64,000 nucleotides of DNA from an uncultured Candidatus Saccharibacteria bacterium (GTDB taxonomy: Bacteria > Patescibacteriota > Minisyncoccia > Phycocordibacterales > UBA2100), in assembly GCA_964471165.1 (NCBI GenBank), contig CAYYEX010000004.1:22378-86377 (forward strand). Direction: 5' to 3'. Below, one piece after another: positions 1 through 64,000 of this stretch. The notes beneath the pieces are model-generated. The model had not been told where the DNA came from. It was given only the letters and a program-made list of their open reading frames with translations, and made no database searches. The translations under genes were made by a program, and so were the position numbers. Each line of letters opens with the position of its first letter. The first letter of the stretch is position 1.

Positions 1-541
1 GCCGTTGTCGAGCACAATACCGAGATCGTTACAAAACTCTCGGAAAAACTCAAAATCGTCTTTCGTATACACTCTGCCCGACTTTGCATATCCGAGCGAT
101 AGTGCCCCGAGCGCTTTACCGCGGGCGAAAATTGGAATAATCATGAGCGACTGCAGTCCGAGCCGTTGCATCGCTTCAAGATGTTCCGGCGAGCGAGCCC
201 CCTGACGAATTGTTTCATCAGTCACAACAGGCACGAGCTGCGCCTCCCCTGTTCGGATTACGGCATATAAGTCACTGGAGTTTTTCTCGGTTGTCGGAAA
301 GCGCTTTTCGAACTCAAACAAGTAATCGGTCATCACCTGGTCGTGGTGAATAACCGCAATGCGCTCAAGTTCACCGTGTGCGTTGAGCACATCTATGGCA
401 CACCAATCCGCAAGTGTGGGCACCGTCAGCTTTGCTTTCTCAAGGAGCCATGTACGAAAATCGACTTTCATCGAAAGTATCTTGGTTGAGGCAAGCATGA
501 ACCGGAGCTTGTCGTTTCCGGACGAACTCATAGGAACCTCG
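1..541 (-). CDS. GAF domain-containing protein (3' end runs off the window start; partial)
   Basis: Manual minus-strand translation from the ATG at 541: MSSSGNDKLRFMLASTKILS...DLYAVIRTGEAQLVPVVTDE...LQSLMIIPIFARGKALGALSLGYA. This is a GAF-like fold signature. A GAGG sits 6 nt upstream of the ATG. The ORF is open to position 1, which is probably why the ORF track does not list it. Confidence 0.5.
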
Positions 542-739
542 CTGTGCGCGAGGGTTGCGACTTTGTTTGAATAGGGGGGTTTTTCATATCGCGGTTCGGT
601 CTGGACTGGATTGTCTGGACCACCGCGGATTAAGGTGAGTAAGCACAGGAGCTACCGACTTAACTGGTGCAGTATGCAACTCCCAACATGAAGGAGAGAT
701 GAATATCACCGATTCTGTCTATGATATCCTAGATTTTCT

Positions 740-1093
740 ATGGCACGCGACCCCAAACTCCCAACACAAGTACCCGAAGCGGGATACTACTACCACTACA
801 AGCACAAAGCGGATGGTGCCGTAAACAACTACGCCTACTATATATACGGCATCGGCCTCCACACCGAGGATGACTGCCGACCACAAGACCAGTTCATGCT
901 AGTGTATCGCCCGCTCTACGAGGCGTACGTGTATATGAATGGAAAAATGTTCGACGTGCGCCCGCTCGACATGTTTTACGAGCCAGCAATGCTCGACGGC
1001 GTGTCGGTCCCCCGATTCGTAAAAATCGAGGATGCTTCTGTTATAGCCGAACTGAAAGTTATCCGACAGCGGATGTACCCCTCGGAAAACTAG
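740..1093 (+). CDS. DUF1653-like small protein
   Basis: GYYYHYKHK...YYIYGIGLHTEDD...LVYRPLY...RPLDMFYEP...VPRF resembles the DUF1653 pattern (YRHYKG..Y.V...A.HTE....VVYRPLY...W.RP...F...V.RF). Confidence 0.45.
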   Translation: MARDPKLPTQVPEAGYYYHYKHKADGAVNNYAYYIYGIGLHTEDDCRPQDQFMLVYRPLYEAYVYMNGKMFDVRPLDMFYEPAMLDGVSVPRFVKIEDASVIAELKVIRQRMYPSEN

Positions 1094-1173
1094 GGGCTAT
1101 ACTCAAAGAAGACACCTCCTCCCAGACTTAGTAGCGCTCGCCTTGAGCGCTACGATTTTTTGTATGCAGCACA

Positions 1174-2898
1174 TTACTGATTGCTGCCAAATCGCTGCGT
1201 CCACGCATCGACTTCTTCACGAAGTTGTTTACGCTCTTCGCTTGTATCCTCTTTTCGTATCATAACCGCGCACCACATGAGTATCCGTTCCTCTCCAATG
1301 GGTACCTGAGATTTCTTTTCGATAGTAAAGTAACGTCGCAAGAACGGTGACTCAAGCGTAGCCTCATCAACGGGAAAAATACGTGCTTTCCCGCCGGGCT
1401 TCAGCACGCGAGCAACCTCTCGATATGCTTGATACTCGCCGTCAGTCGAGCGATTAAACTTATCGAACACCCAACTCGAGAGCACTTGGTCAAATGACCT
1501 ATCTTTGTACGGCAGCATCTGCGCTGCCGCGCCCACAAGATTAAGCTTCGCCGTCCATTCTTTATCCAGATTGTGCCATCCCTTAAAACGGTCAATTGCT
1601 GAGGCGGACTCCCCTGTATAGAGCAAGTCGGTGCCAATCAATGTTATGTCGTCGTTAATGTCCCCTATTGTATTGAGAAGTGAGTCCGGTTGTTTATAGG
1701 TGTTGCCTGGGCCGATTTCAAGCCACGTCTCTTTGTCACGCTCGGCAATATCAACGATGAAATCGATAAAGCTTTCCTTGTCCGGATACAGCAAGTGATA
1801 GTAGTCTGCGAGAGTTCTATCAGTTGTCGATATCACATTGTCGGCCTCCGCTGTTCTATAGGTGTCTTTCAGATGACTCTGTTTGAACAAGTCATCAAGA
1901 ATACTCATCATATTTTTAAAATCTCCTTTCTCCTGCATGGGACTGTACCCGCTCGAGTCTGTGATTCCTCGCTGATATCGCGTAAGTTTCGGAAACATCT
2001 TAAGCACTTCTCCACGTTTATCTTCCGAAATATGCACCATTGAAAGCGCGAGGTACGCGGGCTGTAATTCGTGGCGAGTCAACATATCATTAATGAACCT
2101 GCGTCTGAGCTCTCTGTTCGAAGCAAGAAAACGGGATACTCCTCGGAACCCGTTTCTGATACCTTCCAAGTCCTCGGGACTGAGGTCGCGGCGATTTTTT
2201 GATAGCGCTTCCGACCGCTTTACAAAGGCCTCAAGGACCCGCTCGTATTCCGAATCCGTGCGTTCCACGCGGCGCGCTTTGACCTCGGCACGTGTCGGCT
2301 TTTTTCTGCGTGGCCGTCGGGGTCCTTTTATTTTCTTCTCTACAACGAACTCCGGGAGAGCTTCTGTCTCAATCGCCGGCACCTCGGCAGAGGCGGGAAA
2401 CTCTGTTTCCGTCGCTATTTCTGCCTCCCCCATCGTTTCGGCTTCATCGCCTTCCTCATACCGAAAAATATCAAACGTTGCTGAATACGAGGAACACCGC
2501 TTGTTCTTGAGCCATTGTTCAATGGGCATCGTTTGTCCGCGCGGACGGAATCCCGAACGCGACCTGCCCGCCGGTGGACGCGGCATCCCGAAAAGCGAGA
2601 CGGTTACGCCTTCGTTATCTTCCATGGTTGTGCGACCAGCGCTGTCGCTTACGACAAAGTGACCCACCTGTCGCTCAGTGCCCCCCTCATACGCATACAC
2701 AACTATTTTCTCGAGTCTCCAGCGCCGCATCCATGGGACAAGGTTCTTCTTTAAATCACCGACAGATTCAAATGAAATACCGCTCTCAGCATTCGGAATG
2801 GCTTCCTTGTCCGAACCGTTTTCACCGCCATGCGGAGCGCGGGGTATAAATTTCTCTGCGGCCATTGCCGTATATTCTATACTGCGCGGGCGACGCAA
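1174..2898 (-). CDS. hypothetical protein with a C-terminal class I SAM-dependent methyltransferase domain and a basic, K/R-rich N-terminal region
   Basis: The C-terminal third has LEIGPGNT (motif I) and VLKPGGKARIF (post-II motif). A basic low-complexity stretch KKIKGPRRPRRKKPTRAEVKARR lies upstream of it. Confidence 0.55.
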   Translation of the reverse strand: MRRPRSIEYTAMAAEKFIPRAPHGGENGSDKEAIPNAESGISFESVGDLKKNLVPWMRRWRLEKIVVYAYEGGTERQVGHFVVSDSAGRTTMEDNEGVTVSLFGMPRPPAGRSRSGFRPRGQTMPIEQWLKNKRCSSYSATFDIFRYEEGDEAETMGEAEIATETEFPASAEVPAIETEALPEFVVEKKIKGPRRPRRKKPTRAEVKARRVERTDSEYERVLEAFVKRSEALSKNRRDLSPEDLEGIRNGFRGVSRFLASNRELRRRFINDMLTRHELQPAYLALSMVHISEDKRGEVLKMFPKLTRYQRGITDSSGYSPMQEKGDFKNMMSILDDLFKQSHLKDTYRTAEADNVISTTDRTLADYYHLLYPDKESFIDFIVDIAERDKETWLEIGPGNTYKQPDSLLNTIGDINDDITLIGTDLLYTGESASAIDRFKGWHNLDKEWTAKLNLVGAAAQMLPYKDRSFDQVLSSWVFDKFNRSTDGEYQAYREVARVLKPGGKARIFPVDEATLESPFLRRYFTIEKKSQVPIGEERILMWCAVMIRKEDTSEERKQLREEVDAWTQRFGSNQ

Positions 2899-2901
2899 TG
2901 T

Positions 2902-3765
2902 TTACACGTGCGTCGGCACCACCTCTGGTTTAGGAACTTGGGAATCATTCACGATTACGAGAATCATAAGGAGAAGCGTATACACGAGCGGCGGAAGTCC
3001 GGGCCCCAACAAATCGAACGCAGCGGAAAGAATGGTGACCGGAATACTCGCAAAGAGCGCAACCGTGTACGCGCTACGATACGACTCGTCTTTGGAGCGC
3101 ATTTTGAAATACACGAACACGAGAGCTGCGGCTATCAGTATGTAGATGAGGTGGAACACAAGCATGCCAAGGCCTCCGAAAAAGACGACGAGCGAAAACA
3201 GGATAGCTCCGCCGGCTATCGTAACAGGACGAACGTATGGTTTAACTTTTTCGGCGAAGGCCAGCACGTCTGCTTTTGCGAGCGTGCTCGTTGCCGTAGA
3301 GGTGCCGTAGTCGTACACACGAATATCGCCTCGCTGCATTTGTCCGTCGCGGTAATTGGCAGAATTGGCCCCGACAGCGAACTTTTGTTTAAAAAGAGCA
3401 ACTGTTTCGTACGAAGTAAACTCTTCGTTTGAAAACTGGTCACTCTTTGTGTCGAACACCGCGAGATTTTTTCCGAGTTCGGGGTAGAACGTGTTGGGTA
3501 TGAAATATGGCTCCTCTTGATTCGTGCTCATTACACCGTTTGCAACAGTGATTACGAGGCTCTCCGGATACACTGCAGCGACAGTATCGATGGTCTGCGG
3601 GCTGACCGTAAGCAGCAGCGCCCAAATTGGCGCCACAAAGGCAAACACAACTACGAACGAGACGACCGCATAGTACTTTGCCCCCTCTGTCCATGTGCGC
3701 TCACGCAGCCCGGTGTAGAACGCGGGGTCGTACACTGCCGATCGTATTACCTGAAAGATGCCCAT
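2902..3765 (-). CDS. DUF1189-like integral membrane protein
   Basis: Several predicted TM helices and overall similarity to the DUF1189/YpdA-like family. Confidence 0.45.
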   Translation of the reverse strand: MGIFQVIRSAVYDPAFYTGLRERTWTEGAKYYAVVSFVVVFAFVAPIWALLLTVSPQTIDTVAAVYPESLVITVANGVMSTNQEEPYFIPNTFYPELGKNLAVFDTKSDQFSNEEFTSYETVALFKQKFAVGANSANYRDGQMQRGDIRVYDYGTSTATSTLAKADVLAFAEKVKPYVRPVTIAGGAILFSLVVFFGGLGMLVFHLIYILIAAALVFVYFKMRSKDESYRSAYTVALFASIPVTILSAAFDLLGPGLPPLVYTLLLMILVIVNDSQVPKPEVVPTHV

Positions 3766-3768
3766 ATT

Positions 3769-4464
3769 TTATTTGCGATTGAACTTTACCTCCGGCATGC
3801 CAGCAGCATATGAAACAACTTGATACGCTTGGAAGATGAACGTTACATTCTGTGGGGTTACGATAAAGGTAGAGTAGTTTTCCACTTTCGGGCCGGCCCC
3901 CTCGGGCGCAATGATTGAATCACCGTATCCCTGTTTCAACTGTGCGAGCGACTGCGTTGCCACCTCTGCAAGCGAGAGTCCGGTAAGCGAGAGCGCGCGC
4001 TCGAGCGTTATGGTCTCCCCTGTTTTTGCGTCGTAGTTGAGCGAAAGCACAATCGGCATTCCGTGTGCACCACCCATATCTTGATACAGATTGATTCGCT
4101 CGCTCACAATCGTGCCGCCGCTGTAGTAATCGGCGATGTCTCCCGAAAGGGTGTATGGCCGTGATTCTACGGTCGGGTCGAAGTTCGCGGCATCTTTTTT
4201 GAATGCGTCTACCGCTTTTTGTATTTCTGCTTCAACGTGCGCGTCTACCACAGGAATGCCAAATAGCTTGTAATCAACATCGATGGTGTAATTCGGCGCC
4301 TCTTCTTTAATCGTTTTTGTCTCGCTTGGGGTTGGGGTGGTCGCCCCTGATGTTTCAGGAACGCTATCCGGCATCGCTACCATCACCGGTTTCTGAGTGA
4401 GTGCAAAATAAATTACCCCACCGAGCGCTGCGAGGAAAATGACCGCAACAAGCAATTTGCTCAT
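3769..4464 (-). CDS. DUF3298/DUF4163 (RsiV-like) domain protein with an N-terminal signal anchor
   Basis: N-terminal TM/signal segment. YTIDVDYKLFGIPVVD...SGGTIVSERINLYQDMGGAH...FIFQAYQVVSYAAG is typical of DUF4163 + DUF3298. Confidence 0.45.
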   Translation of the reverse strand: MSKLLVAVIFLAALGGVIYFALTQKPVMVAMPDSVPETSGATTPTPSETKTIKEEAPNYTIDVDYKLFGIPVVDAHVEAEIQKAVDAFKKDAANFDPTVESRPYTLSGDIADYYSGGTIVSERINLYQDMGGAHGMPIVLSLNYDAKTGETITLERALSLTGLSLAEVATQSLAQLKQGYGDSIIAPEGAGPKVENYSTFIVTPQNVTFIFQAYQVVSYAAGMPEVKFNRK

Positions 4465-4481
4465 ACGTTTACACTATCACA

Positions 4482-5534
4482 TCACCGAAAAACAGAGCCC
4501 GTATGCTGCCAGAGGACTTCAAGGATATGCCGCAGACGACCGCCGAACGTCAGCCGACGTTGGTCGTTCGAGCTCGTCGAAAAAACAATCGTTTGGTTGG
4601 TTTGCTGATTGAACGTGGTTGTCTGTATCTCAGGCGCAGGAACCGGAACAGAGGCGGTGGTCGGCTGGTTATAGACCTGCACGGCCGGTTGATAGATTTG
4701 TGCGGTATTGCCAGGGTTTGGAATCATAGTGTTGCTGTTGAATTGCTGTGATGCCCCCGCACTGTAGCTCGCTGGTGATGTGGCTGGTGTAACCGAGGGT
4801 GCGCTTTGCTGTTGCTGCATCATAATCTGACGAAGTGCCCCGAGTGGGTCTTGCGACGTAACCTGCGTGATTGGTGGCACATATGTGCTCGGCGAGCCAC
4901 CAGGCTGGGTCAACGGCGATAGCAGCGGATTATCGGGAAGCGGTGTGCCTGGAGTCGCTGATGGAACCGTTACCGCAGGCTGCCCCAAGCCGGCGCGCGC
5001 GAGCGCCGCAATCGCGTCCCCCGTACCGGAGGCGCCCGGTAAGTTCGAGTGATTCGTGCCGAACTGTGTACTGCTGTAACTCTTCACTTCAACGTTCGGA
5101 TTAACCGACTTGATGCGCTGCACCGCCTGATTAAACCCTGCATAGCTCGCCTCAAGCGATACGACACTCTTAATATTCTTAAGCTGTGTCTCACTCATGG
5201 CATTCACGAGTTGTAGGAACCCTTGGTGTCCTGCACTGTATGCGACAAGTACCGTGCGCTGTGACCCAATCTGGCCTATGACCTGCTGCACACCTGCCTG
5301 ATTCTCGAATTTTCCAGAAACAACGGGTGCGTTGATGAGCTGTGCGTCTTTCGGAAGTTTCGGTGCAATCGAAGCGCTCGCCTGCTCTTGTGCCCGGCAC
5401 GCCTGCGGCGAGTTACAGAGTCCGCTAAAAAAAACGACAATCAAACGCTCCGCAGCATATGCATTCGAAAAGCTCATCAGGAGGATACCGACAACCAGTA
5501 ATGAAAAAAGAGGGTTGGCACGAAGCCGGTACAT
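4482..5534 (-). CDS. secreted hypothetical protein (possible esterase-like AYSAG motif) with a Q/P/T-rich low-complexity C-terminus
   Basis: Signal peptide; VLVAYSAGHQG (GxSxG-like); a long Q/P/S/T-rich tail. Confidence 0.4.
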   Translation of the reverse strand: MYRLRANPLFSLLVVGILLMSFSNAYAAERLIVVFFSGLCNSPQACRAQEQASASIAPKLPKDAQLINAPVVSGKFENQAGVQQVIGQIGSQRTVLVAYSAGHQGFLQLVNAMSETQLKNIKSVVSLEASYAGFNQAVQRIKSVNPNVEVKSYSSTQFGTNHSNLPGASGTGDAIAALARAGLGQPAVTVPSATPGTPLPDNPLLSPLTQPGGSPSTYVPPITQVTSQDPLGALRQIMMQQQQSAPSVTPATSPASYSAGASQQFNSNTMIPNPGNTAQIYQPAVQVYNQPTTASVPVPAPEIQTTTFNQQTNQTIVFSTSSNDQRRLTFGGRLRHILEVLWQHTGSVFR

Positions 5535-5571
5535 GAAAAAATCGTAGCATGGAAAGCATTGGGTAAACGTG

Positions 5572-6879
5572 TCAGTTCACCTCGCCAAGCGTGGGCACGT
5601 TCAGTCGCCTTCGAACAGTTTCACCCCTGAAGAGCACCTCGACTCGGGTGGGGGTCTCACCACGTTCCCCCATGTGCGCACTGTGCGTCATCGCGTGGAA
5701 ACTCGACGCGAGAAAGATTGAATGCTTGCCGTACTTTGCAGAAATCTCATCGACGCTTTCATACACACTTTTCATCGCTTCAGTTTTCAAAACAGAGCCA
5801 AACAAATCGAGCTGAGTTTTATTGGCGTCCTGTAATTGCATGAGGGCGATACCCGTTGCTCGGTAAAGCGTTCCCCGCTTGAACACACGGGGAAACTGCA
5901 CGCGCACGGCGGCAAGAATGTCTTCGGGGACGCAAGTTGCATGCGAGAGTTTTATTTCGCAGCCGTGGTATTTAAATTCCTGTGTTTTCAAAAAGAAGAA
6001 AACGACCGGTGAGGCGAGGCCCCACCGCCGCGCCTTAATGCAGGCGTTCTCTATGTTTTTTGAAAGCTGCGAGGCAATGAACTTGGGGTCGCGCGAGGGT
6101 GGTGTAAATGTTTTGGTTTTACTGATTGACTGATACGTTTCGCGCCCTGCCACATCGAGCTCAAATGCGACTTCCCCGTTGAGCTCTTTCCATATCTCGA
6201 ATATCGGCTTGGTAACGGTCTGCTTTACCCACGCCTCGTCGCGAACGGCAAAGTCGTAGGCGGTACGCACACCAAATTTTTGTAGATATGCGCTCGTGTT
6301 GGGCCCGATGCCCCACACACTCCCTGCGGGGGTCTTTTGCAAAAAGTCTCGGGCGTCCTTGAGTGGTATCGGTGTGAACCCATCGGGCTTTTTCCACTTT
6401 GAGCCGATTTTTGAGAGCACCTTGGTGGCGGAGAGTCCGATGGAGAACGTCATACCGAGTTCACGCTCCAAATCACGCCGTATCGTTTCGGCCATTGTTT
6501 CGTACGACATGCGTAGCGACCGGCGCAAGCCCGTTAAGTCGGCAAAGCATTCGTCGATTGAATATTCTTCGACAGCCGGTGTGTAGCGACGCACGATTTC
6601 GTACATGCGATTCGAAAACAAACTATATGTTTCGTAGTCCGACGGGAGCACAATCGCGTCCGGGCAGGCTTTGAGTGCCTCGGGAATCGATACACCGCGT
6701 TTTACGCCGCGAGCCTTTGCTTCGTATGTGCACGCGGAAACAATGCCCCGCTCCTTACCTGTGATTACCGGCTTACCCCGCAATGATGGATTCTTTGCCA
6801 CTTCGCATGCCGCAAAAAAAGAGTCCCCGTCGATGTGGAGTATGGCGCGCGGATAACTTCTCGGAGAACCCCATGTCAT
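5572..6879 (-). CDS. dinB: Y-family DNA polymerase (DinB / Pol IV-like)
   Basis: ILHIDGDSFFAACE...SIDECFADLTG...SIGLSATKVLSKIGS is the IMS/UmuC signature. ATG at 6879. Confidence 0.85.
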   Translation of the reverse strand: MTWGSPRSYPRAILHIDGDSFFAACEVAKNPSLRGKPVITGKERGIVSACTYEAKARGVKRGVSIPEALKACPDAIVLPSDYETYSLFSNRMYEIVRRYTPAVEEYSIDECFADLTGLRRSLRMSYETMAETIRRDLERELGMTFSIGLSATKVLSKIGSKWKKPDGFTPIPLKDARDFLQKTPAGSVWGIGPNTSAYLQKFGVRTAYDFAVRDEAWVKQTVTKPIFEIWKELNGEVAFELDVAGRETYQSISKTKTFTPPSRDPKFIASQLSKNIENACIKARRWGLASPVVFFFLKTQEFKYHGCEIKLSHATCVPEDILAAVRVQFPRVFKRGTLYRATGIALMQLQDANKTQLDLFGSVLKTEAMKSVYESVDEISAKYGKHSIFLASSFHAMTHSAHMGERGETPTRVEVLFRGETVRRRLNVPTLGEVN

Positions 6880-6974
6880 AAATGCAGGTTATAGGGAGCA
6901 GGTGATAGGGATGAGTAAATGCGGGTGCAGAAGATTGAGTCTACTGTTCCCTACAACCTATAACCTATTCCCTT

Positions 6975-7604
6975 TTATCTAATTACCCGGTCACCTTCTG
7001 AATATTCCGGTTTGCGTGCTCGAAAGTATTCTTGGGTCCGGTCTGTGTGTAGTAACTTGTCGATCGCACGAGGCAGTTCTTTGCGTTTCCTGCGTGCGCC
7101 CCACTGCATGAACTGCCAGAGTGCATGAGCGTCATCAAACGCCCGGTGACGCGACTCACAGGTGAGCTTGTGGCGCCGAATGACTGCGGAGAGATTGTGG
7201 TGCCGAGCGCGCGGACTAAGCAATCGCGACAACCGCACAGTGCACAGGCACGAGGCTTCGAAAAAACGATCAACACTGGCAAACTCGTTTTTGATAAACG
7301 CGTAGTCAAACGCCACATTGTGCGCCACGAAAATCGCACCTTGGAGTAACCTATGCACCTGCTCGGCTACGTCGGCAAAAAGTGGAGCGTGCTCCAAGTC
7401 GCTGTCCGTGATGCCGGTGAGCTTGGTAATCCATGGCGAGAGTTCGCGCTCGGGATTGAGAAATGTTTTATACGTTTCGACGCACTGTCCGTTCTCAATG
7501 CGGAGGATTCCGATTTCGATAACACGGTCACTTCGTCCGGTGCCCGATGTTTCCACGTCGACAATGGCAAACGTTTTTCCTTTTAAACTATCTACACGTT
7601 CCAT
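6975..7604 (-). CDS. DnaQ-like 3'-5' exonuclease (DEDDh, Pol III epsilon-like)
   Basis: FAIVDVETSG...FVAHNVAFDYAFI...HRAFDDAHA: Exo I/II/III motifs. ATG at 7604. Confidence 0.8.
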   Translation of the reverse strand: MERVDSLKGKTFAIVDVETSGTGRSDRVIEIGILRIENGQCVETYKTFLNPERELSPWITKLTGITDSDLEHAPLFADVAEQVHRLLQGAIFVAHNVAFDYAFIKNEFASVDRFFEASCLCTVRLSRLLSPRARHHNLSAVIRRHKLTCESRHRAFDDAHALWQFMQWGARRKRKELPRAIDKLLHTDRTQEYFRARKPEYSEGDRVIR

Positions 7605-7955
7605 ACCTCGTAGCGCGTCGGCACGTAGAGATGTGCGCGGAAGAGGCGGCGGATAAAGACGGCAAATCGCGGCGTGAGTGTGATTGAGATTCTCATGGTG
7701 GTTGAATTAAATAATTAAATTAAATAATTGTAATGCGAGGCACAAGGAATCGACGACTTGCACTGCGAAGCTTTCGCGAAGCAGTGGCTTTGCGGCTTGA
7801 GTGGTTCGACCTCACTCTCCCCCAGACTTCTACATTCCCTTCGGTGTTGGTAACGGTGGATAACGGTGTAAGCGATGCTTCTATAACGTATCTTTGGATT
7901 GAGAGCCAGTTGTCTATTTTTTTCATATCGATGTTGGTTGTTGGTTGCTGGTTGT

Positions 7956-8531
7956 TCAATATTTTCTGACGACTGCCGTTACCACCGCCTCTATCCGAAA
8001 GCTCTCTTTCGGATAGATGGGTTTGTATCGTTCGTTGGCTGGCTCTAAATACACCTTGTCTCCGTTTTTGCGGTAGTACTTCATGGTGTATTCGCCATCA
8101 ACGCTCGCGATGACGATTTGCCCCACCTTGTACGACGCGCGGCGCTCCACGATAACCATGTCGCCCTCCCGGATACCGGCGTCAATCATGGAATCTCCTT
8201 TCACTTTTAGTATGTAACTCGATTCTTTGTTGGGGGTGAGATATTCGTCGAAACTCAGCACATCAAGCAGCTCTTCTTCGGCCGGAGATGGGAAGCCTGC
8301 TTCGATGAGCCCGAGGAGCTTGAGCCCCTCTTCTTCGAGCTTGTGCGGGAGGAGCCGCCCTGTTTTGTCTTTGCGCACCAATCCCGCGTCTATCATCTGC
8401 TCGAGCTTGTAGTTGACCGCACTCTTGGTTTTGTAGCCCCACAACTTCTGGAGTTCAGAAAACGAAGGCATACGCTTGTGCTCGCGGTAGAACCTGGCCA
8501 TTTCGTCTCGGTACTGAGCAAAGTCGTCCAT
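7956..8531 (-). CDS. lexA: LexA repressor (S24 peptidase)
   Basis: Winged-HTH N-terminus, then VKGDSMIDAGIREGDMVIVERR...KYYRKNGDKVYLEPANE (Ser-Lys dyad region). Confidence 0.9.
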   Translation of the reverse strand: MDDFAQYRDEMARFYREHKRMPSFSELQKLWGYKTKSAVNYKLEQMIDAGLVRKDKTGRLLPHKLEEEGLKLLGLIEAGFPSPAEEELLDVLSFDEYLTPNKESSYILKVKGDSMIDAGIREGDMVIVERRASYKVGQIVIASVDGEYTMKYYRKNGDKVYLEPANERYKPIYPKESFRIEAVVTAVVRKY

Positions 8532-8545
8532 ATCAGAAGTATATT

Positions 8546-8559
8546 AGAACGAACGTTCT
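8546..8559. promoter_or_regulatory. Putative LexA (Cheo-type) operator AGAACGAACGTTCT (GAAC-N4-GTTC) in the lexA / thermonuclease divergent intergenic region
   Basis: Perfect inverted repeat GAAC-gaac-GTTC, 15-28 nt upstream of the lexA ATG (8531) and 45 nt upstream of the divergent nuclease ATG (8604). Confidence 0.6.
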
Positions 8560-8603
8560 GTGGCAAGTCTTTGGGTGTGGATAGCCCGTTGAGGTGCAAT
8601 ACT

Positions 8604-9197
8604 ATGGCTATGCCAAAGGGAATAAATAGACAGGTACGCCTCGTAATTGCGTTTCTGCTCGTGGTCGCTGCCGCATACATTGCAGGTGTTCCCCTGCCGT
8701 CACCATTTTCCGATGCAACCAAGGAAGCCCCTGCCAGCATCGATTCAAATATGTGGTATCCGTTGGTCCGTGTTTCCGATGGCGACACAATCGTCATTAA
8801 TATAGACGGTGCCAATGTGCCAGTGCGACTCATCGGCATCGACTCTCCGGAACTTGATTCGTCGTATACAAAAGAACAATGCTTCGGCAAAGAATCCTCT
8901 GCGGAGGCTAAAAAGATTCTGGGAGTCGGACAGGTTCGACTTGAAACTGATTCGTCGCAAGATATGTACGATCAATATGACCGTCTCCTCACATACGTAT
9001 ACGTGCCGGCAAACGTGCAGCCGGAAGGCATCATGCTGAACGCATATATGGTGAGCGAAGGATTTGCACGCGAGTACACGTACAAAAAACCGTACGCACA
9101 CCAGGCATCGTTCAAAGCACACGAAGAACAGGCGCGCGAACAAAAGAAAGGATTATGGGGTACGTGTCTGCCTGCGCAGGCAGGTTCATCTCAATAG
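8604..9197 (+). CDS. secreted thermonuclease (SNase / micrococcal nuclease family)
   Basis: From the ATG at 8604 (GAGGTG 8 nt upstream): signal anchor, then VSDGDTIVI...VRLIGIDSPE...YDRLLTYVY...NAYMVSEGFARE. The 8343 start in the ORF track is an extension that overlaps lexA. Confidence 0.75.
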   Translation: MAMPKGINRQVRLVIAFLLVVAAAYIAGVPLPSPFSDATKEAPASIDSNMWYPLVRVSDGDTIVINIDGANVPVRLIGIDSPELDSSYTKEQCFGKESSAEAKKILGVGQVRLETDSSQDMYDQYDRLLTYVYVPANVQPEGIMLNAYMVSEGFAREYTYKKPYAHQASFKAHEEQAREQKKGLWGTCLPAQAGSSQ

Positions 9198-9249
9198 TCT
9201 CCACAGGAGTCAAACACACAATCAATGTTCCTCTGTATACTGAGGTGAT

Positions 9250-10605
9250 ATGCAGCGTCTTCGTGCGGGTATCACTTTTGTATTACTCGCCGCATCAATC
9301 ACTTCCCCTTTTATTGCAAACGCCCAAGTAGGTGCTCAGACGAGTCTCAGTCAGTTTGGGAGCGGGTGTCACCCGATAACCGCGGAGGAAACTGCCGGAC
9401 TCAAAGCAATGGGCGCAACGATTCCGGCCAACGGTCAGTTCTGCGATAAAGACAAACCACTCCTCAACGGTGGCTGCGACGAAAACCCGTACCCGTATCT
9501 GCAGACAAAAAATAAAACCGGTCGTCCGGATGCTGTGAGCGGCCTCAACTCGGACTTCGCGTGCCGCATGTCCAAATTCTTCAAGGCAGCTACGGCCGAA
9601 GGGATGAATATCTCAATCGGTTCCGGTTATCGATCTATCGCACATCAAACAAGTCTCTATAATGCATATATTGCGTGCGGAAAGTGCGGTGCCCCCGTTG
9701 CACCACCTGGCCGCTCGAAGCACAACTTCGGACTCGCTATTGACCTGAGTTTTAACGGCAGACCGCTTCCTCGCACGTTAGCTATTTGTTCTGGTATTCC
9801 GGAGTGTAAATGGGCTCATTCGAATGAGGCAAAGTTTGGTCTCCGCTATCCGATGGACTACGAGCCGTGGCACATAGAACCAAGTGGTACCGTCAATGGG
9901 AAACAGCAACCCCTTCCTGAAGGCGGTTGGAATGGAGACCAGAATCAGACGCCGTACACAAACAACGGTACGCCCTACAACCCGAATATGTGGCAGCCAC
10001 AAACTCCTCCGCCACAGCCACAGCAATTCTCTCCACTCGGTGGTAGTGGAAACACTGGAGCTTCGACTCCCACACAAACGACCTCTGGAAACCAATATCT
10101 CCCAACGAACTACGACGGAACTCCTGTGCCCATCGACACATATGTTCCAACCTCAAGCGGAACGTCCACGGCGACTTCTACAGTTACTACAAAAATAAAC
10201 AATGGTCCGTCTGCCGCAGAACAAATTGATTTAATGACCGGGGGCTCAAACTCGTACAATGGTTCACAAAGCTCCCCTACATCGACTTCGGCACCAACTC
10301 GACTCAACGACGATTTGAACGACATCGGCAGCACAAACACCGGCGGTGCAAATATTTCAGATGACTTGGTGGACGGTAGGCTCGCGGAGAACTCTGTGGC
10401 CTTGAATCCGATTCATGTAACCCAAACATTCTCCGGTAATGAACCTACGGTCGTGCAGGCTACATCGGGGGCAAATGCCGCAGCCAACAAATCACTTATT
10501 GTAGCGCTGCTTACGACTCTGCGAGACCTCCTTGTGTCGTTTGTGAATGTATTGAAGTCCCAGAACTCTTACGGCTTTGAAGGAGCGTGGCGGGCTCACC
10601 GCTAA
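9250..10605 (+). CDS. secreted M15-family peptidase (VanY / D-Ala-D-Ala carboxypeptidase-like) with a long P/T/S/Q-rich tail
   Basis: Signal peptide; SGYRSIAHQTSLY...SKHNFGLAIDL...YEPWHIE zinc-peptidase M15 motifs; low-complexity C-terminal half. Confidence 0.7.
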   Translation: MQRLRAGITFVLLAASITSPFIANAQVGAQTSLSQFGSGCHPITAEETAGLKAMGATIPANGQFCDKDKPLLNGGCDENPYPYLQTKNKTGRPDAVSGLNSDFACRMSKFFKAATAEGMNISIGSGYRSIAHQTSLYNAYIACGKCGAPVAPPGRSKHNFGLAIDLSFNGRPLPRTLAICSGIPECKWAHSNEAKFGLRYPMDYEPWHIEPSGTVNGKQQPLPEGGWNGDQNQTPYTNNGTPYNPNMWQPQTPPPQPQQFSPLGGSGNTGASTPTQTTSGNQYLPTNYDGTPVPIDTYVPTSSGTSTATSTVTTKINNGPSAAEQIDLMTGGSNSYNGSQSSPTSTSAPTRLNDDLNDIGSTNTGGANISDDLVDGRLAENSVALNPIHVTQTFSGNEPTVVQATSGANAAANKSLIVALLTTLRDLLVSFVNVLKSQNSYGFEGAWRAHR

Positions 10606-10729
10606 TCGACTGCTGGAGCTACGATTTACCCCATCTCACTGATTGCCGCCCTTGCTGTTTCTTGATATAGTCCTGCGACCAATGGGCTTTACGAAATACA
10701 CATCACAGGCGGAGAAAGAGCGCGTTCGA

Positions 10730-11317
10730 ATGAACGAAGGCATCCGCGCTAAAGAGGTTCGCGTACTCGGACCCGAAGGTGAAAACTTCGGAGTCCTCTC
10801 CATTGCTGATGCGCTGGCTAAAGCCAAGGAACTCGGGCTTGATTTGATTGAGGTATCCCCCAACGCCAATCCGCCAGTGTGCAAAGTGACCGATTACGGC
10901 AAGCACAAGTACGACCAGAAGAAGAAAGACAAAGATATTAAGTCTAAAGCCAAGGTAACTGAGACCAAGGAGGCTCAGGTGAAGATTGGCACCTCGACCA
11001 ACGACATGAATATCAAGGCCTCAAAAATCGGGGCCTGGCTACGGGAAGGCCACCGCGTCAAGGTGGACCTGTTCCTCTGGGGTCGCTACAAATACATGGA
11101 ATTCGACTTCCTAAAGGACCGTTTAGAGCGCTTTCTTGCAATAATCCCAGAATCGTATAAAATCGCAGACGAGATCAAGAAGAGCCCCAAAGGCCTCTCG
11201 GTCGTGCTGGAGCGAGACGTCTCAGGCAAAAAGCCCCCTAAAACACCGTCTGGAGCTGTAAAATCCAAGGATTTGGATGCAGTTCAAGGCGCGGAGGAAG
11301 TGGATTCGGAGACGTAG
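10730..11317 (+). CDS. infC: translation initiation factor IF-3 (true start may be an upstream non-ATG codon), with a C-terminal basic extension
   Basis: NEGIRAKEVRVLGPEGENFGVLSIADALAKAKELGLDLIEVSPNANPPVCKVTDYGK. IF-3 genes often start at AUU/AUA. The ORF track's 10643 start is a TTG. Confidence 0.85.
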   Translation: MNEGIRAKEVRVLGPEGENFGVLSIADALAKAKELGLDLIEVSPNANPPVCKVTDYGKHKYDQKKKDKDIKSKAKVTETKEAQVKIGTSTNDMNIKASKIGAWLREGHRVKVDLFLWGRYKYMEFDFLKDRLERFLAIIPESYKIADEIKKSPKGLSVVLERDVSGKKPPKTPSGAVKSKDLDAVQGAEEVDSET

Positions 11318-11387
11318 TTAGACCTACGACGACGAATACACGGAGGCTCCGCAACGAATAAATGCGCCAAATCCTTGGATTTCAAAC

Positions 11388-11582
11388 ATGAAAACAAACA
11401 AATCATTCTCAAAGCGCCTACGCGTAACCCGCAAGGGTAAAATTGTTGCCCGAGCCCCGGGTAATAACCATTTCAATGCAAAGCGCTCAAGCAATATCCG
11501 CCTCCAGAAGGGCCGTCCAGTGGACATGCAGATGACCAACGTGCTCCGCTCTCGCTTCCTCCCTGGCACACCCAACACATAA
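11388..11582 (+). CDS. rpmI: 50S ribosomal protein L35
   Basis: MKTNKSFSKRLRVTRKGKIVARAPG...H. Confidence 0.9.
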   Translation: MKTNKSFSKRLRVTRKGKIVARAPGNNHFNAKRSSNIRLQKGRPVDMQMTNVLRSRFLPGTPNT

Positions 11583-11585
11583 TTT

Positions 11586-11936
11586 ATGGCACGCGTAAAA
11601 CGAGGAGTAACGGCTAACAAGCGCCGTAAAAATACACTTAAGATGGTCAAGGGCTATCGCTTTGGACGCTCCACAAAGGAGCGTATGGCGAAAGACGCTA
11701 TCTTCCACGCCGGTACCCACGCATTCCGCGACCGACGCACCAAGAAGCGCGTATACCGCAACCTCTTTACGCTCCGCATCAATGCAGCAGCTCGCGAGGC
11801 AGGCTGGTCGTACTCAAAGTTCATCGGTGCCATCAAGGCAGCCGGAATTACGCTCGACCGCAAGTCGCTCGCAGGACTCGCCAAGGACCACCCCGAAGCA
11901 TTCACCCGCTTCGCAGCTACCCTCAAAAAGGACTAA
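11586..11936 (+). CDS. rplT: 50S ribosomal protein L20
   Basis: MARVKRGVTANKRRKNTLKMVKGYRFGRS...RDRRTKKR. Confidence 0.95.
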   Translation: MARVKRGVTANKRRKNTLKMVKGYRFGRSTKERMAKDAIFHAGTHAFRDRRTKKRVYRNLFTLRINAAAREAGWSYSKFIGAIKAAGITLDRKSLAGLAKDHPEAFTRFAATLKKD

Positions 11937-11941
11937 CAAAA

Positions 11942-11967
11942 ACGACTCCGAAAGGGGTCGTTTTTTG
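11942..11967 (+). terminator. Rho-independent terminator after rplT
   Basis: ACGACTCC-GAAA-GGGGTCGT hairpin followed by TTTTTT, 6 nt after the rplT stop. Confidence 0.6.
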
Positions 11968-11981
11968 TTGAGGTCTATGAT

Positions 11982-12698
11982 TTAGAGAATGACGTCGGCG
12001 TTCTTGCCGGTAGCAGACCAGCCGTCATGATTGTTGAACACCAGGTTTGTCCCCTCTTTCATCTTCATCACTTTCTCAATCAGTTTTTCCACGAGCGCCT
12101 TCGGGTCAGAATCAAACACGATATTGGTATTTGGGCGGTGTGCAGCATCAATAATGAGTTCCAAAAGTTCGTCGGTATCAGACGCACTACGAAGCACGCC
12201 TATCGGGCGGTGGTCTTCAAACGCGACGGCAAACTCATTGATGGTTCCAATACGGCCTGGGCCGATAATCATTGCATCGGACGAGCGCACAAACAACAAG
12301 TCGCGGCCGGAATAGCCGAAACCGGTGTACATAACCACGTCCATGTAGTCGAGCGGGAGCTGGTAGGTTTCCACGTGCTCACGCTCGGTGGCTGCTGGGG
12401 AAAATCCGATTGAAAACCCGCACTCATCTTTTGCCCCCATTGCCGCATAGAGTGGAAAGCCTGTTGTTGCTCCCGTGGTAATGATTGCGCCGTGTCGCGC
12501 AATCTCGCGACCGATTTCCTTTGCCTTCTCAAATGCATCGAGTCCGGCATACGTGGTGTCGGCCGCGCCAGAGACACCTATTTTCACAACACCATAACCG
12601 TCAGGAAGCCGACAGAAGTTCTGCGGTACTGCAGTGTGATTCGGATGGAGTAACTTCTTCATCATCGTCAAAATAGTATACCACTTCTGCGTATACAA
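11982..12698 (-). CDS. TIGR00725 / SLOG-LOG-like Rossmann-fold nucleotide-binding protein
   Basis: IGVSGAADTTYAGLD...AIITTGATTGFPLYAAMGAKD...MIIGPGRIGTINEF fits the LOG/TIGR00725 pattern. Confidence 0.55.
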   Translation of the reverse strand: MYTQKWYTILTMMKKLLHPNHTAVPQNFCRLPDGYGVVKIGVSGAADTTYAGLDAFEKAKEIGREIARHGAIITTGATTGFPLYAAMGAKDECGFSIGFSPAATEREHVETYQLPLDYMDVVMYTGFGYSGRDLLFVRSSDAMIIGPGRIGTINEFAVAFEDHRPIGVLRSASDTDELLELIIDAAHRPNTNIVFDSDPKALVEKLIEKVMKMKEGTNLVFNNHDGWSATGKNADVIL

Positions 12699-12699
12699 A

Positions 12700-14079
12700 T
12701 CAGAAATTAATTTCTTGAACCTCTGCTTTCTTTGGCACGACCGCCTCTACACCAAGAAAATCCTTGATTCTTTGCCCAAGAAACAGCGAGGCCTTTGTTT
12801 CCCCCATCGTTACAAATACTTTTTCGAGCGATTCACCCGCATTTTCTACGAAGTTCATCAGCTGGTCGCGGTCGGCGTGTCCGGAATAACCGGTAAGGCT
12901 CCCAATTTGGGCGTGAACGCGAATGTGCTCGCCGTCGACGGAAACGTTCGGCGCGCCATCCTGCAATCTTCTACCCAATGTTCCAGGTGCCTGGTAACCC
13001 ACAAAAAGCACGCTCGCCTTTTTATCGCCAAGATAGTACTGCTCGTGCGAACGAATGCGACCGCCCGCCGACATTCCTGCTCCCGCAATAATTACTTTTG
13101 GATTTTCTTCTTTATGAATTGCTTCGGAGTCGTGCTTATTTTTAGTGATACTGAGCCCTTTGAACGTAAACAAATCATCCCCAGCCTGAATGCGCGCAGA
13201 TGCCTCTTTGTTAAACCACTCTGCATAGGCCCGAAACACCGGCGTAATTCGATTTGCGAGCGGCGAATCAAGATAGATAGGGATTGGACGCATGGAACCA
13301 TCCTCAACCATGTTGTTTATCTCATAGAGCAGCACTTGGGTGCGCTCAACGGAAAACGATGGAATCAGCAGCACACCGTTCTTGGCACGCGTCTCCTCAA
13401 TTGCGCTGCGTAGGCTTTCGGTGCGCGCCGCACGCTCTTCGTGCAGCCGGTCTCCGTATACGCTCTCCATCACGAGATAGTTTGCACCTGCTGGCGACTC
13501 GGTATCGCGCAGAAGCGGTTCCGGTGTGTTGCCGAGGTCGCCGGTAAAAATTATAGTTCGTCCGTCGCGAGTAAGGCGCACGAGCGCAGAGCCCAGGATG
13601 TGCCCAGCGTCTTGAAACTCCACACCGACATCTTTGATGGTAAATGGCTCGTGATATCCGCGTGATTGCCACTGCGTAATTGCTTGTTCCGCATCTCGCT
13701 GCTCGTAGAGCACGTCGCAGCCGTGTTTCTCGGCCTCCACCTGCATAATCCCGAGGGCATCCCGAAACATAATTTCTGCAATATCACGCGTAGCTCCCGT
13801 GGAGTAAATGGGCCCACGGAATCCTTCGCGAACAAGACGCGGAATGCGTCCGATGTGGTCGGCATGCGCGTGCGTGATTATGAGCGCGTCTGCATGAATA
13901 ACATTCTGGGCGAATGTTTCAAAGTTGACGGTATCGCACACCATTTCCTGCGCGACAGTTCCGCAGTCGACGACAATCTTTGCACCGGCTTGCCCTGAGC
14001 TTGTCGAAAGAGTGTCCAGTAAAAAGTTAGCGCCCGTCACCGAGCCTGCTCCCCCATAAAAAGTGATGGTCGATTTCAT
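12700..14079 (-). CDS. MBL-fold beta-CASP ribonuclease (RNase J / CPSF-like)
   Basis: ITFYGGAGSVTG...ALIITHAHADHIG...FQDAGHILGSA; a C-terminal RMMBL-like region. I chose the MKSTITFYGG start to avoid overlap with the next gene; the ORF-track start is 14112. Confidence 0.75.
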   Translation of the reverse strand: MKSTITFYGGAGSVTGANFLLDTLSTSSGQAGAKIVVDCGTVAQEMVCDTVNFETFAQNVIHADALIITHAHADHIGRIPRLVREGFRGPIYSTGATRDIAEIMFRDALGIMQVEAEKHGCDVLYEQRDAEQAITQWQSRGYHEPFTIKDVGVEFQDAGHILGSALVRLTRDGRTIIFTGDLGNTPEPLLRDTESPAGANYLVMESVYGDRLHEERAARTESLRSAIEETRAKNGVLLIPSFSVERTQVLLYEINNMVEDGSMRPIPIYLDSPLANRITPVFRAYAEWFNKEASARIQAGDDLFTFKGLSITKNKHDSEAIHKEENPKVIIAGAGMSAGGRIRSHEQYYLGDKKASVLFVGYQAPGTLGRRLQDGAPNVSVDGEHIRVHAQIGSLTGYSGHADRDQLMNFVENAGESLEKVFVTMGETKASLFLGQRIKDFLGVEAVVPKKAEVQEINF

Positions 14080-14438
14080 ATCGATTTTCTTGCCATGCGC
14101 CATGCAACCCATCCGCCGATTGCATCAACAACCATGTCTTTCGTTGTATCGAGCGTGCGACTCATGTGTGAGGAAATACCCCACCCGAGGGCATATTCAA
14201 CTACCTCAACGAGTGCCCCGAGAATCAGCGCCCCGAGAATCGCATGCACGAGCGAAGCACGATGTATCAGTGCAAGCGCCCACCACAAACCGATTAATCC
14301 GGCGAGCACCCCACCGAGAAGATGATCCACATTGTCGGTCCACCAGAATTGCGTCGACAGCCCATACCAGATGTCGATGAACAGGATTCCAGCAGTGAGG
14401 ATAAAAACGTACACACCCCACATAAATATTCTTCGCAT
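14076..14438 (-). CDS. small integral membrane protein (3-4 TM), family unknown
   Basis: Hydrophobic throughout, with W-rich helices. A hairpin with a U-tract sits 22 nt upstream (see 14461-14486). Confidence 0.4.
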   Translation of the reverse strand: MRRIFMWGVYVFILTAGILFIDIWYGLSTQFWWTDNVDHLLGGVLAGLIGLWWALALIHRASLVHAILGALILGALVEVVEYALGWGISSHMSRTLDTTKDMVVDAIGGWVAWRMARKSI

Positions 14439-14460
14439 AGTGCGCGCATTTTACCACTCA

Positions 14461-14486
14461 AAAACCCGCCTTTCGGCGGGATTTTA
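14461..14486. terminator. Symmetric hairpin AAAACCCGCC-TTTC-GGCGGGATTTT. On the minus strand it is followed by a U-tract, so it is either a terminator for the ndk / hypothetical pair or an attenuator-like element just upstream of the membrane-protein gene
   Basis: Perfect 6-bp GC stem with a TTTC loop, flanked by A4 and T4. Confidence 0.4.
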
Positions 14487-14681
14487 AGTTGCGACAGATA
14501 CAGTAAAGCCCGGCTCTGAAGTCCAGGTGGGAACCCGCACCGATTTCGTTTGAAATTCCCTATCATAGGACTGGGACTCTCAGTGGAATATCGAGTATAG
14601 AAGGCTACCCTAATCTTTACTAAGCAGGTTTTAGTACCTGCCGCTGTGTGGAGTATACTCCTGCAAAAGTTTTTGCAAACT

Positions 14682-15035
14682 CTACAATCGTTGTTTCAGT
14701 TCGAAAATTTTGCTGTGGGATGGATGGTTTATGGTTGTTTCTATCTTGTCACCCTTCACATGGAACATTGCGTGCGGGGATGAGCCATCTGGATGATGGT
14801 CGGTTGAATACGCCTTTCCCCCGCGAATCGCGAATATCGGCTTGGTAGTGTCTACCTTGCCGTCCTTAATGTCATAAATGTGCCCCTTGCTCCTATCCAT
14901 AGCCATAATCGGTTTTGCCGTGTGGAAACCGCCGGCGTGTCCGTAGGTGGACTGGTGTAGATATTCCATGCCGATATTGTACACCCGCATTTCTGTATGC
15001 AAACGGCGTGCCCCAGGCACGCCGTTTGTACACAC
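14682..15035 (-). CDS. hypothetical protein (start uncertain)
   Basis: ORF only. It lies downstream of ndk on the same strand. I see no recognisable motifs. Confidence 0.3.
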   Translation of the reverse strand: MCTNGVPGARRLHTEMRVYNIGMEYLHQSTYGHAGGFHTAKPIMAMDRSKGHIYDIKDGKVDTTKPIFAIRGGKAYSTDHHPDGSSPHAMFHVKGDKIETTINHPSHSKIFELKQRL

Positions 15036-15045
15036 ATCCCCGAGC

Positions 15046-15666
15046 TTATTCGAAAATGTTTTCGAGCTCTTTGGCGTAGATGATTTCTTCGTGACTCACC
15101 TTGTAGTCGATGAGTTCCTCCTTGGAGAACCAGTGCGGAATTTCCATGTTTGCTTCTGCAACGGAACCAGAGCCATGAATGAGGTTTCGTACCGCCCGGT
15201 CGTCGTTGTCAGACATAACATATGAGTCAACAACGAAGTCTCCGCGGATGGTGCCTACCTGCGCTCCGCGCGGCTCGGTGCCGCCCGTTACTTTGCGCAC
15301 CAACTCAACAGCGTGAGCACCCTGCCACACCATAGCAATTACCGGTCCTGCAGTGAGGTACTTCTTGAGATTTTTGAGGATTTTTGCAGTAATTTCAAGC
15401 GGGTCTTCAGACGGTGGCGTGAGACCACGGTCTTTGTAACCCTTAATCGTCTTTTCCCCGGTAACACGGCGCCACTCCGGATCGAGTGTGTAGTGCCCTT
15501 CTACCTGTTCCTGGGTCGGGACCATGAGCTTCATGCCCACGAGCTTGAGGCCAAGGCGTTCGTAGCGACTGAGGATTTCTCCTACGAGTGCGCGCTGAAT
15601 GCCGTCTGGCTTGATAATAACGAGCGTGCGCTCGCGAGAAGGATGCGATGAATCTGTTTTTGTCAT
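15046..15666 (-). CDS. ndk: nucleoside diphosphate kinase (longer than usual, with an insertion)
   Basis: TLVIIKPDGIQRALVGEILSRYERLGLKLVGMK...NLIHGSGSVAEANMEIPHWF; catalytic His context NxxHGSD. Confidence 0.9.
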   Translation of the reverse strand: MTKTDSSHPSRERTLVIIKPDGIQRALVGEILSRYERLGLKLVGMKLMVPTQEQVEGHYTLDPEWRRVTGEKTIKGYKDRGLTPPSEDPLEITAKILKNLKKYLTAGPVIAMVWQGAHAVELVRKVTGGTEPRGAQVGTIRGDFVVDSYVMSDNDDRAVRNLIHGSGSVAEANMEIPHWFSKEELIDYKVSHEEIIYAKELENIFE

Positions 15667-15739
15667 GGGCGGAAATATAACACAAAGCAGCCGTCCTTTC
15701 TAGGACGGCTGCCGAGACTGATTCAAACTACGTTTCGTA

Positions 15740-17071
15740 TCAACCTTTTCCCTGCCCCGGATCGACGGTAAAGAGTACTGTCCCCTGCGCAGTGTTTATC
15801 GAAGTCACGTCGATGATTAAGCTCCCTGTCGAAGAGAGTGCGTCCGAAATACCGCCTCCTTGTGTGAGCGGCATGCCTGCGCGCGCATTGTAGTAGCTTG
15901 GCGCATACCCCGCAGGCGAAAGCATCACACTCGCTGTCGTATATCCAAGCGAGTCCATAGCGATTGCCTGGAGAGTAAGTCGAATGCCATTTGCTCCGTC
16001 AGTCGCTGTTTGTCCCTCCACGAGGGTAAAGGTGGTGTGCGAATTCGGCGCAAAAGAAACATCTTGCGGTATCGCAGGTCGTACGTTTACGTACAACGTC
16101 TTACTCGCAGCCGGGCCATCTTTACCATTTCCAGGCTCATTTACGCACCAAAGTATGTAGCTGGTCGTTTCAGTTGGATGCACAACCTGCGTTCCTTGTG
16201 CAGGCATCCCACCGATTTCGGTTGTACCGAACTTAAGTACGCATCGGTTTGCATATACAGCATTCCACGAAAGCGTGACACCCTGTCCGGCATGAATATC
16301 CATCGGCGAGGTGGAAAAGCTGATTACGGGAGTTTGTTGCGGGGCAACGTACGTTGGTGTTTTCGTTACACCACTAATGAGTTCCTGAAGTGTATAGAGG
16401 CCGTCGGAGAACTGAAAGAGTTCGACGCTCACGATTGTATCGGTGTCGGCACGACACGCTACCGTATCGCGGAGTGTTAGTGAACCATTTACATTCCGAG
16501 TCGCGACAAAGTCGGAGCGCTTCCCGGTGTACGAGAGCGTGTCAGTTCCATCCCCGCCGTCGTAGTAATCATTGCCATTTCCGCAGGAAATGCTCACAGG
16601 CGCAGTGTGAGTCGTCGGTTCGAAAAATGCACCGCATGCACGGGTGATTGCTACACGCGTGAGAGAACCAACTATCCCGAGTGCAGGGAGACCATTTTCG
16701 CTTTGGAACTGCACAACGTAACGTTGCGTTGTTTTGCCAAAGAATCCGGAAACTGCCACGTCTTCATCGAGGTCATAGCGGTCGGCCAGAAACCGTTGGA
16801 GTTCGGTGACTTGCCCTCCAGTGCGAGCGTCTGTGGCACCGCGCTGGAAGGTGGTTCGGAGGCTTGGGCAGTAGTAGCTCACCCCCTCTCCAGTACCGTA
16901 GTCGTCCGGAAGCGCAGAAGCGGCACCGGCGGTAAGCGCGGCTTTTGTGGCAGTAATCTGAACAAGGAGGGCTTCGATATTCGCTTTTAGTTCTGCTGTT
17001 GTGAGCGCGGACGAGAACGATGGAGCGAGCAAGAGTGTGGAGAGTGCGATTGATATGGCAATTTTGCGCAT
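15740..17071 (-). CDS. secreted protein with a peptidoglycan-binding (PG_binding_1-like) domain
   Basis: Signal peptide. GATDARTGGQVTELQRFLADRY...SGFFGKTTQRYVVQFQSENGLP is typical of the PGBD; the C-terminal half is uncharacterised. Confidence 0.55.
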   Translation of the reverse strand: MRKIAISIALSTLLLAPSFSSALTTAELKANIEALLVQITATKAALTAGAASALPDDYGTGEGVSYYCPSLRTTFQRGATDARTGGQVTELQRFLADRYDLDEDVAVSGFFGKTTQRYVVQFQSENGLPALGIVGSLTRVAITRACGAFFEPTTHTAPVSISCGNGNDYYDGGDGTDTLSYTGKRSDFVATRNVNGSLTLRDTVACRADTDTIVSVELFQFSDGLYTLQELISGVTKTPTYVAPQQTPVISFSTSPMDIHAGQGVTLSWNAVYANRCVLKFGTTEIGGMPAQGTQVVHPTETTSYILWCVNEPGNGKDGPAASKTLYVNVRPAIPQDVSFAPNSHTTFTLVEGQTATDGANGIRLTLQAIAMDSLGYTTASVMLSPAGYAPSYYNARAGMPLTQGGGISDALSSTGSLIIDVTSINTAQGTVLFTVDPGQGKG

Positions 17072-17114
17072 AAAAAGTACGTATGATTAATACGTACACG
17101 ATAGCATGTGCGCT

Positions 17115-17504
17115 CTATTGGCGCGGGAGCACGATGATTGTTTGGTCGCAGGTTACTTTTGTGCCGTTCGGGCCAAAAAACGTGAAATGGTACACGCGCG
17201 CCTCTGGTGTGTTAAGCAGCATCTGCTGCTCACCGTTTTGAGAATAGGCATTTTGCGGGTCGGTGGAATACGATGGTTCTGCACCAAATGAGCCCCATGC
17301 AATCGTAAATGGCTCTCCTGCCATCACCGTGCTCTTTGTGGCCGTAACGGCACAGTTGATGGTTTTGTGAGCGAGAATCGCTTCGAGCGCCGCTATGCGC
17401 GAGAGCAGCTGCCCGAGTGTAGGTTGAATACCAAACGAATCCGCTGATGCGAGCGTCGGGGCGAGAAGTGCGACAAGGACTATGGACGCAAGGATTCTTT
17501 TCAT
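17115..17504 (-). CDS. small secreted protein (signal peptide), hypothetical
   Basis: MKRILASIVLVALLAPTLASA signal peptide, then a 100-aa domain with 2 Cys. Confidence 0.4.
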   Translation of the reverse strand: MKRILASIVLVALLAPTLASADSFGIQPTLGQLLSRIAALEAILAHKTINCAVTATKSTVMAGEPFTIAWGSFGAEPSYSTDPQNAYSQNGEQQMLLNTPEARVYHFTFFGPNGTKVTCDQTIIVLPRQ

Positions 17505-17550
17505 TCGGGCAGTATACCTCGCTGCAAAAGAAATCCCATGAAGCTGGTGG

Positions 17551-20355
17551 CTATTTCATTATGGAAGAGAGCGGACTTTTCACTGGTGTGCCGGCATCTC
17601 CCAGACCAAACTTACGTCGAATCATCGACTCCACTTCTTCTCTCGGCGTGCCGTAGCGTTTGTACGAGGCTTGTTTTATCGCCTCGGTCCTACTATGGTC
17701 AAAGTTTGGCAGGTTCTCTGTTTCAACAGTGAAGGGTCGTGCGGGGACGCCGTTTACCAGGAGCGATACGATACCGGTTCTGTTGGGCAAGTTCTCAATG
17801 TCTTTGGCAGTGAACTCCGGTGAGAATTGTTTCTCCAAAAACTCTGCGTCCGTCGTACCAATACGCATCGCAATTTTTGTTCCGACGTTACCGATAACCG
17901 CATCTCGGATGTCGTCCTCGAGCTGTGCCATAAACTGGTGCGCAACAGTGAGCGAGAGTTTGTATTTACGCGCCTCAGAGAGAATGGTGGAAATGGATGG
18001 TGTGGCAAAGTTCTGAAACTCGTCGATATACATATAGAACGGTGGCAAGACCGCGCGCGTGTCCGCGCGCGAAAACGCAGCCTGTAGGAACTTTGAAACC
18101 AACACTAGACCGAGCAGAGATGCGTTTCTGTCTCCCAGGCGACCTTTTGAGAGGTTGGCCAAGAATATTTTCTTATTGTCGAGAATGTCGCGGAAATTGA
18201 ATGCAGATTGCTCCTGCGCAACAATCGGACGCATGATGTCGTTGGCAAGAAAGACGTCGAACTTACTCGTAATGTACGGCGCGATGCTTTCGAGGCCAGC
18301 GTCACCCTCTGCCGCTTCTGCTATTTTGCGCCAAAACTGCACGACTATCGGATTGTTGCAGCGAGAGATTTTGAGGTCACGAAACGCTTTGTCTGCAAAA
18401 ACTCGCGGCAGTTCCAGGAATGTGTTGCCGGTTGCTGGGTCCTCGACCACAAGCTGCACAGCATTTCGGTAGTACTGTTCAAACATCGGACCGAACGCTT
18501 CCGGCACATCCGAATAGAGTTTGCGAAAGATTTCGTAGACCTCGTCGATGACGAAGGTCTTCATCTCGGGTTTGTTGTGGTCGTATTCGAGCATGTTGAG
18601 ACCCATCGGCATCGCGGTGTATGCGGGGTCAAAATAAATCACGTCATCGAGACGGTGCTCCGGTATTGCAGCCAAAATGTCTTCGATATCGTTGCCGTGT
18701 GGATCAATAAACGCGACCCCCTCCCCGTTTTCGATATCCTGCAGAATCATGTTCTTGATGAAGCCTGTTTTTCCGGTACCAGTCTGGCCGATGATGTAGC
18801 AGTGACGCAAGCGGTCCGCGACGGCGAAACGCACCTTTGTTTCGTCGGCTCCATAGCGGTTGATACCAAGGGAGATACCTTCGGTCGAAATTTCAACTGG
18901 CGCAGGAGCCTGTTTGCCCTGCGATTTTTTCAATTCACGCGATGTGGTCACACGCTCCGCAGTGAAGTGGAATATGGCGTTGATTTCGGCAAGTGAGAGC
19001 GGCATCGCTATCGAGGAGTCGAATGAGCGGTAGGTAAATTCATGCAGGAATCCCGTGAGACTCCAGCTCGACACCCGCTCAAATACAAAGTGATTTCCGT
19101 TGGGATTGTCGTATTGATGCAGAGCCGAGATTAGATTTGAAACCATCTCCTCGGCACGAGGCGCAACGTGGGCCGAAGCCACAAGCCGAATCGAAACCGG
19201 AGCGATTCTCGTGCGCACCTTGCGCGACATTTCATCGAGAGCAATCTTATCAACGGCATGCTTGTCCTCCGGCTTATTGCTTGAGCCCGAGAAAATGTGC
19301 TTTGAAACATCGCGAAATATTTCTCCCACTTCAGTTTCTGGGGCCTTGAGGGCTTGGTTTATCGGAACACCGTTTTCTACTTCTCGAATCATCTTCTGAT
19401 AGTGTTTGTTGTAACGATCACCTTCGGAGCCTACAGTGAGTTGGAGTGCGGCGCCTTCACCATGTTTGGCGATTTTCGAAAAAGCAGCCAGGAGAATGTT
19501 CATCGGGTCATGCTCAAATGCATCAGGCGTCTTTATCGGGAACGCCGGATGCTTTGCGAGCTTGCCGTAGGCCGCAGCATGCGAGCCTTCATAATCAAAA
19601 ATGTTGTAGTCGCCACGGCTCTCGGAGATTGTTGCGTTCGGGAAGACCGACGATATGAGGCGCTCCGCAAGAGTTTTCTTTGCTCGTGGTACCGCGAGAT
19701 AGAGGGTTGCGCTCTCGGAGCCCTGCGGCACGGCGATTTCAAGAGAAAATCCTTCGTCGTGGTCAATCAAGGACAAGAGCCCGGCATAGAGCTGCTCAGA
19801 TGGCGCGAGCATCTGCTCAAGCTTCACTGCACCCTGTTCTTTTGCCCCACTTTCAGCATGAGCCTGCGGGCGCACCTCGAAGAGCACGAGATGAAGCGCT
19901 CGTTTGACCTTTTCGGCAACAGAGGAACCTTTATCGGGCAAACCCTCGGCAATATAGCGCACGAGCACGCGGTGAAAGTCGTCTTCGAGATGCGGATTCT
20001 TGAGCCGCGCTGCGACCGAAAGCGCATTCCTGATTCCCTGTGTCTCGATAATACTCAGTAGTCCGTCGAGCTGTTTATCATGCGCCTCTGGTTCAAGCTT
20101 CATAATCTGCCGCATTGTTTCGTGCTCAGGCATCACAACTGTTTCGTGCAGGATTGTTGCTGTGGGAATATCGGAGTATTCAACAATTTCGCGCTTAGCG
20201 ATACGCTCTGATTCAAACTTTCCTGGCTGCAGCGATAGTTCGCGCTCTTTCTGCGCGACCTGCTCACGTAGGTATGCGAGTTCTTCCTCGGCGGATTTTA
20301 ACTTTTCAGAATTGGCACGCGGCGTAATACGCTCGCTCAATATGCGCGGCTCCAT
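17551..20355 (-). CDS. 934-aa P-loop ATPase with a C-terminal TraD/TraG/VirD4-like (type IV coupling protein-like, FtsK-HerA superfamily) domain
   Basis: Walker A IIGQTGTGKTGF, Walker B MYIDEFQNF, and a TraG-family HQ..QL motif (AHQFMAQL). The N-terminal ~470 aa are uncharacterised. Confidence 0.6.
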   Translation of the reverse strand: MEPRILSERITPRANSEKLKSAEEELAYLREQVAQKERELSLQPGKFESERIAKREIVEYSDIPTATILHETVVMPEHETMRQIMKLEPEAHDKQLDGLLSIIETQGIRNALSVAARLKNPHLEDDFHRVLVRYIAEGLPDKGSSVAEKVKRALHLVLFEVRPQAHAESGAKEQGAVKLEQMLAPSEQLYAGLLSLIDHDEGFSLEIAVPQGSESATLYLAVPRAKKTLAERLISSVFPNATISESRGDYNIFDYEGSHAAAYGKLAKHPAFPIKTPDAFEHDPMNILLAAFSKIAKHGEGAALQLTVGSEGDRYNKHYQKMIREVENGVPINQALKAPETEVGEIFRDVSKHIFSGSSNKPEDKHAVDKIALDEMSRKVRTRIAPVSIRLVASAHVAPRAEEMVSNLISALHQYDNPNGNHFVFERVSSWSLTGFLHEFTYRSFDSSIAMPLSLAEINAIFHFTAERVTTSRELKKSQGKQAPAPVEISTEGISLGINRYGADETKVRFAVADRLRHCYIIGQTGTGKTGFIKNMILQDIENGEGVAFIDPHGNDIEDILAAIPEHRLDDVIYFDPAYTAMPMGLNMLEYDHNKPEMKTFVIDEVYEIFRKLYSDVPEAFGPMFEQYYRNAVQLVVEDPATGNTFLELPRVFADKAFRDLKISRCNNPIVVQFWRKIAEAAEGDAGLESIAPYITSKFDVFLANDIMRPIVAQEQSAFNFRDILDNKKIFLANLSKGRLGDRNASLLGLVLVSKFLQAAFSRADTRAVLPPFYMYIDEFQNFATPSISTILSEARKYKLSLTVAHQFMAQLEDDIRDAVIGNVGTKIAMRIGTTDAEFLEKQFSPEFTAKDIENLPNRTGIVSLLVNGVPARPFTVETENLPNFDHSRTEAIKQASYKRYGTPREEVESMIRRKFGLGDAGTPVKSPLSSIMK

Positions 20356-20470
20356 ATCAAAAGTATACCTCGTGAGATATGCAGTCTGATTTGCATGGCG
20401 CGGTATAGCGGGGGTATCTCATGGGGTATAACCTACCCCAAATCGAGGAGTGCGCGGGCGCGGGTATACG

Positions 20471-21772
20471 TTACTTCCGCAAAGGAGACGGTAGTATCGA
20501 CTTACTGCCAATGTCGCGTCGGAAATACTTACCTTCGAACGCAATTTTTTCTACTGCCTGATAAGCAAGGTCGCGCGCTCGCTCTATCGGCGAGCCAATA
20601 GCGGAAACACTGAGCACGCGCCCACCGTTGGTGCGCAGCGCATCAGTGCGCTTTGTGCCCCCGTGAAATACAACCACGTTGTCCACCTTCCCCGCCTCGA
20701 TAAGGCCTCCGATGGTGTAACCAACGGTGTAATCGTCTGGATAACCCTTGGATGTCAGCACGATGTTAATTGCACCTTCGGTACCCCAGAGTGGCACATG
20801 CGTCCCAATTCCACCGTCTACACATTCGTTGAGCAGGTCGAGGAGGTCGCTCTCGAGCAATCGCATATACACCTGAGTTTCTGGGTCTCCGAAACAAACA
20901 TTCCACTCAATAACCTTCGGCCCTGTTGGGGTCAACATAATCGCGGGAAACAACATGCCCTGAAATGGGGTTCCCTTTTCTCCAAGAACGCGAATCATCG
21001 GTTTGATAACCATGTTTTCTACATCCAACATCATTTGCGACGTGACCCAGGGCACCGCAGCTATCGTGCCCATACCCCCAGTATTTTTTCCGGTGTCACC
21101 CTCGCCAACGCGTTTATGGTCTTGCGAAGATGGACAGAGGGCGTAGTTCACACCATCGGTAAACGCATGTACCGAGATTTCATCCCCCGTTATAAACTCT
21201 TCAATTACAACTGTTGTACCAGCCTCACCCAGAGTCTTTTTGACCATCAGGTCATCGATTGCAGAGTGTGCAGCCTCCTTGGTTTCGCAGATGCATACGC
21301 CTTTACCGTCGGCGAGTCCGCTTGCTTTCACCACGAGTGGCAACGTACTGGCCTCGGCATACACGTGTGCCTCTGCCACCTCAGTGAACGAGCGATATAC
21401 GGCGGTCGGTATCCCCGCCTCTTCCATGAGTTTTTTTGCGAACGCTTTTGATGTTTCGATTTTTGCTGCGGCTTTTGTTGGGCCGAAAATTCGCAGGCCC
21501 GCGTGTTTGAACTGGTCGACGATTCCCGAAGCAATCGCATCTTCTGGCCCAACAACCGTGAGCCCGACATGGGCAGAGAGAGCAAACTTGAGAAGCTCTG
21601 TTACATTGTCTGCTTTGATTTCGACGTTTTTGCAAAACGACTCTGTTCCACCATTTCCCGGCGCAACGTAGATGGTGCCCACGCGCGACGACTGCGACAG
21701 CTTCCACGCAAGCGCATGCTCGCGCGAGCCACTTCCAATTATCAAAATATCGGTCTTTTCAGCATCGGGCAT
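20471..21772 (-). CDS. purD: phosphoribosylamine-glycine ligase
   Basis: ILIIGSGSREHALAWKL...ATP-grasp body...VFHGGTK. Confidence 0.9.
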   Translation of the reverse strand: MPDAEKTDILIIGSGSREHALAWKLSQSSRVGTIYVAPGNGGTESFCKNVEIKADNVTELLKFALSAHVGLTVVGPEDAIASGIVDQFKHAGLRIFGPTKAAAKIETSKAFAKKLMEEAGIPTAVYRSFTEVAEAHVYAEASTLPLVVKASGLADGKGVCICETKEAAHSAIDDLMVKKTLGEAGTTVVIEEFITGDEISVHAFTDGVNYALCPSSQDHKRVGEGDTGKNTGGMGTIAAVPWVTSQMMLDVENMVIKPMIRVLGEKGTPFQGMLFPAIMLTPTGPKVIEWNVCFGDPETQVYMRLLESDLLDLLNECVDGGIGTHVPLWGTEGAINIVLTSKGYPDDYTVGYTIGGLIEAGKVDNVVVFHGGTKRTDALRTNGGRVLSVSAIGSPIERARDLAYQAVEKIAFEGKYFRRDIGSKSILPSPLRK

Positions 21773-21798
21773 TATGACCTACTATACACCGCTCTTGT

Positions 21799-22569
21799 TT
21801 ACTCTTTCGTCAGAATTTCGGGACCGTCTGCGGTAATCATGACCGTGTGTTCTGAATGTGCGGCACGCGAGCCATCTTTTGTGCGATAGGAGTGACCATC
21901 ATCGTCGACAAACAAATCGCCCTTACCGAGCGTAAACATTGGCTCAATGGCAATCACCAAGCCCTCCACGAGCTTGTCTCCGGAACCAGGCGCGCCGAAA
22001 TTCGGAACATACGGCTCCTCGTGCACCTTGGTGCCTACCCCGTGCCCAGAAAGATTCTTTGGGTATCCAAACTTGTTTGCTTTGGCAAAGCGTTCCACCG
22101 CATAGCCAATGTCTCCTGTCATCTTTCCCAGCTGCGCTTCAGCAATGCCGAGCAGCAGCGCCTCGTGGGTTCCGCGCACCAAGCGAAGGTCTTCGGGATT
22201 GTGTTTCTTTCCTGCAATTACAGTATGCGCATGGTCGGTAAAAAGGCCGCGGTGTTTGATACCAAAGTCGATACACACCACGTCACCCTCTTCGATAAGC
22301 ATGTTGTTCACTGCCGCAGGGCTATGCACAATCACGTCGTTGACTGACACACAAAGTGCCGATGGGTATGGATGCTCGTCTTTCTTCCCCTTGTAGCCTA
22401 AAAATGCAGGCGTGTCTCCATCCTTCTCCACCATTGCGCGAGCTTTTTCTTCGAGCTCTGCCGAGGTAATGCCGGGTACAACCATTTCTGAGAGGATTCG
22501 TACGTGTCGGGCCAACCGACGCCCGCCTTCGCGCAAAATCTCTATCTCTTCTTTAGTCTTGGCAATCAT
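21799..22569 (-). CDS. map: methionine aminopeptidase type I
   Basis: MIAKTKEEIEILREGGRRLA...pita-bread fold metal ligands (D..D..H..E..E). Confidence 0.9.
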   Translation of the reverse strand: MIAKTKEEIEILREGGRRLARHVRILSEMVVPGITSAELEEKARAMVEKDGDTPAFLGYKGKKDEHPYPSALCVSVNDVIVHSPAAVNNMLIEEGDVVCIDFGIKHRGLFTDHAHTVIAGKKHNPEDLRLVRGTHEALLLGIAEAQLGKMTGDIGYAVERFAKANKFGYPKNLSGHGVGTKVHEEPYVPNFGAPGSGDKLVEGLVIAIEPMFTLGKGDLFVDDDGHSYRTKDGSRAAHSEHTVMITADGPEILTKE

Positions 22570-23156
22570 GAAAGTCTGAGGGCTGCGAGGATGTTTTTGT
22601 GAATGGTATCGGTATCTGGCTCGCCGTCAATCTCGTGAATGACACGTCCCCGTTTCTGCAGGAGCTCGAGTTGCGGCATCACATCGGTCTTCGTCCAGGC
22701 AAGACGGCGGCGAATAGCTTCTTCGGTGTCGTCGTTGCGACCACGCGCAAGTAAGCGCTTTACCGCCGTGTCGTCGTTGATAACAAGATTGATGACCTGA
22801 AAGTTTGTGTCGCGGCCATAGAACTGCATCATGTCGTCGAACCCTCGAGTCTGATCTTCTCCACGAGCAAGACCGTCTGCGATGATGTGCTCCTGCCCGG
22901 TAAAGTTGTCGGCTACCTTTTTCGTTTGCAGGTAAATTGCCATGAAGTCGAAAATGCGGATGCCATTGTCGATAATGTTGCCGGTGAGCTTGCCGGTGTG
23001 CGTGCCGGTGTCACGCAGATTGCGCAACTCCTGACCCATGTCGATGCGGATAATGCCCCGCTCAGATCCCTTTGCGAGGTGGTCAATAAGCATCTGCACT
23101 TGCGTGCCTTTGCCGGCTCCCTGTGAGCCGAAGAATAGTACGGTAACTGGTTCCAT
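22566..23156 (-). CDS. adk: adenylate kinase (short form)
   Basis: FFGSQGAGKGTQ P-loop; gene order secY...adk-map. Confidence 0.9.
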   Translation of the reverse strand: MEPVTVLFFGSQGAGKGTQVQMLIDHLAKGSERGIIRIDMGQELRNLRDTGTHTGKLTGNIIDNGIRIFDFMAIYLQTKKVADNFTGQEHIIADGLARGEDQTRGFDDMMQFYGRDTNFQVINLVINDDTAVKRLLARGRNDDTEEAIRRRLAWTKTDVMPQLELLQKRGRVIHEIDGEPDTDTIHKNILAALRLS

Positions 23157-23158
23157 AA

Positions 23159-23734
23159 TTATTCGAGAGTATAGCCCTCTTTCTTCAAAATCTCCACGAT
23201 TTCAACTATTGCCTCATCGAGCTTCCCTTGGCGATTCACAACCTTGTAGTCGTAGATGTCTTCGTGTTTGAGCCACTCTTTTGTGTACTCCATGCGCTCT
23301 TGAATGTATTCCTCGGATACCCCATCGCGAGAACGAATGCGCTGTGCAAGAACCTCAAGCGAATCGGCCATAATAAAAATTGAGCGAATCTCTGGAAACA
23401 ACTTCTTTGCAGTTATCACACCCTGATACTCAATTTTCCACGTGCCAATGCCAGGAAGTGCATTTACTCGCTCGAGCTCTGCCTTTGTTACGCCGTAGAG
23501 ATTTCCGTTGTACTGCTTGGCCCACTCAATCATGTCGCCATTTGCAATCTTTTCCTCGAATGCCTCCTTGGATATGTAGTAGTACGAGGCGCCCTCGACT
23601 TCTCCTGGCCGCATTGCCCGGGTCGTTGATGTGACAGCGCGGTTCACAGTCGTGTACTTGCGCAGTCCCTCGATAATCGAGTCCTCGCCTGCTCCTGACG
23701 GGCCGGAGATAATAACAACGTTATCCAACTTCAT
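23159..23734 (-). CDS. gmk: guanylate kinase
   Basis: IISGPSGAGEDS...TTRAMRPGEVEGASYYYISKE. Confidence 0.85.
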   Translation of the reverse strand: MKLDNVVIISGPSGAGEDSIIEGLRKYTTVNRAVTSTTRAMRPGEVEGASYYYISKEAFEEKIANGDMIEWAKQYNGNLYGVTKAELERVNALPGIGTWKIEYQGVITAKKLFPEIRSIFIMADSLEVLAQRIRSRDGVSEEYIQERMEYTKEWLKHEDIYDYKVVNRQGKLDEAIVEIVEILKKEGYTLE

Positions 23735-23801
23735 GTCGAGAGATTAGCACAAAACAACCAAAAAACCCCACCTTTCAGCAGGATTTTTTGCATCTGCATA
23801 T

Positions 23802-24941
23802 TTATGCAGCTTTCTTTTCTTCACCCTCCGGCAGCATCATGCGCGCCGTCTCGAGTGTCTCCTCATTCAGTTCCATTAGGCCCACCTTACGACCGTCCGG
23901 GAGTGTGACCGAGGCATTCTGCACAACCTCCAAGAAATTACCTCCCCACGTGTTGCCGTGAATCTTGCCGCCGATTTCCGATATCGCTTTTTTCGCCGTC
24001 GACTCAGATATCGGAAACTCCTGTCCCTTTATAGTTATTGTGACAGTGACCGGTGCGCGCTCTTTCTCCAATTCCGTGAGCTTAATCAGCTCGACTTTCG
24101 GGGAAATATGCATGTATCCGGCCTCATTGCGGTTGTAAATTGAATCGCCGTAGTTGTCGCTCTGACGGAAGAGAAATGGCGCCCGCACAATATCATCGCT
24201 ACCACGCATGAGCTCGGCGAATTCCGGGCTCACGACCGTATAGTTATATTCAGGCTTTTTGATGTATTCTAATCCCCCATCCTCTTCCTTGAAATGAATC
24301 TCTGAGCGCATCAAATACTCGGCGCCTTTCGCTTGCGCCTCCGCCACTGCAGCATCACGCGCCATGCCGGGTCGGCTGCGGTAAAAAGTCTTTTTGGTCT
24401 CGATGGGCGCCGCGCCAGGACCAAAACCGATTCTTGTTCCTGCAGGTACCAGCACCGCCGCAATTTCTGATTCAATTTGGCTTTGGATTGAGCGTTCCCT
24501 GCCGTTCTCACGAGACGCATAGAACGAGTACTCCGGTAACAAGTCCCCGCCATCAATCGCATCCTCAAGACGTTCGACATCTTTGATGAAAGTTTCGATT
24601 GGGCAGGGGGCCGCTTCTATCCCTTGCGCCGCGGCAACAACTTTCAACTTTTCCGTGTATTCATTGTATGCGGCTGCAATATATTCCGCTTCAGAAATAA
24701 TGTCCTCTCGAAATTTGCCGTATACCGCATCAAGATTCAGTGCGTTACTCTCGGCTGTCATCTGTCGCTCTGTCTGCCCACGGAACCCGATACGCTGGAT
24801 AAGCACCTTCTCTATGGCCTCTTTGTCAGCAGCGGCAGTTTCTAACTTTGACTCGGCCATTGCCGCCGTGAGGTCCTCCGAGGTTCTTTTGTTCTTAAAA
24901 GCATCAAATTTTTCCATATATGAGAACGGTAGCACACGCAA
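23802..24941 (-). CDS. hypothetical protein inserted between secY and gmk (the track start is TTG; an internal ATG at 24917 is also possible)
   Basis: ORF only; acidic, probably alpha-helical, no recognisable motif. Confidence 0.35.
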   Translation of the reverse strand: MRVLPFSYMEKFDAFKNKRTSEDLTAAMAESKLETAAADKEAIEKVLIQRIGFRGQTERQMTAESNALNLDAVYGKFREDIISEAEYIAAAYNEYTEKLKVVAAAQGIEAAPCPIETFIKDVERLEDAIDGGDLLPEYSFYASRENGRERSIQSQIESEIAAVLVPAGTRIGFGPGAAPIETKKTFYRSRPGMARDAAVAEAQAKGAEYLMRSEIHFKEEDGGLEYIKKPEYNYTVVSPEFAELMRGSDDIVRAPFLFRQSDNYGDSIYNRNEAGYMHISPKVELIKLTELEKERAPVTVTITIKGQEFPISESTAKKAISEIGGKIHGNTWGGNFLEVVQNASVTLPDGRKVGLMELNEETLETARMMLPEGEEKKAA

Positions 24942-24943
24942 AA

Positions 24944-24964
24944 CCCCACCTTTGTGGGGTGGGG
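24944..24964 (-). terminator. hairpin CCCCACC...GGTGGGG followed by a T-tract on the minus strand, downstream of secY
   Basis: 7-bp GC-rich stem with TTTTG following in the minus-strand reading. Confidence 0.45.
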
Positions 24965-24991
24965 ATAAGCGATTCTAGGCTCAGTTGAGCG

Positions 24992-26266
24992 CTAGTACTC
25001 TCTAATCGACGTTTGAGCGTCAATCTTTTTGACGAGATCAAGTACTACGGATACGGCGATGAGGAGCGCTGTACCGCCAATGGTAACTGCGGTGATGCCC
25101 GTGATTCCCTGGAGGATGATTGGAAGCACTGCGAGCGAGCCCAAGAAGAGTGCCCCCACGAGCGTAATGCGCGTGATGATGTTGCCGAGGTAATCCGCAG
25201 TGGTGTTGCCCGGACGAACGCCTGGGATGAACGCGCCGTTCTTCTGCAAGTTCTTCGCAATCTGGTGCGGTTCAAACGTGATTGCCGTATAGAAGTACGT
25301 GAACATAACAACGAAGAAGAAGTAGAGTCCGCCGTATACCCACTGATTCGCAAGACCGGTAACCACTGCGTGCGCGCCTGCTGCAATCCACGAAATGGAT
25401 ACTCGCTCGAGGAACGTAGCAATCATCTGCGGAAACAACAGGAACGAGAGTGCGAAGATTATCGGAATCACGCCCGCCTGGTTCACGCGAAGCGGCAAGT
25501 ATGTGGAGACACCGCCGAGCACCTTTGCGCCACGCACGCGTCGTGCGTAGGTAACCGGAATTGGTCGCTCTGCTTCGGTGATGTACACCACCCCAGCCAT
25601 GATGGCGATACCAGCGGCGATGAAGCCGAGGTACGCAGGGAGCTGTGATGGGTCAAAGGCAAAGAGCGTCTGAGCCACCGCGCTCGGTACCGATGAAACG
25701 ATACCCGCGAAGATGATGAGCGACACACCGTTACCTACCCCAAACTCAGAGATGAGTTCTCCAATCCACATGAGGAAGATTGAACCTGCTGCGATAACAA
25801 TTACGTTGGTGGCAAGTCCGATGGCGGAGAGCGCTGGAACAATGCCGTTCTGCTGCAACAGGAGTAGGAACGCGAATGCCTGGAGGAATGCGAGCGGGAT
25901 AGAGAGGTAGCGCGAGTACTGCGAGAAGCGCTGACGACCCGCATCTCCTTCTTCCTGATACATCTCCTTGAGGCGCGGCACGAGGATGGTCATCAGCTGC
26001 ATTACGATAGAGGCCGTGATGTACGGACCAACACCAAGCATGACGATGGAAAGGTTTGAAAATCCACCTCCCGAGAAGATGTTGAGGAGTCCGAAGAACT
26101 GATTGTTCGAAAGGAATGCCTCGAGCTGTATTGCATCGATACCTGGTACCGGAATAGCCGCCAAAAAGCGGAATACCACGAGTGCCCCGAGAACGAAGAG
26201 GATGCGGCTGCGCAACCCCTCGTCTTCGAACACAAGCTTTGTCTTTCGAAGGAAGGATTCAAACAT
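24992..26266 (-). CDS. secY: preprotein translocase subunit SecY
   Basis: 10-TM protein with a conserved SecY signature; it follows rplO. Confidence 0.95.
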   Translation of the reverse strand: MFESFLRKTKLVFEDEGLRSRILFVLGALVVFRFLAAIPVPGIDAIQLEAFLSNNQFFGLLNIFSGGGFSNLSIVMLGVGPYITASIVMQLMTILVPRLKEMYQEEGDAGRQRFSQYSRYLSIPLAFLQAFAFLLLLQQNGIVPALSAIGLATNVIVIAAGSIFLMWIGELISEFGVGNGVSLIIFAGIVSSVPSAVAQTLFAFDPSQLPAYLGFIAAGIAIMAGVVYITEAERPIPVTYARRVRGAKVLGGVSTYLPLRVNQAGVIPIIFALSFLLFPQMIATFLERVSISWIAAGAHAVVTGLANQWVYGGLYFFFVVMFTYFYTAITFEPHQIAKNLQKNGAFIPGVRPGNTTADYLGNIITRITLVGALFLGSLAVLPIILQGITGITAVTIGGTALLIAVSVVLDLVKKIDAQTSIREY

Positions 26267-26272
26267 ATTGCT

Positions 26273-26710
26273 TTATTTAGTTGCTACCGAGCCACCTGCT
26301 TTTTCAACTGTTGCTCGGGCAGGGCCCGTAACACGGACACCCTTGAACGAGTACTTCTTTGAGGTTTCGCCGGCAACGATGGTGATTGGCTGACTCTTTC
26401 GTGCGAGGTTCAAATCGAGAATCATCTGGCGTGTTACCTCTCCTGCTGCAAAGATTGCATCAATCTTGGTGAGCGAGATAGCGCGCGCACCCTGCCCAGG
26501 GATAACAGTTCGGCCTCGGTTTTTACCGTAGCCACGGCGCTTTGGAAGCTTCTTGATGATGTCGCGCATTTCTGGGCGCACCTTGTGGCCCGCACGTGCG
26601 GTCTGGCCCTTACCTCCTCGTCCTGACTGCTTACCGCGGGTAGAACCCTGACCGCGTCCGACGCGACGATATGGTCGCTTTCCTGTGCGTGTGAGTGTGT
26701 TGAGTTCCAT
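26273..26710 (-). CDS. rplO: 50S ribosomal protein L15
   Basis: MELNTLTRTGKRPYRRVGRGQGS... Confidence 0.95.
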   Translation of the reverse strand: MELNTLTRTGKRPYRRVGRGQGSTRGKQSGRGGKGQTARAGHKVRPEMRDIIKKLPKRRGYGKNRGRTVIPGQGARAISLTKIDAIFAAGEVTRQMILDLNLARKSQPITIVAGETSKKYSFKGVRVTGPARATVEKAGGSVATK

Positions 26711-26711
26711 A

Positions 26712-27317
26712 TTATTTCATTGAGACCGATGCGAGTGCCTGAAGCGCTGCGCGTGCGTTGTTGATTGGGTTCTTTGAGCGTGAGAGCAACTTTGCAGTTA
26801 CATCGGAAACACCTGCCATTTCGAGCACAGAGCGAACCGATGAACCAGCTACGAGACCGCGTCCCGGAGATGGTCGGATTTCAACAACCGATGCGCAGAA
26901 CTTTGCCTCGACGTTGTGCTTGATTGAGCGATTCTTGGTGAGGTTGAGCGTAATCATGTGACGCTTTGCGTGGCGTGTAGCCTTTTCGATTGCGAGCTGT
27001 GTGTCTGCAGCCTTGCCAACACCCACACCGACGCGACCCTTCTTGTCACCGATAACGATTGCGACAGAGAAATTGAAGCGACGACCGCCTGCCATAACAC
27101 GGGCAACACGACGGATGCCAATCATTTTCTGAGCGAACTCGGAGCGTTCACGTTCCGGGCGGTTTCCCCCACGGCGTGGACCACGAGCTCCTGGGCCACC
27201 ACGACGGTCACGGTTGTCGTTGCGACCACCGGTTCGAGCTGGGCGTTCAGCAACCGCTGCTGGAGCAGCCGCGTTTGTCTGAGTTGCCTCCGTGTTCTGT
27301 TGTGTTTCGTCAGCCAT
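26712..27317 (-). CDS. rpsE: 30S ribosomal protein S5 with an R/G-rich N-terminal extension
   Basis: IGIRRVARVMAGGRRFNFSVAIVIGDKKGRVGVGVGKA. It directly abuts rplO, with no rpmD between them. Confidence 0.95.
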   Translation of the reverse strand: MADETQQNTEATQTNAAAPAAVAERPARTGGRNDNRDRRGGPGARGPRRGGNRPERERSEFAQKMIGIRRVARVMAGGRRFNFSVAIVIGDKKGRVGVGVGKAADTQLAIEKATRHAKRHMITLNLTKNRSIKHNVEAKFCASVVEIRPSPGRGLVAGSSVRSVLEMAGVSDVTAKLLSRSKNPINNARAALQALASVSMK

Positions 27318-27326
27318 AATAATTGT

Positions 27327-27671
27327 TTAAAATTCTAATCCTGCACCTCGTGCTGCATCTGCAAAAGCTTTGATAGTACCGACATACTGGAAGCCGCCGC
27401 GGTCAAATACAACTGCCTTGATTCCCTTTGCAACAGCTGCCTTGGCAATCGTTGCCGCTGCCTGTTCCGCACGTTCCTTTGGAGTCTTACCCTTTTCATC
27501 AGCCGAAGATACAGCTGCGAGCGTAACACCCTTGGTGTCGTCGATGATTTGTGCGGTAAGGCGCGTGTTCGACTTGTAAATCGAAAGACGCGGTCGTGAT
27601 TCCGTTCCAGAAACACCTGCGCGTACGCGTCGGTGTCGTCGTTCTCGTTGTTCTCGTTTTGTGAGTGCCAT
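27327..27671 (-). CDS. rplR: 50S ribosomal protein L18
   Basis: [25 protein letters not shown]...[21 protein letters not shown]. Confidence 0.95.
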
Positions 27672-27682
27672 ATATAGATTTA

Positions 27683-28219
27683 TTAGCCAGCAACCTTCTT
27701 ACCCTGCTTCTGGCGTACAACTTCACCCTCGTATCGAATGCCCTTGCCCTTGTATGGCTCTGGCTTCTTGATTGCGCGGACGGTTGCTGCGAACTCGCCT
27801 ACAACTTCTTTGTCTGCGCCTGATACTGAGATGATGTTCTTTTCTACTACAACGGTAAGTCCCTGCGGAATTGCCTTGATTACCGGGTGCGAAAAGCCAA
27901 GCGCCATTTTGAGATTGGTTCCCTGCATTTCTGCCTTGTAACCAATACCTTCGAGCTGCAATTTTTTGATGAACGGTGTGTTGACGCCGGAAATCATGTT
28001 GCGAACGTGCGCAGCATAGGTTCCCCACAATGCCTTTGCGAGGCGTGAGTTGTTGGCAGGATTAACCGTAACGTTCTGACCGTCGACTTTGATTTCGATT
28101 GCAGGGTGCACCATTTTCTTGAGGGTGCCGCCCTTACCTTTTACAATCAATTCCATCGAAACAACCGAGACTTCGGTGCCTGCGGGGATGATTATTTCTT
28201 TTTTACCTACTCGTGACAT
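27683..28219 (-). CDS. rplF: 50S ribosomal protein L6
   Basis: [19 protein letters not shown]... Confidence 0.95.
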
Positions 28220-28232
28220 ATATCAATTGAAA

Positions 28233-28628
28233 TTACCAAATCTCGAACAGAGCTTCGCCGCCGATTTTCTCTTTGCGCGCTTCTTTGTCGGTCTTGATTC
28301 CCTGTGGAGTTGAGAGGATGAGTGCACCGTGTCCGTAACGAACGCGAACGATTTCTCCTGCGCGCTTGTACATGCGGCGTCCTGGCTTGGAAATGCGCTT
28401 AACACCCTGGATGATGTGCTTGCCTTCGGAATCGTACTTGAGGGTAACGTCGAGGGTCTTCTTGACCTTCTTGCCCTTCTTTTCGATTGCTGCGATGAAA
28501 CCAGCCTCCTTGAGCTTCTCAGCGATTGCTGCCTTGAAGTTCGAGTATGGCAAAGAAACAACAGCGTGCTTAACAGCACCGGCGTTGGTGAGTCGTGTGA
28601 TGAAATCTGCTACAGGATCGGTGACCAT
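28233..28628 (-). CDS. rpsH: 30S ribosomal protein S8
   Basis: MVTDPVADFITRLTNAG from the ATG at 28628. The longer 28796 ORF is an upstream extension overlapping rpsN. Confidence 0.9.
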   Translation of the reverse strand: MVTDPVADFITRLTNAGAVKHAVVSLPYSNFKAAIAEKLKEAGFIAAIEKKGKKVKKTLDVTLKYDSEGKHIIQGVKRISKPGRRMYKRAGEIVRVRYGHGALILSTPQGIKTDKEARKEKIGGEALFEIW

Positions 28629-28629
28629 A

Positions 28630-28815
28630 TTACCAAGATGACTTCTTAACGCCTGGGATATTACCTTCGAGGGCCTCTTCACGGAAGCAGATGCGGCAGA
28701 GGTTGAAATCACGCATAAAACCGCGTGGGCGACCACACTTGAAACAGCGGCGTACCGTGCGCGAAGAGAACTTCGGAACGCGGTTTGCCTTAACAATCAT
28801 TGATTTCTTTGCCAT
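28630..28815 (-). CDS. rpsZ: 30S ribosomal protein S14 type Z (zinc-binding)
   Basis: 61 aa with [20 protein letters not shown]. Confidence 0.9.
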
Positions 28816-28988
28816 GTAGTTTGTTTAGCCCGCTAAGTGCGGGATGCTCGTGAAGGAAAGCTTGGGAGGCCTGCACCCTGCCTTTCGGCCTGGGTTATGG
28901 ACACTCCGCGGCGTAGGTCCTAGATTCTTGCGATATCCCTGGAACCCAGGAATCAGGCCAAAAAACGGACCTCCTGCGAGGCCTGAGA

Positions 28989-29017
28989 AATATACTCGAA
29001 AGGTACCGTGAAGTCAA
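28989..29017 (-). promoter_or_regulatory. Candidate sigma70-like promoter (TTGACT-17-TATATT) driving rpsZ-rpsH-rplF... downstream of the island insertion
   Basis: Minus-strand reading: TTGACTtcacggtacctttcgagTATATT. The ~170-nt leader to the rpsZ ATG contains several GC hairpins. Confidence 0.4.
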
Positions 29018-29038
29018 ACAATCGCTCCCGCCAGGCCA

Positions 29039-29602
29039 TTGACGCGACTCTGGAAGCACTGCATTGTGCTTGCAGTCAGGCGAGCGATGGAGATTGCAAT
29101 GTCGAACGGCACAAAGACGAAGTACCCCATTACGCGACGCGTTGCGTACACCGGTCTGCGCCCGAAGAGTGGCGGATACGTCAACCTAATTGTCGCGCTC
29201 ACGCGACGGGAGCAGGGCGACGATTCCGGCGAAGCGGACAAAAGGCCGCTTCTCGAGATCTTCTTCGAGGTCGGCTCAAAGGATTCGGATCCGGTTCGCG
29301 TATCGACCGATACCGTCCTCGAGTGGAGTGAATTGCCGCCCGTGCATCGCTTCCCCCTACGGTGGCGAAACATTCGCAAGTACATCGACCAAGGTATTAT
29401 GCCGGACGATGCGTATCTGCAGTCTGCCGTTGAGTTCCTCGTAACTTCAGGGACCTGGCGATTCAGTGCAAATCACAATGGTGACAGCGACGAGGTTGAG
29501 TTCACTGTGATCCGCCTCACCCCGCAGGTCGCCGTTACAGGCAAGGAATTGCTCTCGAAGCTGCCTGAATCCGCCGTCGAAATGGTCGATGAGGAGGAGT
29601 AA
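29039..29602 (+). CDS. hypothetical protein (start uncertain), convergent with the ribosomal protein genes
   Basis: ORF followed by a strong terminator hairpin; no motifs. Confidence 0.4.
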   Translation: MTRLWKHCIVLAVRRAMEIAMSNGTKTKYPITRRVAYTGLRPKSGGYVNLIVALTRREQGDDSGEADKRPLLEIFFEVGSKDSDPVRVSTDTVLEWSELPPVHRFPLRWRNIRKYIDQGIMPDDAYLQSAVEFLVTSGTWRFSANHNGDSDEVEFTVIRLTPQVAVTGKELLSKLPESAVEMVDEEE

Positions 29603-29619
29603 TCACCCTCATCGGGGCA

Positions 29620-29650
29620 CATCTTGCAACCGCGCGGACATCCGCGCGGC
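29620..29650 (+). terminator. Rho-independent terminator (CCGCGCGG-ACAT-CCGCGCGG then CTTTTGTTT)
   Basis: Self-complementary 8-bp GC stem plus a T-tract, 18 nt after the stop of 29039..29602. Confidence 0.5.
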
Positions 29651-29692
29651 TTTTGTTTACGCAGCATTTCTAAAAGAATAGGAAGATGGAAA

Positions 29693-29714
29693 ATATACCG
29701 ATATATCGGTATAT
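29693..29714 (-). terminator. Perfect palindrome ATACCGATAT|ATATCGGTAT followed by a T-rich run on the minus strand (terminator for the methyltransferase gene, or an operator)
   Basis: 10/10 inverted repeat, 35 nt downstream of the 29749 stop. Confidence 0.4.
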
Positions 29715-29748
29715 GTACGGTCTTGCTCAACATTTCCAACACTTGACC

Positions 29749-30531
29749 CTAGCTGAGTTTTTGCAGGTACATCGAGAAGGTGCGTCGTTTCCAGGCGCGT
29801 TCTTCCCCTATTTTGCCGCGGTTGATGTGCTTGTGAGATTTTACGACTTTGTGAATCTGGAAATACGGAGCAAAGAACTCTTTGGCGTCGTCTTCGGTCC
29901 ACACGTGTTCGTGTACGCCGATTTTCGGGTGTATGTATGCGCCGGGCTCGTCCGATGGATTTTCCTTGAGCAGGCGCTTGCTGTGCAAATCCTCGTCGGC
30001 AAGGAATGATTTGAAAAACAACCAGCCGTCGGGGCGCAGCACCCGCACGATTTCTTCGAGCAGCTTCTCGCGCTCTTCTTTGTGCAAGAAGTGCGAGGTC
30101 ATCATGTCGAGCGCGAGCGTTACCGAGCCGTCTTTTGCTGGGAGCGGGTCAGACATAGATTGCACCGAGAACTTAATCGGCAGGTCTTCTTTGTTGCGGT
30201 CGGCTTCCAAAATGGCCACTTCGGAGATATCAAAACCCTCTCCATGCATCCCGAAGTTGTTTGAAAGGTAGATGATATTGCGGCCGTTGCCGGTACCAAT
30301 GTCGAGCACTTTTGCGACCGGATTGAGGTACTTGCGGCCATGCTCGCGTTCAAGCCAGGTAATAAACTTTTCCAAGTCTTCGGACACATTCATAGAAAGC
30401 GCGAGGTGTTCGCTCGATTTGTACTCCTTGTTCCAGAAATCCTTGTGCTTTCCACCCCCCTGCTGCAGGCGAGTGGTCTGGCTTGGTTTTATCTTTTTTA
30501 CTTTTCTTCCCATATATTCAGATAGTAGCAA
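29749..30531 (-). CDS. class I SAM-dependent methyltransferase inserted between rplE and rpsZ
   Basis: VLDIGTGNGRN (motif I)...VLRPDGWLFF (post-II). Confidence 0.7.
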   Translation of the reverse strand: MLLSEYMGRKVKKIKPSQTTRLQQGGGKHKDFWNKEYKSSEHLALSMNVSEDLEKFITWLEREHGRKYLNPVAKVLDIGTGNGRNIIYLSNNFGMHGEGFDISEVAILEADRNKEDLPIKFSVQSMSDPLPAKDGSVTLALDMMTSHFLHKEEREKLLEEIVRVLRPDGWLFFKSFLADEDLHSKRLLKENPSDEPGAYIHPKIGVHEHVWTEDDAKEFFAPYFQIHKVVKSHKHINRGKIGEERAWKRRTFSMYLQKLS

Positions 30532-30567
30532 ACGAGCGCCTTTCGGCGCTCGTTTGTTTGCTTTTGT

Positions 30568-31098
30568 TTATTTCTGCAATGGCACTCCCAAATGTCGCAA
30601 GAACGCTTCTGCCTCTTTCTTGTTCTTGGCAGTGGTCGTAACTGTAACTGCAAGACCGAACACATCCTTTGCGTCTTCGTCGGAAGTTTCCGGGAAAACC
30701 GTGTGTTCCTTGAGACCGATGGTGATGTTGCCCATCTCGTCGATGGCGCTCACCTTGATACCACGGAAGTCTTTTACACGAGGGAGAACGATGTTCACAA
30801 GCTTGTCGAAAAACGACACCATGCGTGCGCCGCGAAGTGTTACCTGGAAACCAGAGAGGTCGCCGACACGTGTCTTGAAGTTCGCAATCGACTTCTTTGT
30901 GTTGCGCTTTACCGGAGCCTGGCCCGTGATTGTGGTGAGGCGGTCAAGAATAACTTCGAGCTTCTTCTTGTCTTTGATAGAACCAACACCAGTCGAGACG
31001 ATAAGCTTCTCGAGCTTTGGCGTCTGCATGATGTTCTTGTAGCCGAACTCACCCTTGAGGGCTGCGTGAGTATTTTTCTGAATAGTGTGTGCGTCCAT
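30568..31098 (-). CDS. rplE: 50S ribosomal protein L5
   Basis: YKNIMQTPKLEKLIVSTGVG... Confidence 0.95.
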   Translation of the reverse strand: MDAHTIQKNTHAALKGEFGYKNIMQTPKLEKLIVSTGVGSIKDKKKLEVILDRLTTITGQAPVKRNTKKSIANFKTRVGDLSGFQVTLRGARMVSFFDKLVNIVLPRVKDFRGIKVSAIDEMGNITIGLKEHTVFPETSDEDAKDVFGLAVTVTTTAKNKKEAEAFLRHLGVPLQK

Positions 31099-31102
31099 AT
31101 AT

Positions 31103-31414
31103 TTATTTGATGGCCTGGCCGCTCTTTACTGCGATTCGGCTGCGAACTCCCTTTTCGTCTCGCTTGATAGAAATACGAGATGGCTTGCCGGTCTTCGAGT
31201 CCACAATCATCACGTTTGATACGTGAATCGGCATCGGCTTGTCGATAATCTGGCCCGAGCGTGCCTGCTGTGTTGGCTTGCGGTGGCGCTTGCCCATGTT
31301 GACCCCGTCGATAATTACCTTATCGATTTTGGTGAACACCTGGGAAATCGCTCCGCTCTGACCCTTGGCCTTGCCGGCGATTACCATTACTTTGTCTCCT
31401 TTCTTGAGTTTCAT
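31103..31414 (-). CDS. rplX: 50S ribosomal protein L24
   Basis: MKLKKGDKVMVIAGKAKGQSG (KOW) from the ATG at 31414. The longer track ORF is an upstream extension. Confidence 0.9.
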   Translation of the reverse strand: MKLKKGDKVMVIAGKAKGQSGAISQVFTKIDKVIIDGVNMGKRHRKPTQQARSGQIIDKPMPIHVSNVMIVDSKTGKPSRISIKRDEKGVRSRIAVKSGQAIK

Positions 31415-31418
31415 ACAA

Positions 31419-31790
31419 TTACAGGATTTCTGGCGCGAGTGAGCCGATTTTCTGGTAGCCTCGTTCAATCACTTCGCGTGGGATTGGTCCGAATACGCGG
31501 TTTGCCTTTGGCTCCTTCTTGTCCTTTTCCACGAGCACAACTGCGTTTTCGTCGAAACGGATATACGAACCATCCTTGCGGCGGAATGCCTTCTTCTGGC
31601 GCACAACAACAGCGCGGTGAACGTCCTTCTTCTTTACAGCCTTACGAGGCTGTGCGCTCTGGATAGAAAGCACGACTTCGTCCCCGATTTCGGCATAGCG
31701 CTTCTTTGAGCCGCCGAGAATCTTGAACACACGTCCGATTTGTCCACCGGAGTTGTCTGCAATTTTTACGAGTGATCGGTCCTGCAACAT
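31419..31790 (-). CDS. rplN: 50S ribosomal protein L14
   Basis: MLQDRSLVKIADNSGGQ... Confidence 0.95.
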   Translation of the reverse strand: MLQDRSLVKIADNSGGQIGRVFKILGGSKKRYAEIGDEVVLSIQSAQPRKAVKKKDVHRAVVVRQKKAFRRKDGSYIRFDENAVVLVEKDKKEPKANRVFGPIPREVIERGYQKIGSLAPEIL

Positions 31791-31795
31791 ATAGC

Positions 31796-32053
31796 TTATT
31801 TAGTTTCGCCAGCACTTACGATGATGAAGCGCTTGAGCTTAGAAATCGGTCGAGTCTCCTTGATGGTTACCTTTGCACCCACCTCTACGGTGTTGCCTGG
31901 GTTGTGCACGAGGAACTTCTTGGAAAGGCGCATGTACTTCTTGTACTTCGGGTGCTTCACGTAGCGTTCAACCTGCACGGTTACCGTGTCTTTCATCGCC
32001 GCCTTTACGACAACGCCATCAAATGTCTTTCCTGTTGTGATTTTTGTTTCCAT
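31796..32053 (-). CDS. rpsQ: 30S ribosomal protein S17
   Basis: GKTFDGVVVKAAMKDTVTVQVERYVKHPKYKKY. Confidence 0.95.
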   Translation of the reverse strand: METKITTGKTFDGVVVKAAMKDTVTVQVERYVKHPKYKKYMRLSKKFLVHNPGNTVEVGAKVTIKETRPISKLKRFIIVSAGETK

Positions 32054-32057
32054 ACGC

Positions 32058-32258
32058 TTATTTGGTTTCGGTCTGGGCTACCTTACGTGAATTCATCTCT
32101 GTGAGCAACCGTGCGATTTCTTTTCGAAGTCCGCGGCCTTCGCGCACATTGCGTGTGCGAGTTCCAGCTTCACCGAAGCGGAACGTGCGAAGTGCCTCGC
32201 GCTTTGCTGCGATTTCCTTCTGCAAGTCTTCTATGCTCCATGATTTAAGTTCTGCCAT
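32058..32258 (-). CDS. rpmC: 50S ribosomal protein L29
   Basis: 66 aa; MAELKSWSIEDLQKEIAAKREAL. Confidence 0.9.
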   Translation of the reverse strand: MAELKSWSIEDLQKEIAAKREALRTFRFGEAGTRTRNVREGRGLRKEIARLLTEMNSRKVAQTETK

Positions 32259-32275
32259 ATATCTTTCCTATATTT

Positions 32276-32701
32276 TTACTGGGCTCGTGCAACGATTCGT
32301 ACCTTGAGCGGAAGTTTTGTGCCTGCCTTGCGGAGTGCCTCACGTGCCATTGCCTCTGGTGCACCATCGATTTCAAAAAGCACACGTCCCGGACGAACGT
32401 CGAACACGTATCCTGCCAAATCACCCTTACCAGAACCCATGCGTACTTCTGCTGGCTTCTTGGTGAATGGTCGGTCAGGGAAAATGCGAACCCAAATCTT
32501 GGCACTCTTGCCTGCTGCGCGCGAAAGTGCGCGGCGGGCTGCCTCAATCTGATTGCTCGTTACGCGGTGCTGGCTCATCGCCTTCAAACCGAATGAACCG
32601 AATGCCACGGTGATGCCGCGGGTATCCGGAGCAACACGACGGTCGCCTCGTCGGCGCGCGTTTTGCCACTTTCGGTGTTTAACTTTTTTAGGTGCCAACA
32701 T
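32276..32701 (-). CDS. rplP: 50S ribosomal protein L16
   Basis: MLAPKKVKHRKWQNARRRGDRR... Confidence 0.95.
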   Translation of the reverse strand: MLAPKKVKHRKWQNARRRGDRRVAPDTRGITVAFGSFGLKAMSQHRVTSNQIEAARRALSRAAGKSAKIWVRIFPDRPFTKKPAEVRMGSGKGDLAGYVFDVRPGRVLFEIDGAPEAMAREALRKAGTKLPLKVRIVARAQ

Positions 32702-32707
32702 ACAAAT

Positions 32708-33382
32708 TTATTGATCCTTCTTGTCGAAGATGTCGCCGCGGTAAATCCATACCTTGACCCCGATGACGCCGTATGGGAGATATGCCTTTTCCTTCGCAAA
32801 GTCGATGTCTGCGCGCAATGTCTGCAACGGTACACGACCGCGCTTAATTTCCTCTGAACGAGACATTTCTGCTCCCCCCAAGCGGCCAGAGATACCGATG
32901 CGCACACCCTGTACGTCGCGGTTTGCCATTACCTTTTCTACCGTCTGCTTGAGCACGCGGCGGAACGTCTGGCGCTTCTCCAAGCCCTCGGCAACCATGT
33001 ATGCAACAACCGGTGCCTGTGACTCTGGTGAGCGAACTTCCTCGATGTCGATACGTACGAGCGACTTGCCCTTTGGTGCACCCTTTACGGTTCCAACAAC
33101 TTTTTCGACTTCTTTGACGAGCTTCTGGCTCCCCTCTCCTCCACGACCGATAACGAGACCCGGGCGAGATGTCTTGATGAGAATGCGGATGGTGTTCTGT
33201 GCGCGTTCGATTTCAACAGACGTTACGAACATGCCGCGAAGACGCTTCGTGAGGAAGCGGCGGATGGTCGTGTCAATCATCACGTTGGTGCGGTATTCGA
33301 GCGGCGACTTAGCAAACCAGCGCGACTTCCAGTCACGAATGATGCCGAGGCGATGTGCGTATGGATGTACTGTGTGTGTCAT
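32708..33382 (-). CDS. rpsC: 30S ribosomal protein S3
   Basis: MTHTVHPYAHRLGIIRDWKSRWFA...KH domain. Confidence 0.95.
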   Translation of the reverse strand: MTHTVHPYAHRLGIIRDWKSRWFAKSPLEYRTNVMIDTTIRRFLTKRLRGMFVTSVEIERAQNTIRILIKTSRPGLVIGRGGEGSQKLVKEVEKVVGTVKGAPKGKSLVRIDIEEVRSPESQAPVVAYMVAEGLEKRQTFRRVLKQTVEKVMANRDVQGVRIGISGRLGGAEMSRSEEIKRGRVPLQTLRADIDFAKEKAYLPYGVIGVKVWIYRGDIFDKKDQ

Positions 33383-33388
33383 AAAAAA

Positions 33389-33844
33389 TTATTCGCTCTT
33401 TGCTGCTGCTTTCTTTGCTACCTTCTTTGCTGCACTCTTCTTTGCTGCCTTCGGCTTTTCCTCACCAGTTACTTCAGCAACCTTTTTTGCCTTCTTCGCA
33501 GGTACAGCAGGCGCTGCATTGTGTGAACCAAGCTCGAGGGTGACGATAGAAAAGGTCTTTGCGTAGCGTGCTGCGCGACCACGTGCCTTTGGCATAAAGC
33601 GGCGCATTACCTGACCCTTATTGACTGCGATTGCCTTCACAAAAAGACTCTCAACCTCCTGACCGTTGTTCTGTACTGCGTTTGAAACGGCAGAGTTGAG
33701 GAGCTTCAACATAGTTGGTGAAGACTTCTTTGGGAGATATGCGAGCGCCTGACGAGCTGCATCAATAGACTTACCGCGAATCAAGTCCGCAACGAGGCGC
33801 ACTTTGCGCGGTGATTGATTGTAGTTTTTAAGAAGCGCTTTCAT
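33389..33844 (-). CDS. rplV: 50S ribosomal protein L22 with a K/A-rich C-terminal extension
   Basis: MKALLKNYNQSPRKVRLVADLIRGK... Confidence 0.95.
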   Translation of the reverse strand: MKALLKNYNQSPRKVRLVADLIRGKSIDAARQALAYLPKKSSPTMLKLLNSAVSNAVQNNGQEVESLFVKAIAVNKGQVMRRFMPKARGRAARYAKTFSIVTLELGSHNAAPAVPAKKAKKVAEVTGEEKPKAAKKSAAKKVAKKAAAKSE

Positions 33845-33853
33845 ACGAGAGTT

Positions 33854-34192
33854 TTATTTCTTTGCTGCACCTGTTGCGGCCTTTGCAGCCTGTGCAGTAG
33901 CGATTTCCTGCTGTTTAGCAGCCTGTTCTGCCTCCTTCTGCATCTTGCCTCCGTGTCGTACGAATCGGGTCGTCGGAGCAAATTCACCGAGCTTGTGGCC
34001 AACCATGTCTTCGGAAACGAATACGGAATCGAAGTTCTTCCCCGTGTGCACCAAGAAGGTATAGCCCACAAATTCAGGAGCAATGGAGCTTGCGCGCGCC
34101 CACGTCTTAATACCACCGTCATTCGGCTTGCGAGCAGACACCTTTTTGAGGAGTTTCTCGTCTACGTATGGGCCCTTTTTTGCGCTTCGCAT
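33854..34192 (-). CDS. rpsS: 30S ribosomal protein S19 with an A/K/Q-rich C-terminal extension
   Basis: [18 protein letters not shown]...[13 protein letters not shown]. Confidence 0.95.
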
Positions 34193-34234
34193 ATACTTTT
34201 TATTTGGTCAATTGAAAACCCGCGTCTTGCGGGA

Positions 34235-34271
34235 GTCCGTGCAATTTATACGAAGTACTCTCTAATGTCAA
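34235..34271 (-). promoter_or_regulatory. Candidate promoter for rpsS and downstream genes (TTGACA-15/16-TATAAAT), created by or retained at the island junction
   Basis: Minus-strand reading: cagTTGACAttagagagtacttcgTATAAAttg. A small hairpin CCCGC-GTCTT-GCGGG lies in the leader at 34209-34224. Confidence 0.45.
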
Positions 34272-34290
34272 CTGTTTTCGGCCTAAAACG

Positions 34291-34327
34291 GAGGTCCTGT
34301 TGCAGAGTTATATATTTGTGGTATAAT
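34291..34327 (+). promoter_or_regulatory. Candidate divergent promoter (TTGCAG-16-TGgTATAAT, extended -10) for the island genes
   Basis: TTGCAGagttatatatttgtggTATAAT about 30 nt upstream of the ATG at 34358. Confidence 0.45.
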
Positions 34328-34357
34328 GGAACCCGTTTAACCCCAACGAGGCACCCC

Positions 34358-34780
34358 ATGCGCATCGGTATTCTAGGGCTTTTTCTGGTCCTTTTAGGTC
34401 TCTCGCCAGTTCAGGCGCAGCAGGCCTATATGCACAACGGCAGCACGATGACGGTCACCGTATCGGGCAAGTCCGTCGAAATCAGCTACCTCTCCCCTCG
34501 GGCCGGTTTGCCTGTTCAATCAGGCACCCGCTTGTTCGAGGGAGGAGTCAACGAATACAGCCGCAAAATCGAAGGCACGGCGTGGATTTTCCACAGCCGA
34601 TGCAACCGGGCCTACTCGTACTGGGTGGTCGGCGACTTCGAAAACGGCGACGCACAGCTCCACCTGGTAGGTGCAGCACCGGTCGTAGACCCGCGCACCT
34701 GTCTCGTCGTCGGACACTCGCGGGAAAGCGCGAATGCGCATCTCTTGTTCCACAACGACTGCGAAACCATCGTCGAATAA
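34358..34780 (+). CDS. small secreted protein (signal peptide), hypothetical
   Basis: MRIGILGLFLVLLGLSPVQAQQ signal peptide, supported by the promoter upstream. The 33815 track start is an antisense extension over rpsS. Confidence 0.5.
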   Translation: MRIGILGLFLVLLGLSPVQAQQAYMHNGSTMTVTVSGKSVEISYLSPRAGLPVQSGTRLFEGGVNEYSRKIEGTAWIFHSRCNRAYSYWVVGDFENGDAQLHLVGAAPVVDPRTCLVVGHSRESANAHLLFHNDCETIVE

Positions 34781-34954
34781 TCGATGCAGGGGTTCGCTCA
34801 GAAACTCAAAAGCCTCGGTACGTCCCGGGGTTTTTTGTTTTAAACAAATGCCCGGCACGAGTGCCGAGGGCTTTTGTTCATTGCTTCTGTCTTTTTTGCG
34901 TCCTCGTGTTAGATTCACGAATAGCTGATGGCAGCTTGTGAGGGAGACGAAACA

Positions 34955-35305
34955 ATGCCGAGCTCTGCTTTGGATGTGGCACTTCTGAACGCCGACGGAC
35001 TCACGGCACGAATCCACCGTTACGTTCTGTTCTGCGTGAAGGACGGCAACGGAAGTGTTCGGTACATCGTACGTACCGCACCGCGCGAAGAGCCCTGTGG
35101 CGCGATTATTCAGCGCCTTGGTGACGAGATTCCCTGCATGGACATTACGCCGCTTGGCGGCGGCGAGTTCTCCTACCGCCCACATGATTGCAATATCATT
35201 CTGTTCGGCGGGACAAGCCCCGACATTGAGCGCGAGGACGACCGGGCCGCATCCGCCGCCATTTTCCAGCGCGCGCTCGGATTCCACACCTGCACCCTGC
35301 CGTAA
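34955..35305 (+). CDS. hypothetical protein (116 aa)
   Basis: GAGGGAG 9 nt upstream of the ATG at 34955; followed by a terminator hairpin. Confidence 0.4.
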   Translation: MPSSALDVALLNADGLTARIHRYVLFCVKDGNGSVRYIVRTAPREEPCGAIIQRLGDEIPCMDITPLGGGEFSYRPHDCNIILFGGTSPDIEREDDRAASAAIFQRALGFHTCTLP

Positions 35306-35337
35306 CCTGCTCCCCTCGCACTCGCGAGCGCACGAAC

Positions 35338-35372
35338 ATGAAGACCCGCTTGCACGGGTCTTCACGCTTTTA
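35338..35372 (+). terminator. Rho-independent terminator (GAAGACCCG-CTTGCA-CGGGTCTTC then ACGCTTTT)
   Basis: Perfect 9-bp stem followed by a T-tract. Confidence 0.5.
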
Positions 35373-35489
35373 TGAATTGTACCTGCCGCTTCCGGTACGT
35401 ACCGGGACTTGTGGCGTCCCTGGAATGATGGTGCTATGGTCTCGTAAGGGGAAATATAGAGAAACGGGGCTACAGAAAGGGTCCGAACC

Positions 35490-36533
35490 ATGCGTTTCAA
35501 TCACGCAGCATCATTTTTCGCCGCGGTCCTGGGTGCACAACTCTACAGCCGCAAAGCGAACAAGCGCCTCTCGGACAAGCTCTCGCTTGAGTTAGACCGA
35601 CGTCAGGCGCGCGACGAACTGCCACCGCGCGAGGTGGACCTCCAGCTCTTGCACAACAAGTTCATGCGGTTCAGGCCGCGACTCATCGGTGCAGTGGGAG
35701 CGTACTGCCTCCTGAGCGGACAACATCATCCAGATGTCGTTCAAAACGGGGGGTTGGATTTGTTCCGCACCATGTGGTACCTCGGTGCAACACAGGACGA
35801 CCTTATCGACGAAATTCCCTCGCAAAACGGCATCGAGCGCAGGCACGTCGAGCTCAGAATCCGCGACGCGATGTTTGGTACGGACCGTACCATCTATCGC
35901 GCGGCGTTGCGCGTGTTCTCGGACGACCTGTCACGGAGTGACTTCCCGCCCGAAGCCCAGCAGTATCTGCGACGCAAAGTGCGTGACTGGTACCGGTTCC
36001 TCGTCGAGCAGGAGGCAAAGGTACTCACGATGCACTCGTCGGAACTCGGTTACTGGGAGTGTCGCCGATACCGCGAGGAGCAGAACATGCGCGTGGCGAA
36101 ATTGCTCACCGCATGCCTCAATGGCCGGCGTTGTCACGAACCGGAGATGCAGGTGCTCGAGACGCTGGTACCTATGCTCTCGTTCCGGACGCAAATCATC
36201 GACGACGTCGCCGACGTCTTCGAAGACCTCGCAATGGGTCGCCCGAGTTTTTGCATGGGCGCACTCAACGACAATCCGCACGAACTGCACAACGTTCGGG
36301 AGTTCGCACGAAAGAATCCGCGCGTGAAGAAGATGCAGGTGCAGCTTTTTCGAAAGCTCGCACCAAAAAGTGCATCCCTCATCGAGTCGACCTACGACCA
36401 GTACGGCGCGGATCTGCGGACACGCAGCGAACCGTTTGTGCTGCTCGCGACAGTCGGCGACATGTTGTACCGCTGGTTCCCGACGTTTCGAGATGCCATC
36501 TACCGTCTCCAGCCGCGTTGGGCAAACTTCTAG
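35490..36533 (+). CDS. isoprenoid synthase-fold protein, squalene/phytoene synthase-like
   Basis: Two Asp-rich motifs about 130 aa apart: YLGATQDDLIDE and IIDDVADVFEDLAMGRPSF. Compare CrtB/SQS DDxxD and DV.ED...GR.Y.P. GC-rich gene. Confidence 0.5.
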   Translation: MRFNHAASFFAAVLGAQLYSRKANKRLSDKLSLELDRRQARDELPPREVDLQLLHNKFMRFRPRLIGAVGAYCLLSGQHHPDVVQNGGLDLFRTMWYLGATQDDLIDEIPSQNGIERRHVELRIRDAMFGTDRTIYRAALRVFSDDLSRSDFPPEAQQYLRRKVRDWYRFLVEQEAKVLTMHSSELGYWECRRYREEQNMRVAKLLTACLNGRRCHEPEMQVLETLVPMLSFRTQIIDDVADVFEDLAMGRPSFCMGALNDNPHELHNVREFARKNPRVKKMQVQLFRKLAPKSASLIESTYDQYGADLRTRSEPFVLLATVGDMLYRWFPTFRDAIYRLQPRWANF

Positions 36534-37324
36534 CCTCGCAGAAATGCGAGTATGGGGGCAAGGAACGCTGACGGCTGCTCTATGTGCACAAGATGACCCG
36601 CATCCGGTATGACAACGAGTGTCGAGCCGGCAATGCGCAACTGAATACGCGACCCGATACTCACTGCAGTAATCGGGTCGCTTTTTCCATATATGAGTAG
36701 TGTTTTTGCCTTCACTCTCGAGAAAATGGTGTCATCGCCTTTCTGGTGCGTGCGCATGTATACGGCCAGCATTCGCTTTCCGTGTTCACGTTCGACTCGT
36801 GCGTTATCGGCAAACTCCCGCGGGGTGAGAAATGTTTTATGCATATAGAAAAGAAATCCTGGCATAAGCCTGCCTACCGTGTGAATGATTGCCGTATTGA
36901 GTTTTCGAAACCAACCGACTCGATTCCAGTCACCCATTGATACAAGAAGAAGTTTTGGAGCGCCAAATGTAGCAGCATACGAGAGCGCCACGCGCGCACC
37001 AAACGAGTGTCCGAGTACCGCGTAGGGAGACAGCGAGAGCGCTTCACAAAACGAATGTACGAACTGCGCGTATTCTTCAATCGACCAGGCACTCGGCGGT
37101 GCTTCGCTCATCCCGAAGCCTGGCATATCAAGCGCATATACCGTGTATTCTTGCGCAAGATTGGATATCACCCCGCGCCATGTCACTGCACTCTGTGCCC
37201 ACCCATGCACGAGGATGAGCGCCGGACCTGTGCCAACAGAAAGGTACCTGGTAGTGAGTCCCCCTATGACGACTGTTCGGTATGAAGGGGTCTCTTGCAT
37301 GTATATCAAAATATGATGCCTCAA
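36530..37324 (-). CDS. alpha/beta-fold hydrolase
   Basis: ILVHGWAQS...AVLGHSFGARVAL (GxSxG nucleophile elbow)...PDAGHLVHIEQP. Confidence 0.75.
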   Translation of the reverse strand: MRHHILIYMQETPSYRTVVIGGLTTRYLSVGTGPALILVHGWAQSAVTWRGVISNLAQEYTVYALDMPGFGMSEAPPSAWSIEEYAQFVHSFCEALSLSPYAVLGHSFGARVALSYAATFGAPKLLLVSMGDWNRVGWFRKLNTAIIHTVGRLMPGFLFYMHKTFLTPREFADNARVEREHGKRMLAVYMRTHQKGDDTIFSRVKAKTLLIYGKSDPITAVSIGSRIQLRIAGSTLVVIPDAGHLVHIEQPSAFLAPILAFLRG

Positions 37325-37340
37325 GGACTTTATGTCGAGG

Positions 37341-37378
37341 CCAAAAAGAACGGTCCGCCTGTGGCGGACCGTTCTTTT
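37341..37378 (-). terminator. Strong bidirectional terminator immediately downstream of rplB (AAGAACGGTCCGCC-TGT-GGCGGACCGTTCTT flanked by A5/T5)
   Basis: 14-bp perfect stem, 7 nt after the rplB stop. It separates rplB from rpsS, which are normally co-transcribed. Confidence 0.6.
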
Positions 37379-37384
37379 TGTTGA

Positions 37385-38227
37385 TTATTTTCGTTTGCCG
37401 ACTTTTCGACGAGTGACAACGAAGACGTTTGAGTACTTCTTTGGTCGGCGAGTCTTTTGACCCTTGCCGGACGGCTTACCCCACATCGTTCGCTGTCGTC
37501 GGTGACCGCGACCCTGCTTACCTTCACCTCCACCGTGTGGGTGGTCAACTGGGTTCATAACCGTTCCTCGAACTGTCGGGCGAATGCCCATCCAGCGAGA
37601 GCGACCTGCTTTTCCGATTACCACGAGGCGATGTTCGTCGTTGGATACTTCGCCCACACATGCCCATGCGGTTGAGATAACACGGCGCACTTCGGTGCTT
37701 GGCATTTTGAGGTGCGTGTAACCTGCGTCTTGCGCAACAACTTCTGCGTAGTTACCTGCAGAACGTGCAATTGATGCCTTAACTCCTGGCTGGATTGATA
37801 CGTTGTAAACAAATGTACCAACCGGCATGTTGCCGAGTGGAAGACGGTTTGCTGTCTTCATTGGTGCAGTTTCAGAAACGATGAATGTATCGCCGACTTT
37901 CACTTTCTTTGGGAGCACAACGTAGCGCTTTTCACCGTCCTTGTAGACTGCAAGACCGATGAATGCAGAGCGGTTCGGGTCGTACTCGATGGTCGCAATT
38001 TTTGCCTCGATGTTCTTCTTGTCGAACACAAAGTCAACATTTCGGTATTTGCGCTTGTGTCCACCGCCATGATGACGGGTCGTGATGCGACCGAATGAGT
38101 TGCGGCCTCCTGTTGAGCGCTTGCCCTTCAAGAGCGACTTCGTTGGCTTATCGCCGGAGAGAAGCTTGCTATATTCGATGCGCGTCATGCCGCGCGTACC
38201 TGGTGTGACTGGTTTAAGGTGTTTCAT
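37385..38227 (-). CDS. rplB: 50S ribosomal protein L2
   Basis: MKHLKPVTPGTRGM...GGGHKRKYR...HPHGGGEGK. Confidence 0.95.
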   Translation of the reverse strand: MKHLKPVTPGTRGMTRIEYSKLLSGDKPTKSLLKGKRSTGGRNSFGRITTRHHGGGHKRKYRNVDFVFDKKNIEAKIATIEYDPNRSAFIGLAVYKDGEKRYVVLPKKVKVGDTFIVSETAPMKTANRLPLGNMPVGTFVYNVSIQPGVKASIARSAGNYAEVVAQDAGYTHLKMPSTEVRRVISTAWACVGEVSNDEHRLVVIGKAGRSRWMGIRPTVRGTVMNPVDHPHGGGEGKQGRGHRRQRTMWGKPSGKGQKTRRPKKYSNVFVVTRRKVGKRK

Positions 38228-38228
38228 A

Positions 38229-38594
38229 TTATGAGATGGTGATGCTGTCTCCGCTCTTGAGGTAGACGTATGCCTTCTTGCCGCCGCCCTTCATGCCGGT
38301 CTTTCCAGTGCGCGCGTGACGAACGGACTTCATCGGGATGGTAACCGTGCGAATCATTCGCGGCGTTACCTTGTAGAGCTGGTGAACCGCACGAATGATG
38401 TCGCGCTTGGTTGCACGCTCAGAGATGTTGAAAGTGTAGACCTTTGCATCTGAGTGCATCGTTGCCTTCTCTGTGATGCGTGCGTGAGAGAGGATGTGCG
38501 AGAGGTCGCGCTGAGCACCAGATACTTTTTCAGTCGTCGCGACTGCATCCGCTTTCTTGGTCGTCTTTTTTGTTTTGCTTGAGAAGAGTGCCAT
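38229..38594 (-). CDS. rplW: 50S ribosomal protein L23 (N-terminal basic extension; start uncertain)
   Basis: ILSHARITEKATMHSDAKVYTFNISERATKRDIIRAVHQLYKV. Confidence 0.9.
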   Translation of the reverse strand: MALFSSKTKKTTKKADAVATTEKVSGAQRDLSHILSHARITEKATMHSDAKVYTFNISERATKRDIIRAVHQLYKVTPRMIRTVTIPMKSVRHARTGKTGMKGGGKKAYVYLKSGDSITIS

Positions 38595-38606
38595 ATAGAT
38601 TTCGGT

Positions 38607-39305
38607 TTATTTCGCCTGGGTTGCCTTTTCGAGCTTTGCCTTTGATGCGCGCTTTGAAATTGCACTCACTGATTCAGTTGGGTTTTCAATCACGATGTAC
38701 TTGTATTTGAGCACGTTTACCGGGTTGAGGTTTGAGACGTTCTCGAATGTTACAGAGCCGATGTTGCGGAAGCTCTTCACCGATGCGTCTGACTTATCCG
38801 TAGATGCAATGAGTGCAAGATTCTGTTTCTTTGTTCCCGAGAGCTTCTCGAAACCCTTCACGCTCGAGAGTGCGATGAGTGCCTTCTTTGCTTCTGCTGT
38901 CTTTGGAGCCTTGAAGCCGAACGAATCGACGAACAAGAGTTCACCGTCGCGCATTTTCTGAGAGAGTGCAACAAAGAGAGCCTTTGCGCGCATCTTCTTC
39001 GGGATTTCGCGACCGAAAACCTTTTCGTTGCGAGGGCCGTGCGTTACACCGCCTCCCTTCCAAATCGGAGAACGAGATGAGCCGTGACGAGCGCGGCCGG
39101 TTCCCTTCTGCTGCCATGGCTTCTTACCGCCTCCGCGAACTTCGCCGCGACCCTTGGTGTGAGCAACATTGGTGCGGGCATTTGCCTGCATCGATACAAC
39201 TACCTGGTGAATGAGTGCTGCATTCCACGGAAGGTCGAATACGTTCTCAGGGAGCGTCACTTCGCCTGCCTTTTTACCCTTGATGTCGAAAATATCTGTT
39301 TTCAT
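38607..39305 (-). CDS. rplD: 50S ribosomal protein L4
   Basis: PWNAALIHQVVVSMQANAR...GGGKKPWQQKGTGRARHGS. Confidence 0.95.
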   Translation of the reverse strand: MKTDIFDIKGKKAGEVTLPENVFDLPWNAALIHQVVVSMQANARTNVAHTKGRGEVRGGGKKPWQQKGTGRARHGSSRSPIWKGGGVTHGPRNEKVFGREIPKKMRAKALFVALSQKMRDGELLFVDSFGFKAPKTAEAKKALIALSSVKGFEKLSGTKKQNLALIASTDKSDASVKSFRNIGSVTFENVSNLNPVNVLKYKYIVIENPTESVSAISKRASKAKLEKATQAK

Positions 39306-39314
39306 AGTATTGAA

Positions 39315-39932
39315 TTAGCCGCGAATCTCGATGAGTGTACCAGGGCGACCTGGCAATGCACCTGAAATGAGAATCTGATTGTTTGCGGCATCTACCTGGA
39401 GTACACGAAGGTTCGTGACCGTAACACGGTCGTTACCCATGCGTCCTGCCATGCGCATCCCCTTTACCACGCGGCCACCTGCGCGACCACCGCCACCGAT
39501 GCTTCCTGGAGCGCGCTCCTTGTTTTTCTGACCGTGTGAGCGAGGACCGCCGGAAAATCCGTGTCGCTTTACGACACCCTGGAAGCCCTTACCCTTGGAG
39601 ATTGCAGAAACCTGCACAACATCTCCAGGAACAAAAATTGAAATATCGATGGTATCTCCGCGCTTGAGTTCTCCTGCTTCCTGTCGGTTTTCGCGGATGA
39701 ATCGTGCGCTTGGGAGGTCCTTTAGGTGGCCCATAACGGCCTTACCGAGATTCTTTGCGGCGCGGGTGCCCATGCCGAGTTGCACTGCATCGTAGCCGTC
39801 CTTTTCCTTACCCTTTACCTGGGTAACGGTGAGCGGACCAGCAGAAACGATAGTTGCAGCAGAAACAACACCCTTCTCGTCGAAGACCTGTGTCATTTTG
39901 CCCTTGGTTCCGAGCATGAATTTGCCTGCCAT
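39315..39932 (-). CDS. rplC: 50S ribosomal protein L3
   Basis: MAGKFMLGTKGKMTQVFDEKG from the ATG at 39932. There is no rpsJ upstream within this window. Confidence 0.9.
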   Translation of the reverse strand: MAGKFMLGTKGKMTQVFDEKGVVSAATIVSAGPLTVTQVKGKEKDGYDAVQLGMGTRAAKNLGKAVMGHLKDLPSARFIRENRQEAGELKRGDTIDISIFVPGDVVQVSAISKGKGFQGVVKRHGFSGGPRSHGQKNKERAPGSIGGGGRAGGRVVKGMRMAGRMGNDRVTVTNLRVLQVDAANNQILISGALPGRPGTLIEIRG

Positions 39933-40104
39933 AATATCTATTGTTTGTTTTGCAAAAAAATTGACCCGCATAGCGAGCCGTGCCTTCGAGGATTCGAAGA
40001 TAAGTTCGCCAGTGGTCCCCGACCGGTATGCCGGAGGGACTTGGGTTGAGGCAGTATACGGAACTATGAGAAATATGCAAATCCGGCCTTAGTTGGGCGG
40101 TAGC

Positions 40105-40563
40105 TCAGGAGTGCGTATGAATAGACTCAATAGTCGGGGGAACGATACCGTGTTTATGGTGGCGGTGCAGCATGGCGCTGATGAACAATATAAGGAGTGC
40201 CGAAGTCACTCCGAGCCCTACAGGAATCGTGTAGTCATTGCCCCCGAAGCCAAATATAGCGTTTATCGAACAAAGAAACCCACACTCCCCGGAGCTCGAG
40301 CCAGTCGTTGCCTCGGCAGGTTGCCAAGTGATGTCGGATGCGGTTACCCCCTGCTGTGATGCCGCCTGTGCGAGGGATGCAACCATCGCATCCACCTGTG
40401 CGCTCGGGATACTGGCGGAGCGTGGGTCTTTCATTATTTCGGCGCGGATTGCCTCGGAGAGACCTGCGGACTGCGCACCCACAAGCAGTGGGAGTGAAAG
40501 AATAGCGGCTGCACACAATGCCCCGAACTTAAATGTGTCTTTCATAAAAATATTAGTTACCAA
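40105..40563 (-). CDS. small secreted / membrane-anchored protein (signal peptide, C-terminal TM, His-rich end)
   Basis: FKFGALCAAAILSLPLLVGAQSA signal; C-terminal hydrophobic helix, then HRHHKHG. Confidence 0.4.
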   Translation of the reverse strand: MVTNIFMKDTFKFGALCAAAILSLPLLVGAQSAGLSEAIRAEIMKDPRSASIPSAQVDAMVASLAQAASQQGVTASDITWQPAEATTGSSSGECGFLCSINAIFGFGGNDYTIPVGLGVTSALLILFISAMLHRHHKHGIVPPTIESIHTHS

Positions 40564-41434
40564 ACTGACCCGCTGGCTGGTACCACGTCGGAATTACGTT
40601 CACGCTCTTTGTTTCAGTGATTGTGCTTGGAGTGCCTCCGACAAGTGCGCGACAGAAGAGGGTGTAATCGGTTCGGCTTGTAATTGGGCTGGTGGTCATT
40701 CCAGTAGCACCTGAACCGAGCATGTTCCACTCCCCAGTAATACTCCCGGCTGCTCCGTCGCCGTTGGAACCGCGAACGGTGCAATCGCGTACATTTGATA
40801 CGTTCCAGAACACATAAGTCACGTCGCCCGCGCGAACGATTCCCGGCTGCACCTGCAAATGTCCGGATGCGTTGAATCCTCTTGTAGTCGCGAATCCTAT
40901 GAAATGCGGATTACCGTCAGGTGGAACGCATGTGTTACCCACTTTTGTGTATCCAGTAGGACAAGCCGGACAATTACCCGTAGTTGGATTTGGGGTAGAA
41001 CCATCCCAACACGAGTTCGGGGCATATGTTCCAGTGTATGAACCAGTGCCCGGGGTGTATGAGCCGGTGCCTGTCGGATACGAGCCGGTGCCCGGAGTGT
41101 ATGAGCCGGTGCCCGGAGTGTATGAGCCGGTGGTTGGGTCGTATGAACCCGTGGTTGGGTCGTATGAACCCGTGGTTGGGTCGTATGAACCGGTAACAGG
41201 AACGTATGAACCGGTAACAGGAACGTATGAAGCAGTGACTGTGCCGCCAGAGGCGGGAACCATTTGAAGTCCCGACGGGCTTTCGTCGGAAAACTGTGTT
41301 TCGACCGACAGCTCAACAGTGCGAGCAGACGAGTAGTTGAATAAGAGATATGCTGCGGCAAAAATCGCAAAGGCACTCACAATAAATCGACTATAGTCGC
41401 TGATGCGTAACGACTTCTTCGCATGTCGGGACAT
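40553..41434 (-). CDS. membrane-anchored protein with tandem heptapeptide (TGSYxP-type) repeats and a Cys-containing C-terminal domain
   Basis: TGSYVPV x2, TGSYDPT x3, TGSYTPG x3 and further variants; N-terminal TM anchor. Confidence 0.55.
   Translation of the reverse strand: MSRHAKKSLRISDYSRFIVSAFAIFAAAYLLFNYSSARTVELSVETQFSDESPSGLQMVPASGGTVTASYVPVTGSYVPVTGSYDPTTGSYDPTTGSYDPTTGSYTPGTGSYTPGTGSYPTGTGSYTPGTGSYTGTYAPNSCWDGSTPNPTTGNCPACPTGYTKVGNTCVPPDGNPHFIGFATTRGFNASGHLQVQPGIVRAGDVTYVFWNVSNVRDCTVRGSNGDGAAGSITGEWNMLGSGATGMTTSPITSRTDYTLFCRALVGGTPSTITETKSVNVIPTWYQPAGQFGN
41029..41240. repeat. About ten 21-bp tandem repeats encoding the heptapeptide array
   Basis: Directly visible: ccggtgcccggagtgtatgag x2, cccgtggttgggtcgtatgaa x3, ccggtaacaggaacgtatgaa x2 and further units. 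Confidence 0.8.
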
Positions 41435-41495
41435 ATTTATCTATTATTGTACTTCATCTCTACTCGAATTGATTCCGCACTGTGTATAGCTGAGC

Positions 41496-42740
41496 TTACG
41501 ATTCCCCCTCTAGACAAAGCGAGCGATATTGTTCGGGAATCAACGCGCAACGCTCAGAGCGCGATTGACCCCTCGGGATATACCTCGATATGCTTACCGC
41601 AAGATCATGGAAACAGAAATCTTGAGATTTTGAGTCGCGTAAGAGCGAACAGAAACGTGCAGAAACGGAAGGTTCGGCATCACCCCCCCAGAAAAATGTA
41701 GATAGTGCATACGATTTGCATACAAGCGCGTCCGCTTCGTCACTCGCGTGGTTGCAAAGATTTTCCACTGCACGAAGCTGCTCATCTGTATACAATCCCT
41801 CGTCGAGCTTTCTTACATCATGGCCACCGACATTGTGTGGAAAGTCCTTTCCGAAGGCACCAGCGCACGCGCTTCGGTTTGCGCCGTGTGGCAAGAGTGC
41901 ACAAACAGCCATCCCCCGACTCAACTGTGTGTCGGTGAATGTTTGCATATTCGCACCAGCATATTCCATAAAGTGCGGACTCATGTATACGTAGCAGCTC
42001 GCTTTTGCGCTTTCAGGAATGAGTGCAGTGTCGCAAGGGGCAAGAGGGTTTTTAGGGTCAAAGTATTTTCTATTGGCTTTCACCCACAGCTCGACATCGT
42101 GCCCTCCGCCGCCGACAAGCTCCATCACTGCCCCACCAATACACTCCTTCGACTGAACGAAATCGTACTCCTTGGTACCGGTTTTTTCGCAGAATGCGAC
42201 GGTTTGCGGGAAACTGAAACCATAGTATGCGAAAACCCCATGACCGAGTCCGTGGTAACACATTGAATACGCACTGCCTCCACCGGGCGCAGAATGACAC
42301 GCATCGTCTATGAGTTTGCGCACACTATCCCCGTCGCCCAGTTCTTGCATCGTCTCTATTACAATCGAATGCGAACATCCATTGCGAAATTCCTGTGTAC
42401 ACACAGACATACCCTCGATTCCCTGTTGCGCATAGAGCTCGTGTCCGATTGCATGCGCAATGAGATGAATGTCGGTATCCAGTGGCAATATCGCTTCTCG
42501 CAGTACCGCAAAAGAATATTCGGCACCTTTTACTTGTGCAAGTTCACCAAATCGTTTTGAAAGTTCATTAAGCGACGGCGTGCCACTTCCAATTGTTGCG
42601 ACCTCAGGATAGTTGGCTACCGTGCTCACCTTTGACTCCCGCACCATTACGAGTCCTGCACACACCGTGAGCACAGCAAGTGCTGCAAGAAGTTTTTTTG
42701 TTGAAATGCCCGACACCATCGAAATAAGTATAGCCGACAC
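41496..42740 (-). CDS. Cys/His-rich secreted protein, paralog family member 1 of 3
   Basis: Signal anchor. Shares ordered motifs with 53186..54412 and 62558..63622: H.IGH ... C....C..GC.H(S/G)(I/V) ... C(Y/V)HG(L/V)GH ... C..G.(F/V)ME. Confidence 0.55.
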   Translation of the reverse strand: MSAILISMVSGISTKKLLAALAVLTVCAGLVMVRESKVSTVANYPEVATIGSGTPSLNELSKRFGELAQVKGAEYSFAVLREAILPLDTDIHLIAHAIGHELYAQQGIEGMSVCTQEFRNGCSHSIVIETMQELGDGDSVRKLIDDACHSAPGGGSAYSMCYHGLGHGVFAYYGFSFPQTVAFCEKTGTKEYDFVQSKECIGGAVMELVGGGGHDVELWVKANRKYFDPKNPLAPCDTALIPESAKASCYVYMSPHFMEYAGANMQTFTDTQLSRGMAVCALLPHGANRSACAGAFGKDFPHNVGGHDVRKLDEGLYTDEQLRAVENLCNHASDEADALVCKSYALSTFFWGGDAEPSVSARFCSLLRDSKSQDFCFHDLAVSISRYIPRGQSRSERCALIPEQYRSLCLEGES

Positions 42741-42753
42741 GATGTCTCATTGT

Positions 42754-43560
42754 TTAATGTGGACGCGCTTCAAGCGCGGCATCAATCTTCTGACGGTTCT
42801 CATAAATCGCGTTGCGCAGCGTCTCGAGTCCGACTTTGGCCGCGCGTGGCGCGTTACCCGGATAGGCATTGTGCCAATCTTGTTCACTGAGTGCGTCAAC
42901 ACCGAGAGATGCCAATCGCGCTGCCTCCGCCGCCTCACGAAGACGTCCCAGTTCGTAGAGTGTGGTTGCACGCACACTCAGGAGCCAAGGATTTTCCGGA
43001 TGCAGGACAAGTCCGGAATCGATATTGAGCAGCGCCTCGTCAAAGCGACGCACTTTTACCAATGCCCACGCGTAGTCGGTGCGGCCCTCCCACCCTTCTG
43101 GATGCATTGATACATATATACCGTAATCGCGCGCTGATTCCTCGGACATGCCGAGATACCCCTCAATCAAACCTCGCAGGTAGTATGGCGCGGACTGTTC
43201 TGCTTGTGCTTGTTGCTGTATTTCCACATTCACCTCTGCAAGCGCCTGTTCGTAATCACCATTCAAGAAATGAATGCGCGCAAGCTGATGGTGCGCCATC
43301 GGGTAGTTCGGTTCGAGGCGCAGTGCCGTTTTAAAGTAGCTCTCGGCTCTCGCAAGGTCGTACGCCCGCCCCGGAACATTAATGTGGCCAATGCCATATG
43401 AGTACGCCCGCTCAGCAGAAGGAAAGAGCGCAAATGTAATGCGCTGAAAATTGAGCACGAAAAGTGCCACGACGACGCAAATAACTACAACTCCTGCACG
43501 CATGTACGAGAAACTTTGCATCTCAGCTATTGTACCGTGACGACCATTTTTGGCTCTCAT
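42754..43560 (-). CDS. membrane-anchored TPR-repeat protein (tandem paralog A)
   Basis: N-terminal TM, then TPR-like helices. It aligns throughout with 43557..44366 (e.g. YYLRGLIEGYLGMS vs YYVKGLIEGFMGSY; HPENPWLLS vs HPKNPWLLN). Confidence 0.6.
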   Translation of the reverse strand: MRAKNGRHGTIAEMQSFSYMRAGVVVICVVVALFVLNFQRITFALFPSAERAYSYGIGHINVPGRAYDLARAESYFKTALRLEPNYPMAHHQLARIHFLNGDYEQALAEVNVEIQQQAQAEQSAPYYLRGLIEGYLGMSEESARDYGIYVSMHPEGWEGRTDYAWALVKVRRFDEALLNIDSGLVLHPENPWLLSVRATTLYELGRLREAAEAARLASLGVDALSEQDWHNAYPGNAPRAAKVGLETLRNAIYENRQKIDAALEARPH

Positions 43561-44366
43561 TCGTGTGAACTCGACGCGATGTAGATTTCGATTTTTTCAA
43601 AGTTAAATCTCGCAGCGTTTTGAAGTGTCAGAATTCCTGCCGCAGTAGTGTTTGGGTCGTTACCGGGATACGCCGCCCACCACGTTTCCTCATTCATCTT
43701 GAGCGACTCCTCTTTTGCAAGCGCAGCAACCTCAAGTGCCTCGGGGTAACGCTTCAGCTCAAACAACGCCGTTGTCTTACTGTTGAGAAGCCAAGGGTTC
43801 TTAGGATGCGTTTCAAGTGCGCGATTCAATACAGTGAGTGCCTCGTGCGGACGGTTTCCTCGAAGGAGGACCCAAGCATAGTCGTTCAAGCCCGCCCAAT
43901 TATTAGGATCGGATTTCAGAAACTGCTCGTAACTCAACGCCGCGTTCTGATACGAGCCCATAAACCCCTCTATCAACCCTTTTACATAGTACGAAGACGG
44001 CATTGGTTCCGCTGTTATGAGGAGTTCGGTATTGATGTGCGAGAGCGCCTGTTCGAATTGTCCGCGCAAGAAATAGAGACGGGCGAGATGGTGGTGTATG
44101 TGCGGATACACAGTATCAATTTGCTGCGTCTTATCGAGATACTTCCCCGCCCGACGTATGTCGTATTCCTCTGGAGAGCGAGCATCAAGGTGCTTGATTG
44201 CGATTGTGTACGCGTGTTCTGCTGTGGGATTTACAGCAAAACGAATATCCTCGTACGCATATCCTGCATATCGTGGGATGCTATTTATGCCCACAGCAAA
44301 AAGCGTAAGAACAAAAACTCCGGTCAGGATCCACTCTCGTTTTATTCCAGACGTTCTGCGCGTCAT
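43557..44366 (-). CDS. membrane-anchored TPR-repeat protein (tandem paralog B)
   Basis: See the previous entry; 4-nt overlap (translational coupling). Confidence 0.6.
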   Translation of the reverse strand: MTRRTSGIKREWILTGVFVLTLFAVGINSIPRYAGYAYEDIRFAVNPTAEHAYTIAIKHLDARSPEEYDIRRAGKYLDKTQQIDTVYPHIHHHLARLYFLRGQFEQALSHINTELLITAEPMPSSYYVKGLIEGFMGSYQNAALSYEQFLKSDPNNWAGLNDYAWVLLRGNRPHEALTVLNRALETHPKNPWLLNSKTTALFELKRYPEALEVAALAKEESLKMNEETWWAAYPGNDPNTTAAGILTLQNAARFNFEKIEIYIASSSHE

Positions 44367-44378
44367 GTGACGAACAGT

Positions 44379-45545
44379 TTACTGCGTCTTCAGGTCGGGA
44401 ATCGCAAGTGCGAGCTCAATCGCTGCCTTAAAATCAGGAGAAACATTCATGACTTTCGTAAACGTTTTCCATGTCCCCTTCGTAGGGGCATTCTTTTCTT
44501 CGTTCCGGGCAACACGTATAAATGAAGATGTAAGCGGATTCTTTAGCGCACCCAACTCCTTTGCAAGCTGATCCGCCTGCTTCTTTGCAGCTACTGTGTC
44601 TTTATCGTACTTCAACAAATAGTGTGCATAGTACAATCGATCGAAGAATACATTGTTCATCGTTGATTCCGTGTTGGCCTCGAGTGCAATACGAATAGCC
44701 TCTTCGTGTGCCTCCTTGTAACGGGAGAGGTACTCCTTGTCCCCGCGAGCAGCGAGCCATGCAATCGCATGCGCATTCCAAAAATGATACTCGCTGTACA
44801 TTGGATCTTTCTTATAGTCACCTACCGCATTCTGTATCTCCTTCTCCATAAGGCTCTCGCCGAGCGCTACGTACTTACGCGCTGTAGCTCCATACTCCTC
44901 TCGACGTTCTGCGGAAAGTGAGTTATCGATTGCGTATTGCTGAGCATACCAACGCGCCACTCGCACCGCTGCAAAAGCCGTCGGCTTGACACTATATGAC
45001 CACTCGGCGAGATTTCGAGCGGACGCATCCGGATCACCGGGAGCTAGGTAGCTCGAAAAAGGCGCATCTTTATAGAGTTCAGCAAAAGCAAGTGGATCAC
45101 GGCCGGATGAACAATATGCGAACGCGAGCTTATTGAGTGCAAGTACACGCACAGTAAGATCAAGATTCGGGTCCAAAAAGACCTTCTTGAGCTCCTGTAT
45201 TGAAACAAGGATATCTTTCACGTCACCGCTCAACTTGAAGTTGACCTTAGTAGACCCGATGATTGCTAGTGCTTTCTCATTTGGAACGGCGTTCTCGTCG
45301 TTGAGAATCAAATCACGCTGCTCTCGTGCGGCCTGCCAGTCATTTTTGTTTTGGCTTTCGTAGAGCGCCAATGGCGCAAGATCACTAATGCCGCCCTTGG
45401 AGAGCGACTGGTTCAATCCAGTGTATACGGCATATAACGCCGCCAGAGCGATAAGTATTGCGACAGCTGTGCCAATATAGACCAGCTTCATGGGATGAGC
45501 TTCCTTCTGCGGAGTAGGATTTATAGGTGTAGTTTTATTTTCCAT
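44379..45545 (-). CDS. membrane-anchored hypothetical protein (388 aa)
   Basis: N-terminal TM (LVYIGTAVAILIALAALYAVY), then a large helical extracytoplasmic domain; no motif. Confidence 0.4.
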   Translation of the reverse strand: MENKTTPINPTPQKEAHPMKLVYIGTAVAILIALAALYAVYTGLNQSLSKGGISDLAPLALYESQNKNDWQAAREQRDLILNDENAVPNEKALAIIGSTKVNFKLSGDVKDILVSIQELKKVFLDPNLDLTVRVLALNKLAFAYCSSGRDPLAFAELYKDAPFSSYLAPGDPDASARNLAEWSYSVKPTAFAAVRVARWYAQQYAIDNSLSAERREEYGATARKYVALGESLMEKEIQNAVGDYKKDPMYSEYHFWNAHAIAWLAARGDKEYLSRYKEAHEEAIRIALEANTESTMNNVFFDRLYYAHYLLKYDKDTVAAKKQADQLAKELGALKNPLTSSFIRVARNEEKNAPTKGTWKTFTKVMNVSPDFKAAIELALAIPDLKTQ

Positions 45546-45557
45546 AGGAAAAATGTT

Positions 45558-45785
45558 TCAGCAACCGCCGTCGTCACCACAGCCGCAGGCTTCGGCGGAT
45601 GTGCTGTCACCAGCGCACGCCGGAGCATCCGCATGTGCAACACCGTCCAGCGGTGTTGCGCTCGATTGAGGATTTCCTTTCGAATTAATTCGAGAAGCGC
45701 CAAGCAATACTATTGCCATACCACCAACGATTAGCGCTGCATTTCTAATCTTCGCAAGCAGACTGTTCCGGCCAGATGAATCCAT
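45558..45785 (-). CDS. small protein with a Cys/Gly/Ser-rich C-terminus (PACAGDSTSAEACGCGDDGGC); candidate RiPP precursor divergent from the YcaO gene
   Basis: 75-aa ORF 36 nt from the YcaO start on the opposite strand. The C-terminal 25 aa are rich in azole-forming residues (5 Cys, Ser, Thr, Gly). However, an N-terminal hydrophobic helix and the lack of an SD sequence reduce confidence. Confidence 0.3.
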   Translation of the reverse strand: MDSSGRNSLLAKIRNAALIVGGMAIVLLGASRINSKGNPQSSATPLDGVAHADAPACAGDSTSAEACGCGDDGGC

Positions 45786-45821
45786 TTCGTTTATAGTAAC
45801 GCGGGTCTGGAAAAATCCACA

Positions 45822-47333
45822 ATGGTACGTGTGGATACGGGCAAAAACAACGGCCCCGAGCGCGTGACCCTGTGTGATATTATCGCGAACATGATAATAG
45901 ACGGTGAGCTGCTCTCGGATTCCGCCAGAAAGACCATGTCCCCGGGAGAATCCGCAGTGAGCGCCTTCATTTCATTCATTGAGAGAAGGCTAAACGTCAC
46001 GGTCGTACGCGAGCTGCGCAAATACACTTGGGGAAATCCGCGTCTAGCCTCGGCAGCCGAACTCGCAGTTCTTTTGCAAGATAGACACATCGCACAGTCA
46101 TTTCAAAGAATGTCCCAGCGCGCAGATGAACCACGCCTTCTGCGCTGGAATGCGGTAGGCTTTGGAGAGTCGGAACATCGTTCAGGCGGGGCTTCATTTT
46201 CCATCGAAGAGAACGCACTCTATGCATGCGTTGCAGAGTCTCTCGAACGGTATCTCTGGTCGGAGAAGTCCGATTATTTCCGAAAGCCGATGCACGGAAC
46301 CGAGCGTGAGGTGGGTTCACGCACCCCTATCATTCCAGTCGCACGATTCGCAGGATTTTCCTGCGAACAACGTGCACAAAACCCGAAACTCTTTATCTCA
46401 CCAGAGACATCTTTCCTGTGGATTGAGGCGGTCTCGGTTATAACCGGACAGAATGTCCACGTGCCAGCCCAAGTAGTCAGCGGCTACAACGATGCGCAGC
46501 GCACAGGTGTGCCTGCCGAGCCGAGCATCCGACCGCGGATAACAACAGGCCTCGCCACTTGGCGAGATGTTTTGGGAGCACGTCTGCGCGGTGCGCTCGA
46601 GGTGATTGAGCGCGACGCATACATGATTATGTGGCTCAATCAGCTCGTACTTCCGCGCATCAATCTCAAAGATATCTCGGCGAGAAATGCGGAAGTACTT
46701 CGCCAAATACAAAGTTGTGAACGCTATGGATTACGTGTTCATGCGATTCGTATGATTACCGACGCCCCCACATATGCAATATGTGTTGTTGTCGAAGATA
46801 CATATACTTCTTCGCCAAAATATTCGGTGGGTCTGAAAACTGGGCACTCAATCGCCGATGCTATTCTCGGGGCATTGTCCGAGGCACTTCGCGCACGTTG
46901 GAGCACTCGCCACAAAGTAGAACAAGGAACCTTGTGGGATGAAGCGCGCCCCGTTTCCGAAATTGGCCACACGGAGCGACTCGTGTTCTGGGCAGATGCC
47001 GGGCGTTCCCACAAACTTGATTTTTTGATTGCTGGACAAGAGACACGTTTTACTCCTGAGGAGTGGGAGTCTGACAGCGACGCGACTCATCTGAAACGCC
47101 TTGTCTCGTGGTGTAAAAAGACGGGCTACGAAATGATTTCTGTGGGACTCGACACTCCCAGCAACAATCCGCTGCCATGGCACGTGGAAATGACCATCAT
47201 TCCCGAATTACAGCCCATGTATTTGCACGAATCGAAACATGTTCTCGGAGGAACTCGAATCTCGACTATCCCGAGTATGTTCGGATACCCCGCGCGAGCT
47301 CCTTACCTCGATACCCCGCATCCATTCGCCTAA
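45822..47333 (+). CDS. YcaO-domain protein (azoline-forming cyclodehydratase family)
   Basis: SFSIEENALYACVAESLERY and ALEVIERDAYMIMWLNQ match the YcaO ATP-binding signatures (S...E..ERY, E.IERD). ATG at 45822. Confidence 0.7.
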   Translation: MVRVDTGKNNGPERVTLCDIIANMIIDGELLSDSARKTMSPGESAVSAFISFIERRLNVTVVRELRKYTWGNPRLASAAELAVLLQDRHIAQSFQRMSQRADEPRLLRWNAVGFGESEHRSGGASFSIEENALYACVAESLERYLWSEKSDYFRKPMHGTEREVGSRTPIIPVARFAGFSCEQRAQNPKLFISPETSFLWIEAVSVITGQNVHVPAQVVSGYNDAQRTGVPAEPSIRPRITTGLATWRDVLGARLRGALEVIERDAYMIMWLNQLVLPRINLKDISARNAEVLRQIQSCERYGLRVHAIRMITDAPTYAICVVVEDTYTSSPKYSVGLKTGHSIADAILGALSEALRARWSTRHKVEQGTLWDEARPVSEIGHTERLVFWADAGRSHKLDFLIAGQETRFTPEEWESDSDATHLKRLVSWCKKTGYEMISVGLDTPSNNPLPWHVEMTIIPELQPMYLHESKHVLGGTRISTIPSMFGYPARAPYLDTPHPFA

Positions 47334-47337
47334 ACAT

Positions 47338-48066
47338 ATGACTCGCTTCATTTCTCATCTTCACTCTGACTTGCGTCACGCACGCACCACGCGGCGAGGT
47401 GCTACAAAGGCTGCGTCAGAGGTGCCGCTTGGACTTCATAAAAAGTATCCGCGCATGAAGCGCATACCGCTGCCAGATGTGACACTTCCTGACGCAACAA
47501 TCACTGAGGTCCTCCGTACTCGTCGTTGCGCCGAGTACGGTGAAATTGCGTTCGATATTACATTCAAAGATTATGCCGCACTCTTCAGCATGACGCTCAA
47601 GCAGCATGAAAATACAAACCACCGTCCCTACCCTTCCGGAGGTGGACTCTATCCCATTGAGACATATCTGCTGACTCCTGTATTTGATAGCCAACCGGGT
47701 GGCGTATTCCACTACAATCCAAGCGAACACGCACTTGAATACCTGTGGCCACTAAAGGACAGTGCCGGTTTTAGGAAGCTTTTGCCTCGTGCAGAACCTC
47801 TTGAATTCAGCGCGCTGCTCGTTTTCACTTCGGTCTGGGACCGCTCCTCTGCCAAGTACGGCGATTATACTTATCCGTTCGGACTTCTCGAGGCCGGGCA
47901 CATGTCGCAAAATATTTTGCTCGCAGCCACAGCGCTCGGAATCGCAGCTCGGCCAATGGCCGGCTTCAACGATGGGGCGCTCATCGATAATCTAGATGTC
48001 GACCCCGACTACGAACAGCCTATTCATACCGTTACCCTATCGAAAACGCGCGAAAAACGCTCGTAA
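47338..48066 (+). CDS. SagB-type dehydrogenase (nitroreductase superfamily; azoline oxidase-like)
   Basis: RPYPSGGGLYPIETYL is the TIGR03605 hallmark (R.YPSAG..YP.E.Y). The ATG lies 4 nt after the YcaO stop. Confidence 0.65.
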   Translation: MTRFISHLHSDLRHARTTRRGATKAASEVPLGLHKKYPRMKRIPLPDVTLPDATITEVLRTRRCAEYGEIAFDITFKDYAALFSMTLKQHENTNHRPYPSGGGLYPIETYLLTPVFDSQPGGVFHYNPSEHALEYLWPLKDSAGFRKLLPRAEPLEFSALLVFTSVWDRSSAKYGDYTYPFGLLEAGHMSQNILLAATALGIAARPMAGFNDGALIDNLDVDPDYEQPIHTVTLSKTREKRS

Positions 48067-48101
48067 TTGAATATACGTGGCGACAGAGTATCCTGTCTCT
48101 C

Positions 48102-49490
48102 ATGCCGCTACTTTCGAAGAACTTTCCTCACCTCTCTCGTATCGTCTTCGAGATGCGTCGCGTCTATCGAAAACTGTTTTCCGTCCAGGAGATTGAGTCC
48201 TCTTCACAGCTCCAATGGATGCTCGGAGCATCACTCCTCTACCTATTTTTCACTTTCAACAACTGGGCGGGCAACACAAGTGTAACGGTCGAGGCGGCAC
48301 AACAGGGGCGAGCCGTCTGTTGGCCGTATTTTCAACATTGTTCGGATTACTTCTTCCTTCACATGTTGCCGTACGGGTATTCGCAGACAATTTTTTACAT
48401 GGTGCTCTACGGCGTGATGATGCTCATCGTCTGGGCCATGTGGCGACAGAAATGGACCACTGCACATGCACTGTACGCACTTTTGATTCTATGGGAGATG
48501 GCGGTCGTGTACGTCTTTTCTTTTCAGTCGGCAGCACCATACCACTACTATCACATCATTCTCGGATTGATGTTGATATTCGCGTCACACAAAGAGTTTT
48601 TCCTGAAACTTTCGTTCGTGCTAATGTACTTCCTTTCCGCCACAACGAAGATTGATTCCACTTGGATACTCGGTTCGTACTTTACGTCGCTCGAAAATGG
48701 ACTGCCGATTTTTCCCGGATGGTCTACACCGCTGCTTACCAACGCGGTGATGTTTATGCAGATGATAGGTAGCTGGTTTTTGATTTCAAAACGGGCTGCG
48801 CTGCGTCATATCGCGTTCGTGTACTTCATGTTCTTCCACTTCTATTCAGGTGTATTTGTGTTGTATGAATATCCAACGGTAACACTCCCGACCCTCGCAG
48901 TACTTTTTGGCCCCATGTATCGCTATACGCCGATTCCCTTTGGGAGAAAAACAATTGTCGGCTGGGTAATACTCGTGATTGTGTGTGCCGTGCAAGCATT
49001 GGGATTCATAGCACCCGGAGACAGACGCATTACGATGGAGGGAAACAAGTTCGGCATGTTTATGTTTGAGGCAAATCATCAGTGCGCCGTAACGATAACA
49101 AGCTACACGGACACAAAAGTTTCTTCATCGACTCCTGGATTTGCACCGGACGGTTGTTCGGGGCAATACTGCCACACGCGATCAACTTCAAAACGAACAG
49201 CTGGGATTCTCGCTCGAACTGATGTCTACGAAAGTGGCAGCTCATGGAACCGCTGCTATCCGTATATCTGGTGGTCGAAACTTCATCTACAGTGTGGGCT
49301 GCGCCCCGGTCTCACGCGCGTCGCATTGCGCATCGACCACTCAATCAACGGCGGCCCCTTCTACAGAATTGTCGATGAGCCCGACGTATGCTCCCTTTCG
49401 TATCTCCCATTCGGACCAAATTCTTGGATTAAAAGTCCACCAGAAGCCCCCGCGATAGGCTTACCGGTACGCAATGCGTATCACTACTAA
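48102..49490 (+). CDS. polytopic integral membrane protein (8 or more TM); possibly HTTM/VKGC-like, a family often seen next to RiPP clusters
   Basis: The N-terminal 300 aa are very hydrophobic and W/F/Y-rich; the C-terminal ~150 aa are soluble and Cys-containing. I cannot verify the HTTM assignment by eye. Confidence 0.5.
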   Translation: MPLLSKNFPHLSRIVFEMRRVYRKLFSVQEIESSSQLQWMLGASLLYLFFTFNNWAGNTSVTVEAAQQGRAVCWPYFQHCSDYFFLHMLPYGYSQTIFYMVLYGVMMLIVWAMWRQKWTTAHALYALLILWEMAVVYVFSFQSAAPYHYYHIILGLMLIFASHKEFFLKLSFVLMYFLSATTKIDSTWILGSYFTSLENGLPIFPGWSTPLLTNAVMFMQMIGSWFLISKRAALRHIAFVYFMFFHFYSGVFVLYEYPTVTLPTLAVLFGPMYRYTPIPFGRKTIVGWVILVIVCAVQALGFIAPGDRRITMEGNKFGMFMFEANHQCAVTITSYTDTKVSSSTPGFAPDGCSGQYCHTRSTSKRTAGILARTDVYESGSSWNRCYPYIWWSKLHLQCGLRPGLTRVALRIDHSINGGPFYRIVDEPDVCSLSYLPFGPNSWIKSPPEAPAIGLPVRNAYHY

Positions 49491-49688
49491 ATATGGAAGC
49501 AACTACTACGTATATTGTTCTGCGCGAGCTCGCCGGTAATTCGCCCAACTCGCTCAATGCCGTGCAGATGTTACTCGAGCCGCATATCGACCTCTTGGTG
49601 ATGCTCTGGCGTGTGGCATGGATATGCACCGCAGTGACCGTAATCGCAATTTACGCGCAGGCATATCGCAGACATCGAATGAATCGAT

Positions 49689-51326
49689 ATGAGTGACCGC
49701 GCCCGACTGCGCGAGGCGATTGCAGGAGCGTTTAAGTACCGCGACCGGGATGGCGCAGTTATCATCGATCAATCGGGGTCCCAATCGAGGTGGATTGCTG
49801 ACTTCCGCTCGATTGTTCTTCGTTCAGAATGGCTCAACCTATATGCAAAACTTTTTTGGGAGACTTACGGAAATCGCTATCCATTTCAGGTTGCTGGTAT
49901 GGAAACCGTTGGTATCGCGCTCGTCGCAGCAATTGTGATGAAAGGGGCTGAGATTGGGAAACCGGTCAATGGTTTCTTTATCCGAAAGTCTCGAAAAAAA
50001 GATGGTCTCATGAGAGCTATCGAAGGAACCTTAACCAAGGAGCCCGTGATTCTTGTCGACGACCTCATCAACTCCGGAAACACATTCGACAAACAACTCT
50101 TACTGCTCGACGGAATGGGTTTGAGCGTGACTGATATCTTTGCAGCCCTCCGATTCCGCCCAACTGAAGCATATACATTCGCTCAAGAGCGCAACATCGC
50201 GGTCACGGCACTTTTTAGTCTCAAGGACTTCGGTCTGCCGCTACGACCTGTGAGTGAGCCCGTGGTTCCACATTCCTCATTTTCGAAACTGTGGCACTAT
50301 CAGGCACCACATCCGTCACTCCAAGTTGTTGCAGAAAAATCCGCTCCTACCCTTTTTGAGAATCTAGTCCTCTTTGGATGTGATGACGGTGTTCTTCGCG
50401 CACTTGATACTGAAAGTGGCACCCTCGTCTGGGAGTTTACAATCGGACGACATCGCGGTGGTAAAGGGATTCTTTCGAGTCCTGCCGTACACGATGATGT
50501 TGTCTACTTCGGTGGATACGATGGAAACGTTTATGCGCTTGATGCGCGTACAGGGAAGAAAAAATGGTCCTATGAAGAGGCAGATTGGGTGGGCTCGTCG
50601 CCGGCAATCGACATAGCACGAGGGCGCCTCTATATCGGTCTGGAATTTGGCCTCTTCGGGAAAAAGGGCGGTATCGTTGCACTCAAACTCGCAGACGGCA
50701 GCGAGATTTGGCGCGACACAACCGTCGCATTCACACACGGCTCCCCCCTCTACATTCCCGAAGAGGATATGGTGGTTATCGGTAGCAATGACCATATCGT
50801 GTACGCCTACGACGCTGGGAACGGTGCTCGTTTGTGGACATTTGCAACAGACGGAGACATCAAATCCAAACCCGCATACGACACAAAACGCCGCCATATC
50901 GTGGTGAACTCCATGGATGGTTCCTGCTATGTATTGAGAGCGCGCGATGGAGAACCGCTGTTTGCAAAAGAAGCCGAGTTTGGATTTTACTCATCTCCGC
51001 TCATACACGGTGACACTATATATTCAGCATCGCTCGACAAGACACTCTACGCGTTCAATGCAGAAACATATGCAGACGAGTGGGTGTTTGAAACGCAGGG
51101 TCGAATATTTTCCTCTCCTACTCTATTCGATGACTCACTGTGGGTGGGTTCAAATGATGGTCGGCTCTACGAGCTGAATCCGCAGACAGGTGCACTTAAA
51201 AACTTCTTTCAAGCAACTGAGCGGATTGTGAATGCGCCCGTGTATGAAGTCTCGTCACAACGCATTTTCGTGCCAACACAGGCAAACGAAATCTACTGCA
51301 TCAAAAAAGAGTTCGTTCAACATTAA
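49689..51326 (+). CDS. fusion protein: N-terminal type-I phosphoribosyltransferase (OPRT-like) domain plus a C-terminal PQQ-repeat beta-propeller
   Basis: PVILVDDLINSGNT (PRPP-binding loop) in the first 200 aa; then 6-8 repeats of the ..DG.(L/V)YALDA.TG...W.. type. Confidence 0.6.
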   Translation: MSDRARLREAIAGAFKYRDRDGAVIIDQSGSQSRWIADFRSIVLRSEWLNLYAKLFWETYGNRYPFQVAGMETVGIALVAAIVMKGAEIGKPVNGFFIRKSRKKDGLMRAIEGTLTKEPVILVDDLINSGNTFDKQLLLLDGMGLSVTDIFAALRFRPTEAYTFAQERNIAVTALFSLKDFGLPLRPVSEPVVPHSSFSKLWHYQAPHPSLQVVAEKSAPTLFENLVLFGCDDGVLRALDTESGTLVWEFTIGRHRGGKGILSSPAVHDDVVYFGGYDGNVYALDARTGKKKWSYEEADWVGSSPAIDIARGRLYIGLEFGLFGKKGGIVALKLADGSEIWRDTTVAFTHGSPLYIPEEDMVVIGSNDHIVYAYDAGNGARLWTFATDGDIKSKPAYDTKRRHIVVNSMDGSCYVLRARDGEPLFAKEAEFGFYSSPLIHGDTIYSASLDKTLYAFNAETYADEWVFETQGRIFSSPTLFDDSLWVGSNDGRLYELNPQTGALKNFFQATERIVNAPVYEVSSQRIFVPTQANEIYCIKKEFVQH

Positions 51327-51330
51327 GAAA

Positions 51331-51362
51331 ATCCGGATGACGTGGCCATCCGGACTTTTTCT
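51331..51362. terminator. bidirectional terminator hairpin (TCCGGATG-ACGTGGC-CATCCGGA flanked by AAAA/CTTTTTC)
   Basis: Lies between the convergent genes ending at 51326 (+) and 51391 (-). Confidence 0.5.
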
Positions 51363-51390
51363 TGATGACAGGTACAGTCCCGTCAGATAT

Positions 51391-51636
51391 TCAGCCGGCG
51401 CGACGCGGCTTGCCGCTCACCGGGGTTGCAGCGGGCTGCTTGTTCAGCTTCGCGTTCTCGCACGATGCGTTGGCGCGACTGGGCGAGAGGCGCGGATTCT
51501 TGTTCATCTTGCACTGCGAGCACTGCATCATCGGCATCTTCGCGCACTGCGCGAAGGCGACGGTGGGCGCGCCGATTGATGACGCTGCGTAGACAACTGC
51601 TCCAGCGAGCAGGCCGAGGAACGATTTTCTCATAGT
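51391..51636 (-). CDS. small secreted Cys-containing peptide (81 aa precursor, about 50 aa mature)
   Basis: GGGAGGA 8 nt upstream of the ATG at 51636. Signal peptide MRKSFLGLLAGAVVYAASSIGAPTVAFA, then QCAKMPMMQCSQCKMNKNPRLSPSRANASCENAK... The track start at 51750 is an extension. Confidence 0.45.
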   Translation of the reverse strand, partial: TMRKSFLGLLAGAVVYAASSIGAPTVAFAQCAKMPMMQCSQCKMNKNPRLSPSRANASCENAKLNKQPAATPVSGKPRRAG

Positions 51637-51777
51637 GGAATCCTCCCTGGTCGGACGCGATGGATATCCATCGACACATCTCCGATACCGATTTACACGG
51701 TACCCCGCTTGACGATATGTGTCAAGAGCGTCCAAGCACCGATTTGGCATTGGGGCGTATCATGCGAAGATTGCCCC

Positions 51778-52557
51778 ATGAACGTTTTTGAATCTGTACC
51801 TGAGTTTGTAAATCTTGATAATCGCGTGTCACGCACATTCAGTCCCATTTCAGCCGAGCAAATGCTACACAAGCACGAAAGCCTGCTCCCCCGCGAGCTC
51901 GTCGAAGGAAAAACAGTGCTCGATCTCGGATGTGGCATCGGTGCGACCGGCCATTGGTGCCTCAGCAACGGTGCGGCGCACTACACCGGCGTCGAGCCGC
52001 AGCAAACGTACATGGAAACGGCCGATTCGTTGTTGAAAAAATATTATCCCGGTCGTGCTGATATCGTTCACACTTCGCTTGAACAGTACCTACGTGAGCA
52101 CAACACCCAATTTGACGTTGTCACCGTACTGGCCGTATTGCATGCATCGGTCGATATATGTAGTCGGCTCGAACAGATTACGACTCGTACCCGCGAAGTC
52201 GTGGCAATCGAAGAACTGCTTCCCCGTCTCAATGCAAAGGACCCATCGTTCAATGGTGTCGAGTTTTCACAAACCGAAGGAATAAACTTGGCTGACACGA
52301 ACGCATCGCTCTCGGGGCGGGGCGCTCGCATTTCACCCCTCGGCCTCGCATTTCTTATGGAGGGTTTCGGTTTCGAATCATCGGGGGTACTCCCGATACG
52401 CCCTATTTCTGATACTGTTGACAACTTCAACGCCCCTCAGAAGCCCAGTAATGCTCGCTACGTAATGAGATTTCGCCGAACCGGTACTATGCGCGGGAGC
52501 GTCTCGGAAAATATGCTCACCGGAAACAGGAGCGCCATTAAACCATGGCTGGTATGA
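51778..52557 (+). CDS. class I SAM-dependent methyltransferase, CmoB-like (carboxymethyl-transferase-like)
   Basis: [28 protein letters not shown] vs E. coli CmoB [40 protein letters not shown] vs FDTVFSMGVLYH. Confidence 0.5.
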   Translation: [259 protein letters not shown]

Positions 52558-53198
52558 CAGATCGTTGGGAGTTCGACGAGTCAGTTGCGAAACGCTTCGA
52601 CGAAGAGGCCCGCAAGCACATCCCTCATTACGAGGAAGTCATCCAAGCGTCGCTCTCGATTGCACTCGATGTTTTTCCAGACAAAAAGGCACGGGTACTC
52701 GATGTCGGTTCCGCTCTCGGGCACACACTCGAAGTATTTCGGGCGGCGGGATTTGAAGATGTGCATGGCGTCGATAACTCAGCGGCGATGCTCGCTCACT
52801 CGCGAGTCCGCGATAACCTGATACTTTCTGACTCGTTTCCAAGCGATGCCGGGATGTTCGATGTTGTAACTGCAAACTGGACACTCCACTTTATTCGTGA
52901 CGCATCCCTGCGCGCACTCTACATCCACGACATTTCTAAAAGTTTATCCGCGGAAGGTGTGTTCATACTGACCGACAAGATGGAAGCAACGCAAGACGAA
53001 TACGATGGCTATCACAACTTCAAACGCACGATGGGTCTCTCTGATACTGAGATTAATGAAAAGGCTCGTGCTCTTGAGGGAGTGCTGATTCCCTTCCCGG
53101 TGCAATGGTACGAAGAGATTCTCAGTCAGACAGGTTTCCGGTCAGTTGAAGTAATCGATTCGCAATGGTGTTTCAATACCTTCGTATGTCGAAGATAA
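52545..53198 (+). CDS. CmoA-like methyltransferase-fold protein (carboxy-S-adenosyl-L-methionine synthase-like)
   Basis: WEFDESVAKRF / IPHY / DVGSALG / VDNSAAMLAHSR / VVTANWTLHF / HNFKRTMGLSDTEI / SQWCFNTFVC line up with CmoA WTFDERVAEVF / VPGY / DLGCSLG / IDNSPAMIERCR / VVLNFTLQF / HDFKRANGYSELEI / FQCFNFGSLVA. It overlaps the CmoB-like gene by 13 nt. Confidence 0.6.
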   Translation: MAGMTDRWEFDESVAKRFDEEARKHIPHYEEVIQASLSIALDVFPDKKARVLDVGSALGHTLEVFRAAGFEDVHGVDNSAAMLAHSRVRDNLILSDSFPSDAGMFDVVTANWTLHFIRDASLRALYIHDISKSLSAEGVFILTDKMEATQDEYDGYHNFKRTMGLSDTEINEKARALEGVLIPFPVQWYEEILSQTGFRSVEVIDSQWCFNTFVCRR

Positions 53199-54412
53199 AT
53201 ACACTGTTAGTCGCCGCAGGAATCATAGCCGTGTTTTCAGTATTTTTGGGATACATATTCACTCAAACCAATGTACGAGGAACGCAGAGTGTGGAACACG
53301 CTCTGGATTCTCTTTCCCCCTGCTTCACTGCGCGCAACCCCGAAGATAAAGCTGACCTTGCGTGTCTCGAGCGCGAAGTGAACGAACTCCTCTCCAAGTT
53401 CCCGACCCACGCTGTAATGAGCAAGATTAGTGCGAGCACATCTCCACTGGTGGTAGTGAGAAATTGTCATCTTATCGGGCACATGATTGGGCACAAAACA
53501 TTTCAGAGGACACCCTCGCTCGAGGATGCATACGAGCAGTGCACCGCGAGTTGCAAAAACTCGTGTGTTCACGGCGTCACAACCGAAGCAATATCTCAAG
53601 AATTGGGCGAGTCGTACGTGGCAGAGGATTTGTCACACGCTGACGGCGAGACCCTCGCAACGATTGGTAAACGGTACTGTGACCGACAAAAGGTGCTCTG
53701 TCACTCAGTGGGTCATCTATTACGCATTGCGCTCAAGTCGTATCAAGCCGCGCTTCCTATATGCGAACAGATGGGTACTAATAAAATCGATTGTTATAAG
53801 GGAGTATTCATGGAAGATGCGGCGTCTATCGAGCTCACAACGCGAGGACTGCCCGATCAAACAATTGCTCAAGAAAATTACGTGTCCCCATGCGCATCGG
53901 TACCAACGAAGTATGGACGGCAATGTTTCTGGTACCTCCATCTTTATCAGTCGAGCCTGTTCGAAAAGAACGGCATCTCCACAACGGCAGAACAATTGCG
54001 GATATTCCGCAATGCATGTGATTCTTTACCCGATCAACAGCGTGCATGGTGTTACTACGGCATGGGAGGAAATGCATACCGAGATCGTGACGAAGACGGA
54101 TCTCCTGTCGACATAGTGACATTTTGCGACCCGATTATTCGCTCAGTAGATAGGACACAGTGTACGGTGGGCATTGTGCGCTCGTATTTTACAACGGTCC
54201 TCCCGCGCCCTGACAGGGCACGGACATTTTGCGAGCAGCAGGCAAACGTTCAGTTGAAAAACACATGCTATGAGACAGTATTTACCCTCGAGAGTGAAAG
54301 TCTCGCAACGTCGTCGATAGAAGCTTTGTGTGGACCTGTTCCCTCGATAGCATGCACTGCCGCATTCAACACATACACACCCCCCCGCAACCCAATCGAG
54401 TCCGACGACTAA
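53186..54412 (+). CDS. Cys/His-rich secreted protein, paralog family member 2 of 3
   Basis: Signal anchor MSKINTLLVAAGIIAVFSVFLG; motifs as for 41496..42740. Confidence 0.55.
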   Translation: MSKINTLLVAAGIIAVFSVFLGYIFTQTNVRGTQSVEHALDSLSPCFTARNPEDKADLACLEREVNELLSKFPTHAVMSKISASTSPLVVVRNCHLIGHMIGHKTFQRTPSLEDAYEQCTASCKNSCVHGVTTEAISQELGESYVAEDLSHADGETLATIGKRYCDRQKVLCHSVGHLLRIALKSYQAALPICEQMGTNKIDCYKGVFMEDAASIELTTRGLPDQTIAQENYVSPCASVPTKYGRQCFWYLHLYQSSLFEKNGISTTAEQLRIFRNACDSLPDQQRAWCYYGMGGNAYRDRDEDGSPVDIVTFCDPIIRSVDRTQCTVGIVRSYFTTVLPRPDRARTFCEQQANVQLKNTCYETVFTLESESLATSSIEALCGPVPSIACTAAFNTYTPPRNPIESDD

Positions 54413-55521
54413 TGCATATGAATCGACTTATTTACTACAAATCCGGCGCTGTAACAACACCGGAGGCACGTCTTCTCCCCGGAATGGACCGTTTCGCATC
54501 GTTTTTTGAAATTACAAACGACACAGCAATGCCAGTCGATCGCACAGGAACCATACGTTTTCCCATTCGAACCCATTCTCTTTTTTCAATGCCGACACTG
54601 CGTCCCTATACAAAATCATATTCAGAAACATGTGACGAGCGGGCTGTCGAGATTCTCAAGCGCGCTACTGCATTGAATGTCGATGTGCGAGTAATGTGGT
54701 CTGGTGGAATTGATAGCACGGTTGCACTTGTCGCACTGCTTAAAAACGCAACAACCAAAGAGGAGCTGCAGCGCATCGTTGTATTACTCTCCGAGGAATC
54801 AATATCGGAAAATCCCCGCTTCTTTGAAGCACATATCCACGGAAAGATCCGGTACGACTCTGCAATCATGTTTCCATACCTTCTTGGCACGAAGCACATC
54901 CTTGTAAGCGGAACGCATAACGACCTGCTTTTTGGAAAAGATATTGTAGGATCGATCGTGAGTCGGTTCGGCATGTCGAAAGTTCTCAGTTTAATAGACC
55001 GAGATATTCTCCGTACTTTTTTAGCAGAAAAGACAGGTGCTGCCGATACTGCTGAATTTTATATTGAATTATTTGAAAAACTGCGCGCGATTGCTCCTCT
55101 GCCAATTGACTCAATCTACAATCTGTTCTGGTGGTTCGACTTCTGTACAAACTGGCAAAAAGTGTACACGTCAATTCTTCCGTTCACTGCAGAGCGAAAC
55201 ATACCACTTATTACGAGTGAATATGTGGATACGTACTACATGCCTTTTTTCAATACGGAAGATTTTCAACTGTGGAGCATGAACAATCTTGATAAACGAA
55301 TAAAGGACACGTGGGAGTCCCATAAGTGGCCGGCAAAAGACATGATTTACGATTTCACAAAAGACGCTGAGTATCGTGACACAAAGATAAAACGAAGTTC
55401 ACTCTACTTCCTCATCGTGCAACAAAAGTCTGTGAACTTTATTGATGAGTCGTTTCGATTTTTTGACGAAGCGACCAGTACCGATTACTACGACCCAAAG
55501 AACGATTTCAGAGACGAGTAA
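54412..55521 (+). CDS. PP-loop (SGGxDS) ATP-pyrophosphatase superfamily protein, paralog 1 of 3 (asparagine-synthetase-C-domain-like / adenine nucleotide alpha hydrolase)
   Basis: VRVMWSGGIDSTVALVALL at about residue 115. The start overlaps the previous stop (TAATG). C-terminal block FNTEDFQLWSMNN...KWPAKD..Y.FT.D..YR..K.KR.SL is conserved in all three copies. Confidence 0.6.
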   Translation: MHMNRLIYYKSGAVTTPEARLLPGMDRFASFFEITNDTAMPVDRTGTIRFPIRTHSLFSMPTLRPYTKSYSETCDERAVEILKRATALNVDVRVMWSGGIDSTVALVALLKNATTKEELQRIVVLLSEESISENPRFFEAHIHGKIRYDSAIMFPYLLGTKHILVSGTHNDLLFGKDIVGSIVSRFGMSKVLSLIDRDILRTFLAEKTGAADTAEFYIELFEKLRAIAPLPIDSIYNLFWWFDFCTNWQKVYTSILPFTAERNIPLITSEYVDTYYMPFFNTEDFQLWSMNNLDKRIKDTWESHKWPAKDMIYDFTKDAEYRDTKIKRSSLYFLIVQQKSVNFIDESFRFFDEATSTDYYDPKNDFRDE

Positions 55522-55559
55522 GTAGCGACGGACATGCGTTTGTACTAAGATATACCGAC

Positions 55560-56234
55560 ATGGACACGTGGTATGCATTGCTCGATATCGGAACAAAAGC
55601 GGTGCTGACGATAAGCCAACGACAAAGCGCCATGGTTTTTTTACGCGAGTGCACCATTGATACAGCACTTTCAAATGGCGTTAACACACCCCGGTATACT
55701 CACTCGTGGATACACAAGGAGCCTTTTTTTCTTGCTCGGTTGCGCCCGGAATTCTATCCTGAATGGACATGGGATGTACAATCGCGTTCATTCCGTAAAA
55801 CACTCCCTGAGCTGGTAACCCCCGCTCTGAGGGCGCGCTCCCGCCTTGCCACGGTAAAGGTCCGCACAATATCTCAGATGATGTCACAAGTCTCCATGAC
55901 GCGTCAGCATTTCCAATCCGGTGTTGATTTCCAAGAGACTGTCTATTTAACGAAGAAAGCCCAGGCCCAGCAATTCGTGCAAAATGGTTACGACGAATCC
56001 GATATTTTGAACATTCCCTACGTGCTTCAGTATGCCGACTTAAAAGGTCTTTCACTTCGTCAGGCAGCGGAGGATATACTTTTTCGTGCAAAACTCGACG
56101 ACGAACTACTTGCGCGTACCGAACTTCTGCGCCTAACGTATTTCGAAAAGGTGAAACAGGCAACAAACCCCGACGATCTGCCAAGAATACTGAGTGCTTT
56201 CCATACCGCAGCATTCAGATCGAGACCTGTATGA
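55560..56234 (+). CDS. conserved ~225-aa partner protein (paralog 1 of 2) preceding a PP-loop gene
   Basis: Aligns with 60721..61440 (e.g. YLTKKAQAQQF...IPYVLQYADL...AAEDILFRAKL...TELLRLTYFEKVKQ...DDLPRILSAFH.AAF). No known motif. Confidence 0.45.
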   Translation: MDTWYALLDIGTKAVLTISQRQSAMVFLRECTIDTALSNGVNTPRYTHSWIHKEPFFLARLRPEFYPEWTWDVQSRSFRKTLPELVTPALRARSRLATVKVRTISQMMSQVSMTRQHFQSGVDFQETVYLTKKAQAQQFVQNGYDESDILNIPYVLQYADLKGLSLRQAAEDILFRAKLDDELLARTELLRLTYFEKVKQATNPDDLPRILSAFHTAAFRSRPV

Positions 56235-57325
56235 AAAACCTCTTGCTAGCTCACGCGAGAACCGTCGTCTCCCCCGCAAACCAACACGTACCCGGGATAA
56301 AGACTCTCACTGCTTTTTTCGATATCTACCGTACGGGTGTAATCCCGATTGATCGGACAAACACATTTCGCACCCCCGTGCGCAGCACAATGCTTTTCCC
56401 TATGCCCACGTTTCGCATTCACAAAGGTACCTACGAAGATGCCTGCAATGCGCGAGCAACGGAAATCATTCAGCGAGCAGAGACGTTGGATTGTCCAATA
56501 TTTTCGTTCTGGTCGGGTGGAATCGATAGTACGTGCGTACTTGTCTCCCTCTTAAAGAACTCTACACAGCAACAGCGAGAACGCATCACTGTACTCATGT
56601 CAGAGGACTCAATTGCGGAAAACCCGAACTTTTATGCCGAGCATATTCACGGCAAAGTGCGGCATGACTCGGCGGGAATGTTTCCATACATGCTCGGGAG
56701 CGAGCGAATCTTTGTGAACGGTGAACACAATGACCAGTTGTTCGGTTCCGACATTGTCGCCGCCTTCATAAATCGATTCGGTGCCGCCATCATTCACCAG
56801 CCCTTCGCGCGAGACACAATACTCACGTTCTTCACTGAACGCACGAAAGACGTAGCAATGGCGGTCTTTTATCTTGAGCTGTTTGAGCGACTCAAGGCGG
56901 TAGCACCCGTACCAATTGAAACGAACTATGATTTCTTTTGGTGGATTAATTTCGCGACAAAGTGGCAGAGTGTGTACATGCGTACCCTTACATACACGGC
57001 ACCACGCAACCTGCACCTCATCAATAAAACGTATCTTGATAAATATTACGCACCATTCTTTAACACCGAGGAGTTTCAACTCTGGAGCATGAATAACCCG
57101 GACAAGAAAATTAAAGACACATGGAAAACATACAAGTGGGCTGCGAAGGAATTAATCTATGAATACACAAAGGATGCTGAGTATCGTGATAACAAAATAA
57201 AACGCGGCTCCCTCGTGATGCTCACAGACCAGCAAAAACCCTCCCCGTTCATCACCGACACGTTTCAGTTCCCCCAAACCCTTGCACCCGAAGAATATTG
57301 CGACCCGGAGAACGATTTTGTGTAA
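56231..57325 (+). CDS. PP-loop (SGGxDS) ATP-pyrophosphatase superfamily protein, paralog 2 of 3
   Basis: IFSFWSGGIDSTCVLVSLL; ATGA overlap with the partner gene. Confidence 0.6.
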   Translation: MKNLLLAHARTVVSPANQHVPGIKTLTAFFDIYRTGVIPIDRTNTFRTPVRSTMLFPMPTFRIHKGTYEDACNARATEIIQRAETLDCPIFSFWSGGIDSTCVLVSLLKNSTQQQRERITVLMSEDSIAENPNFYAEHIHGKVRHDSAGMFPYMLGSERIFVNGEHNDQLFGSDIVAAFINRFGAAIIHQPFARDTILTFFTERTKDVAMAVFYLELFERLKAVAPVPIETNYDFFWWINFATKWQSVYMRTLTYTAPRNLHLINKTYLDKYYAPFFNTEEFQLWSMNNPDKKIKDTWKTYKWAAKELIYEYTKDAEYRDNKIKRGSLVMLTDQQKPSPFITDTFQFPQTLAPEEYCDPENDFV

Positions 57326-57341
57326 TCTTGAAGTGAAACAA

Positions 57342-57372
57342 AAAACGCGCCGAGCCGCGGCGCGTTTTGTCG
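57342..57372. terminator. bidirectional terminator (CGCGCCG-AGC-CGGCGCG flanked by A6 / TTTTG) between convergent genes
   Basis: Lies between the 57325 (+) end and the 57389 (-) end. Confidence 0.5.
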
Positions 57373-57388
57373 TCTTCGAAAGAGCAGC

Positions 57389-57970
57389 TCAGTGCTCGTG
57401 CTTGTGGCCGTGATGGTGCCCATGCCCGTGGTCGTGACTGTGGTCGCTCGGATGCTTCATCCTGTCCGGCGCGTTCACGTCCTTGTGCGGATGCCCGAAA
57501 GCGATGATGACCAGCGGTTCCCGCGCGGTTTCCGGCGGACCGGTCACCGCATGCGGGTGTTCACCCGGGATGAACATGGTGTCACCTGGCCCGACAACCC
57601 GGTCCTCCCCGCTGATGTGGACAGACCCGACACCCGAGAGAAACAGCAAGACATGGTCGCCGACATGCTCGTGGAGCGCAAAGGCGCTCCCCGGCTGCAT
57701 CTCGATGCAATCCACACCGATGTCGGTTCCATCAACCTTCATGCCGACCGCGCCCATGCGTCCGCGAATGCCCTTGAGCGGCTTGCCGTCCGAATCATAC
57801 ATCTCGGACAAGTCGCCCTTCAATACATTTCGCAGATGCTGACCGTCAATCCACTTGCGTGCTGCTGCACGCATTGCCGCAACTTGAACCGATTCCACCG
57901 GCACCTCCATTGATTCGAAACCCAATCCGGTTTCCGTGCGCAGTATGCACAATATGACCTCATATTTCAA
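57389..57970 (-). CDS. cupin-domain protein with a His-rich C-terminal tail (HDHGHGHHHGHKHEH)
   Basis: Cupin motifs G(X)5HxH...(E)...G...P.G..H (HEHVGDHVLLFLSG...MFIPGEHPHAV); the His tail suggests metal binding. Start uncertain. Confidence 0.55.
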   Translation of the reverse strand: MKYEVILCILRTETGLGFESMEVPVESVQVAAMRAAARKWIDGQHLRNVLKGDLSEMYDSDGKPLKGIRGRMGAVGMKVDGTDIGVDCIEMQPGSAFALHEHVGDHVLLFLSGVGSVHISGEDRVVGPGDTMFIPGEHPHAVTGPPETAREPLVIIAFGHPHKDVNAPDRMKHPSDHSHDHGHGHHHGHKHEH

Positions 57971-57991
57971 TGAAAACAGTTCACGGGTAAT

Positions 57992-59275
57992 CTATCCACG
58001 AGCAGATGTTTCGTCGCTCATATCCAAAACAATTTTTGACTTTCCCCGAGGGGTTTTGGGCAAATCATCGACCGTCTCTACCGAAACTCTTACTGTGGGC
58101 CCAACGAGCTCCTGAATATTCAAAAGAATTTTTGAGCGTGCACCCTCCCCAAACGCGACACCCGGAATCAGGAGGACGGCGACTTCCTCTTCGGATTTTT
58201 TCACAACAAGATATCGCATAATCGCATTCATGAATGTCTCGAGCGCAGCGTCGAACTCCAGATGATTGATGCGTCGATTCTGGAATGTGAGGAACGCAGC
58301 ATAGCGACCCTCGAGCCACACACGCGGAGATTCCCTACCGCAAGAACATCTCGAGTGCGTCATCGTGCCGTGATCTCCCGTGTCATACCTGATGAACGGC
58401 ATCCCCGTGTTATAGAGGTCGGTGACAACGATTCGTCCATCGGTACCGTCGGGCACCGGCAGACCCGACTCGTCTACAATCTCCACAAACAGCGACTCAC
58501 AACTGGTATGCAATCCGTCATGTTTTTCGCATTCCATGCCGACAACCGCAAACTCCTCCATTCCGTAGCGGTTGTAAACTTCGCACCCGAGGACCGATTC
58601 GATATAACGACGTAACGCCGGCGTCATCTGTTCGCCGCCCGATATCACATAGCGCACCTGGAACGGGATATGCTTCTGTTCCACCAGCTGAGCCATCGAG
58701 TGAAGTATGGATGCGAAGGATTCAATAATGTCGGGTCGAAATGCAATGACACGATTGAGAACGTTCTCGGGTTCGAGCAAATAATCCGTGATTGTTACGA
58801 ACAACCGGTTTTTGCGCGGCTTCGCTTTTGTGAATATGCGAGCGATACGCGGCCAGGTGGGCATCTTCCAGGGATTTTCCCAATAGAACATTCTGTACAC
58901 GACCGAGTCTACATAAATATTTTTCTTGAAATGAGCGCGCGTCAGCATGGTGAGCGGCTCTCCACTCGTGCCCGACGTGGTCGCCCATCGTCCCACAAGC
59001 ATTGCGCTGTTATCCGTGTATTCGTCAGCGGGACGACCGAGAAACATCTTCTTGGAAACAATCGGGAGATTGTTCATGTCTGCAAATGACCGAATGTCCG
59101 GAGCAGAATCCCCTGGCTTACCATATAATTCGCCGTACATCGGAACATTTTTTGCCGCATGCGCAACGATTGTGCGCAATCGCCGAAGCTGCCACGCCTC
59201 GATAGCGACGCGCCCGCGCATGTGGAGCGTGTGGAATAGAACAAAATCGATACGATTTTTAAATTTCTTCCACAT
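57992..59275 (-). CDS. phenylacetate-CoA ligase-like (PaaK / coenzyme F390 synthetase family) adenylate-forming enzyme, paralog 1
   Basis: WATTSGTSGEPL (P-loop/A3)...VISGGEQMTP...YNRYGMEEF...IRYDTGDHG...PRGKSKIV. Started at the ATG at 59275 to avoid overlap with the paralog. Confidence 0.65.
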   Translation of the reverse strand: MWKKFKNRIDFVLFHTLHMRGRVAIEAWQLRRLRTIVAHAAKNVPMYGELYGKPGDSAPDIRSFADMNNLPIVSKKMFLGRPADEYTDNSAMLVGRWATTSGTSGEPLTMLTRAHFKKNIYVDSVVYRMFYWENPWKMPTWPRIARIFTKAKPRKNRLFVTITDYLLEPENVLNRVIAFRPDIIESFASILHSMAQLVEQKHIPFQVRYVISGGEQMTPALRRYIESVLGCEVYNRYGMEEFAVVGMECEKHDGLHTSCESLFVEIVDESGLPVPDGTDGRIVVTDLYNTGMPFIRYDTGDHGTMTHSRCSCGRESPRVWLEGRYAAFLTFQNRRINHLEFDAALETFMNAIMRYLVVKKSEEEVAVLLIPGVAFGEGARSKILLNIQELVGPTVRVSVETVDDLPKTPRGKSKIVLDMSDETSARG

Positions 59276-60638
59276 GTTTCGTGCTGGATTGTTTATACCC
59301 CACAAAATACAATGCTTTACCGCTCTTCGACGCCGGAATTTCTTCAACTATTTCCCACGTAATCACTGCCGCAGGGTGCAAAAGACGAATGAGCCGCAAT
59401 TCTAGGTCTTTTTTATCTCGTTCAAATCTTTCCCCAGCCATGACTCGTACAGAAAACGTGTATTGTTCCTGTTGAACAATCTGAAATTGCTTGACGCTCT
59501 CAGAATGCCAGTCGAATACCGACGCGAAGTCGAGCAGCGAAACAGTCCGCCCATCATCAAAATGAATAAATTCGATTTCGCGACCCGTCACCTGAATTGT
59601 GCGGAGTGTTCTACCGCATGCACACGGCTCATCGGATATCTTGCCCTTATCTCCATTGCGATAGCGAATCATAGGCATGATACGGCTATCGAAGACGGTC
59701 GCTACAACAAATCCTTCGGTACCAAATGGCGCAGGGTTTCCCTGCTCGTCCACAATTTCAACATACGCCCATTCCTCATTGAGATGCATAGCGCGCTCTT
59801 CACATTCGAAGCCAAGCCACCCGAGTTCGCGTGTCGCATACGTGGTGAAAAACTTTGTGTGTAAATCTTGTTCAATTGTCTTGCGCTCTGAAGAGCGAAT
59901 ACTCTCACCCGTGGCGATAATTGCACGGATTGGCAACAGCACGTTCGATTCGCGGGCACGTCGAGCCAGTTCAATACATGCCGATGGAAATCCGTAGAAT
60001 ACAACCTCTGATTTGAGTGACTTCACAAACTCCACAAGCGCCGGAAGTCGGAACTTCACGGTGTTGTAGTTCTTCATGAAAAAAAGATGCTGGTTATGAG
60101 TCAAAAAACCGAGCTTCTCACGTGCGCGAAGCGCAATCACGGGTGGGCGGGTGCCCCCTGCTGCAGTTGCCACCATACGTTCACATACTGCAAACGAACG
60201 TAATTCCCATGCACGATCGACATAGAAATCAAACGGGCGACCCGTTGAGCCTGATGTGTGGTCGGAGAAACCAGAGTGGAGCAAATCTGGGTCGGTCCAG
60301 TACGATATATTATCTTTTGGAAAGTTGCGTTTGGATGTAATCGGCATATTGACAAAGTTGCCCTCCAAGACGTGGTCAGGGTCGATATTGTTTTGGGCAT
60401 AGATATCGCGCCACAAAGCGACACGCTTTGCATATCGCATGAGATCGATGATGCGCTCACGCGTGTACGAGTCGAGCGTCTCACGCGACCAGTACTGGCT
60501 CACGAGAAGCGCACGTGTATCTGCCCACAGAGGGATACGGAGTGTCACCTTCCAATTAAGAGGTCCTCTTGTCCAGAGTAAATCGCTCCTCCACCCTCGC
60601 TTTAAAAGAGTATTCATAGCGAAACGCCCAGCTTTCAT
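59259..60638 (-). CDS. phenylacetate-CoA ligase-like adenylate-forming enzyme, paralog 2
   Basis: HTSGSTGRPF...IATGESI...YATRELGWLGFECE...IRYRNGDKG...SKSGKALY. Start taken at the ATG at 60638 (alternative 60617). Confidence 0.65.
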   Translation of the reverse strand: MKAGRFAMNTLLKRGWRSDLLWTRGPLNWKVTLRIPLWADTRALLVSQYWSRETLDSYTRERIIDLMRYAKRVALWRDIYAQNNIDPDHVLEGNFVNMPITSKRNFPKDNISYWTDPDLLHSGFSDHTSGSTGRPFDFYVDRAWELRSFAVCERMVATAAGGTRPPVIALRAREKLGFLTHNQHLFFMKNYNTVKFRLPALVEFVKSLKSEVVFYGFPSACIELARRARESNVLLPIRAIIATGESIRSSERKTIEQDLHTKFFTTYATRELGWLGFECEERAMHLNEEWAYVEIVDEQGNPAPFGTEGFVVATVFDSRIMPMIRYRNGDKGKISDEPCACGRTLRTIQVTGREIEFIHFDDGRTVSLLDFASVFDWHSESVKQFQIVQQEQYTFSVRVMAGERFERDKKDLELRLIRLLHPAAVITWEIVEEIPASKSGKALYFVGYKQSSTKHVEEI

Positions 60639-60720
60639 GGCATGGAGTATAGCAAAAGGCGCCCTGTTTTGAGACACATATCTTCCCGCAAAAAAACCTT
60701 GTGATATCGTTAGTCTGCAT

Positions 60721-61440
60721 ATGAAATTGTTCCTATCGAAGCTCTTCGGCACACACAAAAAAGCGAAGTCCTCCCCTCATGTTCGGCTCTCCGAACACAG
60801 CGCGCTTGTCGATGCTGCCACCCGAGTCGTCATTGCGGTGAGCAATCACCCTGCTGCAATTAGATTTTTGAATGAGTCTATGATGGACACGTACCACATG
60901 CTTAATGTCACCAGACCCAACTACAAATACGGACTTCCCTTTTCATCTCGCGAAGAATCACTCGCTCATTGGACATGGAATGATCGTTCGCGACATTTTG
61001 AGCCGACAAAGGCCGAAGTTCTCACGGAGCGCCTCGATGCGCAATCGCGTCTCGGTATCCGTAAACTCCGTGCGGTCAAAAAGATTATGCGCCGTATCTC
61101 GCTTGCACGCTCACGCACTGCGTTTGGTATCGACTTGCAGGCGAGCGTGTACCTCGCAAAGAAGATACAGGCCCAAGCATTTAAGGATGCGCAATACGAC
61201 GAAGCTCGAATCCTATCATTCCCGTATGTACTGCAATACGCGGAGTTTGCAAACATATCTTTTCGGGCGGCGGCTGACGACATCCTACTCAAAGCGAAGC
61301 TCTATGATGATTTTCTTGCAAAGACTGAACTCCTGCGACTTTCCTATTTCAAGCAACTCAAGGAAATATCGAACGCGGACGATATTCCGAATCTGCTCGA
61401 AGCCTTCCATCGAGAAGCATTCGGTAATGCAATGGTATAG
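60721..61440 (+). CDS. conserved ~239-aa partner protein (paralog 2 of 2) preceding a PP-loop gene
   Basis: See 55560..56234. Confidence 0.45.
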   Translation: MKLFLSKLFGTHKKAKSSPHVRLSEHSALVDAATRVVIAVSNHPAAIRFLNESMMDTYHMLNVTRPNYKYGLPFSSREESLAHWTWNDRSRHFEPTKAEVLTERLDAQSRLGIRKLRAVKKIMRRISLARSRTAFGIDLQASVYLAKKIQAQAFKDAQYDEARILSFPYVLQYAEFANISFRAAADDILLKAKLYDDFLAKTELLRLSYFKQLKEISNADDIPNLLEAFHREAFGNAMV

Positions 61441-61443
61441 CGC

Positions 61444-62556
61444 ATGAAGGAGCTCATCTTCTACAACACAAACGTGGTGACGCACGCTTCTAACGCAAAT
61501 CTCCCTGGAGTATCAGAGTTTAAGAAGTTCTTCGGCATCTATCCACAGAGCTCAGTCTTCATAGACCGTTCGGAAACAATCACGATTCCTGTGAAAGTCC
61601 GCTCATTGTATCCGATTCCCAAACTGCGCGCGCTGACCAATACATACGAGGATATATGCAATGAACGCGCACTGGAGTTACTTTCGCGAGCTCGGACAAT
61701 GGATGTACCGATTTATGTTGCTTGGTCCGGTGGCATAGACTCAACACTCATCCTGGTAACGCTTCTCACGCATGCGTCGGATGCTGATAAAAAACGTATC
61801 ACGGTGCTCCTATCGGAAGAATCGATTGCGGAATATCCGGCCTTCTACCAAGAACATATTCGTGGATCTCTTGCATGCGAATCTATGTCACTCTTTCCGT
61901 ATCTCCTTGGTACGCGCGCACTCATTATCGGTGGTGAAAACAATGACCAGGTCTTCGGGTCTGATGTAATTTCAAAACTAATCAATCATCAAGGGCCCGC
62001 AATAATTCATGAGCGATACCGTCGTGAGATATTCTTTTCGTTCTTTAACTCAACCCTCGCGAACGAAGCGGCAACAGGTTTCTGTCTTGATGTAATCGAA
62101 CGAGTTGCTGCATCCGCTCCGGTATCACTTATGACACATTTCGACTACCTCTGGTGGCTGAACTTCGCTGTTAAGTGGCAATTTGTTGCGACCCGAATGC
62201 TCCCGTATGTTGCCCCGTCGAATGTAGCGAACGTGCGCGAGGGGTACCTTGGCGTTCTCTTCGATCAGTTCTACAACACTGAAAAGTTTCAACTCTGGAG
62301 TATGAACAATATGGATCTGAAAATCAAAGATTCGTGGTCGACATATAAATGGCCGGCGAAAGACGTCATCTATAAATTCACTCGCGATGAGGATTACAGA
62401 CAAAACAAGCAGAAGCGCGGCTCACTCGGTGCCATGCTTCAACAACAACGCTCGTATAATTTTATCGACAGCTCGTTCAACTTTTACCGTACGCTCGATT
62501 CTTCCGAGTATTTTGAACCGAACAACGATTTCCTACCTGCGCGACACCAGGCGTAG
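61444..62556 (+). CDS. PP-loop (SGGxDS) ATP-pyrophosphatase superfamily protein, paralog 3 of 3
   Basis: PIYVAWSGGIDSTLILVTLL; conserved C-terminal block YNTEKFQLWSMNN... Confidence 0.6.
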   Translation: MKELIFYNTNVVTHASNANLPGVSEFKKFFGIYPQSSVFIDRSETITIPVKVRSLYPIPKLRALTNTYEDICNERALELLSRARTMDVPIYVAWSGGIDSTLILVTLLTHASDADKKRITVLLSEESIAEYPAFYQEHIRGSLACESMSLFPYLLGTRALIIGGENNDQVFGSDVISKLINHQGPAIIHERYRREIFFSFFNSTLANEAATGFCLDVIERVAASAPVSLMTHFDYLWWLNFAVKWQFVATRMLPYVAPSNVANVREGYLGVLFDQFYNTEKFQLWSMNNMDLKIKDSWSTYKWPAKDVIYKFTRDEDYRQNKQKRGSLGAMLQQQRSYNFIDSSFNFYRTLDSSEYFEPNNDFLPARHQA

Positions 62557-62557
62557 C

Positions 62558-63622
62558 CTACTCAACTGAAAGAGCCCGGTTTTCGTCGACCATATTGCGA
62601 CAACGAGTCCGGTACTTCTCGGCCATCTCATCGCACGCGACATAGGACCCGTCTCCAATATTGTTCGCCACCTTAAGTAGAGCCCCGTATTCACACCACG
62701 CACGCTGCTGTTGCATGGGAAGGACAGTACAAAGAAAGTCGAGTCCCGTGTCCGTCGCGAGCATAGGGGGCATAGTCATCGCAAATGCGATTCCCGCGAT
62801 GCACGCCCGCTGCTCTCTTTGCTCCAAGACTTCACACGCGTGTATTGCACTACGTGCGCTTCCCCATGCAAAAATAGAATGTTTGGCAATATAGCGATAG
62901 CAGTGCATGGGATAATTTGGATATGTATCGCATAGATGGAGCTCTTTCCTTCGGAGTTCGTCATATTTCGGCTCATAGGTGGAATACTCCATGAACACTC
63001 CGCCGGCGCATACCCTCCGGATATCCTCACGCTCAAACACATCGCAGGATTCGATAGCTTTTGGAAGATTATAGTCACTCACATACGCAAACACGTGGCC
63101 GAGCCCGTGCACGCAAAATGTACTTTGCACGACCGCCTCGACTTCCGGTCGTTGGCAAATCGTTTTTGCTTCGGCGCGCACGTGTGCTATGTATTCATCA
63201 CTATCTTCTTCATTTATGACGCCCCCGAGTGTGTCACTGTCGGTTGAAAACATGCCCATGAAAACACCGTGCACACATCCGTCATTACAGCCTTTGCCGC
63301 ATTGCGCGAGCGCGGCACTAAAGTTAAGTGTTTTTTTGTAGACAGCGCGCCCAACTGGATGGGCTTGTACATGACATTCAGAATTCTTATATTTGCTCTC
63401 GAGTGCCCCGAGCATCGTCGAAAGATCCATGCGCTCCAGATAATGTGTCGCAACTGTTTCTTGCTCGGATGGCTGCGCGTTCGTGTATTCAGTGAGAAAT
63501 TTGGAAACAACCGATTGTGTCTGTATAAAAAACCAGACTGTCGCAACCGTGCAAACGATGGCAATACTCACGCCAATGACCACTTTGAGACGCATCCCAT
63601 TCCCATCCCGGGTGAATCGCAT
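62558..63622 (-). CDS. Cys/His-rich secreted protein, paralog family member 3 of 3
   Basis: TM anchor; motifs CHVQAHPVG...CGKGCNDGCVHGV...CVHGLGHVFAY...CAGGVFME shared with the other two. Confidence 0.5.
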   Translation of the reverse strand: MRFTRDGNGMRLKVVIGVSIAIVCTVATVWFFIQTQSVVSKFLTEYTNAQPSEQETVATHYLERMDLSTMLGALESKYKNSECHVQAHPVGRAVYKKTLNFSAALAQCGKGCNDGCVHGVFMGMFSTDSDTLGGVINEEDSDEYIAHVRAEAKTICQRPEVEAVVQSTFCVHGLGHVFAYVSDYNLPKAIESCDVFEREDIRRVCAGGVFMEYSTYEPKYDELRRKELHLCDTYPNYPMHCYRYIAKHSIFAWGSARSAIHACEVLEQREQRACIAGIAFAMTMPPMLATDTGLDFLCTVLPMQQQRAWCEYGALLKVANNIGDGSYVACDEMAEKYRTRCRNMVDENRALSVE

Positions 63623-63629
63623 ACATCGT

Positions 63630-63977
63630 TTAGTCGGTCAAAAAATGCTTCGAGTGGCCTTCGAGTATCGCGATGGCAGATGCGACACTCATATCAACTA
63701 GTTTATTTTTCCCATTATGATATGCCAACATCCTGTGCTCAGCAGCATTTTTGAGTAGCCGCTCGCGCTCGAAACCATAGAGACTCGGCCTCGACGGGAT
63801 ATCTGGCCAAAATGTCTGATAGACCAGTCTCCTCAGCGCTATGTTATTCGATGAATTATCGAATACATGAGGGGTGCGTAGTGCAGCTTCCACCAAGGGG
63901 GTACGAAGAAACGAAAGTACGACTTCTGGTGTGCTCAGAAAAAAATATGGCTGGTGACGAACACTACCCATCTTCAT
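63630..63977 (-). CDS. hypothetical protein (115 aa)
   Basis: ORF only, near the window end. Confidence 0.3.
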   Translation of the reverse strand: MKMGSVRHQPYFFLSTPEVVLSFLRTPLVEAALRTPHVFDNSSNNIALRRLVYQTFWPDIPSRPSLYGFERERLLKNAAEHRMLAYHNGKNKLVDMSVASAIAILEGHSKHFLTD

Positions 63978-64000
63978 CCATTCAAACGGTGCAGCAAATG

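Follow-up and report, generated by a model that had tools for sequence, protein, structure and literature searches.

Canonical type IV coupling proteins (T4CPs) are anchored in the membrane and evolve fast. Patescibacteria, for their part, depend on host cells. A recent survey counts 5,713 T4CP homologues in Patescibacteria, of which no more than 148 lie close to virB4, and proposes exaptation (Quinonero-Coronel et al., 2025; PMC12102498). According to the same survey, in the single Patescibacterium amenable to genetics the T4CP homologue, which may or may not be of the family considered here, is dispensable, and the T4SS is essential. A repurposed T4SS is essential in the one tractable species, where its cluster comes without a recognised coupling protein or relaxase (PMC10633639). 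It is further reported that a few T4CPs, pIP501 TraJ for example, are anchored via a partner protein (PMC12857230).

The gene described here lies in a 64-kb window (the whole stretch of DNA that was analysed) from a Patescibacterium (Paceibacteria/Kaiserbacteria). Its product departs from the VirD4, TrwB, TraG and TraD coupling proteins in several respects. It has no N-terminal transmembrane domain and displays instead a soluble N-terminal region of about 480 aa (DUF8128); its gene shows no linkage to a relaxase or to T4SS components, and is a chromosomal core gene with a conservation resembling that of SecY; and it scores far under every curated NCBIfam T4CP cutoff. This orphan T4CP-like motor is real and well conserved, and it is a member of an already catalogued family. 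That it is a T4CP homologue remote from virB4 was known, as was the DUF at its N-terminus. The present analysis contributes context and conservation rather than a new type of system. The available passages of the 2025 survey do not mention DUF8128, the lack of an anchor, the synteny with the ribosomal operon, how strongly the gene is conserved, or its relatives in phages and plasmids (PMC12102498).

Layout of the protein

The features of the gene are as follows.

17551..20355, minus strand: DUF8128 and T4CP-like ATPase gene, whole open reading frame, 934 aa, ATG start (open reading frame list and translation)
19906..20355, minus strand: N-terminal helical extension, aa 1-150, all-helical in the AlphaFold2 model
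18916..19905, minus strand: DUF8128 (PF26449) alpha/beta domain, aa ~151-480 (precomputed Pfam annotation)
17608..18915, minus strand: VirD4/VirB4-type RecA-like nucleotide-binding domain, aa 481-916
18763..18789, minus strand: Walker A motif GQTGTGKTG, aa 523-531, invariant across the family
18220..18570, minus strand: wholly helical segment inserted between the two Walker motifs, aa ~596-712, at the site of the T4CP all-alpha domain
18007..18030, minus strand: Walker B motif YIDEFQNF, aa 776-783, inside the TraG-D_C match
17920..17979, minus strand: SEARKY (R796) and AHQFMAQL (Q807), aa 793-812, invariant or near-invariant in the family

The reading frame and its Walker A, Walker B and HQ..QL motifs are present as a first-pass annotation had described them. 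With at least 884 homologues, the best 120 of which are 69-86% identical over their full length (about 930 aa), this is not a chance open reading frame. The NTPase motif set is complete (Walker A, Walker B, conserved Arg, HQ..QL); judging from their position in TraG-D_C, R796 is a candidate arginine finger and Q807 a candidate sensor. No transmembrane helix was predicted in the 934 residues, where the Kyte-Doolittle maximum over 19-residue windows is 1.3, without a hydrophobic segment. An AlphaFold2 model, computed from a 78-sequence alignment that included divergent members, has a mean pLDDT of 88.6.

As far as profiles tell, the C-terminal half is, at superfamily level, a VirD4/TraG-type (T4CP-like) P-loop ATPase from a branch of the FtsK-HerA superfamily. 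Pfam TraG-D_C (PF12696) matches aa 772-842 with 33.5 bits, above its gathering score of 22, and TrwB_AAD_bind matches the Walker A region with 21 bits, just over its cutoff of 20.5. The best NCBIfam partial matches are TraD, VirD4-like CD1115 and TrbC, none of which passes its equivalog or subfamily cutoff (51.5 vs 366, 42.8 vs 250 and 33.6 vs 800 bits, respectively). The VirD4/TraG-like label proposed at first reading is borne out at superfamily level; and since the best profile matches in the HMM search are coupling proteins (TraG-D_C, TraD, VirD4-like CD1115), the predominance of HerA or FtsK profiles that had been named as fatal to this label was not observed. DUF87 reaches 22.6 bits, below its gathering score of 23.2, on the P-loop only, and no NurA or effector partner gene accompanies the ATPase, which does not qualify as a HerA. 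Querying the PDB by sequence, both with the protein alone and with a profile, gave only P-loop-level matches to TrwB and DotL. In the model, a RecA fold like that of TrwB and VirB4 carries a helical insertion; this predicted fold lies at roughly the same distance from TrwB, the VirB4 C-terminal domain, DndH-C and HerA. By its position the insertion (aa 596-712) may be the counterpart of the T4CP all-alpha domain, and 361 of the 420 TrwB residues align with the model.

The N-terminal half is Pfam PF26449 (DUF8128), a domain that is catalogued yet uncharacterised. In the precomputed Pfam annotation the protein carries PF26449, as a weak match, N-terminal to PF12696, and both domains are found on most of the best 120 homologues listed. 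A search with the DUF8128 domain retrieved 705 representative clusters, where it is always N-terminal in full-length proteins of about 900-1100 aa; no publication on 'DUF8128' was retrieved from the literature. Residues E206, D249, Q305 and K379 occupy invariant columns of the 78-sequence alignment, while the extension that precedes the domain (aa 1-150) has a median identity of 44% (24 genomes).

Relatives on plasmids and phages

The same two-domain architecture, DUF8128 followed by the ATPase, is shared over aa ~190-915 with proteins of large Bacillus phages, including gp156 of phage G, and of Firmicutes plasmids, at only about 20-25% identity. The first-pass annotation had seen in the N-terminal region a large novel domain without recognisable motif: uncharacterised it is, but not unrecognisable, being present in Pfam as well as in these proteins. 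PHROG_5156 matches aa 157-912 (E 4e-63). The N-terminal domain profile aligns with the proteins of a Bacillus subtilis plasmid, a Clostridium botulinum plasmid and phage YungSlug with an hhalign probability of 94-97%, and the C-terminal domain with plasmid and phage homologues at 99%. In the comparisons made, these alignments begin at aa ~187-203, leaving unmatched the aa 1-150 helical extension, which is conserved in Paceibacteria and missing from the plasmid and phage homologues. By Foldseek, a 913-aa protein of phage JL superposes on the window ATPase with a TM-score of 0.56 across 859 columns.

In contrast with the window ATPase, which sits in a housekeeping chromosomal block, these homologues belong to mobile elements, some beside a relaxase, VirB4 or pilin-like gene. 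On the B. subtilis plasmid NZ_CP032854 the 886-aa homologue, annotated as a 'DUF87 domain-containing protein', is directly upstream of a Replic_Relax relaxase, in a module that also comprises TcpE, a VirB4-type ATPase of the AAA_10 family and genes for conjugal transfer; it is the sole non-VirB4 ATPase annotated within the stretch examined. The homologue of a Herpetosiphon plasmid lies two genes downstream of a VirB4-like gene, and that of the C. botulinum plasmid (800 aa) overlaps a VirB2-pilin-like gene.

Genomic context and conservation

The ATPase gene occurs in at least 573 GTDB species genomes. Among 80 related genomes, roughly half have it at a fixed place in a SecY-Adk-Map-[ATPase]-Ndk block, which beyond Ndk reaches beta-CASP, with Gmk, PurD and SNase close by; in the remaining half its neighbours are unrelated (FKBP, TGT, UvrB, Pif1). 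Median identity is 59% for the C-terminal half of the ATPase, to be compared with 63% for SecY, 50% for Map and 32% for Adk. In Paceibacteria this is a vertically inherited chromosomal gene that changes only a little faster than SecY. For the window copy, descent from a mobile element or prophage was considered and rejected on the grounds of uniform GC content and conserved chromosomal synteny.

No T4SS family was found across the 64-kb window, in agreement with the first-pass annotation; in all 80 related loci, the ±8 kb around the gene were likewise free of T4SS, relaxase and pilin genes. The idea that the ATPase is an orphan stands within the window; it does not extend beyond it. Five related genomes checked in the published table are all marked virB4-positive, and KKS37798.1, entered in Table S3 as 'T4CP, t4cp1, not near virB4' (PMC12102498), is a family member 45-46% identical to the window ATPase. 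None of the eleven window open reading frames tested resembles the large downstream proteins of a second type of context ('type B'), and Rfam and tRNA scans of the 64 kb found nothing.

Immediately upstream of the gene lies a further feature.

20362..20371, minus strand: GAGGTATACT, a -10-like box ending 6 nt before the ATG of the ATPase

In 59 of 74 family loci the last base of a TA[TAC]A[ACT]T box lies 6-9 nt before the start codon, and in 61 of the 74 (82%) within 4-10 nt, whereas such a box precedes 2 of 31 Map and 1 of 20 L20 genes. We take it as a candidate promoter of the ATPase gene's own, possibly for a leaderless mRNA.

What the motor may do

We tentatively favour, at slightly less than even chances, a cytoplasmic, anchor-less ATPase of the VirD4/TraG branch, equipped with DUF8128, that couples substrates to a T4SS. 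By analogy with TrwB and VirD4, the protein would assemble into a ring and use ATP to bind DNA or protein substrates and pass or push them. DUF8128 would take the place of the usual membrane anchor, as a docking or substrate-recognition module, and the likeliest partner would be the chromosomal Patescibacterial T4SS (virB4 cluster) encoded elsewhere in the genome. The matches to T4CP profiles, the links of distant homologues with conjugation modules, the status of core gene and the virB4-positive relatives argue for such coupling. Against it speak the absence of T4SS, relaxase and pilin genes from the window and from ±8 kb of the 80 loci, as well as a solubility and a SecY-like conservation that are unlike those of canonical T4CPs. 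Likewise, no curated T4CP equivalog cutoff is passed, and by predicted fold the VirB4 C-terminal domain, DndH-C and HerA are as near to the protein as TrwB. The survey's account of the tractable Patescibacterium goes in the same direction, with a dispensable T4CP homologue that may or may not carry DUF8128 (PMC12102498). Finally, T4CP-profile matches occur in a draft genome scored virB4-negative (GCA_000997475.1), which also counts against coupling to a T4SS.

That last genome, where virB4 was not detected, fits better with a housekeeping nucleic-acid translocase independent of any T4SS, a reading that we hold to be possible, if rather unlikely. An ancient T4CP-like motor of the plasmid or phage type would have been recruited for a core function of Paceibacteria, for example DNA uptake or processing for nucleotide salvage, or chromosome handling. 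This would explain both the SecY-like conservation and the place of the gene among translation and nucleotide-kinase genes. The fixed position between SecY-Adk-Map and Ndk through beta-CASP, near Gmk, PurD and SNase, that about half of the loci share, a conservation comparable to that of SecY, the promoter-like box and the absence of adjacent T4SS genes (±8 kb, 80 related loci) are all consistent with it, and exaptation is raised by the 2025 survey itself (PMC12102498). However, because the other half of the loci have unrelated neighbours, the kinase and nuclease neighbourhood may reflect inherited synteny rather than functional linkage. In addition, no DNA-binding domain was identified in the ATPase, and ComEC-dependent uptake is not essential in Saccharibacteria (PMC12857230).

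It is improbable that the protein is a VirB4-type ATPase, that is, a motor for machine assembly or pilin extraction, with its ~470-aa N-terminal domain as the counterpart of that of VirB4. To be sure, the best Foldseek matches in the PDB are full-length TrwK/VirB4 (E 2e-15, about 900 alignment columns), the two-domain size and layout are similar, and TIGR00929 matches weakly. The TM-scores against TrwK are nevertheless only 0.28-0.33, the fold evidence on the N-terminal domain is ambiguous, and the profile of this domain aligned to five VirB4 proteins with an hhalign probability below 1%. Unlike VirB4 proteins such as TrwK and PrgJ, the window ATPase has no AAA_10 or CagE_TrbE_VirB Pfam match (on AAA_10, the genuine VirB4 from the Bacillus plasmid reaches 389 bits) and no adjacent VirB3. 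Moreover, at least one genome, GCA_000998045.1, has both a confirmed family member and a separate listed VirB4.

An anti-phage defence ATPase (MADS mad8-like, DndH/DptH-like or HerA-type), suggested by a PADLOC mad8 match at aa 497-870 (E 1e-17) and by weak HerA and DndH matches, is highly improbable and was rejected on the housekeeping context, for in hundreds of species the gene belongs to the syntenic core, next to ribosomal genes, unlike patchy defence islands, and, in contrast to HerA, the DndH (DptH) C-terminal domain and MADS mad8, it comes without HerA-type N-terminal HAS-barrel, nuclease, Sir2, methylase or other defence partner, with no PADLOC match in the three downstream neighbours scanned.

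The essential T4SS of the tractable species has no coupling protein recognised in its cluster. A soluble T4CP-like ATPase found in hundreds of Paceibacteria species, with almost SecY-like conservation, suggests itself as the substrate-handling motor that is missing there, or as a player in a different core process. In broader terms, an anchor-less VirD4-like motor of the plasmid or phage type may have become fixed in Paceibacteria as a near-universal, slow-evolving housekeeping gene with its own, possibly leaderless, promoter and an important role outside conjugation, a scenario that we regard as doubtful. Were it true, the motor could drive the repurposed Patescibacterial T4SS on which episymbionts rely for life on their hosts, or could bring in host nucleic acids and process them for nucleotide salvage, and DUF8128 would be a new docking or substrate-recognition module. 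The ATPase is a concrete target for biochemistry and genetics.

Secreted neighbours

Downstream of the ATPase gene, on the same strand, are the following features.

17115..17504, minus strand: 129-aa protein with a Sec signal peptide, 46 nt downstream of the ATPase gene
17077..17097, minus strand: terminator-like hairpin and T-run after the 129-aa gene, from a consensus scan in which the region's site count is not above shuffle expectation
15740..17071, minus strand: 443-aa PG_binding_1 protein with a Sec signal peptide

Both genes encode secreted proteins, one small and one peptidoglycan-binding, as the first reading had it. They are lineage-specific and were rejected as conserved partners of the ATPase: only 3 of the 80 related loci yielded a homologue of the 129-aa protein; the PG-binding protein is variable or absent, with no tblastn match in these 80 loci, and its slot is empty or otherwise occupied in the loci L002, L006 and L007. 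The 129-aa gene is itself preceded by an identical GAGGTATACT box.

A chromosomal ATPase of the coupling-protein branch

The first-pass annotation read a 934-residue protein as a VirD4/TraG-like P-loop ATPase from its Walker A, Walker B and HQ..AQL motifs, and the translation contains the reading frame and all three:

17551-20355, minus strand: ATPase ORF (934 aa, ATG start; ORF list and translation)
aa 523-531: Walker A, GQTGTGKTG
aa 776-783: Walker B, YIDEFQNF
aa 793-798: conserved SEARKY
aa 805-812: AHQFMAQL motif

The gene is genuine and strongly conserved. A word-indexed search returned at least 884 homologues, the best 120 of which are each about 930 aa long with full-length identities of 69-86%; named sources among these are Kaiserbacteria, Paceibacteria or 'Patescibacteria group' MAGs. 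In the profile search proposed at first pass, TraG-D_C (aa 772-842, 33.5 bits; gathering score 22) and TrwB_AAD_bind (P-loop, 21 bits; gathering score 20.5) pass their cutoffs while DUF87 stays slightly under its own, and the VirD4/TraG-like reading thus holds at superfamily level. The top partial NCBIfam matches are TraD, VirD4-like CD1115 and TrbC, all far under curated cutoffs. By its profiles, the C-terminal half belongs to the branch of type IV coupling proteins (T4CPs).

AlphaFold reached a pLDDT of 88.6 with a divergent alignment of 78 sequences, against 51 with close homologues only, and it is on the former model that the predicted VirB4/VirD4/HerA ATPase fold rests. These three families are not separable by structure alone; the sequence profiles favour a T4CP. 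The model further places a helical insertion (aa ~596-712) at the site of the T4CP all-alpha domain. The protein lacks the membrane anchor of a T4CP: no transmembrane segment was found along its length, where 19-residue hydropathy peaks at 1.3.

An N-terminal domain shared with mobile elements

The N-terminal ~470 residues, at first considered devoid of recognisable motifs, correspond to Pfam PF26449 (DUF8128) in precomputed annotation of this protein and of most listed homologues; a literature search found no paper naming DUF8128. An exhaustive search with aa 1-480 yielded 705 representative clusters. The domain is N-terminal in every match, 20 of which are full-length (793-1120 aa) and the others fragment-like. 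Residues E206, D249, Q305 and K379 are invariant in the 78-sequence alignment. By hhalign, three proteins share clear homology with the domain at their N-termini: one of 886 aa from a B. subtilis plasmid (probability 96.7%), one of 800 aa from a C. botulinum plasmid (97.2%) and one of 856 aa from Bacillus phage YungSlug (94.1%). PHROG_5156 spans aa 157-912 (E 4e-63), and phage G gp156 and a phage JL protein align to the whole ATPase model, the latter with a TM of 0.56 over 859 columns.

The surroundings of the relatives offer clues to function. The B. subtilis plasmid homologue occupies the coupling-protein position: a Replic_Relax relaxase gene lies directly downstream, in a module that also encodes a TcpE-family protein, a VirB4-type ATPase (AAA_10) and proteins for conjugal transfer. 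A Herpetosiphon plasmid has a VirB4-like gene two genes upstream, and in YungSlug genes for a peptidoglycan metallopeptidase and membrane proteins precede the homologue. In C. botulinum plasmids the homologue gene overlaps a small pilin-like gene, and no further type IV secretion system (T4SS) genes were found near it in pOsaka2020-1 (locus L004):

L004:8486-8887, plus strand: TrbC/VirB2-pilin-like gene, 133 aa, upstream of the homologue (27.7 bits; gathering score 27.9)

Because of these surroundings, the ancestral setting of the DUF8128-ATPase architecture appears to lie in mobile elements of monoderms, in their machinery for transfer or translocation.

A core gene apart from secretion genes

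The window is a piece of a Patescibacteria chromosome, Paceibacteria/Kaiserbacteria-like, with uniform GC content (~0.52). In it the gene is co-directional with the ribosomal spc operon and lies at its tail, in the order S8-L6-L18-S5-L15-SecY-(379 aa)-Gmk-Adk-Map-PurD-[ATPase]-129 aa-PG_binding 443 aa-Ndk-...-beta-CASP-LDcluster4; L20/L35/IF3 come next on the opposite strand. The first-pass impression that no other T4SS component is visible was borne out, as no T4SS, relaxase or pilin families were found within the 64 kb.

At least 573 relatives were confirmed in GTDB species representatives. Identity ranges from 44 to 83% among the best 80, and those named come from Kaiser-, Nomura-, Zambryski-, Taylor-, Campbellbacteria or Parcubacteria/Paceibacteria. 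About half of these loci share a first context (type A), SecY-Adk-Map-(PurD)-[ATPase]-Ndk-c11-beta-CASP-LDcluster4-L20; in a second (type B), a Pif1 helicase and a small membrane protein precede the ATPase, and FKBP, TGT and UvrB follow. Neither contains T4SS genes within 8 kb on either side in the 80 loci. In type B, a fast-evolving protein often begins 4-12 nt after the ATPase stop, with a charged, coiled-coil-like N-terminus and, in about half of cases, one mid-protein hydrophobic segment:

L042, L056, L057, L060, L061, L063, L067, L071, L080, L082, L087: type B ORF of 580-950 aa

It is possibly a membrane partner of the ATPase; one representative scanned had no Pfam match, and the window has no equivalent. 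Over the 24 genomes carrying all markers, median identity is 59% for the C-terminal half of the ATPase, against 63% for SecY, 50% for Map, 49% for Ndk and 32% for Adk; within the protein, the DUF8128 core reaches 34% and the first 150 residues 44%. Distribution, synteny and conservation are those of a vertically inherited core gene, unlike a mobile-element gene.

A TA[TAC]A[ACT]T box, resembling a -10 element, ends 6-9 nt before the ATPase ATG in 59 of 74 family loci (4-10 nt in 61), compared with 2/31 for Map, 1/20 for L20 and 6/27 for SecY. Rates are 0-8% for Map, L20, FKBP and TGT and 50-62% for Adk, c11 and beta-CASP. Window sites are:

20362-20371, minus strand: GAGGTATACT, upstream of the ATPase
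17511-17520, minus strand: GAGGTATACT, repeated before the 129-aa gene
12675-12684, minus strand: GAGGTATACT, third site

The box points to a promoter proper to the ATPase gene, with a possibly leaderless mRNA, and suggests gene-specific promoters giving leaderless or near-leaderless mRNAs in Paceibacteria.

A tentative role

The family and its DUF have been catalogued before, as has its orphan status among Patescibacteria. Quinonero-Coronel et al. (2025; PMC12102498) count 5,713 VirD4-type T4CP homologues across 2,918 Patescibacteria genomes; just 148 of these homologues lie near virB4. They note that the Southlakia T4CP homologue was not essential, and they raise exaptation. Their table lists KKS37798.1, the exact product of one of our 80 loci (L076) and 45-46% identical to the window ATPase, as 'T4CP, t4cp1, 86% coverage, not near virB4', with VirB4 also present in that genome. 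All five related genomes checked there are scored virB4-positive; one draft genome with a virB4-negative score has T4CP-profile matches too. The Saccharibacterial T4SS was found to be essential, with coupling protein and relaxase unrecognised in its cluster (Wang et al., 2023; PMC10633639). The analysis shows the enzymatic fold, the set of motifs, the architecture and the genomic context; as the most likely role we infer, with a little less than even confidence, that the soluble ATPase would form a T4CP-type ring, bind substrates and deliver them to a chromosomal Patescibacterial T4SS encoded elsewhere, DUF8128 standing in for the membrane anchor as a docking or recognition module.

The main rival, to which we give somewhat less weight, is exaptation of the motor to a T4SS-independent housekeeping role. 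It would account for the SecY-like conservation, the constant separation from T4SS genes and the presence of Adk, Gmk, Ndk and nucleases as neighbours, although the latter are missing in half of the loci. A VirB4-like motor or a defence-system ATPase is unlikely.

Neighbouring genes

The two genes just downstream encode secreted proteins, as first proposed, each with a Sec signal peptide:

17115-17504, minus strand: 129-aa protein
15740-17071, minus strand: 443-aa PG_binding protein

As conserved partners they were rejected, the former having homologues in only 3/80 related loci and the slot of the latter being empty or otherwise occupied in close relatives. By eye, both show a signal peptide, an amphipathic helix (…L..I.AL.A.L…) and a beta-rich module with an 'AG.pFTi.W'-like motif, a common layout that hints at a family of related surface proteins in Paceibacteria. 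Between SecY and Gmk, a 379-aa ORF (23802-24941, minus strand) without Pfam match interrupts an otherwise conserved operon and is missing from close relatives L002, L006 and L007. Ndk (15046-15666, minus strand), the commonest immediate downstream neighbour of the ATPase (36/80 loci), has 206 residues against ~140 in the canonical enzyme; its match to the NDK profile falls into two stretches, so the protein is extended or carries an insertion. The syntenic beta-CASP/MBL RNase (12700-14112, minus strand) best matches the type VII CRISPR 'Cas14' NCBIfam model (371 bits, under the cutoff of 800), then aCPSF1; it is probably a housekeeping nuclease resembling RNase J/CPSF, and its position beside an LDcluster4 protein is conserved. 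Finally, positions 42754-51326 encode two TPR proteins, an uncharacterised 388-aa protein, YcaO, a nitroreductase-family protein, an uncharacterised 462-aa protein and a PQQ-like beta-propeller:

45822-47333: YcaO
47239-48066: nitroreductase-family protein
49689-51326: PQQ-like beta-propeller

The set resembles a YcaO-type gene cluster for RiPP or azoline biosynthesis, a seemingly unexpected presence in a reduced genome.

Follow-up and report, generated by a model that had tools for sequence, protein, structure and literature searches.

A structured leader RNA with a candidate S8-binding site precedes rpsZ at an apparently ancestral break in the ribosomal protein cluster of Kaiserbacteria-like Paceibacteria

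The genes for ribosomal proteins L5 (rplE) and S14 (rpsZ) are separated by 14 bp in E. coli and by 1–100 bp in other phyla. In the 64,000-nucleotide stretch of contig CAYYEX010000004.1 analyzed here (the window), they lie 1752 bp apart, and the gap contains a class I SAM methyltransferase, an orphan open reading frame (ORF) on the opposite strand, terminator hairpins, a promoter and a GC-rich leader. A sequence-only reading of the same DNA had listed a methyltransferase, a hypothetical gene, hairpins, a promoter and a leader, and we found each of them in its place. The genes and the features of the gap are as follows.

30568–31098, minus strand: rplE (L5), with Pfam Ribosomal_L5 and L5_C; the gene that ends the upstream transcription unit
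30527–30558, minus strand: hairpin AGCAAACGAGCGCC-GAAA-GGCGCUCGUUUGCU, a 12–14-bp stem directly after the rplE stop, 12/12 complementary
29749–30516, minus strand: class I SAM-dependent methyltransferase, above Pfam gathering cut-offs
29690–29714, minus strand: perfect 22-bp palindrome ATATACCGATATATCGGTATAT (29714–29693) followed by UUU, from direct reading of the sequence
29630–29659, plus strand: GC hairpin CCGCGCGG-ACAT-CCGCGCGG (29630–29649) followed by CTTTTGTTTA, canonical in a terminator scan
29087–29602 (alternative start 29039), plus strand: orphan ORF, 171 aa from the first ATG
29017–28989, minus strand: sigma-70-type promoter TTGACT-17-TATATT of the rpsZ unit (-35 at 29017–29012, -10 at 28994–28989)
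28846–28985, minus strand: structured 5' leader RNA of rpsZ, ~135 nt, consisting of P1, a P2 arm, P3/P4 and a C/U-rich tail
28630–28815, minus strand: rpsZ (zinc-type S14), Pfam Ribosomal_S14, CxxC...CxxC zinc form
28233–28628, minus strand: rpsH (S8), Pfam Ribosomal_S8 (E=1e-39), the candidate feedback regulator

The ORF map, Pfam assignments and neighboring genes place rpsZ at the head of a downstream unit, rpsZ-rpsH-rplF-rplR-rpsE-rplO-secY.

The methyltransferase matches Methyltransf_25 (E=2e-16, 60.8 bits against a cut-off of 27) and Methyltransf_11 (E=5e-15, 56.4 bits against 21.2), giving it a Rossmann-fold SAM-binding domain at Pfam gathering score; no NCBIfam equivalog reached its cut-off, the best scoring 46 bits where 155 are required. 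It has at least 1250 homologues. Across the related loci (denoted by L numbers), it lies inside the rplE-rpsZ gap in 18 of 47, with same-slot copies 53–81% identical. It lies behind rplE in L161 and L166, overlapping it by 4 nt in L166, and is located elsewhere in L163. Judged by this distribution, it is a clade-wide gene commonly found directly behind rplE. The tight linkage to rplE, with stop and start codons that overlap in certain genomes, nominates the enzyme as a candidate ribosome-modifying methyltransferase.

The orphan ORF has no Pfam or NCBIfam match and only a single, near-identical homologue among 5.8 billion proteins. A tblastn search of the related loci returned no match, ORFs occupying the same slot in relatives showed no homology to it or, between lineages, to one another, and its AlphaFold model (pLDDT 50.6) was unusable. 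GC content is slightly raised over this region (0.55–0.58). On the strength of these comparisons the ORF is strain-specific cargo. It had been described as a convergent gene, which is true relative to the methyltransferase, while relative to rpsZ it is divergent.

Three hairpins punctuate the gap, one more than the two terminators previously counted. The palindrome, at 22 bp slightly longer than the 20 bp first assigned to it and indeed perfect, runs into UUU on the minus strand and is therefore likely to be the intrinsic terminator of the methyltransferase. The T-tail of the hairpin at 29630–29649 lies on the plus strand, and we accordingly read this hairpin as the intrinsic terminator of the orphan ORF. 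The additional hairpin, directly behind rplE, combines a strong stem with a weak minus-strand tract (UUUGCU). Relatives, including cargo-bearing ones, carry canonical terminators of GC hairpin and U-run in this same place, whereas the U-tract in the window is weaker. The hairpin is thus probably leaky, and the methyltransferase could be read through it.

To place the gap in an evolutionary context we compared it across 47 loci, where it ranges from 190 to 8064 bp with variable contents (exceeding 8 kb in L003 and L007) and where the ORFs between methyltransferase and leader are unrelated from lineage to lineage. The promoter and leader are also present in cargo-free loci with gaps of 190–230 bp (L014, L133, L031, L131 and L135) and in three contigs lacking an upstream rplE over the 4.5 kb (L083) or ~9.5 kb (L081 and L084) examined; in L081, 23S and 5S rRNA stand upstream of the leader in place of rplE. 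These loci indicate that the operon break is ancestral to the clade and that the cargo arrived later and variably, and we hold an operon break with ancestral promoter and leader with high confidence. The clade is the Kaiserbacteria-like Paceibacteria, ultra-small bacteria within the Patescibacteria. Conservation across the phylum, which the sequence-only reading had set against its own insertion model, was found on a smaller scale: synteny shows the break, often with the methyltransferase, conserved within a family- or order-level clade and not throughout the phylum.

Under that model, rplE and rpsZ became separated when the methyltransferase and hypothetical gene were recently inserted between them, a new promoter then restarted transcription, and the S8 operator moved from rplE into the leader. 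L5 proteins of relatives are 92–60% identical to that of the window, and gap contents differ even at 91–92% L5 identity; together with the strain-specific ORF and the slightly higher GC of its region, this suggests that part of the cargo is probably recent. The synteny nevertheless contradicts the model as a whole, as promoter and leader occur without cargo, and where rpsZ is not beside rplE, and so are not new. The methyltransferase is likewise old in its slot, as its divergent same-slot copies and its overlap with rplE attest. Moreover, the E. coli-type rplE operator is restricted to Gammaproteobacteria (PMC3616713), leaving no operator to move. We consider this account very improbable. Nor does the gap resemble a mobile element or genomic island insertion, as it has no flanking repeats, no tRNA, and no integrase or transposase among its two ORFs.

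The promoter itself is one of only two 10/12 matches within positions 26000–36000, and its -10 box ends 174 nt from the rpsZ ATG. Among 62 distinct leader loci, TTGAC(T/A)-N16-18-TAnnnT keeps a constant spacing to the leader in every sequence (62/62), ending 5–8 nt 5' of it. The near-consensus promoter proposed upstream of rpsZ is therefore kept across the clade and, by this measure of conservation, is real in an evolutionary sense. The same arrangement of promoter, hairpin and U-run is found 5' of rpsS, both in the window and in relatives, and before rpsZ in the short-leader lineages L019–L025, where the hairpin covaries between lineages.

The leader contains the following elements, all on the minus strand.

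28969–28982: 5'-terminal P1 hairpin GCCUC-GCAG-GAGGU, followed by a U-run (28965–28960) and flagged as terminator-like
28915–28972: P2 arm, with an AGGUCC/GGACCU lower helix, a U-run/AAGAA pairing and a variable apex
28931–28955: S8-site-like module within P2, U(595)G(596)A(597)U(598), a hairpin, then A(640)U(641)A(642)U(643)C(644)G(645)
28865–28907: P3/P4 hairpin, capped by a GNRA loop (GAAA) and interrupted by an invariant internal loop, C..UAAC / UGCA.G
28829–28843: small hairpin CCCGC-ACUUA-GCGGG, 3' of the leader and 5' of the AUG

Covariance-model matches to the leader score 99–115 bits (E about 1e-24), and the leader is detected in 65 related loci, one copy each, on the same strand and directly 5' of rpsZ. 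It ends about 5–65 nt before the rpsZ AUG, except in L009, where an insert of ~450 nt intervenes. The model had no match at E<=0.01 in 1.06 Mb of control loci that included other phyla, apart from which one weak match (15.6 bits, E=0.097) lay in L045. Searching the whole window with all 4227 families of Rfam 15 gave no match at gathering score; at E<=10 none fell on the leader, and two chance matches (E 4–7) lay elsewhere in 28600–30700. SRP RNA, 6S RNA, tmRNA and RNase P RNA were rejected as identities, Rfam and ARAGORN both being without a match.

Folding the single sequence is uninformative, with a z-score of -1.07 (not unusual) and a minimum-energy fold in the window (-53.5 kcal/mol) that differs from the comparative fold (-37 kcal/mol), so the evidence of structure comes from comparison with relatives. 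In an alignment fitted to the model, compensatory changes occur at 21 of 28 base pairs, and paired cells make up 89.7%; the covariation score, subject to the same fitting, is 0.42, compared with 0.22 in shuffled alignments (0/500 reached the observed value) and at most 0.148 in slid controls. The signal is spread unevenly over the helices. P1 (helix 1) is conserved in sequence without covariation. In P2 (helices 2–3), 8 of 10 pairs have compensatory changes, and duplexes between own partners (-9.8 kcal/mol) are more stable than between cross partners (-6.7 kcal/mol; permutation p<0.0005). P3/P4 (helices 4–6), present in 65/65 leaders, is the most conserved part, and 13 of its 14 pairs have compensatory changes. 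A further helix, P0, joining the 5' G-run to a conserved CUCCU tail in a three-way junction, was rejected, as own and cross duplex energies were alike (p=0.59), although both strands are conserved.

The two 5' elements overlap. The 3' arm of P1 is shared with the 5' strand of lower P2, the P2 U-run pairs with a GAAGAA box in the comparative fold, and the fold with P1 (-35.4 kcal/mol) is nearly equal in energy to that with full P2 (-37.2 kcal/mol). The small hairpin before the AUG is confined to the window and its closest relatives (L001, L002, L085 and L092) and absent from most other loci. The structured leader seen in the sequence-only reading is thus borne out in 65 loci as a conserved structured RNA. 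Like ribosomal protein leaders in general, it is a conserved same-strand 5' UTR RNA between promoter and AUG, with covariation in the model-fitted alignment, and we consider with good confidence that it is a cis-regulatory RNA.

We looked for an S8 site in this RNA, one having been suggested in the leader. P2 contains an S8-like internal loop at 28955–28931 (G596 at 28954, A640 at 28936, U641 at 28935, A642 at 28934, C644 at 28932), although the window version is covariant and about 12 leaders have no module. With the E. coli helix-21 core as reference, the helix-21-like architecture occurs in 32 of 65 leaders, whereas shuffled arms average 0.68 and never exceed 4. This architecture test with its shuffle control replaced a plain regular expression, which we rejected as too frequent: a permissive pattern for the S8 core turns up often by chance (97 matches in 4 Mb), and the argument consequently rests on position and architecture, the motif by itself being insufficient.

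The E. coli core AAGU/ANACU (UUAAGUCAG/CUGAUACUGG) is found unaltered in ten leaders. The window belongs to a (U/C)GAU/AUAUC class of 21 leaders, which keeps U598, A640, U641 and A642 while the flanking pairs covary and pairs 596–644 and 597–643 are swapped from A-U/G-C to G-C/A-U. Relative to the E. coli core, position 595 in the window is U and not A, 596–644 is G-C and 597–643 is A-U, and the flanking helices are present. Structural work identified A642 as the only conserved base-specific S8 contact, found that S8 binding survives isosteric replacement of the 597/643/641 triple, and described G595-(C596-G644) in the T. thermophilus site (PMC4176348). Across the leaders the apex of P2 is swapped among four types: the module is absent in about 12 type-B leaders, one type being without any S8-like loop, and about 9 type-C leaders retain only a loop of it. 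P1, lower P2 and the P3/P4 loop are conserved everywhere; the S8-like part is not. Other gap-bearing Paceibacteria have unrelated rpsZ leaders with a canonical S8-like hairpin 21–46 nt before the AUG (L017, L018 and, loosely, L026), and the exact core recurs in L017 and L018.

The recurrence of this architecture, including the covariant version of the window, makes S8 feedback plausible. That S8 is the effector of this leader is a conjecture from RNA likeness to which we give slightly less than an even chance. The module lies ~115 nt from the rpsZ AUG, which makes simple occlusion of the start site impossible.

The obvious point of comparison is the spc operator of E. coli, which was reportedly dealt with by Cerretti in 1988 and Merianos in 2004. 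Both elements are helices with an asymmetric internal loop that resembles the 16S helix-21 site in architecture, in the window in a covariant version; both belong to the transcript of the S8-encoding operon and combine a variable distal stem with a conserved core, and the logic would presumably be the same, surplus S8 repressing its own operon. They differ in placement, as the E. coli element overlaps the rplE start codon and the window module stands in the rpsZ 5' UTR, with rplE a separate, terminated unit 1.75 kb upstream. They differ too in setting, the module forming one part of a much larger leader that has three domains and further invariant elements; in sequence, both core Watson-Crick pairs being swapped and A595 replaced by U; and in range, Patescibacteria as opposed to Gammaproteobacteria only. 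No sequence homology connects the two, and no Rfam or other model joins them. A survey of the E. coli-type S8-interacting RNA, located at the rplE start, assigned it that gammaproteobacterial range (PMC3616713).

The variability of the P2 apex, including the type that lacks an S8-like loop, would also fit an operator for another protein or proteins of the operon (L6, L18, S5, L15 or S14) acting through the P3/P4 loop, with the S8-like loop optional or coincidental. P3/P4 is the natural candidate for such a contact, as the most conserved element: none of the 65 leaders lacks it, its loop nucleotides are invariant and its stems covary strongly. We found no convincing rRNA likeness for it, however. 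A model search of an E. coli rrn operon gave 3–4 bits, a scan of L081 23S rRNA for a P3/P4-like sequence pattern found nothing, and comparison by eye of L081 5S rRNA with the P3/P4 loop gave no match. Mimicry of 16S h15 was rejected at 3.6 bits, the UGCA being base-paired in h15 and in the loop here. Against coincidence, the S8-like module occurs at ~47 times its shuffled frequency and recurs independently in other lineages. On balance we regard this alternative as unlikely, though it is the one we weigh most seriously. Separately, leader GCCUCGUAGGGGG resembles E. coli 16S GUCUCGUAGAGGGGGG, and leader GCCGNAAGGC resembles GGCGAAGGC (h22/h23a). The binders of h22/h23a are S15, S6 and S18. The resemblance is striking, but it depends on the unsupported P0 and these proteins are not encoded in the rpsZ operon; we set it aside.

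It is also conceivable that no protein regulates the leader and that it is instead a riboswitch, sensing an ion or small ligand, or an element of mRNA stability, processing or insulation. P1 with its U-run is terminator-like and could block 5'-end-dependent decay or stop read-through from the cargo, and the shared design before rpsS and the short-leader rpsZ genes fits such general roles. By direct reading of the sequence, Shine-Dalgarno sites are apparently absent in this organism, and the U-rich tract could therefore serve as a ribosome landing site. For a stabilizer or terminator P1 alone would suffice, leaving unexplained 110 further nucleotides that include invariant loops and covarying helices; in addition, the leader matches no Rfam riboswitch even at E<=10, and ligand pockets do not usually have an apical arm that varies. 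We judge this reading improbable. P1 also resembles the L4/NusA attenuator of the E. coli S10 leader, in which a hairpin and U-run after a ribosomal protein promoter offer a possible early stop. In the window, by contrast, P1 starts at about +1 to +3, so that there would be no upstream alternative structure to compete before the U-run is made, and the U-run is paired with GAAGAA in the comparative fold. An attenuating role for P1 would be pure conjecture by analogy.

Returning to S8 feedback, we propose the following model. In this clade the S10-spc cluster is permanently cut between rplE and rpsZ, with the rplE unit closed by a terminator hairpin and the DNA between the two units forming a tolerated slot for accessory genes. 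In the window this slot holds the methyltransferase habitually found behind rplE and the strain-specific orphan ORF, each with its own terminator. The rpsZ gene starts a separate unit from the conserved sigma-70-type promoter, headed by the ~135-nt structured leader, which would serve as a cis-acting feedback operator of the unit from rpsZ to secY. S8, the product of the second gene and the most likely effector, would bind the P2 internal loop that resembles its 16S helix-21 site in architecture, and surplus S8 would stabilize the fold that contains P2 and so reduce the output of the unit. Such control might act through rpsZ translation, to which the downstream genes would be coupled, through the stability of the mRNA, or by deciding whether P1 or lower P2 forms. 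Taken as a whole, the explanation (a break, an ancestral promoter and leader, and a probable S8-type feedback operator) seems to us somewhat better than an even bet.

The leader shares with ribosomal protein leaders such as those for L1, L10, L20, S15 and S6:S18 (rpsF) a covariation-supported 5' UTR RNA and, in 32 of its 65 copies, a sub-motif like an rRNA protein site. None of these, nor any of 20 candidate ribosomal protein leaders (Eckert and Weinberg 2020, PMC7247131), precedes rpsZ/rpsN or rpsH, and that paper makes no mention of rpsN, rpsH, uS8 or uS14. A full-text literature search found no paper joining "ribosomal protein leader" with "Patescibacteria". The rpsZ leader is apparently undescribed so far.

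Nearly all that is established about ribosomal protein feedback RNAs comes from E. coli and a few members of the Firmicutes, and most of these RNAs have a narrow phylogenetic range. Members of the Candidate Phyla Radiation are not growable alone and have reduced ribosomes, and we know of no such feedback RNA among them. The 65 leaders with their S8-like module offer a concrete entry to how this clade balances ribosome synthesis, and the leader types a natural experiment in the gain, variation and loss of rRNA mimics. Tentatively, and with the odds in our view somewhat against it in full, the rpsZ leader may be a clade-wide Patescibacteria RNA and the first S8 operator outside Gammaproteobacteria, of independent origin, with a modular, swapped arm (canonical, covariant, mini-loop or none) and P3/P4 available for a second partner. 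The ribosomal protein supercluster may, in the same picture, have been cut at two fixed points, rplB|rpsS and rplE|rpsZ. A promoter and 5' hairpin would re-arm either cut and make it a stable landing pad for accessory genes within the best-conserved gene cluster known. For gene-order annotation and the extraction of phylogenomic markers, an unbroken S10-spc cluster is not to be assumed in this clade.

The genes and elements that we mapped where rplE and rpsZ are separated in the window are as follows.

30568-31098, minus strand: rplE, preceded by rplX
30558-30527, minus strand: hairpin with a 12-14-bp stem, directly after rplE
30516-29749, minus strand: class I SAM methyltransferase, 255 aa
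29714-29690, minus strand: perfect 22-bp palindrome followed by UUU
29630-29659, plus strand: GC hairpin with a T-tail, closing the orphan ORF
29087-29602, plus strand: orphan ORF
29017-28989, minus strand: TTGACT-17-TATATT promoter
28815-28630, minus strand: rpsZ, followed by rpsH, rplF, rplR, rpsE, rplO and secY

A 174-nt stretch separates the promoter from rpsZ; the E. coli spacing between rplE and rpsN is 14 bp. This map bears out the split gene pair, promoter and leader of the sequence-only reading and its description of the region, apart from three details: a palindrome given as 20 bp measures 22 bp, a third hairpin directly after rplE joins the two terminators recognized, and the orphan ORF, convergent with the methyltransferase, is divergent relative to rpsZ. 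No recognisable Shine-Dalgarno sequence was seen at the starts of rplE, the methyltransferase gene, rpsZ and rpsH, where A/U-rich stretches take its place. An (A)ACCAU box, 8-12 nt ahead of the AUG, is common to several rpsZ leaders.

We gathered relatives in two ways, with an L5 query yielding one genome per species and an S8 query yielding metagenome contigs; those retrieved are labelled Kaiserbacteria, Paceibacterota or Parcubacteria. The rplE-rpsZ gap varies from 190 to 8064 bp across the 47 loci with both genes and the leader, exceeds 8 kb in two further loci, and in three contigs rplE is absent from 4.5-9.5 kb of upstream sequence. Five loci have a gap free of accessory genes (cargo), and eighteen carry a homologue of the methyltransferase, whose neighbours (a PaaX/Cas2-like gene, a GNAT acetyltransferase, various unknowns) are not constant even among species whose L5 is 91-92% identical. 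This large, well-conserved family (at least 1250 members) sits immediately behind rplE in several lineages, with a 4-nt overlap of both genes in locus L166, and elsewhere in one other lineage. Opposite-strand ORFs in the slot before rpsZ showed no relatedness to one another when compared between relatives; the orphan ORF of the window had one near-identical match among 5.8 billion proteins, and its AlphaFold model was unusable. Cargo-bearing loci usually have a textbook terminator after rplE, and no tRNA, flanking repeats or mobility genes were found at the window gap. Accessory genes thus accumulate at a long-standing, tolerated break rather than marking a recent insertion, and the cargo itself is ordinary.

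In the closest relatives, L001 (10961-11542 and 12401-12943) and L002 (11022-11603 and 12718-13344), two genes that the window lacks flank the methyltransferase: a PaaX/Cas2-like one of 193 aa, encoded on the opposite strand, and one for a GNAT (RimI-like) acetyltransferase, encoded on the same strand. Another close relative, L081 (metagenome contig Ga0105164_10001169, 2378-7422; S8 82% identical), is one of the three contigs without rplE upstream (none within 9.5 kb). It has 23S and 5S rRNA some 2 kb upstream of its rpsZ leader, separated from it by two protein genes, of which one reads by eye as FtsW/RodA-like. The Rfam match to its 23S ends at 5985, yet a sarcin-ricin-loop-like motif occurs at 6983, which suggests a large insertion or intron.

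The rplB/rpsS junction (window 34193-37384) is a second operon break, with these features.

36530-37324, minus strand: alpha/beta hydrolase, in the gap
35490-36533, plus strand: 347-aa ORF without assigned identity, in the gap
34271-34243, minus strand: rpsS promoter, TTGACA-17-TAAATT
34233-34219, minus strand: hairpin CCCGCAAGACGCGGG, with UUUUCAAUUG, after the rpsS promoter

This promoter and hairpin are kept in many relatives, with gaps as short as 32 bp or as long as 6 kb, and about 45 nt before the promoter there is a recurring box, CTGCAACA(C/G)GACCTC..ATTTT. Beyond secY, the window holds a 379-aa ORF without a Pfam match (23802-24941, minus strand) and then, down to 15046, gmk, adk, map, purD, a TraG/VirD4-like 934-aa ORF and ndk; infA-rpmJ-rpsM-rpsK-rpsD-rpoA, the genes that usually come after secY, are absent over that span.

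An alignment of the 260 nt upstream of rpsZ shows that every clade member, cargo-free loci included, has kept the promoter together with about 135 nt that follow. This reverses the order of events proposed at first, an insertion followed by a new promoter; judged by sequence conservation, promoter and leader are ancestral in the clade. The promoter follows the pattern TTGAC(T/A), 16-18 nt, (TCGCG)TAnnnT in 62 of 62 distinct sequences, with 5-8 nt from the end of the -10 box to the first conserved leader G, and the rpsZ AUG lies 5-65 nt after the leader in all loci but L009 (about 450 nt). A covariance model built from 15 sequences matched 65 loci, one copy each, at 47-120 bits. A second model that included the P2 arm recovered the same 65 and gave no convincing match in 1.06 Mb of other loci, among them spc regions from other phyla (sole additional match 15.6 bits, E=0.097). 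The leader matched no Rfam family, a full-text literature search joining ribosomal-protein leaders with Patescibacteria gave no result, and neither rpsN nor rpsH is listed in a 2020 survey of new ribosomal leaders (PMC7247131); the structured leader is apparently previously undescribed.

In L009 (12020-12472), the roughly 450-nt insert between leader and AUG encodes a small ORF, GIY-YIG-nuclease-like in a translation read by eye, and is bounded by inverted repeats, ACCCAGCACCTTGTTTGTTTATG and CATAAACAAACAAGGTGCTGGGT, as if a small mobile element had inserted into the 5' UTR. Five more distant Paceibacteria (L019, L020, L021, L024 and L025) have a short version upstream of rpsZ, consisting of a TTGAC promoter, a small hairpin whose stem covaries between lineages, a U-run and then directly the AUG. 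This arrangement suggests that the long leader grew out of an ancestral core made up of the 5' hairpin and U-run.

The long leader comprises the following elements.

very 5' end: P1, GCCUC-GYAG-GGGGC, sequence conserved, no covariation
middle of P2: U-run paired with a conserved GAAGAA box
P2 apex: variable
between P2 and P3/P4: CACG linker
P3/P4: invariant internal loop (C..UAAC / UGCA.G) and GNRA cap
3' of P3/P4: CUCCU-like tail

In the 65-sequence alignment, which was fitted to the covariance model, 89.7% of cells hold standard pairs, 21 of 28 pairs changed on both sides, and the covariation score was 0.42 versus 0.22 in shuffles (0 of 500 reached the observed value) and at most 0.148 with partners slid by 1-3 columns. 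Independently of any alignment, 5' strands of lower P2 pair more stably with the 3' strand of their own leader than with 3' strands from other leaders (-9.8 vs -6.7 kcal/mol, permutation p<0.0005), with compensatory examples GGUCC/GGACC, GGCCUUG/CAGGGUC, GGUCCUG/CAGGAUC and GGCUUUG/CGAAGCC. The 3' arm of P1 overlaps the 5' strand of lower P2, and the two folds have nearly equal predicted energies in the window (P1 version -35.4, full-P2 version -37.2 kcal/mol); the RNA might conceivably switch from one to the other. A closing helix that would pair the G-run with the tail had no comparative support, and comparison of the P3/P4 loop with rRNA sites found no match.

We also compared the leader with positions 727-742 and 793-801 of E. 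coli rrsH (L169). The 5' motif GCCUCG(Y)AGG(R)GG (window 28982-28969) is close to E. coli 16S 657-671 (GUCUCGUAGAGGGGGG), the helix 22 5' strand, and the P4 hairpin GCCGNAAGGC (window 28888-28880) resembles h23a GGCGAAGGC; the h22-like closing helix that these likenesses imply had no covariation support.

The known S8 operator of E. coli, which overlaps the start of rplE, is restricted to Gammaproteobacteria (PMC3616713), so any S8 operator in this clade would be an independent invention. The P2 apex occurs in four forms among the 65 leaders. Type D and locus L008 read 5' GCAAGUCC ... GGA(A/U)ACUGC 3', have covarying flanking helices, and share with E. coli 16S helix 21 (UUAAGUCAG / CUGAUACUGG) the core A595, A596-U644, G597-C643, U598, A640, N641 and A642. 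The commonest form, type A, which includes the window (28955-28931), reads CUGAU ... GAUAUCG and has the same geometry with U598, A640, U641 and A642 unchanged, but with the two Watson-Crick pairs exchanged (G596-C644, A597-U643) and U or C at 595. The motif is compressed into a loop in type C and absent from type B. When searched for by architecture, the module turned up in 32 of 65 leaders, whereas shuffled arms yielded 0.68 on average and 4 at most. In structural work on the S8 site, A642 makes the sole conserved base-specific contact with S8 (PMC4176348). Since isosteric substitutions of the 597/643/641 triple still bind S8 and the natural T. thermophilus site has G595-(C596-G644) (PMC4176348), a version with swapped pairs, as in type A, may still be an S8 site. 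In other Paceibacteria with a gap (L017, L018 and, loosely, L026), rpsZ has a leader that is not homologous to this one and contains a canonical S8-like hairpin, 21-46 nt ahead of the AUG; none was found before rpsZ in loci of other phyla.

Feedback control by a ribosomal protein is the best reading of the leader. S8, the regulator guessed from sequence alone and partly supported here, is the leading but unproven candidate effector: the helix-21-like module speaks for it, but this module is missing from about 12 leaders, is not among the elements that all leaders conserve, and sits about 115 nt away from the AUG. What makes the locus interesting is its conserved promoter and leader: they identify rpsZ as the first gene of an autonomous ribosomal-protein operon throughout this Patescibacteria clade.

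Follow-up and report, generated by a model that had tools for sequence, protein, structure and literature searches.

A variable, cargo-bearing seam between rplB and rpsS in the ribosomal-protein cluster of a Paceibacterota-like bacterium

The S10-spc cluster is regarded as having an almost fixed gene order, and the proteins that it encodes are the standard markers by which CPR genomes are placed. The window analysed here, a single stretch of 64,000 nucleotides of metagenomic origin, departs from this order. The genes rplB (uL2; 37385-38227, minus strand; Pfam Ribosomal_L2_N/C, 8e-32 and 3e-46) and rpsS (uS19; 33854-34192, minus strand; Pfam Ribosomal_S19, 5e-30) are separated by a spacer of 3,192 nt (34193-37384) that contains a terminator hairpin, four ORFs and back-to-back promoters. 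A previous sequence-only reading of this DNA had described the spacer as a GC-rich island that split the S10 operon, after which rpsS was re-promoted. The locus thus raises the question of whether the incoming genes broke the operon or settled in a break that already existed, and of what these genes may do there.

The rplB-rpsS junction in the window and in its relatives

In the window, rplB is the final gene of an upstream sub-operon, rplC-rplD-rplW-rplB, and rpsS is the opening gene of the next one, rpsS...rplE, and non-ribosomal genes indeed occupy the space between them. For rplB, every one of the best relatives is a MAG assigned to Paceibacterota, Kaiserbacteria or Parcubacteria, and the host is, as judged from sequence, an uncultured Candidatus Paceibacterota bacterium of Kaiserbacteria-like affiliation (Patescibacteria/CPR). 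The rpsS product of the window also carries the Ala/Lys-rich C-terminal tail that is typical of uS19 in Parcubacteria (PMC9297842). Because the source is a metagenome and composition shifts inside the region, foreign DNA joined into a ribosomal operon during assembly or binning has to be considered. This explanation is extremely improbable, however, since a 298-kb MAG contig and two independent Logan assemblies from other runs contain the same arrangement with identical junctions on both sides, and the flanks are collinear with those of relatives right up to the seam; the agreement of three independent assemblies argues that the arrangement is not a chimera. The region does not have the make-up of a mobile genomic island (integrative element): neither an integrase nor a transposase is found among its four ORFs, no tRNA is present in the window, and a search for flanking direct repeats at the island returned only short repeats at chance level.

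The rplB-rpsS gap measures 28-57 nt in 42 non-Patescibacteria loci, mostly from Coriobacteriia. In Patescibacteria it spans 85-165 nt in eight loci, 240-1000 nt in another eight and 1-5.3 kb in ten, and in five further loci no rpsS occurs within 6 kb downstream of rplB. Across about 30 Paceibacterota relatives the length of the gap therefore varies between 85 nt and more than 6 kb, and the gap is filled with unrelated cargo that includes DAGK_prokar, an aminotransferase, pyrF/E/D, an IS200-type transposase (locus L026) and giant secreted proteins. None of the window's four genes was found at the seam in these approximately 30 loci (tblastn, 1e-5), not even in the relatives with rplB identities of 91% (L006), 87% (L034) and 79% (L007). 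L007 represents an empty site of 162 nt, in which only terminator, promoter and leader are present. Homology with L034 and L006 runs through the rplB flank up to window positions 37375 and 37386, respectively, and is found again from 34329 and 34328, just beyond the -10 box of the divergent promoter described below; between these shared flanks lie 1.6 kb in L034 and 0.85 kb in L006 of sequence different from that of the window. This comparison cannot polarise the ancestral state of the clade, since L006 and L034 are more similar to one another than either is to the window.

The synteny comparison therefore answers the initial question in two parts. The four genes, which no examined relative has in its rplB-rpsS gap, probably represent a lineage-specific insertion, as had been proposed, and neither their spacing nor their identity is shared. 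The break itself is common to the lineage and its junction is variable in relatives, which contradicts the proposal that an insertion split an intact S10 operon. Likewise, rpsS does not appear to have been re-promoted afterwards: about 21 relatives have a promoter and a leader hairpin in front of rpsS, some of them at empty sites of 99-162 nt, indicating that the seam is ancestral and that only the cargo is genome-specific.

The composition of the cargo is mixed. The segment 34358-36533 is GC-rich, its three plus-strand genes having a GC content of 0.58-0.60 and a GC3 of 0.69-0.73, which is approximately 2 to 2.7 standard deviations above the gene means of the window in GC3 (GC 0.52; GC3 0.56 +/- 0.06). 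The fourth gene, encoding a hydrolase, is host-like (GC 0.528; GC3 0.529), and the description of the whole island as GC-rich thus holds for three of its genes and fails for the fourth. The atypical GC3 of the three plus-strand genes counts as support for a foreign origin, while the host-like hydrolase next to an atypical partner is awkward for a simple recent co-transfer.

Two alternative histories have to be weighed against this background. In one of them, the S10 operon was intact until an island gained recently by horizontal transfer interrupted it, and expression of rpsS was rescued by a promoter that evolved anew or was brought in by the island. The absence of the cargo from all relatives, the atypical composition of three of the four genes and the strong terminator past rplB combined with a near-consensus promoter before rpsS would all fit. 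We nevertheless consider this history unlikely, because the promoter and hairpin exist in island-free relatives, homology with the empty site of L007 resumes within the promoter region, the junction is expanded throughout the lineage, and the divergent promoter also occurs in genomes with other cargo. At the opposite extreme, the four genes could be ancestral residents of the junction that relatives have lost, an old arrangement without any insertion. The age of the seam and the host-like GC of the hydrolase agree with this. It is still less probable, however, as none of the genes is found at the seam in the relatives, homologous gene pairs sit in unrelated contexts (e.g., murD/murC or DnaJ/EamA), the plus-strand trio deviates in GC3, and L006 and L034 have a different cargo in common.

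Promoters and hairpins at the seams

The terminator and the two promoters named in the earlier reading are present in the sequence; promoter and terminator calls rest here on consensus and conservation. The predicted rpsS promoter (34243-34271, minus strand) consists of TTGACA (34271-34266), N15 and TATAAAT (34250-34244), and since it can also be read as N17-TAAATT the spacing is N15-17. The same -35/-10 arrangement precedes rpsS in the about 21 Paceibacterota loci mentioned above. Back to back with it lies a predicted divergent promoter (34300-34327, plus strand), with TTGCAG at 34300-34305, N16 including a TG, and TATAAT at 34322-34327. Its sequence is common to L034 and L006, whose cargo differs from that of the window, and it probably drives the cargo genes.

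Downstream of the rpsS promoter is a leader hairpin (34215-34233, minus strand; CCCGC-aagac-GCGGG followed by UUUU), which starts approximately 9-11 nt past the -10 box and lies 26 nt before the rpsS ATG. A stem of 5-8 bp with a U tract is kept in about 21 relatives, and a hairpin with T-tract occurs in 18 of 25 loci where dinucleotide shuffles predict 0.61. The stem sequence varies while pairing is kept (CCCGC/GCGGG, AGCTC/GAGCT, CGGCC/GGCCG, CCCAA/TTGGG), a series in which hairpins were chosen for pairing and beneath which lie few independent changes. Rfam 15 gave no match at gathering score in the window and no relevant match at E<=1 in 28500-40200.

On the other side of the spacer, a putative intrinsic terminator (37342-37380, minus strand) begins 4 nt past the rplB stop codon. 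It consists of perfect 18-nt arms, a 3-nt loop and a minus-strand T-run, and contains a G+C-rich core of 12 bp with A5/T5 on either side; an inverted repeat of this length is expected by chance about 1e-7 times per 4 kb. The 107-nt stretch after rplB that includes the hairpin has a dG of -43 kcal/mol, and comparable strong hairpins lie 3' of rplB in L007, L034, L006 and L022. The hairpin reported earlier is thus confirmed, although not its dimensions, which had been given as a 14-bp stem 7 nt after rplB. It also has the bidirectional look that had been ascribed to it, but a gene to terminate exists in the minus direction only, none on the plus strand running into it, and its probable function is to end minus-strand transcription of rplB. 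Both this element and the leader hairpin (34233-34215) have the form of an intrinsic terminator, i.e., a G+C-rich hairpin with a U tract immediately after it. Within the spacer, further terminator-like hairpins follow the 140-aa ORF (34808-34835, plus strand) and the 116-aa ORF (35339-35364, plus strand). A weak promoter-like site, TCGACA-N17-CATATT (37310-37338, minus strand; 9/12 matches), lies before the hydrolase gene; it is not conserved elsewhere and a promoter role for it is speculative. In a generic scan, promoter-like and terminator-like sites in the region were no commoner than in shuffles.

The same design is seen at a second seam (28816-30567, minus strand), which separates rplE from rpsN and is conserved in relatives. 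Its cargo comprises a SAM-methyltransferase gene (29749-30531, minus strand) and a GC-rich ORF (29099-29602, plus strand), and rpsN (28815-28630, minus strand) is preceded by a predicted promoter (29017-28989, minus strand), a hairpin with U tract (28983-28968, minus strand) and a structured leader of approximately 120-150 nt, described as covarying. The 64-kb window contains just two copies of the promoter-hairpin motif, each of them at a ribosomal seam.

The leader hairpin and U tract would stop read-through from upstream, whether from rplB or from cargo, and, given their position at the very start of the rpsS mRNA, could in addition work as a 5' stem-loop or attenuator. It is possible, if not our preferred view, that the element is only the terminator of the upstream unit, without a role in rpsS expression: it has the form of one, and in L009, L010 and L037 it is the sole terminator-like element between rplB and rpsS. 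However, its onset is fixed at 6-11 nt past the -10 box in about 20 genomes, an offset at which the hairpin would necessarily form the 5' end of the rpsS transcript. Moreover, the window, L007, L034, L006 and L022 already possess a separate strong terminator after rplB, and the same layout recurs before rpsN. The terminator role and a role in rpsS expression are not exclusive, and both are possible together.

The cargo genes and the explanation of the seam

The sequence-only reading had listed a secreted protein, a hypothetical protein, a synthase-like enzyme and an alpha/beta hydrolase, and four such ORFs are present, secretion being indicated by a signal-peptide-like N-terminus only. This N-terminus belongs to the GC-rich 140-aa ORF (34358-34780, plus strand), which has no family assignment and no homologue in any relative locus examined; the Sec-type signal-like segment, MRIGILGLFLVLLGLSPVQA|QQ, was read directly from the sequence. 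The GC-rich 116-aa ORF (34955-35305, plus strand), a candidate that the source assembly annotates as a gene and that becomes 125 aa long from an alternative ATG at 34928, is an ORFan that matches only itself among 5.8 billion proteins, apart from a weak, sub-threshold Pfam match to Ocnus/Janus (E 0.009).

The product of the third gene (35490-36533, plus strand) is 347 aa long, belongs to an unannotated family and has the all-alpha, class I isoprenoid-synthase (trans-prenyltransferase-like) fold, which places it in the superfamily to which it had been assigned. The acidic motifs noted earlier, DDLID (residues 103-107) and DDVADVFED...GRPSF (238-254), are present, invariant in homologues and located where helices 89-107 and 218-241 end; D103, D107, D239, D242 and D246 are invariant across 30 sequences, and D104 and D238 are found in at least 90% of them. 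The family thus has the two conserved acidic metal-binding motifs of the class I superfamily, in the Asp-rich form of trans-IPPS enzymes (DDx2-4D, DDxxD), as DDLID and DDVAD. Its sequences are not significantly similar to those of any characterised enzyme: PF00348 (polyprenyl_synt) is not matched by the window protein or by 30 family members, the family profile reaches only E 0.36 against the PDB, on the second motif, and hhalign against a polyprenyl_synt domain gives a probability of 0.1. Its chemistry can consequently be proposed from fold, motifs and neighbours only. The specific proposal of a head-to-head condensing enzyme of the squalene/phytoene synthase type appears quite unlikely. By eye, DVFEDLAMGRPSF does resemble the second motif of phytoene synthase (DVGED...GR(x)Y(x)P), and the superfamily fold is shared. 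The likeness of the second motif is superficial, however, as it is of the DDxxD and not the DxxxD type; the HMM check proposed earlier found no match to PF00494 (SQS_PSY) at E<=1 in the window protein or any of the 30 family members, and SQS/CrtM/PSY are not among the best structural neighbours.

The fourth gene (36530-37300, minus strand) encodes a 256-aa serine hydrolase of the alpha/beta fold (PF00561), with a full-length Abhydrolase_1 match (5e-29), a GHSFG nucleophile elbow and no NCBIfam equivalog at cut-off. It is convergent to the 347-aa gene, and the two stop codons overlap by 4 nt (CTAG). The genes of the nearest hydrolase homologues, P0086 (50%) and P0087 (41%), likewise converge with a gene homologous to the 347-aa one, and the closest pair (50% and 46% identity) has the same 4-nt stop overlap. 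In all 14 readable contexts the 347-aa family adjoins an alpha/beta hydrolase, and in none does it lie in a ribosomal operon; recurrent neighbours are lipid kinases (DAGK_cat, DAGK_prokar) and methyltransferases. Together with fold and motifs, these contexts suggest that a Mg2+-dependent enzyme using prenyl diphosphates works with an esterase/lipase-type hydrolase, joined in other genomes by a lipid kinase and a methyltransferase, in a module that may process isoprenoid or other lipids, plausibly salvaging or remodelling a carrier or membrane lipid. CPR bacteria are held to be unable to make membrane lipids (PMC7242380).

Taken as a whole, the locus is probably an ancestral seam with turnover cargo, here two ORFans and the prenyltransferase-fold/hydrolase module. 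The long ribosomal-protein cluster of this lineage would consist of several sub-operons, cut at the non-canonical positions rplB|rpsS and rplE|rpsN, each cut with a terminator on its upstream side and a conserved sigma-70-type promoter on its downstream side; within 6-11 nt of the promoter comes a short G+C-rich hairpin with a U tract. As the essential genes on either side no longer need read-through for their transcription, such a seam may tolerate insertions, and different genomes have accumulated different cargo in it. In the clade of the window, L006 and L034, the divergent promoter would drive whichever cargo is present; in the window this amounts to approximately 3.0 kb, in which the conserved module is accompanied by two small GC-rich genes without relatives, each with a putative terminator of its own and one apparently secreted. 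A bolder reading, which we regard as tentative and rather doubtful, is that Paceibacteria re-engineered the cluster into sub-operons headed by undescribed promoter-hairpin-U-tract insulators or attenuators, with seams serving as gene-capture slots. A resident strong divergent promoter would express captured cargo, the covarying rpsN leader would follow promoter and hairpin, and the cargo would be a new lipid-salvage enzyme family in which prenyltransferase-fold protein and serine hydrolase salvage or remodel isoprenoid carrier lipids in lipid-auxotrophic CPR.

Variable, promoter-equipped seams inside the S10-spc cluster of whole Paceibacterota lineages bear on operon prediction, binning and marker-contiguity checks, and on how the stoichiometry of ribosomal proteins is maintained when their genes are not co-transcribed. 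Both the promoter-proximal hairpins and the rpsN leader may represent new regulatory RNAs, in a phylum for which genetics is lacking. The 347-aa/hydrolase pair is an uncharacterised, structurally confident family of the isoprenoid-synthase superfamily in organisms thought incapable of making lipids, and offers biochemistry a concrete target.

Relation to known systems

The trans-isoprenyl diphosphate synthases (PF00348) include solanesyl-, octaprenyl- and geranylgeranyl-PP synthases and atypical relatives such as MoeN5 and DabA. Besides lacking significant similarity to them, the 347-aa protein has no RRG after its first motif, and its family differs in an extra invariant YREEQN/LLNG and in its constant pairing with an alpha/beta hydrolase. 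With regard to the leader, 5'-terminal stem-loops are known to stabilise bacterial mRNAs, e.g., in the ompA 5' UTR. The two have in common a stable hairpin that lies a few nucleotides at most from the predicted 5' end, but here a conserved U tract follows, for which a pure stabiliser would have no need. The L4-controlled attenuator of the E. coli S10 leader (Fu et al., 2013; PMC3616713) is, like the element described here, a lineage-conserved, terminator-like hairpin with U tract in a ribosomal-protein 5' leader. In contrast to it and to other such leaders, the present hairpin has 5-8 bp, lies right at the transcript 5' end and precedes rpsS instead of rpsJ; it has no Rfam counterpart, and its regulatory role is putative.

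In Gammaproteobacteria and Bacilli, small gene sets are known to invade the regions between operons of the ribosomal super-cluster (PMC8046335). As in the insertions described in 2019 (PMC6735719), unrelated small gene sets that differ by lineage lie between transcription units, and gene order on either side is otherwise preserved. The seams described here differ in lying within the canonical S10 operon (rplB|rpsS) and within spc (rplE|rpsN), in belonging to Patescibacteria, in being marked by a conserved promoter and hairpin/U-tract leader, and in a cargo that turns over even at 87-91% uL2 identity.

Organization of the rplB-rpsS interval

The minus-strand ribosomal-protein cluster of the window starts with rplC (39971-39315), followed by rplD, rplW and rplB (38227-37385), and is interrupted after rplB by 3,192 nt of non-ribosomal sequence before it continues with rpsS (34192-33854), rplV, rpsC, rplP, rpmC, rpsQ, rplN, rplX and rplE (31098-30568), the last gene of the run headed by rpsS. 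No rpsJ (S10) gene lies upstream of rplC (39972-40563), and the rplC neighbours (40105-40563 and 40553-41434) encode proteins without Pfam family, one of them rich in Thr/Gly/Ser/Tyr repeats. A terminator-like hairpin, formed by a perfect inverted repeat with 18-nt arms and a 3-nt loop and followed by a T-run (37380-37342, minus strand), starts 4 nt past the rplB stop codon; the reading made from the sequence alone (the sequence-only reading) had recognized this terminator but had given it a 14-bp stem and an offset of 7 nt. Next comes an alpha/beta hydrolase gene (37300-36530, minus strand; Abhydrolase_1, 5e-29), which is convergent with an ORF of 347 aa (35490-36533, plus strand), the two stop codons overlapping in the tetranucleotide CTAG. 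Two further plus-strand ORFs point toward the hydrolase, one of 116 aa (34955-35305) and one of 140 aa with a signal-peptide-like N-terminus (34358-34780), each trailed by a terminator-like hairpin. Between the 140-aa ORF and rpsS, two promoter-like sites stand back to back: TTGCAG-N16-TATAAT with an extended -10 TG (34300-34327, plus strand) and TTGACA-N15-TATAAAT (34271-34244, minus strand), the latter facing rpsS.

Relative to 70 gene-sized ORFs of the window (mean GC 0.52 +/- 0.03, GC3 0.56 +/- 0.06), the three plus-strand cargo genes are GC-rich (GC 0.58-0.60, GC3 0.69-0.73), as had been claimed for the whole island, but the hydrolase is of ordinary composition (GC 0.528, GC3 0.529). Elsewhere in the window, ORFs at 51391-51750 (minus), 57389-57970 (minus) and 29039-29602 (plus) are as atypical as the island genes (GC3 ~0.69-0.72) and may be other recent acquisitions. 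A 326-aa ORF on the minus strand (34520-35500), for which no Pfam match was found, was discarded as spurious because the two plus-strand genes with which it overlaps show a promoter, terminators and a higher GC3. Pfam and NCBIfam scans assigned no family to the 116-aa or the 140-aa protein; the former had zero homologues in the protein search, and its weak Pfam match to Ocnus/Janus (E 0.009) is below the cut-off.

A MAG contig of 298 kb (ENA ERZ27247837) and two Logan contigs, assembled separately, all contain the arrangement with both junctions, which rules out a chimera. The island features described from the sequence alone are thus confirmed in three assemblies, while their interpretation is partly supported. 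No integrase was found among the island genes, the 64-kb window contains neither tRNA genes nor Rfam families, and a search for flanking direct repeats returned only short pairs at chance level (e.g., 34217-34231/37720-37734, ~0.3 expected).

A lineage-wide seam with exchangeable cargo

Relatives were collected through a uL2 search, with one genome per GTDB species, and the rplB-rpsS distance was taken in 80 loci. The nearest uL2 relatives are MAGs of Candidatus Paceibacterota, Kaiserbacteria and Parcubacteria (among the relatives' loci, 91% identity in L006, 87% in L034, 81% in L041, 79% in L007 and 73% in L010). The Ala/Lys-rich C-terminal tail of the window uS19 (33854-33940) fits this placement, since such an extension has been reported for Parcubacteria (PMC9297842); uL22 (33389-33844) carries a similar Lys/Ala-rich tail. 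In non-Patescibacteria, mostly Coriobacteriia, the gap measures 28-57 nt (n=42). In Patescibacteria it measures 12-16 nt in two loci, 85-165 nt in eight, 240-1,000 nt in eight and 1.0-5.3 kb in ten, and in another five no rpsS is present inside 6 kb. Its contents vary by genome and include an aminotransferase, pyrF, pyrE and pyrD, small ORFs and secreted proteins of 1,000-1,400 aa. Five relatives carry at this seam a DgkA-type (DAGK_prokar) lipid or undecaprenol kinase gene (L016, 7069-7461; L025, 10036-10428; L032, 9820-10215; L035, 3194-3580; L039, 8161-8568), which abuts the rpsS promoter upstream in all of them except L039, where genes lie in between. In L026 the seam contains an IS200-like Y1 transposase gene (10043-10735), indicating that mobile elements do land there. 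None of the four cargo genes of the window was detected in the relatives (tblastn, 1e-5), and their absence from the gap upholds the proposal that they were inserted.

DNA comparison places the breakpoints of this exchange. L007 represents an empty site, with a 162-nt gap that holds terminator, promoter and leader only, and its alignment to the window runs through rplB and the terminator as far as 37343 and picks up at 34254. L034 and L006 are closer kin to one another than to the window; they align up to 37375 and 37386, respectively, and alignment resumes at 34329 and 34328, just beyond the divergent promoter's -10 box. Between these fixed breakpoints they contain 1.6 kb (L034) and 0.85 kb (L006) that are unrelated to the window sequence and have three small ORFs in common. 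Since the homology includes the divergent promoter and the cargo differs, this promoter is a resident part of the conserved frame whose genes are exchanged.

The layout upstream of rpsS is common to about 21 Paceibacterota loci. It consists of TTGAC(A/T), a spacer of N16-17 (N15-17 in the subgroup of the window) and TAnnAT, followed after 6-11 nt by a G+C-rich hairpin of 5-8 bp with a 3-6 nt loop and a U tract located 9-75 nt before the start codon. Because promoter and leader are this widely distributed, the rplB-rpsS break and the promoter belonging to it predate the cargo. The insertion therefore did not split an intact S10 operon, and the promoter that had been regarded as re-promoting rpsS after the insertion is ancestral. 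A single fixed search rule recovered hairpin and T-tract in 18 of the 25 loci with a -35-like site, compared with 0.61 from dinucleotide shuffles. The leader stem varies with pairing retained: CCCGC/GCGGG in the group of the window, AGCTC/GAGCT or GGGCT in most others, and further CGGCC/GGCCG, CCCAA/TTGGG and GCTCC/GGAGC. Pair types were tabulated by script, as MAFFT loses the register of these short stems across subgroups, and the table is biased in that hairpins were picked for pairing and few independent changes lie beneath it; the shuffle control is the stronger evidence for the hairpin. In L009, L010 and L037 the leader hairpin is the sole terminator-like element between rplB and rpsS, and the window, L007, L034, L006 and L022 have an extra strong hairpin after rplB.

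The window has just two copies of the promoter-hairpin-U motif in its 64 kb, one ahead of rpsS and one ahead of rpsN, and neither element matches any Rfam family. The rplC leader is unlike both, with TTGCAT-N16-TATACT followed by a G+C-rich hairpin without U tract. The rpsN element belongs to a second non-canonical break, of ~1,750 nt (28816-30567, minus strand), between rplE and rpsN (28815-28630), with a SAM-methyltransferase gene (29749-30531, minus) and a GC-rich ORF (29099-29602, plus) as cargo. The rpsN promoter (29017-28989, minus; TTGACT-N17-TATATT) is followed by a hairpin and U tract (28983-28968, minus) and then a leader of ~150 nt. Promoter and leader are conserved in relatives (L007-L010, L019, L022-L024 and L037) with gaps of 178-1,865 nt; two other Patescibacteria have short gaps (43 nt in L040 and 19 nt in L063). 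RNAalifold predicts a conserved helix set for five Kaiserbacteria-like leaders (window 28816-28985, minus strand, L007, L008, L009 and L010), with the core ...CCATAACC..GGCCGAAAGGC..GGTGCAGG..., in which 10 of the 21 pairs stay paired via double changes among the five sequences. The rpsN leader is thus a candidate for a new ribosomal-protein leader RNA, perhaps of the uS14 or uS8 kind.

An isoprenoid-synthase fold paired with a hydrolase

Pfam and NCBIfam scans also gave no family for the 347-aa protein. A word-indexed search of 5.8 billion proteins returned five relatives, and a profile search of 1.84 billion cluster representatives returned 79, of which 31 at E<=1e-30. Across 30 family sequences D103, D107, E175, R195, Q235, D239, D242 and D246 are invariant, and D104, Y194-E196-Q198, L210-N211, D238 and P252-S253 are at least 90% conserved, giving the motifs QDDxID, YREEQN, LLNG and QIIDDxxDxxED...RPS. 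The AlphaFold model, computed from a six-sequence input, is all-helical and confident (pLDDT 87, pTM 0.86), with both acidic, metal-binding motifs at the C-terminal ends of long helices. The top Foldseek matches in the PDB are exclusively trans-prenyl diphosphate synthases (probability 1.0, TM ~0.5), and a viral fold library gave weak trans-prenyltransferase matches only. Fold and motifs support assigning the protein to the class I isoprenoid-synthase superfamily, in agreement with the fold read from the sequence. The label of a squalene/phytoene-synthase-like, head-to-head enzyme is not supported, because none of the 30 members matches PF00494 (SQS_PSY) at E<=1 and trans-prenyl diphosphate synthases head the structural matches; the nearest kind is a head-to-tail or atypical prenyltransferase. 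PF00348 is likewise unmatched in all members at E<=1, and profile searches against PDB sequences stayed at chance level (CTB10, E 0.06; the second Asp-rich motif of octaprenyl-PP synthase, E 0.36, not significant). The distant relative P0074 (770 aa), one of the cluster representatives, has a bona fide polyprenyl_synt domain (48-277) fused to a C-terminal domain of the 347-aa family (495-678), a hint that the family catalyses a step after that of a prenyl diphosphate synthase; hhalign between the family and this polyprenyl_synt domain was not significant.

In all 14 genomic contexts with both flanks readable, an alpha/beta hydrolase directly adjoins the family member. The co-inherited pair is convergent in the window, L098/L099, L095, L100 and the contig of homologue P0003, co-directional in L004, L087 and L088, and divergent in L005, L090, L092, L093, L094 and L096/L097. 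The L098 pair repeats the 4-nt stop overlap of the window. The two closest homologues of the hydrolase among the 5.8 billion proteins, P0086 (50%) and P0087 (41%), each face, in convergent orientation, a homologue of the 347-aa protein with 46% identity. The hydrolase has the nucleophile elbow GHSFG and resembles only generic esterase, meta-cleavage-hydrolase and PHB-depolymerase relatives. Carriers range from 33 to 55% GC, and the GC of the pair follows the host. A Y1 transposase lies ~8 kb from the pair on the P0003 contig. None of the module contexts in other genomes is a ribosomal operon; lipid kinases of the soluble DAGK_cat type, a kinase of the DgkA type and UbiE-like methyltransferases recur near the module. 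The gene directly 3' of the homologue of the 347-aa protein in L091 belongs to DAGK_prokar. This neighbourhood, together with the kinases at the seam of five relatives, may link seam cargo to lipid metabolism.

Proposed working and comparison with known systems

In the model we propose, transcription from rplC would end at the rplB terminator, and rpsS and the later genes would be transcribed from their own promoter, with the promoter-proximal hairpin and U tract stopping read-through out of the seam. Terminators very near a promoter work less efficiently, so that transcripts initiated at the rpsS promoter would pass the hairpin. Located right at the start of the rpsS transcript, the hairpin may also stabilize or attenuate this mRNA. 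The divergent promoter would express the 140-aa gene, the remaining cargo genes using their own signals, and the enzyme pair would have prenyl diphosphate or lipids as its substrates. Because CPR bacteria are regarded as incapable of membrane-lipid synthesis (PMC7242380) and the seam of five relatives carries a DgkA-type kinase, our preferred, though tentative, guess is that the module helps to salvage or remodel isoprenoid carrier lipids or membrane lipids.

In the literature covered, which is incomplete, no report was found of an rplB-rpsS seam in CPR bacteria, of seams inside the S10 and spc operons with such promoter-hairpin leaders and cargo turnover, or of the 347-aa enzyme family. The most promising leads come from the side findings, which are candidate leader RNAs and a new module of enzyme and hydrolase. 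The closest known situation is that of Gammaproteobacteria and Bacilli, where small sets of genes have invaded gaps between operons of the ribosomal super-cluster (PMC8046335). In contrast to those invasions, the seams described here lie inside the canonical S10 and spc operons, are spread across a CPR lineage, are equipped with conserved promoter-hairpin leaders and exchange their cargo rapidly.
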